From assembly GCA_904063045.1 (NCBI GenBank), contig CAJFCJ010000024.1, positions 372,001-436,000 of the forward strand: DNA of 64,000 nucleotides. The letters run 5' to 3'. Origin of the DNA: Dimorphilus gyrociliatus. Its lineage: Eukaryota; Animalia; Annelida. This document shows positions 1 to 64,000 of the stretch, in pieces. Positions within the stretch are counted from its first letter, which is position 1. Each line of letters opens with the position of its first letter. The position numbers were made by a program, and so were the translations under genes. Below the pieces are notes generated by a model. The model ran no database searches, was not told where the DNA came from, and was given only the letters and a program-made list of their open reading frames with translations.

Positions 1-3000
1 GGTGGTAAAGGAATAGGTCTTATCGAACGTCCAGTTCGGACACGAGAAGATAAGACAAGATCATTATCTAATTGACCATTCGTTATTTTCGATGAATCCA
101 TATCAGTTGGGTGTTTTTTATCCTTTGTATAACCGTTATGACGATTCTCGATAATCGGATCCAGGAGATCCGCAAAGACTTCGTACGTTTCTTCGTCACC
201 TGCTACCGCTCCAACTGTAAATATAAAAGGATGACCTGGATTGTCAACACCAGTCTGAATGACGCCATCCAGATTAAATCCACTCTTAGTTTTGGCATCT
301 TTCAACTTTTCAAAAACTTCCTTTGTCAAGCATTTGGCCATCCAGTTGTTATGTTTGCTTAAATCTGGGAAATTGGATGCTTTAGGCTCGCACACTTTAA
401 ATTCTGTAGCAATAGCAGTATTCTCATCTTCAGCTTCGTTTCTATAATTTTCGGGTAATAAATCGTCAAAAGATTTCTTTGCTTCGAGTCTCTTTTCGAT
501 TTCAATCAATTTTCGAACACCATCCATTACTATTTGAACTTGCTGTACTTCGGATGTTCCAAGTCTATCCAAATTCGAAATATCAAAGGTACCATCTTTG
601 GCCTCTGTATCAACACCTCCAGTTCCTCTCTTTTGTAAACGGAGGGCCTTGAGAATTCCAGCGAATTTACTGTCTTTTGCCAATTTTGGCAATTTGACGT
701 GAACACCGGCTCTTAAACCTGTTCCAAGATTACTTGGGCAGGTTAATATGTAACCGAGATGCTCATTCCACATGAAGGAGTAGTTGCTTTTCTTGATGGA
801 GTCTTCGAAACTATTTAAACCGGCACAGAACCTTTCAAAAACTCCCCTCATGTTTCCTCCTTTTTCCATGGATATAATTCGAGTATGATCTTCTTCATTT
901 ACCCAAACAAGGAGATTCTTTGCATCGTTGTGGAAAATACCTCTTGCTTGGGGCCAATCTCTGGCCATTCCCGCGCATGTTAGCAATGGGGACACTGGTT
1001 TATCAAAGAGGAAATGATCCTCAATAAGTTTATTTTGTTCCTCTTCCGTCATGGTTTCCAATGAATAATATTTGCCAGCTAATTCACCCTGAAAAGAATT
1101 GCATGCCTCAACAACAAGAGTTTCAACCTTTTTCCTCTCTGCCCTGGTGCAAAACGGTGGTAACGCGATACCTTTTATCGATCTACCAGTACGGACTCTA
1201 GATGATAGCACATATTTTGAGTCTAATTCATCTCCTTCTAATTTAGTTGCATCTAGATCTGTTGTATGTTTCATATCCTTGGTATAGCCATTATGGCGTT
1301 TTTCAATGATAGGATCTAACAAATCAGCAAAAACCTCATAGGATTCTTCATCTCCAGCAACAGCTCCAACAGTCATGATGAAAGGATGACCTGGATTGTC
1401 GACACCTGTTTGTATAACTCCATCGATAGTAAAACCACTGCTAGTTTTCTTTTCCTTTAGCGAATCATAGATCTCAGGTGTGAGGCATTTTGCCATCCAG
1501 TTGTTGTGTTTTGAAAGATCTGGAAAATCTCCCGGTGGTCTTTCGACAATTGTTGGCCAGTGGTCGTCAATTGATTCACCTTTTTCCAAAGCCTTCTCAA
1601 TCTCAATTAGCGTCTCAACGCCATTGATAACTAATTGCACTAATTCGACTTCAGATTTACCAAGTCGATCAGCATTCGAAATATCAAAAGTTCCATCGGT
1701 AGAGGCAGTATCGACTCCCCCAGTTCCTCTCTTTTGAAGTCTGAGAAGTTTAAGTAATTCATCAAATTTGTTTTCTTTTGCTAAATGTGGTAATTTAACA
1801 TGCACACCAGCTCTTAAGCCGGTTCCGAGATTCGAAGGACAAGTAAGAATGAAGCCTAAGTGATCGTTCCACATAAACTCATGCCCCTGAGCCTTGATAG
1901 AAGCCTCAACCTTTTTTAATCCAGTACAAAATCTCTGAAAGACCTTTTTCATATTACCAGATGACTCCATGGAAATTACCCTGGATATAAAAAGGAAATT
2001 CGTTCAATAAAAACGTGATCTTTCGATCTGCGAAATACTTAGCAAACACTTGATATATGTGTACAGTAAATAGTCTACATTATTTATGCATATGTTTTTA
2101 GGTCTACACAGTATGTGTTGCAGTATGTACTGTATAAATAGAAACGTATATTGTATATATAAAAACTTTTCATCAATAGTAAGCTGTAAATATAAGCAGC
2201 TGCTTTTCTTTACCAAGCAATTATAGAATATATATACAGCGATGTTTGATTTTCTTATATTACTAAAAAAATCAAAGTAGGTTTATGTTATAATGTAACG
2301 ACACTTAAATTACTTTCTCCTTGCATTTTACAGACCTAGACCTGATCAATGAAGCTATTATTTTAAAAAAATAACCTTGAATGATCCTCTTCATTAACCC
2401 ATACTAGAAAGTTCTTTTGATCGTTATGAAATATTCCTCTGGCATCCGGCCAATCTCTTGCCATACCAGCACAAGTCAAAAGGGGTGAAACAGGTTTATC
2501 AAAGAGGAAATGATCTTCTATTAATTTATTTTGCTCTTGCTCCGTCATTGATTCCAACGAATAGTATTTCCCCTTAAACTCTCCATCCAATTTTCCTAAG
2601 GCTGTCGTTAAGATGTCTTTCACGTCTCTCCTTTCAGCTCGAGTACAGTGAGGAGGTAGAGAGTAGCCCCTGATCGAACGGCCAGTTCTAACTCTTGAAG
2701 AGAGAACATATTTTGGATCCAAATTATCACCGCCAACAATTTTCGATGCGTTAAGATCTGTTCGATGAATAGCATCCTTGGGATATCCTCCATGTCGACC
2801 AGAGACAACTGGGTCGAATAAGTCAGCAAATAATTCGTAGCTTTCTTCATCGCCAGCAACACAGCCTATGACATTAGACAAATTCCATTAATAATAAGCC
2901 TATAATGATTATAGTCAAATTAAATTTATCAACAGTAAATGAAATGTTAGTGCTCTCTGAATACTATGTAAAGAGAAGGTAAAGCGAAAATAGAAAGAAT

Positions 3001-5651
3001 TAATAGTTATACGAACCAACTGTATAAATAAAGGGATGACCCGGATTATCTACGCCTGTTTGTATCACTTTATCAATAGTGAATCCGGTTTTCGTCTTTT
3101 TATCAGCTAACAATTCCCATATTTCAGGAGTTAAGCATTTTGCCATCCAATTATTATGTTTTCTTAAATCCGGATAGTTAGGAACAATTGTGTGAGCCTT
3201 ATTCTTATCGACGACTCCCCTGATAAAGAAAGGATAATAAATTTTCGCCAAACATTATATAAAAATTTCAAGTGCCATAATAAGAAGAGTGTTAGTGCAT
3301 GTACAGGATTAACAGGTGGCGCTGTATGCGATTTTTTTTTTGGATTTGGCATGCCAATAGAGATAACTATTTTGTACTGGACAAATAATTCATAATAATT
3401 AAAACATATATTAATTACTAATTACGGCTGGCCTTTGGCCCACAGGAATGTTCATGCAAAATAAAAGTTACCTATCTTCCTCGCTATTTACCAGCCCGTC
3501 GTTAGCAGTGACCTCAACGATCTTTTGCTCATTCTGTTCCTTTTCAGAACTTTTTTCATCTGTCTGAGCATATCTTACATCGTCATTTCGGTCACTACCG
3601 CTAACAACGGGATCTGCAGTGATTGCGGCTCTAAAGAACGTTAGAAATTAGCAAAAAGTGTTCCATCTATTTCCAAACACGTGATTGGAATGCTGACTTA
3701 ATTAGAGATCTTAATCGCAAATGTATTTGTATAAAAGTATTTCACGTCACGTCAAACTATTTCCTTACTCTCTTCTACTTTTTTTTCAACGCTTGTTCAG
3801 AAAATGGCGTCAAAATTAAGTCACGTGTGATCGTGAAATACTCCAATCAAATTAATACTTTTGTGAAGTTTTCAAAGGAAATTGAAGGATGAGATTATCT
3901 GACTGCACCGATTAGGTATTATCTCATAGAAAATTGCATAAATATATTTGACGCCAGGATTTCCGCTTGGAAACTTTTTAGCTTCACTTTAATTAATCAA
4001 ATTACTTTATTAAGATAACAAGTCAATTACTAATCAGTAATAGGCCCATTATTAAAAAAATGTTTTCATTCGTTTCGTATGACTGCATTAGCGAAAAATA
4101 TCCAACCAATTTTGTTTGTCTTTCTGCATCAAGTGCATTGAATAGTGACGCCAATTGGGAAGCAATTAAAATGAACTCTTTTATGGTTATTTTTAAGATA
4201 ATCGATTATCGGTGCAGGAGAGATGGTTAGATTTATCAAAATTATAAAATTTGTAGTTTAACAAAAATGAATACAACAATATTGATCCTTTGAGGATTTT
4301 TTTTTATTATATATATACAGTTAATAGAAAAGAGATAAACGTAAGCAAACCTTTCTTCTCCTTCACTGTTGAACAAAGGGTGTTAGCAAGCAAGAGGGGG
4401 GTAGAAAAAAATATGTAGTCTACTAAACAGATACGTCAATGGTATAAAAAACACATGAGAATTGATAAGATAGAAGGCGAAAAATCGCCCTCCAGCGCAA
4501 CCACATCTGGAACGCAACCGGTCGAAATTTTGCGGTGTTAGTTTAAGGATATTATATTGTTAACAAACGAAACACAGTTGTCAAAATATTTAGTAATTTT
4601 CAAAACCTAAAGGACCGCAAGGTTTCCGTCCGCCGGCCCTTTTTTCTACGTTTTTTTTCTTATCCCACAACTACATTCTTACCCTTTCTCTCAAACCCCC
4701 TTTTCCGATTAAGACAGACGTTCCAGTAAAAATAGCCTAGACCGTGTGATGAATGATGGGGATGAAGTATGTAAAGCATTATACAGCAAGTTTTTTTTTG
4801 CAGCAGTTCGTCTTATCGATTTATATACAAGAGATCATTGAAAAGACCGATTTTTAGGCTATGGATTAGCCACTAAATAGCTCAGGCCACGTTTTTCTTT
4901 GTTAGAATTCATGTCTTTATACAAGGTCGCGAAATATCTTAACGAAACTAATGCAAAGCAATCATTAAAATTCAAAGCAAACTATAACTAGGATGGGGCG
5001 TTGCCCTCTTAGTCTAAATCTTCGAAGTCGGACTAACTGATATCACATGGATGCTGTTACAATTTAGAAGCTTCTCTTCAACTATATCGCTTTCAAAAAA
5101 AAAGAGTAATAAGAATAAATACTCACTTCCTTTTCTTTTTCTCGCCGGAACTTCCTCCGCCGCCGCCGCCGCCTCCTCCTCCAGCTAAGAATGAAAAGCA
5201 CGAGCACAATGGCATTAGTTCACCTTGTTAAGCCTAACTAATGACAAATGGTCTAGAATTCGCAAAATCTACAGTACAACTTCTACGAGGCACGTTGTAA
5301 GAGTATATATTTATAGAGTAAATTTGGGACGGGCGTTTGTGCAGACGTTTATCAATGTGAACATGGGCGTAAAAAGCGCCATCTGTCAGTAGGGCGAAAT
5401 TTACATCTTTCATTGATTTCTATGCCCCAATACGGTTATGGAGTTTAACGAAGCGCCTATGCAAATTAGCAGAACGTGTATTAATCGCTTGGAAGAAGGC
5501 AATTTATCGCTTTTGATCAATTGACGAATATTACGAGAATTCAAAGATAAACATCAAAGTTAACTTTTGAATACTTAATTTCATGTATAGCTGCTAAATA
5601 TTTAAATATTTTTTAAACAAACTTACCTTGAGTTGAATTCCCGCATCCCAT
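1..5651 (-). CDS. Flagellar-type creatine kinase with three contiguous phosphagen-kinase domains (3' end outside window)
   Basis: Exons 5651-5627 (MGCGNSTQ), 5184-5127 (A-G10-SSGEKKKRK), 3630-3472, 3219-3017, 2865-2376, 1980-<1, all GT-AG and in phase. Three repeats start with P(N/D)[16 protein letters not shown] and contain [10 protein letters not shown]. Domains 1 and 2 contain NEEDH and [10 protein letters not shown]. The long exon 1980-1 is open to the window edge and is missing from the ORF track. Confidence 0.95.
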
Positions 5652-6914
5652 TTTTTCCGAACCTCACTCTACTCCCAAATGCGACAGTTTGATGGTTGCT
5701 ATGCATAGCCGAGCATGCGCCTTTTTTAGTTGAAAAAACACGCCCTCTGTAGGAAGCATGGATCGCCTACTGTAGACCTGAATAACTTAATTACTTGGTT
5801 ACAAATTGAGAGTAAAAAGATCAAAGAAATATTCATGACTAGACCAGGAATAGGAACCACCCCAACCATGGGACATTTATTTATTTTTTTTCACAATATC
5901 TATATCTAGTCAAACATGTGTTTTTTACCGTTTAAGTAAACCTATTAAGTGAAATTTAATCTGTCTTAAATACAGATGATATTTGGCCAGCTTTCGTTAC
6001 TTTTAATAATATAGTTTGACAGATTTAAAGCATTTAAACTAACACTCGTTGAGATGACATTCGGAAAGAAACTAGGACATATCTCCTATAAAAATTATCA
6101 CGAAACAAAAGAATGTATCATCCTATAGGAATTTTCCCTAATACTGGTTGCAAAAACAAGAATAGGGAACACATTTTAGCCATCGAGTGCTTTATGCCGT
6201 GGGTGATTATATTCTAAAAAAAAATCCTTATAACACGTTTTCTGGTTTATTAATTCATGAAGTGGTAATAAATAAAAGGTTTAATTTTCATTGCTAATAC
6301 GACTATAGAATTCTCATCACAAGATCTCTGATAGTAGCTGCGATTTTCAACTTTTCTCCATTCTTCCATTTTTTGGTTAATATAAAAAAATTATCAGATA
6401 TAATCAATCTTCGCTATCTATTCCTATCATAATCTTAAGAATGCATAAAACTGACTTTTCTCTCTCTTTTTCTCTCTGTGACATTGAATTTCAATAATAT
6501 TATTTAAAGCAATAAAATGTCTAATGATTTATTCTTTTTTTTTTACGTTATGTGTTTAGTCGAAACAAAGCGCCATTGAGGCAGACATAATGGAATGTTC
6601 TCAAAAAATTTAAAATATATATCTTTTTTTTAAAAAAAAAACAGAATAACAAAATAACTATAAACCATTTTTTACTGCTCAATAGCATTTAAAATTACCT
6701 TTTTCTCTTTTTATAAGCTAAGAGTGATCTTTTTGTAGGTCACCTTCGTTTAATATATACAAATATATATACAAAGGCTTTAAGAAAAGTTTATATGTTT
6801 AAATTAACCACTCTATGTATATTCAGTAGTTCGGTTTGGCGGGCTTATTTACATTTCATTAGTTTAACATTTAAATAATCAATCTCGAATTTATATTTAT
6901 TTAATACTAAAATA

Positions 6915-7993
6915 ATGAAATTTCGAGCTATTTTAAATGATGTAACTTGTGTTCAGCATCTATCACGTAAGTATATTTTTTGGGCGTATTGAAAACAGTT
7001 GAGCGATAATAAAAGAAAATGATAAAAAGTCATGTTTTATTTATATTTTTTCCATAGATGTCTTATCAGCTCTTGTAAAATTATCCAACCCATGGACCTT
7101 GAAACTTTCACCTAATAAATTTTTCTTTATTCTTAATCAAAGAATTACCGATGGGGGTATGACTGTTTGGTGTGAACTAATACAAACTTCCTTTTTTAGC
7201 GAATATGCTATGGAAGGAGTCAATCATGAAGATGCTAACGAAATATTACTTGAGCTGCAATTAGAGCAGCTTGTGAATGTTTTAAAAACTTGTTTGAAAG
7301 GATGCCAATCTGTAAAATTAAAACTAACAAACGCCCATGGACCCTGTATGACTGTTATTAGCAGAAATTCGTTATCAGCTGAAGTTTGTAGTGAAAATCA
7401 CGTTCCGATTACGGTAATACCAAGGAAAGATTGGAAATATTTTCAAGAACCATCTAGTCCTGATATAGATGCATCTATTTATTTACCTAAAATGACCATC
7501 TTTAAAAACGTAGTTGATAGGATGCACAGTCTTCATGATAAAATCGTAAGATTTGTTATAGATTAGACACTACGAATATTATTATAACTGACAGGGCATC
7601 CACCTTCAGATCTTATCGGCCAACCATAATGGAGAATTAGAAGTTTGTGTCGATGCTGATTTAGTGACGGTTAAAACACACTTTAAGAATCTGGAGCATC
7701 CTCGATGGTCGGGAGATTCTCAAGAGAGCCAAACAAGAAACACTCAACAAAATAGAGAATTTCATAGCGTAACTGTTGATAGTAATAAACTTCTACTCTT
7801 TCTTCTCAGCGAGCAGCTATCGCCTGATAAAATAGCCTGCAGTTAGTAAGATATAAAATTAATACCTTCTTTATTAATGTCTAATTTACTACGATTTTTT
7901 CCCGCAGATATCAAACAGGACATGGTCGCCCATCTAATACTTTTGCACCGAGATTTGTCAATTCAGTATTTAATACCAGCCTGCTTTAATTGA
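6915..7993 (+). CDS. HUS1: Checkpoint clamp (9-1-1) subunit HUS1
   Basis: Exons 6915-6966 (MKFRAILND), 7058-7545, 7610-7841, 7908-7993 (ends IQYLIPACFN*). Motifs WCEL, FFSEYAMEGV, IPITVIPRK and DASIYLP match the HUS1 family. Confidence 0.95.
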
Positions 7994-10900
7994 CTATTTT
8001 CAATCATGACATTCAACTGAGAATAATCAAAAATGTATAAAAAAGATTATTCTTTCGCAATTTTAGATGTAATTTAAAAAAAAAAAAAGAAACAGTGACT
8101 TAATGAATTACAAATGTTTCCATAAATTTCTTATTTACACTATACAGCATATTGAAAAGAACATTAAACTCTCCTTTTCCTCTTAATAAAGACGTTTTCA
8201 TTTGTTTTTTTCTAGGTCAGATTACGAATGTTAAAAGGTTCCAATTCTCGTTCTAAGCCGAAGGTTTTATTGAGTCAGATTGCAATAAGGAGTAAAACTG
8301 ATAGCGTTAGTTTACGGCTAAAAGCATATTCATCGAAATATTTAGCATAACTTTGAGTAAATAGATTTTATAAAGGTCTACGCAAAATTTTAAGGAAACC
8401 GAGTAATATTTTTTAAAAAAAGGCAATAAAGTTATAAAGTTATAAAAGCATACTTGGAGAAAGACTCTATTGTTCAACTTTTATCATTAACTTATTCACT
8501 ATTACAAGTAAAAAGTTTAAATAGCGATAATATCTGAAAAACAATATTCATTCTCTTGTAATAAAATAGAATAACGAAGACATTCTTGAAATATTCTCTC
8601 CTTTTAAATGTTTTATATTATTTCTTATCACAATTACAAATAGGTCTTAAAAAATTTATTTATGCTTTGAAAATATAAACATGTGTTTGATAAGTTTTTT
8701 TGTTATTCATCTTAGGATGAGTTTATTTAAGAATTTTTTCTAATTTTATATAAATATTGCAAGTAAACTTTATATTTCCTTTCTAGTTTGAAATAACTTC
8801 ATTTTATACAATATTCCCTATGTATAATATGTTAAATTCAATTTTCAAGATACATATTTAATATTCAAGTCTTATAAGCGTGATTCAATTTGGGAAAGGG
8901 ACGTCGTTTTTTTTTTTGGGCTTTTTTCATTCGATTTTATTAGAAACTTTCCCTTTGAATTTCTTTTGAATACAATGTTCGGATTTATCACTGCCTGTAG
9001 ATAATCGCATTGTAAATGAATATATTCATTCCGCTCCAAAATTTCTCAATAAAAGCATAAAATCTTTAGATTTCTGGTTCACTAAATTGATAGTAAATAT
9101 CCCTAATTTATTCGTATTAGATAGATTCAACTCTATGTCGAGTCTTCTGAATTAATTTTACCCACTATAGTTATAATTTGTAAAAAAAAAGAAAAGAGAC
9201 TCTCTTCATCCTATATGCAGCTTCTCCGTCTTAACAAAAATATATATACATATATATATATATATTTTCTATTTTCGATTATAAAGGAACCGGAAATAGT
9301 CATGATATTATAAAGTTATATTATTCAATTGTTTTTACATTGTATCTAACACAGTAATAATCATTAATAACGAAAAAAGTAATATAGGTTTGTTTGTTTT
9401 TTTTTTCGAAAAAAAATCTAGATTAAAAATGTAAACTTTATAAAAAACTATAACAATTTAGCTTAATTATGTACCTTGACAACCATTCTAAATAGATCAA
9501 TTTTTGCTTTGTCTCGCTATTTATTATTATTTTAGCAACAGCCGTCATTTAAACTTGACAGTTTTATAAAAATATAAAAAATATTTATTTGCTAATTATA
9601 GAATGTCGTGTGAAAGAAGTTAACACTTAATAATTAGTTACCAAATTTATTGCATTAGCATTTAGATATTTAAATACAAATAAGTAAATATATAAATCTT
9701 CTTTATATTAAAAATAAACAATTAATAAGAAAGCGAAATGGACTCAGAGTTTCTTTGTTTAATTAGCCATTATAATTTTTACAGGTGAAATAAGTTTAGC
9801 AAAAACAAAGGTATCAGACAGATATTGTATTCTATTGATGGACATAAAAAGTTTTTTCTCTCTTTGTCTCTCTCTCTCTCTCTCTCTCTCTCATACACAT
9901 AGTACATATATACACATTTGCTTTCACTTTCTTATCACTATTATTGTTATGTATTCTCATGATATTTCATTAAAGAGATATCTGCAAATACTTTATTTAT
10001 AATCTTCTTACCAACTCCTTATATTAATTTATTCAAAAACTTTCATTCAGTACAAAAATTATTCAATCTACAATAAAAAATGTGCTATTTGTATATGAAT
10101 TAATTATTATTTAAGGTATTAAACTATTTTTTCATTACATGTTATTTATTTATCAATTCAGTGCATTATTAGTATCTTATTAAATATTTCCCCTTAAAAT
10201 TCCATTAGCTCTCTCGTTGCTCGAAGAACAACATTAGACTAAAGTGCTTCTGCTAAAACCTTAATTGAAGGAAATGTATACCATACATATATATCTTCAT
10301 TTCATAAAAAAAATCTCCATAAAGTTCATAATCATTTAACATTGTCAATTATTATCATTTCAAAAATAATTCTTATTGAAGATCATAATCTAAAAATAAC
10401 TACTTTAAGTTCCTGCTTACATAATTATGTAATTAGGTATAAACTTTTTTTATTGTTTTTGTTCCTTCTTTATCGATTAATTCCGCTTATTTAAAGAAAA
10501 TGATAACAATGATAATAATATTATAAATTGATTTCTTACAGACTTGTGAATGACAAGTAAATTAGTTCACGTGTCCCAAGAATTAAAGCTTGTTCATCTA
10601 TTCGATTTTCTATTTAAATTTTTTTAAGAACAATGTCACATAATCAGTGAGTATGAAAGATAAGAAGGAAGAGTGAGAAAAGAAGGTTTTTCTACCTAAA
10701 TACTATTTAGATTATCTTAGACAGATTGAGTTTCTCTTTCAGCTTCTATTTTGCAATTTTAATTGATTTTCATATTAAAAAGATTTTCCATTATAGTTTT
10801 TCCAGCTCTTCCTTTTTCCTTTCTTCCTGTTTTTTATAACCTGAAATGTATTGTTAATGGTGCCGGCAACCTTGCCACATCTTCAATTTGTACTCTTTTC

Positions 10901-11004
10901 TAAATGATATACTATGTTGAAGAAGAACCTCCTATAACTTTGTTTACATAAATCAGACTCAATTGGGTTCTTTGTCTTCGTTTTGCGAAAATAGAACAAA
11001 CCTC

Positions 11005-11008
11005 GCTC

Positions 11009-11070
<62 letters not shown>
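11005..11070. repeat. Compound microsatellite (TCTG)n(TC)n
   Basis: Directly visible tandem repeats. Confidence 0.95.
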
Positions 11071-11073
<3 letters not shown>

Positions 11074-11823
11074 TCTATTTTGCTTGGTGTGCTCTTATTT
11101 TTTTAAAAAGATTTTACACGTTTAGTTGCATTGGTAACGGTTAACAGGAGCTTGTCAGGTACATATTGTCACGTTTTGAGATTTTTTTGGAAAGAAAAAA
11201 CAAAAGATATAATATTCTGATCAAGTACATATCGTTTAGAGATAACCTAGTACTTAGACTATAACTCCTAAACACTTTTGTCAGATTTAGTCATCATGAT
11301 GACAATTTTAAGACCAGAGACTTAGTCATGTCTTAGTCATTAAAATTACTAAAGAACGCATATATGTTCATTTTCGAATTTTCCTTCAAGAAAATATTAA
11401 ATGTATGAAAATTAATATCTAGATTTGTGACGAAATTTTTTAACATTATCTATTTTGTAATGACAATTATTATTATTATATATTAAAATTGCCGCTAAAT
11501 AGGTAAAACACTCAAGAGTCAGCCATTTTGATTTACCGAATAACGGTCAGGAAAACCATCTCTAAACGTAAACAAAACGAACGTGGATTATTGGCTCGTT
11601 ACTTTACAATTAGGTCAGGCGGCATGAACAATAAATAAATAACAACAAAAACGTAATCGAAAGAGAAATATTCACTTAATGCAAAACTTTCGCCGCCAAA
11701 ATTTGATTTCTCTTTGTTCTGTTTGAAGCATTTCTAAGACATCTAAAGACCCCAAATTTGCGCACAGGTAAGAGTTGCAAAGGTCATCAGGTGTGACAGT
11801 ATAACGTTACTCTCTTCTTAGAA

Positions 11824-12732
11824 ATGATAAGTGATACGGATAGTGGATGTGCGGTTGAAGAGTATTCTTGGATTCCACCCGGATTAACGTCCTCACGAAT
11901 TCGACAGTATATGAATTCCCTTCCAGAAGATAAAATTCCCTACGTAAATAGTGTAGGAGAAAAATATCGAATCCGTCAACTACTCTTCCAACTTCCTCCT
12001 CACGACAACGCAGCAAGATATTGTCATTCTCTAAGCGCCTATGAAAAGAAGGAGCTCGACGAGTTCTGCGTTAAAAGAAAAAATGAATCTCTGGGCAGAG
12101 GTCGTTTACATGTTCAGGGGATACCAGCAAAGTGTTTCAAATGTTTAGACAATATAGCAAGGGGTCAGATAGCTGTGCTTTCTTCCAGAGCTGGTCCAAA
12201 TAGTTGTTGGCATCCTCGGTGTTTTACTTGTTCTACGTGCGGTGAACTTTTAGTTGATTTAATTTATTTTTGGAACGACGGTTTGTTTTGTGGAAGACAT
12301 CATGCTGAAAGTCTGAAACCTCGCTGTTCGGCATGTGATGAGATTATTTTTGAAGAAGAATGCATAGAAGCTGAGGGTAAAAGTTGGCATCTAAGACACT
12401 TTGCTTGTTCTGCTTGCGGAAAGAGTCTTGGAGGTGAGGAATACGCAACAAAGGACGAAGAACAATTTTGTAGTGCTTGTTATAGTGAAAAGTTTACTTG
12501 CGACGAAAAGAAGAGTGGAATTTTAAAAATATCTTCCTCACCAGACTTGACAAAACGATTGAAAAGCGTAAAATTCAATGTTCCTATTCAAAGCTATGAA
12601 TATTCACCAGCAAAGAATCTTGACGATTCGTCAATCTCTTCTAGTGATAGTGAATTTGAATATCAAACGTCAAAAAAACCAATCAAACCTCCTTATTTAC
12701 AAAAACCTAAAAATAACTGTATCATATCATAA
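11824..12732 (+). CDS. prickle: Prickle-family PET/LIM protein, 302 aa, single coding exon, C-terminal CAAX (CIIS)
   Basis: PET domain ([19 protein letters not shown]...[30 protein letters not shown]), two complete LIM domains, and a KNNCIIS* end typical of Prickle. An acceptor lies just before the ATG and a donor at about 11767, suggesting a 5'UTR exon. Confidence 0.9.
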
Positions 12733-12941
12733 GAAAAGAACAATATTTTCGACGATTGTTAAAGACGTTAGTGATTAGAACTCAATCTAAGACGATTGGG
12801 CATAGTACAGTTCTGTATATTGTTTGTTATATTTTTTTTAAATGGTTTTATTTACAACAAAACAAATTAAAAGATTTTGAGAAAAATTTCTTTTCAAAAA
12901 TATTTTCTATTATTTTTTCTTATTTATATTATAAAGTTAAT

Positions 12942-14186
12942 TTAAAACCCAGGTATTATTCTTCCTTTCTTCTTAGCTTTATTTACCTTCTTCTTAATTC
13001 GTCCTTCTTTTCTCTTTTTTAGATTTTCGTTTCGTTTCTTTATTCTCTGATCTAACTTTTGCTTTTCAGCGTCCTTCCTCTTTTTCCATTCTTTACCACT
13101 CTTATCCTTCTTCTTCTCTTTACGCTTCAAGCTCTTTTTCAATAATTTTTCATCATCTTTAACCTTTACTCCTTTGGCTTTATCCATCACCTTCCTCCAT
13201 TTTTCTTTCTCCTCAACAGTTTTTGCTTTTACCGAATCTGTTTCTTTCAATTTTTGCAACTTTTGTTTATTTTTTTCCACTCTTTTCAATAGTTTCTTGT
13301 AGTCCTTATTGCCAGTACTTTTCTTCTTCTCAGCATCAGCCTTAGATGTAACAAAATCAAATTTTGAGAAGACTAGGTTGCCTTCTTTGTTAAAAATAGG
13401 TTTAGGTTTAATCTTTTCTAAAACCTCCTCCTTCTTTGAACGGATAACGCTTTCTTTCACAATAGTCTTCTTTTGCTTATTCTTTTTACCCTGTAAACGT
13501 TTAACTTTACGCTTTTCTTTAACACTTTCGCTTGTATTTCTCGATTCTATGCATAAAAGAAATAATGGTTAAATTTTGTCATTAAGCTGTCAATGATTTT
13601 AGATTGACATTACTTTCTAATTTCTCAATTTTATATTTTAATCTTTCTTGGAGTTTGTCCTGTTGACGTTGGTTGTCGTTTCCCGCCACTTTAAATTGCT
13701 TAAATATCTCAACTAATTCAGACTGTTTTGAATCAATCAAATTTTTCGTTAATTTTCGATCTGTTGGATAGAAAATAAATATTAAAATTATTTATGTTAA
13801 GCAATATAATAATTAAATTAGGTATTAAATTTACTTGAATTTTTTTCAGGAGCACTTAGGCAGTTTTTAACTGCAATAACTTGGTCATGTGAAAAACTTA
13901 TATTTGAAGGCAAAATTTTTCTAAAGTAGTCTTTATAGAGAGCAGTTTTTTGTTTCTCACTCATTTCTCCATAGTTAAAATTTTTAGGTAAGAAATTTAG
14001 TGCAGCTTGCTCTCCTTTATACCACGATATATGAGCTGCTTTCTTATTCCTTTCATCGTAGTAATTAAAAACATTTTTAATTCCTGACGATAGTTCTTCT
14101 ACATTTTCTGAGCTCTTTTTCTTTTTCTTATGCATTCCATTTTTCTTTGGTGATTCTTGTTCTGCTGAACGTTTGCGTTCTTTCAT
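12942..14186 (-). CDS. SURF6: Nucleolar protein SURF6
   Basis: Exons 14186-13835, 13760-13614, 13546-12942 join in phase (about 367 aa). Lys/Arg-rich, with NLVFSKFDF, KVKDDEKLLKKSLKRKEKKK and terminal KKKGRIIPGF. Confidence 0.9.
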
Positions 14187-15567
14187 TTTGTTAACACCTA
14201 GTGAACACGTGAAACGCGAAATGAAGGAATGGTGCGAAATATGGTAGGAAATTAATATTTCGATTACTTACTAAAATAGAACGGTCGTGAAAATTATTCC
14301 TCTAATAGTTTATATGTTCAAAATTCATATGTAATTATTGAACATAAGATAATTTTTGAGATAAAATCTGTAGACGAAAATTCACGATTAGTTATTACCT
14401 ACTCTCGTTATATCTCGTTCATGGAAAGTCGATTTATTTCATATTTTCTAAGTATTTATGCTATTTCTCGATAATATTAAAAATTAACGTTATTGGTAAA
14501 AAATTTTTACTATTAAGAAAATTTTATACGAAAATATGACAACAACAATCACTGACGTCACCAATTTCTGTTTCACCGCGGGGAAGAGTGTTTAAGGTAA
14601 ATTTTTGCTGTTTTTTCGTATCTTATCGATACTTTCTTTGTTTTGTTTTGTCTGTACTTTCTTAAGGACCGATTAAGCATTTTTTCATAAATCTGTGTTT
14701 TATATTATCCTTTAACCTATCGGACCATTAAAATTCAGGTTTGCCTAATCAATAACTACGCCCGTCGGTATAAAATCATCCGTACTTTTCAGTTAACATT
14801 ACATCTGAACCATGTTGAGTGATAAAAAAAAAAGTTGTAACTGATAAAGAGCGTATTACCCTTTTCCAGGTGTAGGAAAACGATACTATAATAATGTTTG
14901 TGGAACAGTTGATGCTTAGAATCCATTGTTTAATGGAGATGGATTTTTTTTGTTGTCTAGGCTATAGATTTTTTAATAGTTTATAAGTCAATAAAGGCGA
15001 TTGACCGAACGAATTGTTTTGCTCTGAAAAAAGGAAAGAAAGCGTGACAAAGTGGTATTTTCGATGATGCATCGCGAAAATATCCCGTTTATTCAACGTG
15101 GTGTTAATAAGCCATATACTTGAAAGGGGTGTAAAAGAGGAAACAACTTATACGTATAAACTAATATCGAGTGGTATAGGGAGAAGGGTAGAACCAAAAA
15201 GAGACAAAAAAAACTGTATAATTTATTCAGCAGGTGGGCGTTTGCGGTAAATTGAGTGCACCTTCTGACGAGTTTGTCATTTCATGATAGAGCCAATGTA
15301 TACGCTATCAATAACCGGCGAGTTTTAAAGATACACTTTTCGACCTTTAGCTCTGCTTGTTCTTTGTAAGGATAGAGCTTATTTTTTTGCCAAGATTAAC
15401 TGATTATTTTCACTTAGTTGTTCTTAGGCGAAAATCAAACCAATTATTAAACGTTCTTCGAATAAAGAAAGATTTGCTGATAATAGATTGTCTAACTTAC
15501 TGACTGCGTAACCTATTTACCGCTTTTTATGTAAATAAAACATATTTCTGCAGGCAGTCGATAAGAG

Positions 15568-16586
<1,019 letters not shown>

Positions 16587-17024
16587 GAACGTTTCCCTCG
16601 TTTTTAAAATGTTTTAGAGTTCATAAATTATTTAGTAGCTTACTTTTATTATTTGTATTCTTCATGTATAATAATTATTATATATTTTTTTGAAATTGGC
16701 TTCTCACTTACACACCAGCGTTTTTCTGTATGTACTGTATTCATTATATTTATATATACTACATCATTATTTTTTATGTATACACATACATATATATATA
16801 TATATTAGTATATATATATATATGTATATATATATAATCTATACATATATAGGGAATAAGAGCGATAGAGTAAAAGGATGCGTTTCATAAAGGTGTCTAG
16901 TCGAAAAAGAAAACACATAAACACATTTTTTTTAAGTTTTTACTTTTCCATATATTTATCACTATAATATAATTTCATAAAAAAAAGCGTTTCTTTCTCT
17001 TTATTCTTTAATTATTTACATATA

Positions 17025-17057
<33 letters not shown>

Positions 17058-18739
17058 ATTTATATATAGCAGCTAGTGGTGTTAACTTTCATTTTTTTTA
17101 TTTCTGCACATAAATTCCGAAAGCTTTTCACATTTTATAGAAATTATAGGATCGCTTATAACTTTTACTATCTACTGTCTCCCGGAACTTCCTAAGCCAA
17201 AGGAAAGCGCGCATTTGTTTTTTTGTAATTTATAGCGTTTACTTTATGTGGCTTTCTAACTGTTAAGTGTATGACAGATTGATTTAGAGATCTAATACAA
17301 ATTACATTTCGTTTCTTTATATTTTTCTTAAAGCCGTAATGTAGAATTAATTAATAATATGATATGTCGATTGTTTTATTTCTTTTATATTAATTTATAT
17401 CTGTTTTAGTTTATGAAAAGGAATTATTGCAAACGCTTCTTAAGTTAAATTCTGTTTTAAGTGTAATATATTGATTTAGCAAACTATGTTCTTAAATATC
17501 TAACATACTCGTGGCTTTTTTAAGTGTGGTTACTACGGAATTTGGTTGAGTCATTGAATCAACGTCAAACACATATAAGATGCTCCAATCCCTTAGGTAT
17601 ATGTCGTATAAATAGCTAAAAAGCTCCCTTTACACGTCTCGTATCAAAATCGTCCCCTTCATTTTCTATTTTCAGCTCACTACTCTCTTCCTTTCTCTTG
17701 CTCTTTTTCTCCCCTTTTCGCCGCCCCCTTTCTCTCTACTACTTAGTCACCTCGTAATGGATGAGAAATAAGCGTCCTAAATTTAGAGCTCGGAGAGAAA
17801 TGCAATAATAAAACAGACAATGAAACCAAACTCGCGCAGGTCTCGGTGGTATTGCAGATTTAAAGATTATGTTATTCAACAGAAATCTTTTAAATATCTC
17901 GTATTTAAAGAAATAAAAAAAACAAGAGCCAGACAGATAGACAGAGAAGAGAGAGAGAGAGAATCTTTTCTTTTGTGTAAACAACACGTATATATTTATT
18001 TTTATAATTTACAACAGTTTCGTTTAAAGTTTACCCCAAAGGCCTATTGACAAGGATATTCTCTCCTTATGTTACTTATTCTATTTTATTCTTAATGTCT
18101 TTAACCTCGTCTTTTGTTTTTGCAAAGCAATAAAAAGTAAATTTTTCCCCTAATATAGAATTATAGTTTTATAGAATGTTTACTGTTGTTTTATTAAATA
18201 TATTTTTATATATTAGCTATTACATAATTATCTTTCCAAATATAAAATTAATTTAATAGCCATAATAATTGGCTGGAAAATAGGAATATTAAGAAAAATA
18301 TGAAAAGAGAGGAAACATTCCATTTATACTCTCTATTCCTTATGGAATGTACAGAATAATCTTGAAATTGTGGCTGACACTATCAATATTATTTATTTTT
18401 ATCAATAAAGAAATCCCTTAAATGCGAGAGAACTCGATACTCTAATTAGATACATTTTATTGTTTCTTGTTATTTTTTCGTTTTTAATACATATCCATTG
18501 ATGCTCCTTGTCTTTTTACGAGGAGAACGGAAGTTTTAGTTCATTTACCCCACTGTTAATTACTCTTGCTAAAGCTATTACATATACATATAATAATAGC
18601 CGTAATTTTCAATAAAAAAAGTGAATAAAAAATAGATTTTTCGCAGTTACGCCATCTGTAATTTTGTTGACCGAAATGGTTTTTAGTTGTCATTCCGTTG
18701 AGAGTTAATTAACGGAATTCAATAGAATAAAATTAAAAC

Positions 18740-19399
18740 ATGACGGAGAAAATAATCAACTTCAAATTAGAATTGGCTTGGTCGATTTTCGCAGTTTTAG
18801 GAGCAATTTTATCGGTAAAGAATAGCAACAAAAGGGCATAAAATTAGATAAATTGATAGTCTATTATCTTCTTTTCTATTCTATGATTCTCTATTTATAA
18901 ATAAAGAAATATTTATCTAGAAATATACTGCATTGTCTCTTTTACTAGAAAGTTGTTTTCTTTTCATTTCAAATTATAGGGTTCTGTAATGTTGATTCTG
19001 GCTCCAGCTTATATCGATCTGGCAAGAAACATTCGAGTTAGCTTGTATCAATTCTCAATAATTTTCACTTTCAGAGGAATAGGCGGTTTAGTTAGTACAC
19101 CTATATCTGGTAAATTATATGATAAGGTGAGTAGATGTATACAAAGTCAAAATCATAGGCATAATTATATTTAAGCTAAAGCTGTAATGAACATTTATTG
19201 TTATTATTAATTTCTATTTAAACAGATTGGTCCGGCTATTGTATTTACTGTTTCCTTAATTATACTTTCTGGTTCTGTATTAGCCATACCATTTATTACA
19301 AACTTTTACACCATGTGTTTTGTAAGTTTTGTACTCTATTTAATGGTCAACAGCTCAGCAATTGGTTCGTCAATTAAATTTATATCATTTTCATATATA

Positions 19400-19434
<35 letters not shown>

Positions 19435-20479
19435 AGATAGATATTCGATTATAATCGTATATACAGTATATATACACATACAGTATAATAGACCCACACA
19501 AACAGGCTGCTACACTCTAGGGTTTAAACTTTGGAATGGTCGCTTAAAATTCTTCACTCAGTTAATTAACCTCATGTTTGATATAGGACTTTTGACTACT
19601 CCTTATCTTATTGGTCCATTTCTATCTAGGAAAGAGCATACGTTCATTAAATTCGGAGCGGAAAATTATGATGGAATAGAAAGAAACATAACGAAAAGTA
19701 TGAGTGAAACCAACGATCAGTTACTGTACGTTCCATTTGCCATATACTCATCTTTAGCCTTCTTGATGGCTATATTTGCTTTTATTCTGTTTATTATTGA
19801 CAAGAGTTTTGTACTGACAAGAGAAGATAGAGTGGATGGGAATCAAGTAACAGGAAATAACCGGAAGGCGATAACAACCTATGTTCTTTTACTTGTTATA
19901 CTATTTCTGGTCTCAACAATAGATTTATGCCTAAATCAAATGTCTATGCCAATTGCGGAGAAACATTTGAAATGGTCCGTTGAGGACTCTATTTATTTTG
20001 CATCCAGTCCATTCGTGGCAAAGACTATTGCATGCATCATTGTCATTGCAGTTTCGCATATTGTTAATCCGGCCTCCATTCTCGCTATTGATATCCTTTT
20101 AATTACATCAGGATGCATTATACTACCTTTCGTCATTTACAAACCATTCTTTATTTGGCTATCAGCAATCATGATAGGAGCGGGAGGAGGTACAGTCTTC
20201 TCGACAATTTTATGCTGGAAGGATAACAAGATTCGAGTGACCTCGTTTATGGCTGGTATTTACGGTTGTACTTATTGTCTAGCTACCACGTTTAGCATTC
20301 AATTTTCCAGTTATCTAATGGAGAAAATTTCCTTCTCCAGTTATTTATATTTTATGCTTAGTTGTGGGATAGCATTAATAATTTTGCAAATAGTATGTTT
20401 TCAACTGGTTCGTTCTAATCAGACAAATTTCACTAATGATGAAAATGAGCCATTATTAAAAAATCATTCTGATAACTAG
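18740..20479 (+). CDS. Major facilitator superfamily transporter (MFSD4-like)
   Basis: Exons 18740-18814, 18980-19126, about 19226-19364, 19506-20479. Many hydrophobic helices, MFS motif-A-like region (SGKLYDKIG), PYLIGPFL, and a C-terminal dileucine signal (ENEPLL). Confidence 0.85.
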
Positions 20480-21469
20480 TAATAATCTAATTAAAAGCAC
20501 TATTATAATACATGCAAAAACATATATATTAGTATACTTTATATATATACTGTATATACACAGTATACTGTAAATATGTATATATAAGTTTATAGATTTA
20601 TACAGTATAACTGTTGTAAGGATCATTCATTCTATAGTGAACAACTGCAAAAATTAAATAGGAAAATTCGAAACGCTACAAGCCCTTAACCTGCCAATAA
20701 AATAATAGAAACCTTAAACAGTCTCGCAATCTTTGAAAGCCGAAATCTCATTGACTTCTCTCCTTTTATCTATTTATAGAAATTATCCTCAATGTAGGCC
20801 GCAATAAGGAATTGCTAACAAAGACGTATTATAATTTTTACACCTTAGATATACCATAGCTTTTGGTAGCGGATGATGAGTTGAAAGGAAGAGAAAATAA
20901 ATTACAAGTCGTCCTTAGTCATTCTTCAGTTTTATTTATCACTTTAACAAAGGAGAATTTTTTTCTTTAAAAATAAAGAGGATTAGGTCTTTAGTTACTT
21001 CCTAAAACTATTTATTAAAATTTTGTCTTACAAGGCCTAGAATTTGCTTTCTCTTTCCTTTTCTTTATCTTCTCTTGTTAAGTAAACCTATTTTTAGATT
21101 ATGTAGGCGTTTCTTAAGGGAATAGTAGAGAAAGGAAAGAAAAGGGGAAGGGAGGGGAGGGGGGAGGAGGAGAGGGAGAGAGGGAGAGAAAGAAAAAAGA
21201 GATAGTTAAACTAAATCATAGACTGTGACTATTTAAATATCCTTTATTTACCTACTATAACGCCATCTGCGTACTGTAAAATATGTTAAAAAACAAAGAT
21301 TTCTTTTTTTCTTTCTGTTCCTTTGAAAGAAAAAAAAGGGGAAAAAGTTATGTGATCAAAAGATTTTCTTGTTTTTCTTCTTTTCTCCCCTGTCTTCCTG
21401 ATTATCAAAAAATTAATGTAGTAATTATTCATCAACGTCCGCTTCTCGTCTTCTTCCTCCTCTTCTTTA

Positions 21470-22471
21470 TCAATATAACATGGCTTGTTGTTGATGAGCT
21501 TTAGTAAAACCCCAAGTTTGATGAATGTTACCCTTTACGTTAACAACCTTTTTAGTCGATTGTTGAATCGATTCATCCTGCTTGTAAAGCGATAATTTTC
21601 CACTAAATGAACCAAAGACGTTTCCAATAGCCTTGCAAGTTGGCGTTACAAAACACTCAAGAAAAGATTTCCATATAACAGATAAAATTCTTAAAACAAG
21701 AATAGCAAAAATTGACGAAGGTTGAAAAATATATACAATAATAAATTTGCATATTGCCATTAAAATTGCCCAAAATACCATTAATATCATTCCTAAAACT
21801 ATTGAAAGTGCAGTAAAAACGCCCAACTAATGAAGAAAAAACAAAAGCAATAAATTATTTAATATTGAAATAAAAAATTAAATATTTATATACCGAAATA
21901 TAGGCGTAAATCTTTTTGAACACTTCGTTAATCTCTTGGCATTTTTTAGGTAATTTTGGTCCGTAACTTTATCGTTTTTTAAAGTAACTTTTTAAAACTT
22001 GATGCTCTTTGTATTTTTTTTATTCATTAGCGAATTAATTAAATAGTTTATTAGGAAGGAAGTTTTTAACTTTATCTAATTTAAAAGGTTACTTTAAGGG
22101 TTCGGGTTGTACAAAAATATCGTCAAAACCTAGCTAAAAAATCAAACAAATAAACAATAAATTTATAAAGGATATACTGTACTTTGAAAAGAAATTATAA
22201 GCAAAAATAATACCGCAATAACAGGCTGTAGCAATTTACCAGTATCAATATCTAACTGTATTTCATCCACTTTCGAGGCCGGCCAGCTCTCTCTTACCGC
22301 TTGATTAAACGGATTTTCCCTTGGAAGGGTATCTCGCTTTTTCCTAGACGGAGGATGAGGTTGGCAATATTCTTCAGTAGTTTCTTTAGTGTCAACTGTT
22401 TGAACTTCGGGTAATTGTCTTTCATCAGGTAAAACATCATCGAAAGTTTCTGTTTTTCCTTCCTCGTCCAT
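21470..22471 (-). CDS. Divergent caveolin
   Basis: Exons 22471-22240, 22129-22093 (GFDDIFVQPEPL), 21966-21894, 21826-21470 join in phase. FDDIFVQPEP aligns with the caveolin signature FEDVIAEP. LSIVLGMILMVFWAILMAICKFIIVYIFQP aligns with [30 protein letters not shown], and FVTPTCKAIGNVF with VCDPLFEAVGKIF. Confidence 0.8.
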
Positions 22472-23393
22472 AGTTGGTTAATTTGAATTGGATATTAATA
22501 ATTTTTTATAAGAACTGCTTTATAGATTCGTTAAGGGGTAAAAATGTTATACGAGATAGTAATTCCATTAAAGAGCAGTTAGATACTAATATATTACAGG
22601 TCCTAATAGGAGAATATAATATGCATTTAGAGAGGCCTTTTCGTTATTTAATAGTCTTTTTACAAAATGTATAATTAAGTAGGAAAATATATAAATACAC
22701 GTGCATCTATATATAATTAAGCCAATTTGTTGTTATATTGCTATTAATCAGTATTTATTTCATATTTATTCGCTTGTTTCCCTTCACCTTTCAAAAATGG
22801 CCTTCAATCTTTACCAAGTACTAGTATAGTCCTTCCCCAAACCATTAATATTACCTATTCTGGAGCATGTGTTCATTTCTCTTCCTTCTTCAACCCTTAA
22901 TAACGTCTTTCTAACTAATTGCTTAACCGGTTTAGATAGTCCTGATTATTGGGGAATTTCTTTCTTCCTTTACCCTTCATCCTAATCCCATAATTATAGG
23001 GATTGTTGGAGAGAATTTATGAGATTTTTGAATAATATTTCTATTAATAATAGAGTTTTATCTTTTCGCTAGAGTATCCTTTTCCATATAAATTAGAATG
23101 TAATGTGTTATTAATTATTCTCAGTCACTGCATACTTTTAATTATTGGCCGAATTATAGAGTTTTTATCAAATAATTGTTTTTTTTTCCATTAAACTAAG
23201 ATGGCGTATATATAATATCCAGAATATATAAATATATCTACATATTAAATGAACGCTTTTTGTTCTATTTAAACCTCTTTAAAGGCTTCCTCGATAACCT
23301 AATTTCTAATCTGTCTGCTCTTAGTACAGAGGGAGAAGAATGCTTTTTAAGCTTAATTTCGTCCATATCACACGGCAATTTAAACATCATCTT

Positions 23394-23683
23394 TTATGCA
23401 TTCTTTAAGTAAATGAAACGTGATATGTCTCTTGCAATTTTTCTCAGTAGTAAAATCTTAGCTTTCTCAGTCCGTAGGGACGAAATTCTAGATTAACTTT
23501 TTTTTTGTATTGTTGTTCTAGTCACTCGTGTTATTTTTAGATTAAAGTTTGTCACTCGCATTCGTCATTGATGAGGGTCAGACTCATAGGATTATTCATG
23601 AAACTTTCAAAAATTGGAGATTGCTTTGTGCAACCGTCGACAATTTTCAGAAAGTCATCATTTATCCGTTCTTTAATCATCAT
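23394..23683 (-). CDS. Candidate small two-exon ORF (73 aa), unknown product, head-to-head with p38
   Basis: Exons 23683-23556 and 23487-23394 with a 68-nt GT-AG intron in phase. The donor is weak (GA|GTGACA) and I recognise no homology. Confidence 0.3.
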
Positions 23684-23809
23684 TCCCCAAAATGTTCATT
23701 GACATTATGTCTTACAATATATTTACTATCATTTCGGTTAAAACCGATCAAATAAGATCAAGAGTTTAGTAATAAAATTTATTATTAAATGAAATGGCTT
23801 TGGACAAGA

Positions 23810-23950
23810 CGGCCTCCACCTTTCATTTAAAAATACGCATGCGCACAATGAAGCACGAAAACTGGTAGAGTGTTGTTATGATTTGGTGAATTCTAGTCGC
23901 CTAGCACATGCGCAGTTAAAAGCTTTCGGACCTTCAAAATGGCTGAATAT
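23810..23950. promoter_or_regulatory. Putative (bidirectional) promoter upstream of p38
   Basis: Two GCATGCGCA-like (NRF1-type) motifs and an AAAATGGC (YY1-type) motif in a locally GC-richer island about 200-300 nt before the p38 ATG. Confidence 0.5.
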
Positions 23951-24134
23951 AGAGTACTTTAGTACAGTTTATTCTACAAAACATTAAGAGCGATTTGGCT
24001 TTTAATTCAGCTATTGCATTTGAATATACAGCCTCGGACGATTAGATTACTTGTGTAACAAGTTATTGACAAGGAACGAACTGTTATTCTATTGTCTTTT
24101 GGGATCGTCCACTGTTGTATGCATTTGATTGAAA

Positions 24135-27036
<2,902 letters not shown>

Positions 27037-28182
27037 AATATGAAAGAAAAAAAAAACAAACAATAGATGTAATTAGAGTTTATGTTATTTCCTTTCTGCT
27101 CAAAAATTGAAGAAAAAAGTTAAATTAATTTAACAAAATGTTTATTTTATGCAAAAAAAACAGCTTTTTAAGATTTTTTTTCTAGCTTCAGTTAAAACGT
27201 GATCTATTTTTTTCTTTTTTTTTTTTGCAGTTTGCCAATGTGTACAATATATTGAAAATCATGTTGTTACAATGTAAGACATTAAAAATGCAGTACAATC
27301 CTAAAAAAAAATTGTTTTATATTGAAATTTTTTTGCGTAAAGAATGCAAAAGTAGATATGTTTAATGAGAATCGAAAGAAATACGTATGTTTGAGGATTG
27401 AGGTTTCATCCTAAATTGAAGCTGATACAAAGCAATGATTATAAAAGATATACGTAATTTAAAATTTGAGTATCTTTATTTGACTACCTTATTATTTAAT
27501 GAAAAAAGCATAGTTTATCTCTTCGAATACATGCTCGATGCCCACTGTACAGGATTACATGCTTCATCAATATTGGTTGAGTTAGAACCAACAAATTTAT
27601 TCGCATAAAGATTTATATAATTTATTTCGACGAAAAAGTGCCTTGATTTTTGACCTTGTTAGAATCAGTAAATTAGGTTATACGGATTTCTAGAGTTCTC
27701 GTTATAACCAAAAATACGTCATTAAAAGTTAGATGGACAAAAAAACGACAATCTCTGTTCTATTCATATCCTAGCTATGACCATGCAGTGAAATTTGAGA
27801 ACAATTCGCAAATACATAATCATCACATCTGGGACTTTAGATTATAGGGATAAAGTGGTCTATAGTTCTTATTTTTACATACATAGATCATCTTAACTTT
27901 TGATACTTAATCTGTACCTAATGAAAACCTCAATCCTTGTTTTTCCCAGAATGATGTCAAGTCTCATTAAACATTGGCATACAATAATTTTATAAAATTG
28001 TAACAAATTTTTTTCGTAAGGACGAAAGTAAAACATGCATTGGATATTTTTTAACAAATGAATTTTTATTAGCTAATAGTATAGGTATACGTAAAGCATA
28101 CAAGTGAATGAAACTGGTGAAAAATCGTTTATACGATACCGTCCTTTAAGCTGCGGCAAATTTTCATATCGGATTCTTAAAA

Positions 28183-28704
28183 TTACCCCCTCGTAGCATA
28201 CATTTTGGTCCATTGTTTTGCGGTTGCAATAGCCTGAGCTTCGTTCACTTTCCATTGCTCAGCGACATCATTCTCTAGTGGATCATCAGGATTTGGTGCG
28301 CTCAAAAGAGCTTGAATACTCAAAAGTACAGTTCTAATTTGCAACGCCGGACTCCATTTATCTTTTAGAATATCTAAACAAATTCTTCCTAACTTATCTA
28401 TGTTTGGATGATAGATTTTAGTCATGAATCGGACTTTAGGCGCGCTCATCGGATATTCCTCTGGCAGAAATAATTCTAATTTAAAGGTTCCTCCTTCAAA
28501 AGGAGATTCTGCAGGGCCTTCTACAATAACGTGAAAGTAACGGGCGTTTCCTTCGTCTGGAACGGCTTTAATACCCGGTACCGGTTCAGCCATTAGACGC
28601 TGTGTCTCCTAGGTAAAAAATTTTCTATGATTAATCAGTTTACGAAATTTCATCACCTAAAGAGTACATACCTTGATAATACGTCTAGGCAATCCACCTG
28701 CCAT
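28183..28704 (-). CDS. UBE2N: Ubiquitin-conjugating enzyme E2 N (Ubc13)
   Basis: Exons 28704-28672 ([11 protein letters not shown]) and 28608-28183, 152 aa. Contains [36 protein letters not shown]. Confidence 0.97.
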
Positions 28705-29482
28705 CTTTGTGATAGCTTTTTTTCGGGTTTCTTTGGATTCCTAACCAGTTACAATATGGCGACCAGAGGAAGTGACAAAATTTTACTAATCAGTATTTTC
28801 GTACCCGAAGTAAAAAGAAGAAATGAAACAATATGCAATATTAAATTCGTTAATCAACTTTATAGAAATTTTATACGAAAATAATTATTCAAATATGACG
28901 TCAGTAAAATGGCGGTAAATCATTTCGAAATTTTCATAACTTACAGTATTTAAAGCAAAAATATTTTCTATGTCGATGTTAAACTATTTCTGAAAAATAA
29001 ATCGATTTTTGAAATCGAATGTCATTTACGTTTTCAATAGAAACCTTTGAATAGATTTTTAATTAATCTTTTAGATAGAAAATTTTCCTATTAATTTGTT
29101 CAAATGAGTCAAATTTATAATATTAAATCGTTGTATTAAACAAGCCTTGGTCAGCTTTTTTTTTTAAATATGGTTCAACAATGTTCGATTGTATTAAATA
29201 ATTATTCTTTTTCTAATAAGTAGTCTTGAACACAACAAATAAACACCACTTTTTTAATTACATCGCTAACTGCATTCATGAGCTCATAATTTACAAGAGA
29301 TAGCCGGTAGTTGTGTAGCGTAAACAATGGCACAGAATGCAACAAAAAAACAAAACATCACAATAAAAGCTATCGAAAAAAATTCTTATGTACAAAAAAA
29401 GTTTTTGGAATCTTAGTCACGCCTCTTCCACCCTAAATACTGGCAGTGAATAAAAAATTCGTATAATCAGTTTGCTTTAAGA

Positions 29483-32417
29483 TTATGACGCGACTGTTTT
29501 TTGTTGTTTAATTTTTTTCCATGTTGCTCCACCCAAGGCTCTGGCAAAATGTTCGTCAACATCGCCCGTTTGTTCTTCTCTCCACTTGTTGCCTAAGGAT
29601 CTAGCAAAATGATCGTCGACATCTTCACTGGCTTTTTCAGTTTCTTCAACTTTCTTTGACGGTCGGAACTGATCGTAAGATGCTCCTAACGATTTTCGAA
29701 AATGTTCATCTATCTCCGAATCTAAATGTCCCGTGTTTTTTGTTGAATCTGGAATGGGCGTGCTTATGATCACCGGTTTTTTCATACTCAGGTTTAATGG
29801 GGCTTCTTCGTAGTTTGGTGTTGGAAAAGGAGAGGCGTGAGCTGGGGGTGCTCGATGTGTTAGACTTGATACTGCTGCTTCGTAAGAAGGAGGACTGAAA
29901 AACAAAAAACAAAAGCGGAATAAGTAAATGAGAAAAAAAAACTATTCGAAAATTTCTCAATAATCTCTTCAGTTATTCCACTAACGACTATTTTACTTAG
30001 AGAATCCATTAATCATTAATATTTTTACAGCACATGACTAATGATCTCGGATCTGCCAACTATTATGATAATAAGTAGATAATCATATGAAGAGATCGAG
30101 GTGAATAATATTTAAGAAATATATATAATCAAAATATTCCAAGTACAGAAGTACAAAAATGTTTTAAATATACAGTTTAGCCTCTCAATACAGTTTATAC
30201 TTGGAATTTTTTCCCTTCACTTTTAGAATTACAAAAGAATTCTTTATCCATATGAAAATTCCAGGTATTTTTTCTCAAGGTGGAAAATATGTGTGTGCAT
30301 TTTTTATAAAATAGCTAACGTTACCAACATTTCCCATCTTAAAATTACCTCTTGAATTATGCTGTAGTAGGATTAAGTATAAGTATTAAACCGACAATTT
30401 TATTTTCAGTTTATCCTGTCATTTCAGATATGTGGGGCACTTGGAACGAGTTTTTTTAGCTATCTACTAGGTTTACTAGTGCAAGTTTAAATATTTCCCA
30501 TTTATTTTTACTAAACTATTAGTAATGTCCGTGGCTATTTCAAACAAATATTCACGATTTTTATTATAGAGGCTCTACGGGATGCGAGGCCATCATTCGA
30601 AAAAATTTCTATACAGATAGCAAGTTACAATAAATGTTTTTTCTTTACCTTGTTTGGGTTTCCGCGCATTTTTTTACTTTATCATTTTCCAATTCTCTAG
30701 CTCGTTCTCTTTCCAGTTTTGCTCGTTTATAACGGATCATCTCGTCCCTTTCCGAATTTGATAATCGTTTCTCTAAATATGACAAAAGAAAGAAACTATA
30801 GAAAATAATTTTACAAAAGAATTAAGGGGAAATGGAAAAAAATCAATCTTTTATAAAAAAGATATTGAAGCAGAAAATGCAATTTTTAAGGTAAATAAAT
30901 AGCAGTACATTCTTTCGCAGAGGTTTTATCTCCCAGTGTGTTTCCTTTATCGTAAAAATGCCTATATATCTTCATCTGGATGACTAAATTTCAATACGAA
31001 AAATATTTTATAAAGAGACCCTTAAACATCCAATCTTTTTACTCGTTTAAAAGTAGCTTTTATTTAAAAGGGTAAGTTGATAAGCCATCAACCATTTTCT
31101 ACATTACTAATTACCTATGCACACAGGAGAAAATATTCCAAAATTTTTGTTCTAAATAGTAGCGATGTGTCTGCGTGACACTTCCGTCAGTCCCGGACTG
31201 TACAGGTCAAGCAAATAATTGCTACTAAAATTTAGACAGATCGTTCTAATATTGAAAAATAAAATATATTTGAAAGACCATTGAAAAAAATACCAAATTT
31301 TTTACAACTATTAGCTAAAGTGAGAAATTAATATTCGTTCTCATCAATCTATTATCAACTCTAAAATATTCTGTTGATAGCTAATAGCATCATTTAGTAA
31401 TGTTAAAAGGGGAAAGGTAAAGGTTTTTTTTTGTGGCGCGCTACTAACATATAATCATGTACGATTTACCATATAATTTATAACTCAGGATATACATTTT
31501 TATCATTTTTCTGACAATAGCTGATAAGAAAAACTAATATAAGCTATTTGTTCACTGAATCATAGTGGGAGAAAGTGAAAACTATATTCTTGCACATTTT
31601 TTTCTAATAGATCCCATTTACATATATGTATATATTATATATATATATATTATTTTTAATAATGAACCTTTCCATGGTAAAATCTAATAAAAATAAGTTA
31701 TATGTATAATCGATCTTCAATATACAACATTCGTACGAACAAATAAGTAATAGTATTGCGAAAATATCTTAACAGTTACTTTTCTGTAGTCGACAATATA
31801 TTCCAAACACATTTTTCATTGCCAAAAATCATAAATTTAGTACCAGATCTGACTGGTAATTGGATTATATTGAAAAATCTTTAAGAAAAAACTATCTACA
31901 AGTCTTAATGATAGAACAAGATCTTTTTAGGCAAGTGTTAATTAAAAAAGATTTAGATCACATAGTGACAACACATTTCTAGATTGAATAAGACGAATAA
32001 CTGGAATAAAACAACACTAAACAATAAATATACAAGGATTATCGATTTAAAATTCTTAGCAATCTGTCAAATATTATCAACAAGCTGATCCTAAAACAAA
32101 AATAACTTTAATCTAGCTTTTTACACCATTTATATCTTATACAAGTATTCTAAATATGTACCAAATATTACTACAGTTGTATAGTCCATCAGAAAATAGT
32201 ACAACATGTTGATTTCAAAACATGTTTAATCAGTTCGAAATTGAAGAACCCATCAATAGTTAAATTCAAAGAGAGTAATATAAAACCTCTTACAGAGAAG
32301 TGAAAATAATAGAGGATTAAATGAAATCAAGAAAGTTTCTGACTTACCTATATCACTGGATGTTCTCTCCACTAACGACGCGGCCCTCGATAGAACATGC
32401 AACGGACTTTCTTCCAT
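29483..32417 (-). CDS. VGLL4: Vestigial-like 4 / Tgi (Tondu-domain TEAD cofactor)
   Basis: Exons 32417-32348 (MEESPLHVLSRAASLV, the VGLL4 N-terminal motif), 30772-30649, 29894-29483 join in phase. Three TDU motifs: IDEHFRKSLG, VDDHFARSLG, VDEHFARALG. Confidence 0.9.
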
Positions 32418-33880
32418 AACAACAGCCGGCGTTCGAATGGCGCTGTGGAACGCGAATGGTGCGAAATCTTTGGAATTCCACCGATTATTGTTCAGCCTGC
32501 TTGCGGCGCCTGTGTGTGTGTGGGGAAAATATGTATAAGAGATTCCTTAAATTCTAAATTCTCCTCCTGATTTTCCTTTTACATCTTTTAGTTGAAAGTA
32601 TTTAACTTCTACTATTGATAAATATGTTCTGATTTACGTTTCAAAAACATAATTTGTCTACTTTCTCAGGGCGAAAGGAGAAGATATTTATTCGACATGT
32701 TAAGGAATGGCCATAAAGGAATGGTAGTAGCAATGAAAACATTTATATATATATATATATGCCATTTTAACTATTCCACCGACTTTTACTATATACTTCC
32801 TTCTTTGTTCATATAGCATTTTAGAGCCATTTTCTTGAACACTTAAGCGAAATCATTTAGCACTTTTGTGCTAAGTTAAATACAATTTAGATACCCTATC
32901 GAACAAAAACATTTGTTGGTTAATTGATTACTTCTTAAATCAGCTAAACCAAACATACCGTACAAACCAGATAATTCAATTCGATTAAGTATACACTTAA
33001 TGCTTTTAACGACCAATAGCAATCTCTAAATAGTAAAGTGAGATTAATTAACCCTGGAATTTTAGACATTAATTTTAAAACCACGGTCGTATCGTTTCTC
33101 ATCTAAATAGCATATTATTTTATCGGTAGAACTGGCTCGTTTAAATATTATGGCGAATCTATTATCGATACACATTCCCTGCATTCCTTAACTAAATGTC
33201 GCCGAAATTTAGCGTTTAGCAAACATTTTAAACGTTGATAGATGCGAAACGGCTCATCATTGTTTTTTAAGTAATAATTCATATTCGAAAAACTCTTGAA
33301 AGTGCCTTAATGGCGTAAAAATAAAATATTTACCCAATCTTCAAAGCGAAGGGAATACACCTGTCGGATGAATGACGTCACAGCGATTCCAAGCATAATT
33401 TGCATATTGAAATCTGAATTCTTATTGGTCAAGGGAAAGTGTTACATCCGGTAGATGTACTCTTAAATGGAATGAAAAATGGCGACTATTTTATTGATAT
33501 GTTCGACATTTTTATTCCACTTTTGAAGTTTAACACAAATAACGGTAATAGCGCTTTCTATACAAATATTTTTACAGCTCCATCTGTCGCTTTGTGGCCT
33601 TAAGTTATGCTAACGGTATTTCCTGTACAATGTTTGATAATTTTTAGAGAGTATTTACTTGTCATTGAAAGGCGACACCTCATAAAAAAATCTCCGTTCA
33701 TTGACACTTTATCACAACTTACTATTGATTAAACACAGAACAATAATCCAATGTGTCAGAAACCGAAAGTATGATATGGATAGGTTTATTAAAAATAAAT
33801 ACAAAATTCCAAATAGGCAGCAGAAATTTGAAGATCATAATAGTTTATTAATATAAAATATCGATGACTAGACGAGCCTT

Positions 33881-34249
33881 CTAAAGTCTCTGTACAGTCC
33901 ATTCTTTGAGCGATTTATAACATACTTCACTTTCACTGTCATTCATTCCAAACATATTTAACCATTTAATAAAATTATTCTTCTCTTTCTTCATAACAAG
34001 CAACATACCGAGTAGACTTTCAGCCTATTATTAGATTAAGAAAGTATAATAGGTTAGATGTTTCAGTCAAGAGACAAAACAAAATTGAATAACATCAACT
34101 AAAAGTAATATTTAAATTACTGTGTCAAATTTAGCTTCTTTCATGTTCCTGCTATGTTTTTCGTTTACGCCAGGAACTGCTGTAGTATCTTTACCGGCTA
34201 ACGATTTTAAGCTTAAAAACTCAAGACAATCTTTATCACATTCCGCCAT
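33881..34249 (-). CDS. Barrier-to-autointegration factor-like protein (90 aa)
   Basis: Exons 34249-34121 and 34024-33881 encode MAECDKDCLEFLSLKSLAGKDTTAVPGVNEKHSRNMKEAKFDT|AESLLGMLLVMKKEKNNFIKWLNMFGMNDSESEVCYKSLKEWTVQRL*. This aligns with BAF ([25 protein letters not shown]...CFGCLREWC). Absent from the ORF track. Confidence 0.85.
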
Positions 34250-34905
34250 TGTTGCTTTTGAAATAAGAGGTAAAAAGTATTAAACAAATCATTACCAGTT
34301 TTTCTTATAGTGATTGAATACTACTTTAGTAATGGGCACAATTTTTAAATCTTTAAGAATAACATCATTAAAACAGATTTCGCGCAGTTGTTACCCGGAG
34401 AGAGAAGGTGTAACTTTATTGAAATGTTACAAAAGTGGATTACGTATACTACAAAGATGGTAGGAGGGGAAAAGGAGGTTTAACACATACATAATAAATA
34501 CAAAATTCCAATTAATGTTGTACACTATTCATTAAATTAGAATAAATAACCTGAATTTAATAATTTTCATTAAACCTAAATTAGAATGTTACAAATATTT
34601 AATCCATTTTTTATTGTAGATGATGGGTGGGGGTGGAGGGTTAGAAAATTGAAGATAGAGAGAACATATTAATTAATTTCTTTTGTCATAATCAATTAAA
34701 TATTGTAGACAGTTTCAATTAGGACAATTTTGTTTGTATTAGAAAAAGGAAACTCCAAATAATAATAATAATATCAGCCAAAAATTGTAATAATACAGTA
34801 CTATTTAACATAAATTAATAAGATTGACAAAAATAAATTGGGTTAATTAATTCAGTGATGAAAGAGTAAAAAGTTTTTATGATTATGTCAATTTGTCTTA
34901 GCAGT

Positions 34906-37900
34906 TTATGTGAATTCATTTACTGGAATTTCAGTTTTAGCTGGTACCATTTGACTAAATAAATATGTTTGAGTCAGGCATGATAGGCCAAAGAAGAGCC
35001 AAAAGAACAAACGATCTACAAATTTTGTAACTAATTTCCATTTTCTTTCAATAATGATGGAGCTATGTTCGATTTTAACTGAATCAGGATGATCCGAAGA
35101 TCTATGTCCACATATGTAACAATCGTTATCTACTTGATTACTCATTTCACTATCGGTAATTGAAAGAACTTCGCCACTGTGGTTATGTTGTAAGTTATTT
35201 GCTAGACGATTACGACTTGATGATCCTAAACCGTCTTTATTATTCGAGTAGAATCTTAAAGCTATTTTGTAAATAAATTTCGGTGGCTCCCTTTTAGAAT
35301 CCTTCTTTGCGTATAAATTCGTTACAATAACTGCCATAACTAGGGCGATTGTAACCATAAGCATAGTTGAACAGAAAAACATACCTGAAGGGTAAAAAAG
35401 GAAAAAAAATGATCTTTTAAGTAACAATTATTAGAATTGAGGTAATATGCAGTGTCAATTTTTTACGCCGCAATGCTATTTTTAGATACGGCCGTCCCCA
35501 TTTAACTTTGACGTCTATTTTTCTGCTGTTTTCTGGAACATTCCTCAGATAAATCGAAAATATTCTGACTTGTTCGAGTGATTGCTGTATTATTTATAGG
35601 GAATAAGGGAAAAAAACCAACCTAAGACCGGCAACGCGTCCGGAGTAGGCGGCATACTCTCGCCAACCATCAGTAGAAAAACACACAGGGCTAAAAGGAT
35701 TGTTGTCTCCAAATTTACTTTTTCACCACTTTCAACAGGAAGGAAGAAACCCAAGAAGGATATAAGAAAAATTAGGAAGCAAGGGGCAATCAGATTGACT
35801 ACGTAGAAAAGCGATCCTCTCCTCATATGAATAGTGAAAGTGACATCCGGATACGGCTCTTCACAGCAGGTATACTTTTTCTCATTCCTGCTGGCTGTTA
35901 TTCCTTCTACTCTCCATTCTTGGTTATCTGGGACATAATAAACCGTATTCTTGAAGGTAGAATTGTAGATTAAATCCAACTGGAATCCATGATAGGTCCA
36001 GCTGATAAAGACTATATCGCATTTCTGAGTATCAAAGGGAAAAAATTTGACGTTTAACGTGCAGTAAGTCTTAACCAAAGCCGGAAAAAGCCAAAGAACT
36101 AGGCCATTGTTGTAAACGATGGCATTTGTAATCACGTAATCGTTAAATTTATCGCCAGCACTGTATAAATAAGACGATGTACATTGAGAGTGTGAAGAAG
36201 AGAAAACAAGAAATAAATTATCTTATTTGAAGGTAAATGAACCTTAAAGAAGTGTACAAGCAAATGGACACCTGTTCTTAAGTAAAATTGGAAAGGGGGC
36301 AATTACTAAATACAAGAAGAATATATGAAGGATAAAAGACAGTTGCTGGGTTAATCTTTTTTGTTTTGCTGTTGAGAATAGAATTCATAAATTACCTCAT
36401 TAAATATGAATATTAATAATATCTAAGAAGATCCTTACAAATATAAATACGCGCTAAATGATTTGTAAAAATAATCTACGAAATTTTCTGTTGCCTTTAA
36501 CGGCAGTATTTCCGGTTGGATCACTTAAGTTGTAAATACTTTAAGCCCTTGCCAAATGATTTTATCAATATTCTAAAAATATTCTCCCTCTCCCCTCCTC
36601 TCTCTCTCCCTCTTCTCTCTCTGTCTCTCTCTCTCTTGGTGTGTCTCTGTGTCTCTTTCTTTCTTTCTTCGTTCCTCCTTCCCTTCATCTCTCATTCTAT
36701 TTTTCTATATGTCTCGACTTTCCAGAACAAACTAAGAATTGCTACTTTGATTTCAAAGAGCAGTGAGGAAAACTAGTTGAAGAGATGAGCAAGAAGGACA
36801 ACTTGATACATTTTTTAATCGAATTCTAAACAGAAAGTAACAATTTATTAATTTATCTAGTAACTTACAAATTTGATATAACTAAGTCTGGTGTCCATAT
36901 AGCATCAGATGGTACGTGAATACTTTGAACGTTACCAAATTTTGATGAATCCCATACCAGTAATTCGTCGTACCAACGTTGTCTTATAGATAATAAACTG
37001 GTAAACGTCTGCTGCTTTTCATCCTGTTAAAATGGGATATGTCCTTTGATACAAACAGGCTCTTCGTGATAAAAGAGGAACTTACCGTGTCGAGAATGTG
37101 ATACAATGAAATGGCAACGCTAACTTCAATAGTACTGTTATCGTTTTTAACTGGTCTTGTAGTTTTATCGTAGTTTTTTAAGATTCTTTGCTTTATCTTA
37201 TATTCGTACGATTTAGGCCTATATGACGTTACTGTTTTGAAAAGTGAAAAGAATATTAGAAGAGAATTAGAAAGCTCTATTAATCAACTGTATTTTGACT
37301 CTTTTTTTTATCTGTCATCAAAATGAACACGCAGACGCATATTTCATCACAAACCGAATTGTTTATTCCCTTTTAGTTAGAACTTTGGCGCATGCGCACG
37401 AAAGTAGATCTGCCCGAGGGTTTTAAAAAAATAGAAGGAATTAAGAGGTATACAAGGAGAAAGTAGAAAAAGAGGAGATGGAAAGATATTAAATTTTTGT
37501 GAATTATTGGTTGTAAAGGTAAGTATCTTAGTTTTTTTTAACGCCTTTGTAGGAGGTTTTCAATTTTTTTCCTAGTGTAAAGACTCAACGTCACACTTTT
37601 CTAATGTCAATCCAATTAACAAGTTACCCTGTGCTCTCTCATCAGTGGGATGTCATAAATTAAATGTAATTGCATTCTTAAAATCTCCTATTACCAACAA
37701 TAGCAATCATATTGAAATATCAATGAAAATGATGTATACTCTAAACTATCATTTATAGTATATGAGATAGATAATAATGCTGAATATATTTATATAAATG
37801 TATAATATATAAATATATATTGTATATAATATACATAAAATAAATAGGAAGTGGAAAAAGTAAGATTATTTTTATATCAGCTATGAAAATACCAAGTAAC

Positions 37901-38734
37901 TTGACTCAATAAGAACAGTTATGTAATGCGTGACGTAATTCGTTGAGGCAAAACTAGCCGAAATACTATACTTTGTAAACTATGATTTAGTGAAGTATTG
38001 AAAAGACATTTTAGCGTCTAGGGAAATATTTAAGACGTCTTTTTTTTTCTTTTCTCTTGTACTCCATGACTTTTACATTATACAAGATTTTCCTTTTTTT
38101 GTATACACACACTTTCAATATTATTCTTTATTGTTTTCCTAAGAAATTTTGCCATTTTCTTCTCTCTCTCTCTCTCTCTTCTCTCCTCTCTCTTCTCTCT
38201 TCTCTCTTCTCTCACTCACTCACTCACTCACTCACTCACTCACTCACTCACTCTATATACCTCTCTCCCGCTCTCTCTCTCTTACTGTCTTCTCTTTCTC
38301 TCCTGTGTTCCTACTTTGAGCTAAGCCTCTCTTTCTCAATCTTTCCAATGCTTAGTGAAATAATATCATTGTAGATAAAAGAGAAATTATTGTTGGATTA
38401 TATTAATCCTTTTCCATAATAGTGTTTTAGTAAGTCTTCAATACTATAAGTAAGAGAATATGAATATGAAAATATATACAGCGTTTGTATATAAATATTA
38501 ATACATGTGTACGATATTGTCAATTGTAACGCGTAATACATATAAATCGCAAAAGAAGGCTCATTTGCATATGCAAAATCCCACCTATGAAACAGTAATT
38601 AAAGAATACTTAAAGCCTCTTTTTGCAGGATATTTTATACATTTTACAGACACCAATATAAAATAAAATTACTTAAACCAACCTGTTGCAAACATAACTA
38701 TAATGAATAGCCTAAGGGTTATGAACCTCTCCAT
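34906..38734 (-). CDS. Nicotinic acetylcholine receptor alpha-type subunit (Cys-loop channel)
   Basis: Signal-peptide exon 38734-38683 (MERFITLRLFIIVMFAT), then exons at about 37230-37086, about 37022-36868, 36160-35622 and 35384-34906. Cys-loop CTLNVKFFPFDTQKC, loop B SWTY, loop C YTCCEEPY (vicinal cysteines), ESGEK before M2, and M4 VDRLFFWLF. Confidence 0.93.
38157..38300. repeat. Compound pyrimidine-rich microsatellite (CT)n/(CTCA)n
   Basis: Directly visible, in nAChR intron 1. It produces the spurious ORF 38057..38374. Confidence 0.95.
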
Positions 38735-39824
38735 TATCCTCTTCTTCTGACCTTCTACTTGTTTTACTCGTCTCTCTAGTCTTTTTTCTTTTTCACTATT
38801 TTTCTTCGTGACCTATTTTTTAAAAGGTTATTTTCCGTATTTTACCATAAAAAAACTTCAAAATTTTCTCCAGTTGTTTTTTTTTACTTTACCCCGACGC
38901 GTGCGAACCGCAAAGGACAAGTGGTTGTGCAAACCCTTTCGCCGTGCGCATACAGCGCCGCCTTTTGAAGTTTTATCAACCGTATTTATTTGACCAGATA
39001 ATCCGATGCTACGAAAGCGATAATTGTTTGCTTAATAAATAGCTAGCTAACGATAAATGGGTTGGCGTAATATTTGCTGGTAAGCATGAACGAATTATTT
39101 CAAAAAAGTGCAATGAAAGAAAGCTTGATATGGTTCGAGGGGAAAGAGTCTAACGTTGGTTTAACGAACACCAAAAATAAGAAGAGAAAAGAGAAAAGAT
39201 TACGCCTCTCTGACAAGTCAATACAGAGATAGCTAGAAAGAAAATTGATATACTGCTGAAATGATTTTTAATATCTGCAAAATTCGATCACTGTCATTTA
39301 AGAATATAAATTCAATATTTTTGAGATATTTTGACAAGTTGGCTGTAAAACGACCGTTACATCGTCTAGCAGAGTATCCATTTTCTATCAGAAATTGATA
39401 GAGAATACAACGATGTTACACGCAACCTTCGACATTCTCTCTTCTCCCATCGCTTTTTTTTTACCTTCCTTCACTCCGTAGATCTATTATTTTTCGACAT
39501 TTTCAATAGGCAAAGCGAACAAGTGGAAGAATATTTTATATTGTACAGTAAATTCGAAATCATTAAGAGGAGTTCCTATAGTAGTGCTTTCTTTTCATCC
39601 CCTTTATGTTTTATACTAAATGACAATGTACTATATATTAAATAGAAAAGTTACAAGAGAAGTTACTGTGGAAAGCTTATAATAAAGAATAAGTTTCGCT
39701 GATTTTATAGAAGAAATTAGCAAGTGGATAATGGTGTAAGCATATGTATTAAAAGAAAAATAGATAAATGAAAAAAGCATTTCTTTCCATTGATTTTAAT
39801 TCAATTTAGGAGAAAAAGGGTGAG

Positions 39825-39831
39825 GGAGAGA

Positions 39832-39866
<35 letters not shown>

Positions 39867-39930
39867 GTGCAGGCAGATAGAGAGGAAAAGTGAGGGAAAG
39901 AAAGAGAGAGAGAGAGTGAGAGAGAGAAAA
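39825..39930. repeat. (GA)n purine-rich microsatellite
   Basis: Directly visible. Confidence 0.9.
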
Positions 39931-40354
39931 GGAGGAAAAAGCATCATTGTTGTTAAGTATTAGGTTTGTAATTTGTTTGTCAGTTTTTATTCCTTTACTA
40001 AATCAATTCTATTTGTGAGAAACATTTCCTAGCAATTTGTACAAGTTTAGTTTTTCTACATTCCAGATCTGGTGGTAACATTATTCTATAAAAGTTATAA
40101 AGAATTTCGAACATAACATTTTTAACACTATCTTTTTTTACATCTGTTGACAAAAAAAGGATCTTTTTCCAGTCTACATGCCTTATACTGTATGTATATA
40201 TATAGAGAGATTTAATAATTTATTTGAATATAATAACATTTATACAAATTTTTACCCATACTTTGATACAACTGTAAAAGAAAAAGAGGAAAGATAGAGA
40301 ATATATTGGAAAACAAAAGACTTAAAATAGATTTCTTTATATAAAGTTTTAGTT

Positions 40355-41267
40355 TCATTTTGGCAGCTTATCAGACATAAATATTTTAACAAATTCTGAA
40401 TAGCTAAATTTACCATCTCTATCTGTATCGTAACTCTTCGCTAAATCATTTAATAACTTTCTCGCATCTGCTACTTCCATTTGATGGGGTCCTTTTCCAG
40501 TAAGGATCTTAAGCATCTGAGGATATCTTTTTTTTTTTGAAGGGATTATTAAAAAGTATGTAATAATTAATTAAAGATTTGACAATGTAATCCTTATCTT
40601 TAAATACCTGATGTATCCATCACCATTTTGGTCAAATTTTTTAAAGGCTGCCATCAATTCAACACCATATTCGGCGTGTAAGTTAATTACGTCCAATTGA
40701 TCGATAATCTCTTTGATTTGTAGTTTACCATCACCTTTTTTCGATTATTAATGATAAGTAATTATCTATTTTTATTGTATTTTTGTTTTTTATAAAAAGA
40801 GATCTTTACCATTTTTATCGAGATGTTTGGTTAAAAATTTTAAATCTTCGAAAGATGCTTGAAATCCAACGGCGGATAAACACTCTTCTAATTCATCTAG
40901 GTCAACATCGCCACTTCCGTCGATATCTTTACTCTTCAATATGTCCTCTATCACTATTGATCGGCAAAAAACGAAACTATAAAATAAAAGCTACTAAACT
41001 AAGCCATTTACTAAAGACATTCTTAGTTTTTGTTGTCGTGTCTTTTTTAAAGCTCTACAAGAAATACTTAGTCATCATTGAAAGGATTATTAAATGAGAT
41101 AACAAGATAAACTATTGGATGGATACTAAAGTTAATGAATATTTAAAAGGTAAATAAAAGAAAGAAAAATAACTAACAATAACTATTAGAAAGCTTTTAC
41201 CTCTTCTAGCTTCGTATGATAGTAAAAACCCCTGACTTTTGCCTTCCATATCCTCTACGTCAGACAT
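40355..41267 (-). CDS. Calmodulin-like protein with four EF-hands (about 169 aa)
   Basis: Exons 41267-41201, 40953-40810, 40734-40608, 40526-40355. EF loops DIDGSGDVDLDE, DKNGDGKLQIKE, DQNGDGYIRYPQ, DTDRDGKFSYSE. Confidence 0.85.
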
Positions 41268-41858
41268 GATTTGTAAGAATAAACTCTAATATAATTTTGT
41301 GATTGTTAATATCACTATCCTACAAAGGAACTATGACAACAATCAACCTATGATTACGAGTTAATATTCCTATACAAACAGCAATTCAAGAAATCAGATA
41401 TTATAGAAGATCTTTATATTTATACTATTTATTTTTGACAATTCTGTTTTGGCCTAACGAAACAATCAATAATTTTCCCATTTCTTAGTACTATCAATCA
41501 ACCTTTGTAATTGTTAAATTCGAATTATTTAAACATTGACAAGCCAATCGTTACACCGTATACGTTTTATGTTAGTTTAAGCTTCAATGAACTTAATGAT
41601 TTATTCCTTATATCATTAATTTTTATATTTTTTACACAGATTTCTCTTTTTATCGATTTCCTTTTCCTTCTTATTTAAATTTTAATGTTTTTTTCTCTTT
41701 CCCGCTAAAAAATTATTCCTTATATGTTACATATATATATATATATATATATATTGTTTGTTTGTTTGTTTTTTGGGAGTGGGAGGAAAAGGAAAGGAGG
41801 ATGGGTTGGCAAAAAAGATAAAGAGAATGTGAGAAATAATGATAATAATATTAATAAT

Positions 41859-41878
41859 AAAGCTTGATCACGTGATAT
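41859..41878. repeat. 20-bp inverted repeat, left copy (AAAGCTTGATCACGTGATAT)
   Basis: Exact reverse complement of 46945-46964. Confidence 0.85.
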
Positions 41879-42056
41879 ATAGAAATCATTATCAAAATAA
41901 TTAGTATCAATTATTATATATAATAACTTTACAGATTATTTAAATTGTTGATTTTTTTGTTTTTGAATATTTTTGTTTGTCCTAAGTTAATTGAAAACTT
42001 GTCCATTATTAATTTTTATGTGTTTTTAACTCTTTGAGAATCCTTCTTCTCCCTTG

Positions 42057-45000
42057 TTAATCTTTAATATCTTGTTTTATCTGATTACTTCTTGGTGCTA
42101 TTTCTGTAAAATACAATAGGAATTAGAGATGATAGTAATTTCCTTTTATTAAAATTATAATAAAAAAAAAGGATAGTATAGAATAGAAAGAAAAAGTGCC
42201 AACGTCCTTCGTTCAGCCTTATTAACCAATCGCCATTCGAATTTCCGGTTGAAAAGCCGACGAGGTTGATATCGCCAAGAAAATTTGGATCTTGATAAGA
42301 TGTTAAGATATTAATACCAAACTTTTCACCCCGTCCAAGTGTAATTGTCTCTCCTTCCCAAGTAAGCCAAAAGTCCTTAATATTTAAAAGGATAATCAAT
42401 TAATTAAAGGGAAAGATAATCGAAAACAAAATACATTAAACTGATTACAATCCAAAGCCTTGTCCAGTAACTTTCGTATAACTGTAAATCCTTTCCTCTT
42501 AACCAGAATTTCGGTATTATTATTAGCTCCAATTACAATAAGATAATCAACTGCTGTAACTTTATGACTTATCTTTATCTCAGCTTCTGAACAGGATCGC
42601 AGTCTAAAAGACACTTGGTCTCTATGTTCAACAGTCCTCCAGATTTTTGTGTAATCAACTTTTGGGTAAGTTCTGGTCGACGCCGCGAAAACTGTTTATA
42701 AAAATATTTTCATTAATTAAGTGCAGAAGAAGGAAATAGAACTCTTAAGTACATATTTATTTTCTTATACCTTGATCTTCGTAAATTCTCCATTTTTGCT
42801 GCTTAGCATTGGGATTGCCCTTAATGATACCAGTATATATATCAAAGCTGTTAAATTTCTGAGTGATCAAGGGCTCCCCGGTTCCTTCTGTTCCTGTGCC
42901 GAAGATAAATGTTCCATTAGTCCAACTAAGATAGAATTGTTTCATCCTATTGCAATGTAAGATATCTTTTGTATCTCGTTCAACATCTTGAAATTTGTTC
43001 GATTTCACAATGGTTTTGGTGTTGCCATTTGCGCCAATCTCGATTTCAATCATATCTGGAGTATTGTTTTCGTTTGCCGCTAATGAAATAATCGCGCTTT
43101 GACACGCCTGAACATTAAATTCCAAATAATATTTATCTCTTCTCAGAAAGAGAATTGTTCTATCTTGATTCCAGTCTCCATTATTACTGCCAATTGTAAA
43201 TACTATATCATCTCCTTTATCCTCTTCAATAAGCCAGTCACCATCTACACCACCACCGGGTACACCTCCTGTCGAAATTCCTACAGCAAATATCTGGGGT
43301 ACAAGGTCACGATAACCTTTGCCTTGAAGCATTGAAATAATTAATCTAATTAGTATAGTTATTAATTAATTAACATTGAAATATCAACCTTTCAAAAAGA
43401 CTTGTTCACCCACGATATCTCCTTTACCAACTTGAATCTCGTAATTAAACCAACTTACCCAAAATGGCCTATATTCATTTTCAGTTAATAGCCCTCTTTC
43501 GTTGCTAGAATCTAAATTTTTTCCACCTGGATATCTGACAGTTATGATTGATCTAGTTCCTCCCCAACCAGCTATTATGACTTTTACAGATGGTACTTCA
43601 GATGGTTTGAAGAAACTACTGGGAGCCAAGAAGAGGGAAGCATCTCTCTTTGCTTTAACGGAGAACTTAAAGTATTTGGTTACTTTATTATGCCTCCAAA
43701 AGTAGTCTAATGTATTTCTATCAGGTGTATGAATTTTGATTACTTCACCTATTCATAATTAACAAGGAGATTAGAAAAAACAAGGTAAATATAGTAGTTA
43801 TTTATTCTATATACCGCCGTGTTCTGTAAATCTCCATTCACCGCCACTATTGTTTCCGGTCGCTAGGCCGATCGAATTCACTTTATAATCAGGAGCGATG
43901 GGTACTTTTTTATTTCCAAAGAATGAGTTTGCTTTTGGTACAAGTCCATAGCCAGCGTCGAGAGTTTTTTCATCCCATGTTAACCAGAATGGCCTAAGTG
44001 AATTATTAGTATAATATTGCTGTAACTCTAGTAATAAACTTAACCCTTTACCTAGATTCTGTACAGGATAAAGCATCGGGAGTTTTTGCAGTTACAAGTT
44101 CCTCAGTTCTAGTAATATAACGTATGATAGTATTACCATCGTCGTTTCCAATAATTAACTCTAATCCCCGTTCTTGATCCACAAAACCCTATAATTTCGT
44201 ATGAAAAAGAGCATACATCAATTGAAAATCAATTAATTCTCTTAAAATAAAAAAATCCATTATCGCATTAATTTTTACTTACCAATCTAGTTGAAATATG
44301 AAGTGTAGCCCAACCGCAAGCCTTAACAAAGAATACTAGATAAGATTGACGGGGTGAATTTAACCATAGTGTTTTATACAGTTTGCCAATGTCGTTTGTG
44401 GGCGTTGCTGGAGTAAATGCATAATTGGTACTTTCCACATTATCAACCATGTACCATCTTCCAGAGCTAAATATACTTGTCGAAATGCCTAAATAGCGTA
44501 TGGGGGAAGGATTCGGATCTTGATAAGATAGGATTGTATTCACTTTTTGAACGCCCCCTTTACCGACTTCAATCTTTCCATCTAACCATCCAATCCAAAA
44601 TTCCCTTGATTCTCCTTCCTTAAGAATATTTGGTGTGTCTTTCTGATCTCTAAAATGTTCTGGTCCACCTCTACTAACCACACGAATAATGGACTTTTGA
44701 TTAAAGTCAGTTCCTAGAACAACCTATTAAAAAATAATTCAATAATGAACAATTAACGATAAAGATAAAGGAGTACTTCATAAATATTATTCTGCGAGTC
44801 ACCCTCATCTCTGGCCAAGATGATATGTGCATAGGCAGCCGCATCAACCCAGAAATTTATAAAATTTCTCGATTTAACAGATTTCCAAAGATATCTATAA
44901 GAATGTTCGAAAGGAGTTCGGCATAATATCATGTTACCTAATTATGATAAGGAGCTCTATTAATATTCATATATTTTTTATAAGAATTTTTTTTCACCAG

Positions 45001-45808
45001 AGTTCTCAGGTATTCTGAACGCGGCTTTATTGCCATATCGCGCAGAGAATCCGACGCCTACCACGTTATCGGCTATGTTCATGCTTGTGTTTAATTCGAT
45101 AATAACATTTCGGCCTAGTGAATTTCCGATTCCAATTGAAACTTTCCTAGGTAGCCATTGCAACCAGAACGACCTATATTTTCAATATATGTTTGCAATC
45201 AATTCAATGCATTATTTGCCGTTGGCGTTAAGATAATTGTTATACGTCAATCGAATCAGTTTTTTTCAATTCTATACCTTTCCTTTTTGTTTGAAAGTTT
45301 CTCTATTTTGTACGTTTTGTAGTTTTATACGATTAACTTCCTCGTCCTTTCCCTCTTTCTACCGCTATCCTTTGTTTACCTTCCCGCCCCCTGCCACCTT
45401 ATAAATCTCTCTTTTCTGTGACATTTAACCGTCACGGCTATTCAATACTAGAATGCCCATTTTACGTAATACAAACTATTTACCTATAGTCATTACAGTG
45501 CAGTAAATTCTCATAGGTAGCAATTTGGCCAGGAGAGAAACTATTGCTTATCGACACTCCGGTATTATCATTTACTCCTAGGCCTATTTCTATTGTATCA
45601 TCATCTACAGCCTGGAATGTAGATAATTAGTAATTATTTAGAATTCTAAATAAAAACATAAACCATTGAATCGCTGAGATAAACGTAGACAGAGGCGCAA
45701 CCTTGCACTCTAAAGTTCATGAAAGTTCTCCCAACAACATTATACCAAAAGGGATTTTCGCCAGCAACGAAAACTGTATAATCTCCTGCAAAATAAGTGA
45801 TAATTATC

Positions 45809-45843
<35 letters not shown>

Positions 45844-46108
45844 AGAACATTACGATTTTTCATATACTCTTATTAATTTTTTTTTCATATCGATTGATTA
45901 AACGTTTATCCCAAAAAAAAAGGGAAAAAAATGACATACCTGTTTGAAAGGTTCTTTGTTGCATGGGAAGAATATTTTGAGCAAATCCATTATTACAAAC
46001 TATTGTTATTATCATTATTAATAAACTATAAATGGATAAATATTGTATATTAATTTACTTACCCAACTGGAAAATTAGTAAGAGTGTTGAAATATTTAAA
46101 AATTTCAT
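42057..46108 (-). CDS. Secreted protein with six tandem farnesoic-acid-O-methyltransferase-like (Methyltransf_FA) domains
   Basis: Signal peptide MKFLNISTLLLIFQL|VCNNGFA^QN (exon 46108-46063, then a 63-nt intron). Six repeats of F.V.A/C...I.L...E(I/V).IG...T.S.I...(R/D)xFWxxW...I.vG.G...GxSTG...G.W across multiple short-intron exons. Ends QIAPRSNQIKQDIKD* at 42057 with no transmembrane segment. Confidence 0.8.
45811..45840. repeat. (GA)n microsatellite
   Basis: Directly visible, in an intron of the FAMeT-repeat gene. Confidence 0.9.
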
Positions 46109-46944
46109 AATTCATCAAGAATAATAATAAAAACAGTATCAAAATTAAGAGAAACTTTATTGGTTGTTGTTTACGATTGACTCTGATTGCAAGTCTGGTG
46201 CAGTTAGTAAATTTCTTCAAGATTTATGATTAGATAAGTGAAAACACCCATTATAAATGACTAAATATACAATGTATATATCCAGGTATAATAATCGCAT
46301 TTATTAAATATATAGAATTATAATATTGTATTTTACTCTTTTTAAACACTTAGTTATTGTCTTAATAATTCAAATGGAATTTTATACATAAAAACACTCA
46401 AACATATCAAAAAAGTTTGTCTATTATATCCTTTTCTACAGATGATTAGACAAGTTTCATTCGATTTAACAAGCATAAAAACTTAGATCATTCCCATTTA
46501 TAGATTCTATTAATAATAAATAGAGAATGAGTTCATAAAGAAGTTCTTTGCTTGTAAAGACAAACTTTTAATGTAAAATTTGATATATACATACAATTTC
46601 AAATATATACTGATTTATAGTCATTTTATGATAAAAATTTTGCTATAATCAATGTGTTGTTCCTTTAAAAAGTCAGAAAAAAACGACAGCTTTATCTGCT
46701 GAAACTCTTGAATAAAATTAAGAATGATTAATTGTTATTCTTGTTTTTTAAATAAAACAAGACATACTCCTTTATATACAGTATATAATCCGCCTACTTA
46801 TACCATATGTGTACTGTATATTATGATTATAAAACGGGAAAACAATGATACGGTATTTATTTACACCTTGTTCAATTTTTTATAAGTTCTTAATGCACTA
46901 CCTAAACAAACTGTTTTATAATCTGTAAGAGTTGTTTTTAAAAA

Positions 46945-46964
46945 ATATCACGTGATCAAGCTTT
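46945..46964. repeat. 20-bp inverted repeat, right copy (ATATCACGTGATCAAGCTTT)
   Basis: Exact reverse complement of 41859-41878. Confidence 0.85.
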
Positions 46965-48159
46965 TAATTGAAAGAAAAGGGGAAAATATAGAAAAGTATA
47001 TTGTTCGAGGATCAACTTTGTTTTCGTTTGTTTGATTTTTTTTTGTATTTATTGAAAAATTTCGTTAAAATTCAATTCGACATTTTGAATTGCTTATTTA
47101 GAAATTAAGGATTTAAAAAGGGATAAATTAGAAATTTGCTAACCTCTTTTACTCTCGTCCGAAATGTTAAAATGGTCTTGTTTTGCCGAAGAAGACGACT
47201 TAGCCTGTTCAAAAGAGAAAAAGTTGAGAAAAAAAAATCATTTGAAACTTACCACTTTAAAGAAAGAGTAGTTTTAATTATTGTATACCATTTTGTCAAA
47301 TACTCAAAAGATTTTGTAATAAAAGTGTCGGAGGTAAAAATAGAAATCGATGGAAAAACTATAACGGCTTACTCGACTTTGTGACAAACTTATTGCAATA
47401 GCGCCCTCTACGGTAGTGAAAAATCAATTTAAAATGACCGTTTAAGTAAAAATAGGCTTAACGGGTGGTTACCCACTTTTTCCTGTTATATTATGATTTA
47501 AATATTAATTTAAAGGATTAAAATAACTGTTTAACCCTCCTTTTTTTTAAGTTTGTATTTTTTTCAAGTGTTTGTTTAATATCGAATTAATTTGTTTATA
47601 TTTCATTTATACAGAGATATAGATATAGATTTTCTTCTATACCTTTTATTCACTTTCCTTTCATTTTACTTTTAAATCTAGTTATATGATATTAAATAAA
47701 TAATTAGGGCTTAAAAGCAGTATTTATAACTCTCCCCATTTTCCCAGGCTAATGAATAGATTTTAAGAATTATATTAAATATTAATTTAACCTTTTATCC
47801 CATGTTTTTCCTTCTAAGGGATCTCTTCACAACTATAATAATCTCTCCCTTCCCTCCCTCGTCCTTTTTTTTTTGTTAATTCCATCGGTATGGTATTTCT
47901 CATGCTAAATACGAGTTGAAACATTTAGACAGGCGTCTCTTTTTTTTCTCTTCTTAATTTATTATAAATTAAGTCAATTTATTAATCCATCGTATTTGAC
48001 GGCTTAGAACGTTGTTTTTAGGTGAACAGTGAGATTAACCACTACATCAAAGCATCATTTTATAACAAAACATAAACAAATTATTTAAATAATAGCATTT
48101 TCTTTTTTTAAATCAATGAATGTATTAAGTGAATTTTGCAGGAAAAGATAAGTTAAGTT

Positions 48160-49785
48160 TTAGAGTGTATCTTCTACTTCTTTTTCCTCTTTATCTCCCT
48201 CTTGCGGTTTCTCAACGTTTCCCTGCTGAGAATCATTTATCTTTTCTACGACAGCGGCTAGAACTGGATCACTAGCAACTTTCTCTCTAGTTTTATTGCT
48301 TTGTCTGAAAACTTTTCTTAACCTTTGCTCTGTTCTAGACGAGTACATTCTTGCAATTTTCCGACCCAATCTTGTTCCTTCACTCTTTGGCACTGTCGCG
48401 TCAACTTGAGATTCGCATTTGTCGAGGTGAGGTTTATCGTTACTTTCAACTTTTGGCTTGGAAGTTACTTTAATCGTGGATTTGACTTGGGGATTTGGAG
48501 AAATATTAGATTGTGGCAAACTGCTTCCAATACTGGAGGCTTCGGTTCCCATGCTCATTACAGAATCTGTTCGAATTGGAGACAATGGGGTAGAAGACGA
48601 ATTAATCGTCACCCTCCTCTCAAGAGAATCCCGGAAAACAGTACAAATAATAGGATTATAAATGGTCCAAGAATTTGATAAAAGAAATACTCCTTGCTTT
48701 ATTATAATTCCGATATGACGCCTATTTGGGAATAAATAACATTATAATAAGTTTTCAAAGAAAACACTGCGAGTTATTGTATACGATAATTAAAGTTTGC
48801 GTTATATACATTTTATAAAGCAAATCGATAGGCTCGCATTTAATATAAATATATATATACGATTATATACTGTATTTTATATAAACAACGGAGTAGGCCT
48901 AAAGGAAGAGGAGTTTAATTGAATTCTCACTTGTCTTTTGAACCGACAAATTGGCCCAGAGAGAGTATCCAAAATGGAGTCCACGAGAGAATTATAAAAA
49001 TATAATTTAATAATCCAATTTTTGTTCTTCTCTCTTTTGTTGCTGAGAACGCAGCTTTTGCGTATAAATAGATAGTAGCCAAACATGGTAGAAGTATTGT
49101 TATAGAAAAGCTCGTGAATACATAACTTGTATTTGTAAAATCTTCACTTAAGTAATCTAATGAACAGTATAACTGGTGATTTTGTAAAATATACGTTCCC
49201 CAACCCAAAAACGGTAAGAGGTACCAGACAATTGACCAGAGCCATACAAAAAATAACAGGAAAGTAGATGTGCCAAGGTAAGCTCCTTCTTTCCATATAG
49301 AGGAGTAATCATCGTACGCAATTATTGATAGAGTAGTAATACCAGCCGTTAAAGATGAACTTGATAGAAACGCTTGAAACTTACATAAAAAACCTCTAAG
49401 AATTGAACGCTTATAAATTGAGCTTAAAGTTAAAGGTAGTCCGTTAACTAGAGCAAAAATTACTTGACTAGCAGTATATGAAAGGAACAGCAATTTCGAT
49501 GGCATCTTTAGATGATTTGATCTGGAAAATAGAATAAATGAACACTTCCTTTGCAATTATTTTTTGTACAAAAGAAAAAATGCATTCTCTATGGATACGT
49601 ATTCCATGTGCTCAGACGTTTCGACAAAAAAATGGGTAATACCTATAAAAATATTGGATGAAACAGGCGTTTCCCAGAAATCCGATAACATTTGTTGAAC
49701 CAGCACAAATACCAAAAATAAGATAAAAGATGTTCTTAAAAGAACCAAAATTTTCGTGAGCTTCCTTACTAGTACCATTCCACAT
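48160..49785 (-). CDS. Opsin-like class A GPCR lacking the retinal-binding lysine
   Basis: Exons 49785-49643 (MWNGT...GFLGN, TM1), 49521-48931 (TM2-TM6: LCKFQAF...IAYDDY, PFLGWGTYILQNHQLYCSLDY, WTPF) and 48721-48160 (TM7 FLLSNSWTIYNPIIC plus a long tail) join in phase. The ORF-track entries 48927..49556 and 48160..48612 are parts of this gene. Confidence 0.85.
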
Positions 49786-50789
49786 AGCTAAAAAAAGACA
49801 AATGTGCTAGTGACGCCCTGCTTTCACTGATTAACTAGGATTATCTACAATACGATTAATAATTGATCAATCTGTATTAAAACTGTCTAGTCAGTTTATA
49901 TATTCTTTATTCTTTTTCATATCATCATTTAAAGTACATGAAAAGAGCAATTTATAAAACCTTGAAGAGGGTCTCTTTCTTCTAAAATTATTTTACGCAT
50001 CCTTCGCAACCGTCACATTTGCTGAGGGAAATGAACAAAGTGATTGATTAAAAATTTATCTAAAAATATACCAATTTTCCCTACGTATTGTGCCTTTTAT
50101 ATCATTCTGACGGTGAAATAACCTAATACGGTTAGTTTTGAATCCGCCCTTCAATTTACCACTTTCCACAGAAGGTAAAATATAATGCGTTTTTCGCATT
50201 TAACTCCTCCCTAAAATCGATCACTTCCGCAAAATATTTACAAATAAAAATCTCTAAATGATCGGTTACTATAAAGATTTTTATTAGAGTACTTCTTTCT
50301 TTTTATATATAAAGAATTTTGCAGTATTTTTATAGTTTTTGCTGTATGAAGAAAGGAGGGAGGGGGAAGAATGTTAAAATTTATTATTATTGGTTTAGGG
50401 AGTGAAGGATTGAAGAAAAACTTTTAACCAATAGCAAGCTTATCTGATAAGAATTTCTCTAATCTGACATTTGAAATTTGTGTTCTCTTAATCCTCAGGA
50501 GTCAGTTTTCAAGATGCTAAAATTTCAGTTTTATTTCAATTCTTGTCAGTTAGCTTGGTTTTTTTTCTTCTTCAGATATCACCCTATAATGATGGAAATC
50601 TGAGCTATTCGAAAATAGATTAATGTAGTTACAAATATATATTAATTATTGTGTTATTTAGCGATTTACATTAGGTTTTGTATTTTTAATTATTTAATAC
50701 GCACACATTCAATTAAATTAGACTTAATCGTGACTTAAATATTTGGAATTTTTGTCTCTGCTTGCTCTTTTATTCTCGTTAATGACTCT

Positions 50790-51050
50790 CAAAAGGGGGG
50801 CGGATTTAGTAGGCCATTCCATCCTACCCCTATCAGATATTGGCCATGACACGCTAATGATTGGCTGGGCCATGCGGAAAATCCAACAAAGGTTTCCCGC
50901 CAAAACCCCTGCCCTTGACTTTTTATTATCCGGCTGCCCAAACCGGTGAACCGATCACAACTACGATCGGTAGCCGCCATCTTGCTTGTTTAGTGTTTTC
51001 TATAACGCGCGTTTTAGGGGTCCGAAAAAATCGCGTTTTCGCCAGGGAAA
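50790..51050 (+). promoter_or_regulatory. Dishevelled promoter island
   Basis: GC box (GGGGGCGGA), two ATTGGC (reverse CCAAT) boxes, E2F-like TTTCCCGCC and GCCGCCATCTT (YY1/CTCF-like) in a GC-rich island just upstream of the ATG. Confidence 0.6.
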
Positions 51051-54000
51051 ATGGCGGATGAAACGAAGATAATTTACCATATAGATGATGAATCGACACC
51101 TTACTTGATAAAACTGCCAGTTGGAAGTGATCGGGTGACTTTGGGAGATTTTAAGAACGCTTTGAATCGGCCCAATTATAAATTCTTCTTCAAGTCGATG
51201 GACGATGATTTCGGGTTTGTTATTCAATATTTTTTATAGAAATTAAACAAGATTAGACTAGGGAGATCACTGATCATTCACAATTATCATTGAAAAAGTC
51301 TCTATGTTCTAGGAAAGTAGAAAGAAAGCCCTCTGTTTATAACTTGAGATTTTCTTTGTATGATTAGTCATTCCTGTTAAGCAAGTTAAAAGTTAATTCT
51401 TTTGGAAAGAATCTTCTGCATTTCCATTGTAAGATTGATGGAAACCATATCGTTAAAATTAAAATAATATGTATATGCCTAAAAGTAAATTTAATTATAT
51501 TAAAAACATTTGATAATACTATTTTTAATAGAAAATTTTGAAGAAAAGGAGAAAAGACTATTTAAAGTTTTAATTGGTTAAATCTGTGATCAGATGTAGT
51601 GAGATTTTTATTACCAGAAAATATATGGACTTTAATGGCATATTCCCGTCCAAATTTATTGCTAATCAATAGTATGATTAACAGCATCTTTTATTGTACG
51701 TTACAATATAGTGAACAAGTAAACGTTCTATAGAAATGTTCTTTTTTCTTTTTAAATGAAATAATCACAAATACTATACGTTAGAAGAATTTTTATATAA
51801 TTTCTAATTAAATATTATAAAATATATTTCTCAACAGAAGAAAATACCAGTAATTTTAGCATTCTATATAATAATTAATCCAATTTTAATTGGGCAGAGC
51901 AAGTAGTTTATTTTCATTATAATTAAACAATATATTAGAATAAATATTCACCTTAAAGGAAAAGGAATTATCGATAGAATACGAGAAGTTCTTGTTAACT
52001 GTTATTTTATTTAGTTATATATTTGTTGTAGGTAATAAGAATAATAAAAAGCATTTGATTTTTAGAATTTTCTACAATGTAATCAAATACAAGCATGGAA
52101 TAAAGACTATTCTTACTGTTTATTATAACTTATATAATTATATGGCTGGCTTTTTCCACCATTTAAATTACTATTTAACTTTATTTAATTGACGGTATAA
52201 GCTAAGCTAAAGAAATAGATATATATATTAGTGTTTATGTTTATATACATTGTTAAATATGGAGTACAGCTAAACACCTTTTTCTGATTAATGGATCTTT
52301 TCTTGCTCAATACAGAACTAGGTTTAGAAACGTGATGAAAAACTGTTTTCTATCGGATGATGTTAATTATCCTAGGCTAGGAGTAAAAATTTGTTTTTTA
52401 GTTTAAAGTAGGTTTACATTAGGAGAAATGTTTTCTGCGATAATTTATTCAAATATATTCACATGATACTAATTAAATTTTTTATCTTTTTTCTTATTAA
52501 AAAAAGGGTTGTTAAAGAAGAAATAACGGACGATGATCAGAAATTACCTTGTTTCAATGGAAGAGTTGTTTCCTGGGTAAGATAATTATGTAAATGAAAA
52601 CTTTTCAGTTTGTAAATTAAAACTGCTGGGAGTGTTTGTTAAAGAATACTATGGAAAGAATGTATCAATTATCATTTTTATAGTTTGCGTAACAATCTCT
52701 GCAATGAATTATATATTATTATTTTTAAGTGGCGATAACAATAAGTATTTGATCTGATAGTATAATCTAAATAAGTTCTTCAACAATAAGACATAGTGCT
52801 TAATAATTGGTTATTTTTAGTTAAAATTAACGATGTTTCAATACTTTTTAGCTCCTAGAAAAGTTTAGGACTTAAATCTGATTCTAATTAGAGTGTTAAG
52901 ATGATGTGTAATCATTAGGGATAAAAATAAATGTATGAATATGTTATGCTATATTCCTTTATTTTCTTTACACAGCTTGTGGCCGCAGAAAATAGTATAT
53001 CGGATAGTCAGTCTAATTGCACTGAATCAGCAGAGCTTCCAGGCGAAAGAGTAGCCGGCATTGGGGATAGCCGGCCCCCTTCCTTTCAGTAAGTTCTTAT
53101 CTATTTGGCCTAGCTTTTTTTTTTTGCTCACGTACGTTTGCATGCATATACGTTCGTATGCCAGTATGGAAGTATGAATAATCAAAAATATTTAAATTGG
53201 TAATGCCAGATGACATACGAAACAGCTTTCATATTAGATAGTTAATATTATTAAAATTGAAAGAGGTCAAGCCTCAGTAGCCGATAATGTCAATTGCTTT
53301 TTAATCAGTATCTTCCTATAGAGAGATTAAAGATTAGCAATATTTAGGGGATATATCCAATCGCTATCAGAAATCGACAAGTAAAACATTTTTGACTTAG
53401 GGCTTAAAAGCTCTTCATAGTGAAGCCGGAAATAGTAAATTATACACTATATTTTTCTCTCTAGCATGTATAAAAAAGAAAGATATGTTTTAGAATATTC
53501 TATTGAAAATGGAAAAAAAAACCTCCTTTTCGATTACCTGTAGCTAAAAGAGTGATAAAAGTATTATTTCTATAAAATTTACATATTATTCTATAAGTTC
53601 GCAAAGTGTAAAAGGCTTCACTGTTACATACGGAATATTTAGACTTTAAATAATTTAAGAGAAATCAAAAGATAATGATAATGCTTGTTCGAACTAAGTT
53701 GTTTGTCATTAATAAGATAGATGGCGCCCAATGAAAAAATCGACCAGGTCGTTGGCGTATAGACCAAATTTGATTCCAATACATATTAATGTAAATATTT
53801 CGTCCGAACGACGTGGCGCCGATCTATGCGCAAGTCAGTGTAAAAAGGCTTATTTTCCAGTCTATTTTAAATAGCAAACAGCAACGGTTAAAAATAGAGA
53901 ACTATGGTGGGAGGTGTAAAAGGAGAAGAGTGGTATTACTAAAAGTCGAATCATTAAGGGGTTGTTAAGATGGGCAAACAGTTGCAAAATATTTCTTCCG

Positions 54001-57000
54001 ATCATCCGGAACAATCATAGTCTAGTCGGGTTTGTTCCGGTTAAAAAATTCGCTGTCTGTATATTTAAGTATATGTATACCGTTTATAAATGAAAAAGGG
54101 AAACGGCGTGGGAAAGATAGCGATTTTATGTTAACTAAGGCCTTTTTTGGCCTATAGAATAAGAAATTTCCAATGCTGTATAAACATTCCTGAGCGAATT
54201 ATTCGATTTCGCTAGAAAAATAGGAAATATTTCAATGATGAATTACCAGTTGACTTTTTAAAAAACATAAAATTCAAAGAAAAGCTTTAATACGTGAAAT
54301 CTATGGCTGTTAAAGATATAAACGAAATCGTCACTTGTAGAAGCCGGCGAGACGGCGTATTGATTTTTCCCTACATTTTCTTATAGACCTATATAGATCT
54401 AGACGGTTCAGTCTTAGCTTATAAAACCTATATACTTTTCTTTGGCTCAAGGTCATTACACTTTCGTCTAGATTTTTTTCTTTTTTGTCTGCAGGTTTTA
54501 ATATTAATTTCGATATCGCAAATTACCTTAGAGGCTAAATCAATTAAGCCTAACTAGCTTAATTTTAGCAAAAAATTTTCATGTAGCTAATATATAATTT
54601 AGTGTAAAAACTAATCAAACAGTTAAGTTTTTATAAAACCATTCATATGGACAAATTCTTTTATAGTTTGATTTTGTTATAACTCCTTATTCACTCAATT
54701 AATAATATTTCATTTTAATGAGATTGGGTTTTTATATTGTAAATTATCCGTATGTAAATAGAAATGCAAAAAAAAGAGAGGTTTGGAATGAGGTTTTTTC
54801 CTTTCTTCTTTTCTCTCACCTCCCCTGTATCGCTAACTCAATCGCCAACATATCTTTTTTCCCTATCCTTTCTAGTTTCCTACGAATAATCCACTGTCCA
54901 AAAAAATCTTTTTAAAAGAATAATTATGAATTTAGGCCACGATCTTGCTTTATATAAATCATATTATAGTTACATATGATAAAAGATTGTTTAACGAGAA
55001 ATGAAAAAGAAATTTATATGTAACCAGATGAATGTGCAATTATTTTCCGCATTATTCGACAATGATAAAAGTAGGTTGAATAGGTACAGTAATTATACAG
55101 GTAGTATACAGGCGACAAGACACTTTTTCATATATATATGCATATATATATATATAGTATTAAAAAACCAGACAGGAAAGAATTCCAGTGTTAAAAATAG
55201 AATGTAATATGGCGTTTAATTAATGAAGTTACATAAATTAGAGTTTCTTATAATTTTTATATACAGTATATATAGTATAAATATATATATATATATATAT
55301 TATAGTAAGAAAAATGCGTAGGCGATAAAGATGAAAATTCTTTTCTATTAAAAGCGTTTAAATGTTTACACTAGGCGTACACGTTTTAGCCACGTATATA
55401 GAAATTATCATTTATTAGTAAACGTATTTCTTGCTATTCGAATGTTAATTAGTAGTTCAGTTTATTCCAAATGAAAATTGTATATAGGAGTAATTATGTT
55501 TCAGAATTAATTCTGATCTTTTTTATGATATTTAAAGGAGAAGAATGAGTATTTTTTAAGGTTGAGTAGGTTTATTGTTAAAAACGATTTACCTTGAGCC
55601 CACTGAATACTTCTTGCGAAATAATCAAAAGTTAACGATTTGACGGCAGAAAACTAACCAATTATTTATTAACTTGTCATATTTCATGGATTCTGCTTAT
55701 ATATATTGCAGCAAACTATTTAAATATTAGTTGATTTTGAGTAAATTGAAATATAGGAGTGTATTAAGAGAATAGCCTTTTTCTAGTAGGTTTATTGTGT
55801 TCTATATTTTCAACTAGCTTGTTAAATTGGTGATAAACTTAACATTTTTATCTTCGTTCTTAAATATTAAGCGGTAATGGCTGTAGAACTTTATGTTTTA
55901 TCTGTAATAAAAACTAATAAAACTAAAGGTGAACTGAGCCGGTCATCTACACTATAAAAACTGGGTGGAATAGGATATACTGTAGGACGTTTAGAATGAA
56001 TCTTTTGCCGTTGCTAGGTACTAAGTTCCTTTCTATTGGAATTTGTTTAAAGAGCACTCGTAAATTGTTTTTCTTGAGCCGTGAACCCGTCTAAATTCTG
56101 GTTATAATAGTGCTTTATAAAAAGTAGGAGAATGACCCGTAAAAAACCGGCTACTAAACTCTGCTCGGTTTGCGTGTAATTCCTCCTTATATTACAAAGG
56201 CCTTGAGTTGTATTTGTTAAACAATGACCATTGTACATTGCGAATAGGCGTCGCTGGGTGTCAAATTCCAATTTTTCCTAAGGTCTCTGCTCTGAGATTA
56301 TTCGTGCCGAACGCAGTCCCAACGTGGATGAAAACCCTTCAGTTTTCTCTACACAGCTGTCTTCTTTATCCTTTTTATTTCATCCACAATCGAACTGTAT
56401 TGAACAAAAGGCCGCACGCAAAGCATTCGTAGGCGTATGATCTCAAATCAATAATACAGACACTGCTATAAACGTTGGTTTCCCGTGCAGATCGGGCGGA
56501 CACGAGTGGGTGGGAAGGGCGAAAGCAAAAATAAAAGGTTCAGCTTGAATTTGCCAAGATACAATGAAAAGGATATGAAAAATTTAACAGGGCAGATTAG
56601 ATATATAATCAAACATGATTAACGTGTTTGATTAAAATTTATACTGAATATATAGATATATAATAGTGTATAGATATATAATAGCATATATATATAGATA
56701 ATGTTACTCTGTCCTTAAGGGAATTCTGAGTCTTTTTTTCTAATTTGACTGTTAAGTCTCTAGGATACTAGTTATAATAAAAAGAATAAATACGTGAAAT
56801 ACTAGGCCATACGGTGGAATGAAGCCAGGTTTTTTTATAGTCGTGTAAGTTTTCGATCAGCCACCTCATTCCCGAGGTCCCTAATTCGTGCTCGTTGTCT
56901 CCTCTAAAGGCACAAATTAAGGTCTCAGGGAAGAGGTGAACCGTCAGTTATGCTAGATTTTCATTGTGGTCTTTTTCTAATCCTCTTTTTTCATTCCGCC

Positions 57001-60000
57001 TTTGAAAAATAGAAGAGAAAGAGTAAAAGAAAAAAATGTGAAAGACATTGACACACTTAAAATGTAAATTAAGAAGTAGAGGTTCAAAAAAAGAGATAAT
57101 TTCATCCTTTCAAATGAAAAGCTAGAGCTCTCGAAAAAATTGTACTGGTATAAATCTCTCTGGTGCTCTTTCACTAAATATCTAACTATCTCTCTATGTC
57201 TATCGTTGGCTAGCATACTCATTCTTCATATTTTCTAACGATGAGATGAATATCAGCACCGGATTCCCGCATTTACGAACTTGAATTAATCACAATTGTC
57301 TTGCAAGTTCGGATCTACGGGTTACAGGTGCCGATTAAATGAATCTTGATTAAAAGAATTCCATAGCATTTCTTATATTAGACGTTAACAGCGAGATATT
57401 AAAGTATAAACAAAATAAAAATAGATAAAATATATAAAGCAGTACGGTAGAAAAGTGAATCTGTCTGTTTCGTTCTTTTTTTATGCTCTCTCTCTCTCTC
57501 TTGCTTAATCTAATCCATCAATTTTGTACTTATTAACAGCGCCCAAGCCAAAAGAAATTCGAACGTTCAAGATGATTCTTGCGATACTTGCACTACAGAA
57601 ACCGACTCAGTGGCATCAAATAGAAGAGGTTAGTAGAAATTTAAAAACAGATTTTTTGTCGGGTTTTTTTGTGAAAAAAATATTTTTTACCTTCAAATCT
57701 TTTACTTTTTATTACCTTAAAACATACCAAACTTATCGTTAATATTAGGATAAGTTTCGAAGATATTTCAACGATTTTTCATCTTCTCCATTTTTTTAAT
57801 TGTCTCGTTTTTCTATATCCTCGACCTCCTCGTCTCGTTTCTGAAACGAATGAATGCAACCGTCTGCTCTCTGCCTGGGAATCGCCGGCTTAATAGCGAG
57901 ATTCCCGGTGACGTCAGCCATGGTTGGCGCTCTCGTCGAGGTCAACGAATTCTTTTTATAGAGTTCCCTATAATATATAAGCAACGCCATCTAGAATGTG
58001 GTTATACTAGGTTTTTAAATACAATATTTGTAGAGAAAATGTAATAATTAGATAGTCCAAACGTTCATATTTTTCTATTAATTAACTATTCTAGTGTACA
58101 GCGGTTGCAAACCTTCAATTTTTTTAAAATAAGCCATTTTAAAAGAAATCAATTACTTTAAAAAAACAAAAAATATAAAGAACTTTAGCAATAATTACAC
58201 ATATTTTTCATTTATAAAAAAATCGATTGCGTGTTAAGAATGTCTGCTTGATTTCGTGCCAAAAAAATGTTGCCCACACACATAATTTTCACCGGCCTAT
58301 TAAGTTTAAACAAAACTTGTCTGACTATACAGACTACTTACCTTTCTCCTTATCGCTTACTCGTTTTATTGATTGACTGCAAGGCAAAAATGTTCTTGTC
58401 TGCAGTCTTTCTTATTAATGGATAGAAAGGATGCTTCTTTTATATTTTACTTTATAATTTAATCATAAAAGGTTCCCTTTTTATCAACATTTATAAAAAT
58501 TCTGTCGTTTGGTAATATTCCATGTGATATCCCAAGTGACCAATCAATTTGATAAATATATCATGTGCAGGACATTTTATTAAGTGACTAAATTATATTA
58601 TTAATTTTATATGTGCCTTCTACTTGAACTGAAGCTATACGCATTCAAATCAATAGAAATATGAAAAAGAATTTATATATATATATATATATATAAATTA
58701 ATATATACATTAAACTATAAATTCAGTTTCAGCGTATGCGCCTTTAAAAATTGTACTGTAGGAAATAATTACTGCCTTGTCTAAAATATTTTTATTATCT
58801 TATCGATTTATATATGTAAAAGAGATATATTTGTTCAAATGTCTTATACATATAGACATATATATAAATAAGTGTATTTCTTATGAATATCCAATACTAT
58901 TAAAAATATGTCATCTCATCATTGAATAGGTAATATAGTTATGAACAAAAATATATTAAATATATATTTATTTTATATGAAATTACCTGGTTCACCTGCA
59001 TGGAAAATAATAACTAATAATTAATGTTAGTTAGGCTTGTATGGCTTCTATTCTCCAAAAAAAAAAATATTATCTTGATAATTTTCTATTATATAATTTA
59101 GAAATATCCATACGGTATAGAATTCTAAAAGCTATATATTTAAATATGTATGTGTGGTTTTTCAAAAAAAAGTAGAACGAGATATCGAACACAGATGTAA
59201 AGTACAGTACTTTCAGGAAGAGAACATTTTTTTTAGCAAGCTGACGAACTGTGTGTAGAATAAAAGATTTTTTGGTTAGATTACAGCAAAACCTTGACTA
59301 CTGTAAAAAAAAAAAACGAATATATATATATATATATATATATAGATCTCTCGTTTCTGTTGTTAATTGATATATAGAGAGTCTACCTTTAGTTTTAATT
59401 AATTATTTGCTTTCTTTCTTTATTTTATAGAGATTTGAGAGAAAAAAGTAATTAGTATCTTGTTTAAAATTTAATACAAATTTCATAAAAAATATGAATA
59501 GCGAGAAAGGAATATCTTTCATATCATGTCACTTAATTATTTAAACTTGTATAATAAATTACACGTTTATAGATAATTAATGAATTTCTGAACTAGTTTC
59601 AGTTTAATCAAATATTGAATGAACATCGTGGTAAAAATAGTCTGTAGTGGCATCTGGTTGAGAAATTATTTATTCAACCACAAGCTGATGTATTTAATAG
59701 TTTATTTCTTTTTAGGAATGGCAACTTTTTTAAAAAGGCCTAATTAGGGAGGAAAAGAATAATAGATAGATAGAAAGACCTTTATAATCTATCCATCTTA
59801 AGCTTTTTTTTACCGTCTTACCCTCCCCTTCTCTTTCTCTCTAAGGAAGTTTTAGACATCGCGTGCGCCTATCTCCATTTTCAGAATGTCGCTGCGGGCT
59901 ATTTGTGCGTGTTGGAACGATTTTTGCTTGTTAACCGAGTCCTTTTTGTTGAGTGACACTGACACCGGCGCACCCTATTTAAAAAACAGAAATATTTGGT

Positions 60001-63000
60001 TCTACAAACCATTTAAACGACAGAGTTTGAGTGATAATGGTCAAAGTACAAGTACAGTTGAGAAGTAGGAAATATAACGCAGACTTGTGCATTTGCTTAG
60101 TTTTACAGAAAAAGGAAGAAGCTGAAATTATTTTTATTGGTCCCTAAGATTTCTTTTGTATACTGTGCTTTCAATTTCATTATATTTTTACTTATAAACC
60201 TTTTTAGTGTTGTGATACCTTATTGTAAATTTACTTTTATTTTATCCTTTTACCAATCTCCTATTATTAATTCCCCATATTATTTTCGTATTTTTTTTTC
60301 ATTTATTACAGATAGAGGAGGTCCCCCAAGAGTGGCTGCTCAGAGGCATCGGGACGGTCATCACATGCATGATGGTATGTATCACTACCGTAGAAAATTG
60401 ACGCAAGGGTGGAAAACGTGCTAATTTCCAACTACAATATCCGTTTTTCTCTCCTATTTCCTCCCCTCCCTTCCCCTCCACAATTTCTAATTTTTTTTTA
60501 CGCTATGGTGAAGATTTCACTGCGATAATTGTCGTAAATTTATTTTGGAGAGGATAGAAAAGATCCCTTAACTACACTAGAAAGGCTGTCGTGCGAATAT
60601 CTCGTTTATACGGTCTCTTAAGTAAAGTATTCCCTTTTACACAGGAATTTTTCACTAATTTCGCAATTAAATTCTTTGTAACGAAAAAAAAAGATCAAAA
60701 GCCTACAGATGAACTAAACTCTGTAATTACTATAGAGAAACAGGCACGTTAGAAATTTTATCTCTAACTATATACTACATACAAATCTTGTACTTTAGTA
60801 TCTATATTGCTTGTAGAAAGAATTTAAGCATAGTTTACATATGAATTTTTAAATGTTTTAAAAGACAGAAAATACTATATTTTCTATATAATTGGTAATT
60901 AGAGGAAAATTTTATTCTATACTATGGATTTTGTACTTATCAATTGACGCAGAAGCAGGCACATATGACAATTGTCCCAAAGTAAAGTAGCTGCATTACC
61001 TAAATAGAATTCTATACTTTATTATTTTTTATTGTTAATATATAAAATATATTCTTTTCATAATTAGAAATAATTGATACAGAAAAAAAGTGTATATTAC
61101 ATTGATCTTCTTATATGAAGTGTAAAAATACTGATAATCTTTTACTTGGAAGATATTTTAAATATTTACTTTATATGTTATGGGGCGAAATTTATTTATT
61201 TATTTATTATGTTTTTGGATAGAAAAGAACCTCGTCTGGTTGGTTGTAGGCTGTGTTTTTTTTTCTTTTTACCTACAAACTATTTAAGTGTGTAGCAGAC
61301 TAATTGATTATAAATAATATGTTATAAATACTTTGGAGAGCATTTAATCATTAGTTTTTACTTTATTTTGGGGTTGAAGAAAAGCTCTTATCAATTTTCT
61401 GTCCGATAAAGATTGATTAACAAAAATTTCAATTTGCTTAAATGAAGAAATATGAAAAGAAAGGGAATTCGTATAAAGATAGTCAGGCGGGAGACGTCTG
61501 GCGGCGATAAACCGAAACTCATTATTTCGCTAATAGGCCGCTCATTTGGATACAGTCCCAGAACGGGACAAACTGCTGTAAAACTCTCACAAAATGCAGT
61601 TCTTTAAGCGCTTTTTGTGTTCGAAGATTGAAGTTAAAAATAATTCAACTTTTACTTGCGTAAATTGTGGAGTGTTGATGGAAGGAATCGTTGAGAAAAA
61701 GAAGGGATTATGTAAAATATTCGACTTGTTTAAAAGGAAGGACAAAGTTTATAGTATGTTTTTATAAAGAAAAGGCAACTAGTTCCTATATATAATATTT
61801 CACCTTTTCATATTTACTATACCCTTTTAATATTCACGTGCAATAAAGAAAATTCATTAGGAGAAGAGTATAAAAGAATAGAAATAACCAAAAAGTATTT
61901 TGTGTGGTAGTTTAAAATGTCAAAGAGAATTAACGGATATATCACTTTTTGATTTGTTTCGTAATCGAAGAAAATGGAATCTCTTTTTTCTAGTTGCTAT
62001 TCAGTCTCTATATAAAAAATTGAGGAATACTTAGGAAATGCATCGCTGAGAAGCGGAAAGGATTATGTAGATTATTCGATTTGTTTAGGAGGAATGCTAT
62101 TACAGAAGGACGAATTGGGGTTTCTTTTTTTTTTACATTGATAATATTTTCGTGAGTTTATGCTTAGAAGCTAAAATTGGTTTGTTAGTACTCTTTTCTA
62201 AAGTTAAATAAGGAATATTTCAGATATTCAGATCGCTTCTCCACCAAGAAATGTGGGAATTAATCATTTAGATTAGTGATCATGACTTTGTCATTTACTT
62301 CCTTTTTCGACTTCCAAAATGTCGAATATATCCGATCAATTTGACTTTGATAGACGTGTTTATTTTTTAAAGGAAAAGATTGTGTAGAAGGTTTTTGTGG
62401 AAAGTTTCAGAATGGCTACAATTCTGATAGTCACAATTAATACTGTTTAAGAATCTCCGTATACCATTAATGTCAACTTAATTTATTAAAAAAATTCGTC
62501 CTTAGCAACGCTTCTAATTGTTGACTTGTTTTTTTTTAGTTATACGAATTAATGGACATAATAAGTTACCAAAACCTCATGGATTTGATGCTACCTCTAG
62601 TATATTGAGTTCAGACTTAGAAACGACGAGTTTTGTTGATTCAGAAGATGATGCCTACAGTCGGTTCTCTTCGGCCACTGATACAACGTGTTCAGCGTAC
62701 ATGCAACGATATCGCCAAAGGCGTCGACGGCGTCATCGACCGCCACCAATTAGTCGAGCCTCCTCCTTCTCGTCCATTACCGATTCAACTATGTCCCTTA
62801 ACATAATTACCGTCACTTTGAATATGGGTAAGTTTTTTTTTTTACAGCCAAGTTTATGTTGTTGTAAAGTGATCAAGATTGGGAGATGGCCAGTATTGAT
62901 CGGAAGCTTGGTGTCCGGGGGGTGTTTTTTAATTTCCTCTCTTAACGAAAATATCGATGAAAGCGTCAACCTTTCTTTTCCAATTTACTACAGATACCAT

Positions 63001-63689
63001 CAACTTCCTTGGAATAAGTATAGTTGGACAGAGTAATAAAACAGGAGATGGTGGTATATATGTTGGCTCAATTATGAAAGGAGGAGCCGTAGCTCAAGAT
63101 GGGCGAATTGAACCTGGTGATATGATATTGGAAGTCAACGGTGTCAGTTTTGAGAATATGAGTAACGACGATGCTGTTCGTACTCTTAGGGAATCCGTAC
63201 TCAAACCTGGACCTATAACGCTAGTCGTGGCTAAATGCTGGGATCCCAATCCAAAAGGTTACTTTACAGTACCCAGACAAGAACCTGTCCGGCCAATAGA
63301 TCCTGGTGCATGGATAGCACATACTACAAATGCTCTCCAGGGACGATATACTAGTACATCTTCCATGACATCGTCGAATCCCGATTCCGAACGGTCAATT
63401 CAGAATCTCACAGCAGATGCTGATATGACAACTGTAGTTAGAGCTATGGCCCAGCCTGATTCTGGTTTAGATATCAGAGATAGACAATGGCTAAAAATAA
63501 CAATACCTAACGCTTTTATCGGTTCAGACCTAGTCGATTGGCTGAATACGCATGTTGAGGGATTCGCAAGTAAGAAAGATGCTAGGAAATATGCTTGCAA
63601 CTTGCTTAAAGCAGGTTATATAAGGCATACAGTAAATAAATTAACGTTTTCGGAGCAGTGCTATTATGTATTTGGAGATATTTGTGGAG
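51051..63689 (+). CDS. dsh: Dishevelled (DIX-PDZ-DEP), C-terminal exon(s) beyond window
   Basis: Exons 51051-51214 ([16 protein letters not shown]), 52507-52576, 52976-53088, 57540-57628, 60312-60374, 62540-62827 ([31 protein letters not shown]) and 62994-63689 ([34 protein letters not shown]...[12 protein letters not shown]), all in phase. Confidence 0.97.
56862..56938 (-). ncRNA. mir-125: miR-125 family precursor hairpin
   Basis: Minus strand 56931-56910 reads UCCCUGAGACCUUAAUUUGUGC, 19/22 identical to canonical UCCCUGAGACCCUAACUUGUGA with the seed intact. The 3' arm CACGAAUUAGGGACCUCGGGA and a basal stem CACCUC/GAGGUG are present. Confidence 0.9.
57252..57335 (-). ncRNA. mir-100: miR-100 precursor hairpin
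   Basis: Minus strand 57323-57302 reads AACCCGUAGAUCCGAACUUGCA, with the first 20 nt identical to canonical miR-100. The gapless stem has 23 Watson-Crick plus 2 G-U pairs over 32 positions, a loop of about 20 nt, and a 3' arm CAAGUUCGUAAAUGCGGGAAUC. Confidence 0.95.
57850..58000. promoter_or_regulatory. GC-rich regulatory island in Dishevelled intron 4 (candidate pri-miRNA promoter)
   Basis: Perfect CRE TGACGTCA at 57909-57916 and ACGCCATCTAG (CTCF-like) at 57984-57994, about 570-660 nt upstream of miR-100 in minus orientation. Confidence 0.4.
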
Positions 63690-64000
63690 GTTTGTAAAAT
63701 TATTATTAGCATTCATTATTCATATATAAGGGATATAGGATATTAGATGGGCATCTTTTACTTGATTTCTGAACATTTTCTATTTATTGATATTTTTTTT
63801 GCCATTTAATTAATTGTTCTTTCGATTTCATCTTTACTAGAATGTGATGAAATCGTAAAGAAAGAGAAAGCACATATCTCATATATATATATTTATATAA
63901 GATATATTTCATTCATTCATTAAACATTAATATCTTTTATGATTTTAGTTTCCATATTTTATTCTACCCAATTTATATCTTAATATATAAACATAATATC

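What the first reader, a model, noticed from the sequence alone, without database searches (positions are those of the whole stretch)
56862..57335. miR-100 and miR-125 cluster nested antisense inside Dishevelled intron 3
Seen: two well-formed hairpins on the minus strand carrying near-canonical mature miR-100 and miR-125, 200-680 nt from Dishevelled exon 4. They are invisible to the ORF track. Established: miR-100, let-7 and miR-125 form an ancient bilaterian cluster involved in developmental timing, and human miR-100/miR-125b from MIR100HG have been reported to repress Wnt antagonists. Inference: the pri-miRNA is transcribed against Dishevelled and probably overlaps its exon 4 (57540-57628) if it starts at the CRE-containing island near 57900. 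That would physically couple a timing miRNA locus to the core Wnt transducer through transcriptional interference or shared enhancers.
Basis: partly seen in the sequence, partly recalled or inferred. Interest (0 to 1): 0.8.

Follow-up and report, generated by a model that had tools for sequence, protein, structure and literature searches.

The report
miR-100/miR-125 pair nested in Dishevelled
Two ancient developmental-timing microRNA genes (miR-100 and miR-125, without their usual partner let-7) sit backwards inside an intron of the Wnt-pathway gene Dishevelled in a miniature marine worm, and the same gene-within-gene package occurs a second time elsewhere in the genome, although five other worms and shellfish lack it.

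Summary
Two strong minus-strand hairpins (57256-57330 and 56859-56940, fold z about -5.2 each) carry miR-100-like and miR-125-like 5' arms. They lie in a 4,451-nt intron between Dishevelled exon 3 and a real 89-nt exon 4; a spliced contig from a related worm confirms that splice.

New here:
- A diverged second Dishevelled gene on another scaffold (C16) holds its own antisense miR-100/miR-125 pair in the same intron.
- The Dishevelled loci of Capitella, Owenia, Lottia, Lingula and Lineus hold none. The nesting is therefore derived, and most simply older than the gene duplication.
- let-7 is absent from both pairs. Two solitary let-7 hairpins lie elsewhere, one 612 kb away on the same scaffold.
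- In RNA-type runs of a relative, unspliced contigs cover 55628-57569, spanning both hairpins and running into exon 4. They are unstranded, and nothing was laid on the proposed CRE promoter island.

Transcription against Dishevelled is therefore implied. Overlap with exon 4 is plausible but unproven, and functional coupling to Wnt signalling is untested. The hairpins are probably already listed as genome-only predictions in MirGeneDB 3.0. I found no report of the nesting or its duplication.

The parts
57256..57330 (-). pre-miR-100-like hairpin (MIR-10 family)
   Evidence: Rfam mir-10 model matched 1-74/74, 31 bits, E 7.6e-5. Fold -34.5 kcal/mol, z -5.17. 57231-57349 is 118/119 identical in a relative's contig, while exon 4 beside it has 10 differences in 117.
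57302..57323 (-). predicted mature miR-100-5p, AACCCGUAGAUCCGAACUUGCA
   Evidence: 2 mismatches to the canonical 22-mer, both at the 3' end. The 19-nt core occurs exactly once in the 77.9-Mb genome.
56859..56940 (-). pre-miR-125-like hairpin (lin-4/miR-125)
   Evidence: Rfam lin-4 model matched 1-80/80, 25.1 bits, E 0.05; the mir-2003 model also matched. Fold -40.5 kcal/mol, z -5.16.
56910..56931 (-). predicted mature miR-125-5p, UCCCUGAGACCUUAAUUUGUGC
   Evidence: 3 mismatches to the canonical 22-mer, seed intact. One exact copy in the genome, plus a 1-mismatch copy on C16.
56941..57255 (-). 315-nt spacer where let-7 would be expected; no let-7 hairpin
   Evidence: No let-7 at up to 3 mismatches. 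The best ungapped match is 14/22 at 57172-57193, P about 0.02-0.06. No stable fold there.
55628..57569 (.). block covered by unspliced contigs in RNA-type runs of a relative; candidate primary miRNA transcript body
   Evidence: X5/X6 records 7 and 8 cover 55628-56616 and 56686-57569 at depth 23-26. Dishevelled exon contigs have depth 77-111. Nothing real was laid on the rest of intron 3 or on 57629-58612. Strand is not shown.
52975..53088 (+). Dishevelled exon 3
   Evidence: tblastn with Capitella Dishevelled. Contig joint 53088->57540 with GT..AG ends.
53089..57539 (+). Dishevelled intron 3 (4,451 nt), host of the miRNA pair
   Evidence: Joint that skips 4,451 bases, GT..AG.
57540..57628 (+). 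Dishevelled exon 4 (89 nt)
   Evidence: Boundaries read. Alignment to Capitella residues 118-150. Contigs join exon 3 to exon 4 and exon 4 to exon 5.
57794..58010 (.). conserved island in intron 4 with a palindromic CRE (57909-57916), TATAAAAA on the minus strand (57953-57960) and TATAATATATAA on the plus strand (57969-57980); candidate promoter or enhancer, orientation open
   Evidence: Sequence read. The block is about 92% alike in the relative's contig X1 record 2, between unalignable flanks. No X5/X6 contig was laid on it.
60312..60374 (+). Dishevelled exon 5 (63 nt)
   Evidence: The loose end after 57628 in X5/X6 matches this exon. Boundaries read.
51051..64000 (+). Dishevelled gene (Dsh1). 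Exon 1 runs from 51051 to about 51215, exon 2 about 52508-52579, exon 6 from 62548 to about 62835, and exon 7 starts at about 63005. The gene runs past the window end to a stop at window-equivalent 67101.
   Evidence: tblastn with Capitella, Owenia and Bradybaena Dishevelled. PDZ-DEP exon: best hit 83% identity, E 4.6e-117, to a snail protein with DIX, PDZ and DEP domains.

Best explanation
These are the worm's miR-100 and miR-125 genes, a let-7-less remnant of the ancestral bilaterian miR-100/let-7/miR-125 cluster. The genome is probably Dimorphilus gyrociliatus.

How it most likely works:
- The pair forms its own non-coding transcription unit on the minus strand inside intron 3 of a Dishevelled gene.
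- One primary transcript of about 2 kb or more carries both hairpins, which are then processed in the ordinary Drosha/Dicer way.
- The transcript probably starts at or upstream of Dishevelled exon 4, so it would overlap that exon in antisense. This step is inferred, not shown.

History:
- The arrangement arose in the lineage leading to this worm, after its split from Capitella.
- It arose before a duplication that copied Dishevelled together with its nested miRNA pair. The genome therefore holds two such packages, C24 (this window) and C16.
- let-7 now lives as two solitary genes elsewhere.

The persistence of both packages is best read as two things: selection on the miRNAs themselves, and the difficulty of moving a gene out of an intron. 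It is not evidence of a regulatory link to Wnt signalling.
For: Identity of the hairpins:
- Full-length Rfam matches, seed-intact mature arms and fold z about -5.2.
- The miR-100 hairpin is 118/119 identical in a relative, while the neighbouring coding exon has 10 differences in 117 and the flanks do not align.

Nesting:
- Exon 3 to exon 4 splice joint 53088->57540, GT..AG.
- Exon homology to Capitella Dishevelled.

One transcript:
- A single 924-nt contig in X5/X6 spans both hairpins and runs into exon 4.
- A second contig continues to 55628 and about 150 nt beyond.
- The rest of introns 3 and 4 is not covered.

Second package:
- On C16, a Dishevelled paralogue on the plus strand holds miR-100-like and miR-125-like hairpins on the minus strand, in the intron after exon 3.
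- Rfam mir-10 gives 29.6 bits; fold z is -3.8 and -6.1.
- blastn is colinear through exon 1, exon 2, the miR-125 hairpin and the later exons, at 65-78% nucleotide identity.
- Only these two Dishevelled genes exist in the genome.

Derived state:
- No miR-100, miR-125 or let-7 at up to 5 mismatches in the Dishevelled gene plus or minus 10 kb of Lottia, Capitella, Owenia, Lingula or Lineus. Both positive controls were found by the same scan.
- Capitella and Platynereis are reported to have complete, tight miR-100/let-7/miR-125 clusters (PMC3384580).

let-7 elsewhere:
- Hairpins at C24:1041242 (+) and C2:1227299, Rfam let-7 45.8 and 47.8 bits.
Against: - No small-RNA reads exist for this species. 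MirGeneDB 3.0 lists it as genome-only (PMC11701709), so processing is inferred.
- Both Rfam scores are below the gathering thresholds (31 against 47.5; 25.1 against 40).
- The contigs are unstranded, come from relatives only 90-95% alike, and the runs are only guessed to be RNA. Their coverage could be retained intron, an internal plus-strand start, or DNA.
- No contig was laid upstream of exon 4, so the start site and the overlap with exon 4 are open.
- The order of events (nesting first, duplication second) rests on parsimony. A DEP-domain tree did not resolve Dsh1 and Dsh2 as sisters. The only sequence support is a shared EGFASK motif against EGFADR in 14 of 15 other Dishevelled proteins.
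- The species name rests on an earlier scan note and on genome size.
Confidence: 0.8

Rival explanations
1. The nest is a selected regulatory module. Antisense transcription of the primary miRNA transcript across Dishevelled exon 4, or enhancers shared within the large introns, ties the output of the Wnt transducer to the timing miRNAs. That link would be why both packages survived an old duplication.
For: - Both paralogous packages keep intact hairpins and seeds despite only 65-78% nucleotide identity in the exons.
- An unspliced contig crosses the intron 3/exon 4 boundary.
- In Dsh2 only the miRNA-bearing intron is long, about 3 kb against 54-71 nt for introns 1 and 2.
- A conserved CRE/TATA island sits 570 nt upstream of miR-100.
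Against: - No expression data by strand or developmental stage.
- In Dsh2 I found no exon within about 1.6 kb upstream of its miR-100 copy, so exon overlap is not shared by the two packages.
- No similarity between the two loci outside the exons and the miR-125 hairpin.
- No seed sites after the Dsh1 stop codon.
- Nested genes tend to stay nested without any functional link.
Confidence: 0.12
2. The intronic coverage is not an independent transcript. It is Dishevelled pre-mRNA, a partly retained intron, or DNA carry-over. On this reading the miRNAs have a short private promoter between exon 4 and miR-100, or are expressed too weakly to be seen.
For: - The contigs are unstranded, and X5/X6 are only guessed to be RNA.
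- X1/X2 contigs are long and colinear with the genome, like DNA.
- A TATA-like run lies on the minus strand near 57430, upstream of miR-100.
Against: - X5/X6 do hold the spliced exon 3 to exon 4 joint, so they contain RNA.
- Their intronic coverage is confined to about 2 kb around and downstream of the hairpins, at about a quarter of exon depth.
- Nothing was laid on blocks that are conserved in the other relative, such as 53738-53897, 54340-54479 and 57794-58010. Uniform DNA or whole-intron retention would not give this pattern.
Confidence: 0.2
3. The hairpins are decaying relics or chance look-alikes, no longer making miRNAs.
For: - Rfam scores are below gathering.
- There are no small-RNA data.
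- let-7 has been lost from between them.
Against: - Seeds and 19-20 of 22 mature positions are kept.
- Both folds are far better than shuffles.
- The miR-100 hairpin is more conserved than the adjacent coding exon in a relative.
- A second pair keeps the same seeds.
- An earlier scan note reports let-7 and miR-125 sites after the TRIM71 stop codon in this genome (s1-081651, not checked here).
Confidence: 0.04

Closest known systems
Bilaterian miR-100/let-7/miR-125 cluster (Drosophila let-7-Complex; human MIR100HG and MIR99AHG; Capitella and Platynereis clusters)
   Same: miR-100 lies upstream of miR-125 on one strand a few hundred nt apart, apparently within one non-coding primary transcript. 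The mature seeds are the same.
   Different: - let-7 is missing from between them and lives elsewhere as two solitary genes.
- The unit lies antisense inside a protein-coding gene.
- It occurs twice, each time inside a Dishevelled paralogue.
- Capitella and Platynereis are reported to keep the complete tight cluster (PMC3384580).
Disintegrated let-7 clusters of nematodes and flatworms (C. elegans lin-4 in an intron of F59G1.4; Schistosoma and Schmidtea)
   Same: The cluster is broken up, and a miR-125/lin-4 homologue sits in an intron of a coding gene (PMC3384580).
   Different: Here miR-100 is kept and stays linked to miR-125; only let-7 left the cluster. Orientation is antisense to the host. 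The host is Dishevelled, and host and miRNAs were duplicated together.
MirGeneDB 3.0 entries for Dimorphilus gyrociliatus (Mir-10-P2 and Mir-10-P3 type genes)
   Same: Probably the same hairpins. MirGeneDB 3.0 annotated this species from the genome alone (PMC11701709).
   Different: I could not see the entries. The paper says nothing about a Dishevelled host, the second package or the loss of let-7 from the cluster. A full-text search for 'Dgy-Mir' found nothing.
Human MIR100HG-derived miR-100/miR-125b and Wnt signalling
   Same: The same two miRNA families have a reported link to the Wnt pathway. [quoted passage not shown]
   Different: That link works through miRNA targets in human tumour cells. 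Here the link is only physical position, and no target sites were found after the Dishevelled stop codon.

Membership tests
miR-100 (MIR-10 family, Rfam RF00104 mir-10) | Mature 5' arm with the miR-100 seed ACCCGUA and near-identity over about 22 nt | tested here: met
   AACCCGUAGAUCCGAACUUGCA has 2 mismatches, both at the 3' end. It agrees with the Rfam consensus line ACCCGUAGAucCGAacuUGUG.
miR-100 (MIR-10 family, Rfam RF00104 mir-10) | Precursor hairpin of about 70 nt, markedly more stable than shuffles, with the mature sequence in the stem | tested here: met
   -34.5 kcal/mol, z -5.17, 0 of 200 shuffles as good.
miR-100 (MIR-10 family, Rfam RF00104 mir-10) | Covariance-model score at or above Rfam's gathering score (47.5 bits) | tested here: not met
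   31 bits, E 7.6e-5 in 2.5 kb and 4.1e-4 in 13.5 kb, model matched end to end. This is a curated cut-off rather than a biological feature. The shortfall comes from the loop and the 3' arm.
miR-100 (MIR-10 family, Rfam RF00104 mir-10) | Small-RNA reads from both arms with 2-nt 3' overhangs (the MirGeneDB criterion) | not testable with these tools
   No small-RNA run was found, and MirGeneDB 3.0 states there are none for this species.
miR-125 / lin-4 (Rfam RF00052) | Mature 5' arm with seed CCCUGAG and near-identity over about 22 nt | tested here: met
   UCCCUGAGACCUUAAUUUGUGC has 3 mismatches, all outside the seed.
miR-125 / lin-4 (Rfam RF00052) | Stable precursor hairpin | tested here: met
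   -40.5 kcal/mol, z -5.16.
miR-125 / lin-4 (Rfam RF00052) | Covariance-model score at or above the gathering score (40 bits) | tested here: not met
   25.1 bits, E 0.05, model 1-80/80. The mir-2003 model gave 24.3 bits.
let-7 complex (polycistronic miR-100/let-7/miR-125) | A let-7 hairpin between miR-100 and miR-125 | tested here: not met
   No let-7 in the window. There is only a 14/22 look-alike at 57172-57193, without a fold. The C16 spacer is 63 nt.
let-7 complex (polycistronic miR-100/let-7/miR-125) | The hairpins share one primary transcript | tested here: inconclusive
   One contig of a relative spans both hairpins (record 8, 56686-57569). It is unstranded, and the run's RNA status is a guess.
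Antisense intronic (nested) miRNA gene | Lies wholly within an intron of a host gene, on the opposite strand | tested here: met
   The splice joint 53088->57540 on the plus strand encloses both minus-strand hairpins.
Dishevelled (host gene) | DIX, PDZ and DEP domains in order | tested here: met
   Exon-by-exon tblastn to Capitella Dishevelled covers the DIX, PDZ and DEP parts. For the PDZ-DEP exon, the best hits are proteins carrying PF00778, PF00595 and PF00610.

The most novel reading that the evidence does not exclude
A Dishevelled gene with an antisense miR-100/miR-125 unit in its third intron is a selectively maintained module in dinophilid worms. It was kept through a gene duplication because minus-strand transcription of the timing miRNAs and plus-strand transcription of the Wnt transducer regulate each other, by transcriptional interference at exon 4 or by shared intronic enhancers. 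This would wire developmental timing directly to Wnt competence in a genome that has otherwise shed most non-coding DNA.
Probability: 0.12. Interest if true: 0.75.

Novelty: new variant of a known kind. Interest (0 to 1): 0.5.

Why it matters
- The miR-100/let-7/miR-125 cluster is one of the oldest and most stable gene linkages in animals. Here it has lost let-7, moved into a core Wnt gene in antisense, and been copied together with that host. This gives a natural pair of replicates for asking whether antisense nesting has regulatory consequences or is only positional inertia.
- In a genome whose usual introns are about 100 nt, the kilobase-scale introns of this gene mark where non-coding function resists compaction.
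- Practically, the result supplies exact coordinates for four miRNA hairpins, two let-7 genes and a second Dishevelled gene.

Tried and rejected
- Rfam at gathering thresholds over the whole window found nothing. The hairpins appear only in E-value mode.
- A tree of the DEP-domain exon, meant to date the Dishevelled duplication, was unresolved. Dsh2 sits on a very long branch.
[quoted passage not shown] None were found.
- I looked for a counterpart of the CRE/TATA island upstream of the C16 pair. There is none; only a 7/8 CRE-like TGACGTCT lies in its spacer.
- The sigma-70 promoter and terminator scan is not meaningful for an animal genome and gave nothing above shuffles.
- Exact look-ups of several Dishevelled isoforms failed until the longest isoforms were used.
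- A poly(A) signal at about 55665-55670 first looked like the transcript's end. The relative's contig runs about 150 nt further, so I dropped that claim.
- I rejected the idea that the plus-strand (Dishevelled-sense) hairpins are the real miRNAs, because the conserved mature sequences are on the minus-strand 5' arms.


Full report
**1. Observation**

Read on the minus strand, 57323->57302 is AACCCGUAGAUCCGAACUUGCA and 56931->56910 is UCCCUGAGACCUUAAUUUGUGC.

| Hairpin | Precursor | Rfam match | Gathering score | Fold |
|---|---|---|---|---|
| miR-100-like | 57256-57330 | mir-10, 1-74/74, 31 bits, E 7.6e-5 | 47.5 | -34.5 kcal/mol, z -5.17 |
| miR-125-like | 56859-56940 | lin-4, 1-80/80, 25.1 bits, E 0.05 | 40 | -40.5 kcal/mol, z -5.16 |

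- No shuffle of either hairpin folded as well.
- Both Rfam scores are below the curated thresholds, so the gathering-mode scan of the window was empty.
- In a 90-nt sliding fold of 53100-60300, these two are the most stable minus-strand hairpins.
- No other Rfam family matches anywhere in 50500-64000 at E up to 0.5.

**2. Host gene**

tblastn with Capitella Dishevelled lays out the gene on the plus strand:

| Exon | Coordinates | Notes |
|---|---|---|
| 1 | 51051 to about 51215 | DIX domain |
| 2 | about 52508-52579 | |
| 3 | 52975-53088 | |
| 4 | 57540-57628 | |
| 5 | 60312-60374 | found through a contig's loose end, boundaries read |
| 6 | 62548 to about 62835 | |
| 7 | from about 63005 | PDZ and DEP domains |

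- Later exons run to a stop at window-equivalent 67101.
- The PDZ-DEP exon hits Dishevelled proteins at up to 83% identity, E 4.6e-117.
- Exon 4 has AG and GT boundaries.
- A contig in runs X5/X6 joins 53088 to 57540, skipping 4,451 bases with GT..AG ends.
- I did not build a joined spliced model. Exons were handled one by one.

**3. Organism**

- The genome has 77.9 Mb in 349 contigs, and the window is C24:372001-436000.
- An earlier scan note names it Dimorphilus gyrociliatus (s1-080610). The size fits published figures of 70-74 Mb (PMC11701709, PMC12257675).
- I did not verify the name independently.
- MirGeneDB 3.0 includes this species as a genome-only annotation with predicted reads. The hairpins themselves are therefore probably already listed there.

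**4. let-7**

- The window has no let-7.
- The genome has two let-7 hairpins. One is at C24:1041242 on the plus strand, 612 kb from the pair and on the opposite strand. The other is at C2:1227299. Rfam let-7 gives 45.8 and 47.8 bits, and both fold well.
- Neither has a mir-10 or lin-4 match within 1.5 kb.
- The 315-nt spacer between miR-100 and miR-125 holds only a 14/22 ungapped look-alike of let-7 at 57172-57193, P about 0.02-0.06, without a fold. It may be a decayed remnant, but the evidence is weak.
- Hertel et al. 2012 report complete, tightly linked clusters in Capitella and Platynereis (PMC3384580). The let-7-less pair is therefore a derived state.

**5. A second package**

- Genome-wide pattern searches found a second pair on C16. 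The miR-100-like arm is AACCCGUAGUAACGAACUUGUA and the miR-125-like arm is UCCCUGAGACCUUAGUUUGUGC. They lie on one strand with a 63-nt spacer between the hairpins.
- Rfam mir-10 gives 29.6 bits. The folds have z -3.8 and -6.1.
- The surrounding 10 kb (L018) encodes a second, diverged Dishevelled on the opposite strand:
  - exon 1 at 2730-2891 ([18 protein letters not shown]...);
  - exon 2 at about 2963-3031;
  - exon 3 at about 3086-3190;
  - further exons from about 6190 to 8382.
- The miRNA pair (4346-4544, minus strand) lies in the long intron after exon 3. This is the same position and orientation as in the window.
- blastn between the loci is colinear through exon 1, exon 2, the miR-125 hairpin and the later exons, at 65-78% identity. 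There is no other similarity.
- The neighbouring genes differ: an opsin-like receptor here, an F-box/LRR protein there.
- These are the only two Dishevelled genes in the genome.
- In Dsh2, introns 1 and 2 are 71 and 54 nt, and only the miRNA-bearing intron is long.
That is probably this C16 locus. The two had not been connected.

**6. Outgroups**

- I fetched the Dishevelled gene plus 10 kb on each side from:
  - Lottia gigantea (54 kb);
  - Capitella teleta (25.5 kb, gene only 5.5 kb);
  - Owenia fusiformis (71 kb);
  - Lingula anatina (101 kb, with 3.8 kb of N);
  - Lineus longissimus (50 kb).
[quoted passage not shown] The same scan recovered all four hairpins in the window and L018.
- The nest is therefore not general in lophotrochozoans or annelids.
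- The most parsimonious history: the pair came to lie in Dishevelled intron 3 in the lineage of this worm, and Dishevelled was then duplicated with its contents.
- A DEP-exon tree could not confirm that Dsh1 and Dsh2 are sisters. They share EGFASK where 14 of 15 other Dishevelled proteins have EGFADR.

**7. Transcription**

- Only assembled contigs of relatives were available, 90-95% alike.
- X5/X6 (one organism, RNA status guessed) contain the spliced exon 3 to exon 4 and exon 4 to exon 5 joints at depth 77-111, so they hold RNA.
- They also contain two unspliced contigs at depth 23-26:
  - The first covers 55628-56616 and extends about 150 nt further without aligning.
  - The second (924 nt) covers 56686-56990, 57175-57376 and 57489-57569. 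It spans both hairpins and crosses into exon 4, ending where the spliced form branches off.
  - The break between the two contigs falls in a TA-rich low-complexity run.
- Nothing real was laid on 53100-55600 or on 57629-58612.
- This pattern fits a discrete transcript of 2 kb or more carrying both hairpins. It fits whole-intron retention or uniform DNA less well. Strand and ends are not shown.
- X1/X2 (coral-tank metatranscriptomes) give long, colinear, unspliced contigs that look like a relative's DNA. They serve as phylogenetic footprints:

| Block | Feature | Differences |
|---|---|---|
| 57231-57349 | miR-100 hairpin | 1 in 119 |
| 57519-57635 | exon 4 | 10 in 117 |
| 57794-58010 | CRE/TATA island | 15 differences plus 2 gaps in 217 |

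- The sequence between these blocks is unalignable. The miR-100 hairpin is thus under stronger constraint than the coding exon next to it, and the nest exists in at least one other related species.

**8. The proposed promoter**

- The island holds a palindromic CRE (57909-57916).
- It holds TATAAAAA on the minus strand (57953-57960). That would place a minus-strand start near 57930, just upstream of the CRE.
- It also holds TATAATATATAA on the plus strand (57969-57980), about 50 nt downstream of the CRE. This is the more usual order for a plus-strand promoter.
- No X5/X6 contig lies on the island.
- Whether it drives the miRNA transcript is open, and so is the overlap with exon 4. I put the overlap at about even odds.

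**9. Functional coupling**

- I found no miR-100, miR-125 or let-7 seed sites in 1.5 kb after the Dsh1 stop codon.
- In Dsh2 I found no exon within about 1.6 kb upstream of its miR-100 copy. Exon overlap is therefore not a shared feature of the two packages.
- Retention of both packages shows selection on both miRNA pairs and both hosts. Nested genes are hard to separate anyway, so a regulatory link is possible but unsupported (about 12%).

**10. Verdict**

- The annotation stands: real miR-100 and miR-125 genes, antisense in Dishevelled intron 3.
- The coupling idea is untested.
- The new facts are the paralogous second package, its absence from five outgroups, and the relocation of let-7.
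- Full-text searches found no paper linking these miRNAs to a Dishevelled intron or discussing Dishevelled in this species in that sense.
- I class it as a new variant of a known kind, of moderate interest.

Noticed in passing
G000:C16:513730-519382 (L018 2730-8382); miRNA pair at L018 4346-4544 (-): A second, fast-evolving Dishevelled paralogue carries its own antisense miR-100/miR-125 pair in the intron after exon 3. Its DEP exon lacks 8 residues (the MWLKITIP stretch). It shares EGFASK with Dsh1, against EGFADR in 14 of 15 other Dishevelled proteins.
   Followed up: yes
window 57172-57193 (-): A let-7-like 22-mer (14/22 ungapped, P about 0.02-0.06 against Markov simulations) sits in the middle of the miR-100/miR-125 spacer, with no hairpin. 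It may be a decayed let-7 remnant.
   Followed up: partly
G000:C24:1041242 (+) = L001 1495-1566; G000:C2:1227299 (+) = L002 1495-1574: Two solitary let-7 hairpins (mature UGAGGUAGUCGGUUGUAUAGU and CGAGGUAGUGGGUUGUAUAGU). The C24 copy lies between a GPCR-like ORF and a DEAD-box helicase ORF, 612 kb from the miR-100/125 pair and on the opposite strand.
   Followed up: partly
window 57794-58010: A non-coding island in Dishevelled intron 4, conserved in a relative, with a perfect CRE and TATA-like runs on both strands. It could be a promoter of either orientation or an enhancer. No contig from the RNA-type runs X5/X6 lies on it.
   Followed up: partly
window 51051-64000 and beyond to about 67101: Dsh1 spans about 16 kb, with introns of 1.3, 4.5, 2.7 and 2.2 kb. 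The typical intron in this genome is about 100 nt and the typical gene about 2 kb (PMC12257675, Table 3). Further conserved non-coding blocks in a relative lie at 53254-53314, 53738-53897, 54161-54220, 54340-54479, 54974-55097, 58271-58410 and 58514-58578.
   Followed up: no
window 59740-59829 (-): A stable hairpin (-28.5 kcal/mol) in Dishevelled intron 4 with no Rfam match. Another lies at 56310-56399 (-), at -24.8 kcal/mol, inside the block covered by the unspliced contigs.
   Followed up: no
G000:C18:579678 (L008 1492-1564, +): A genuine mir-10 hairpin (UACCCUGUAGAACCGAACUUGUG) reaches Rfam's gathering score (48 bits). Its antisense strand also scores 34.7 bits.
   Followed up: no
runs X1-X4 (coral metatranscriptomes), laid on window 52900-58800: Coral-tank metatranscriptome libraries contain long unspliced contigs (up to 8.7 kb over this locus) of a worm related to this genome, 90-99% alike in conserved blocks. 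A dinophilid-like relative evidently lives in those tanks, and its DNA is in the libraries.
   Followed up: no
window 55572-55800 (-): A short motif ACAATAAACCTACT occurs twice on the minus strand (near 55800 and 55577), downstream of the miRNA pair. Each copy contains AATAAA.
   Followed up: no
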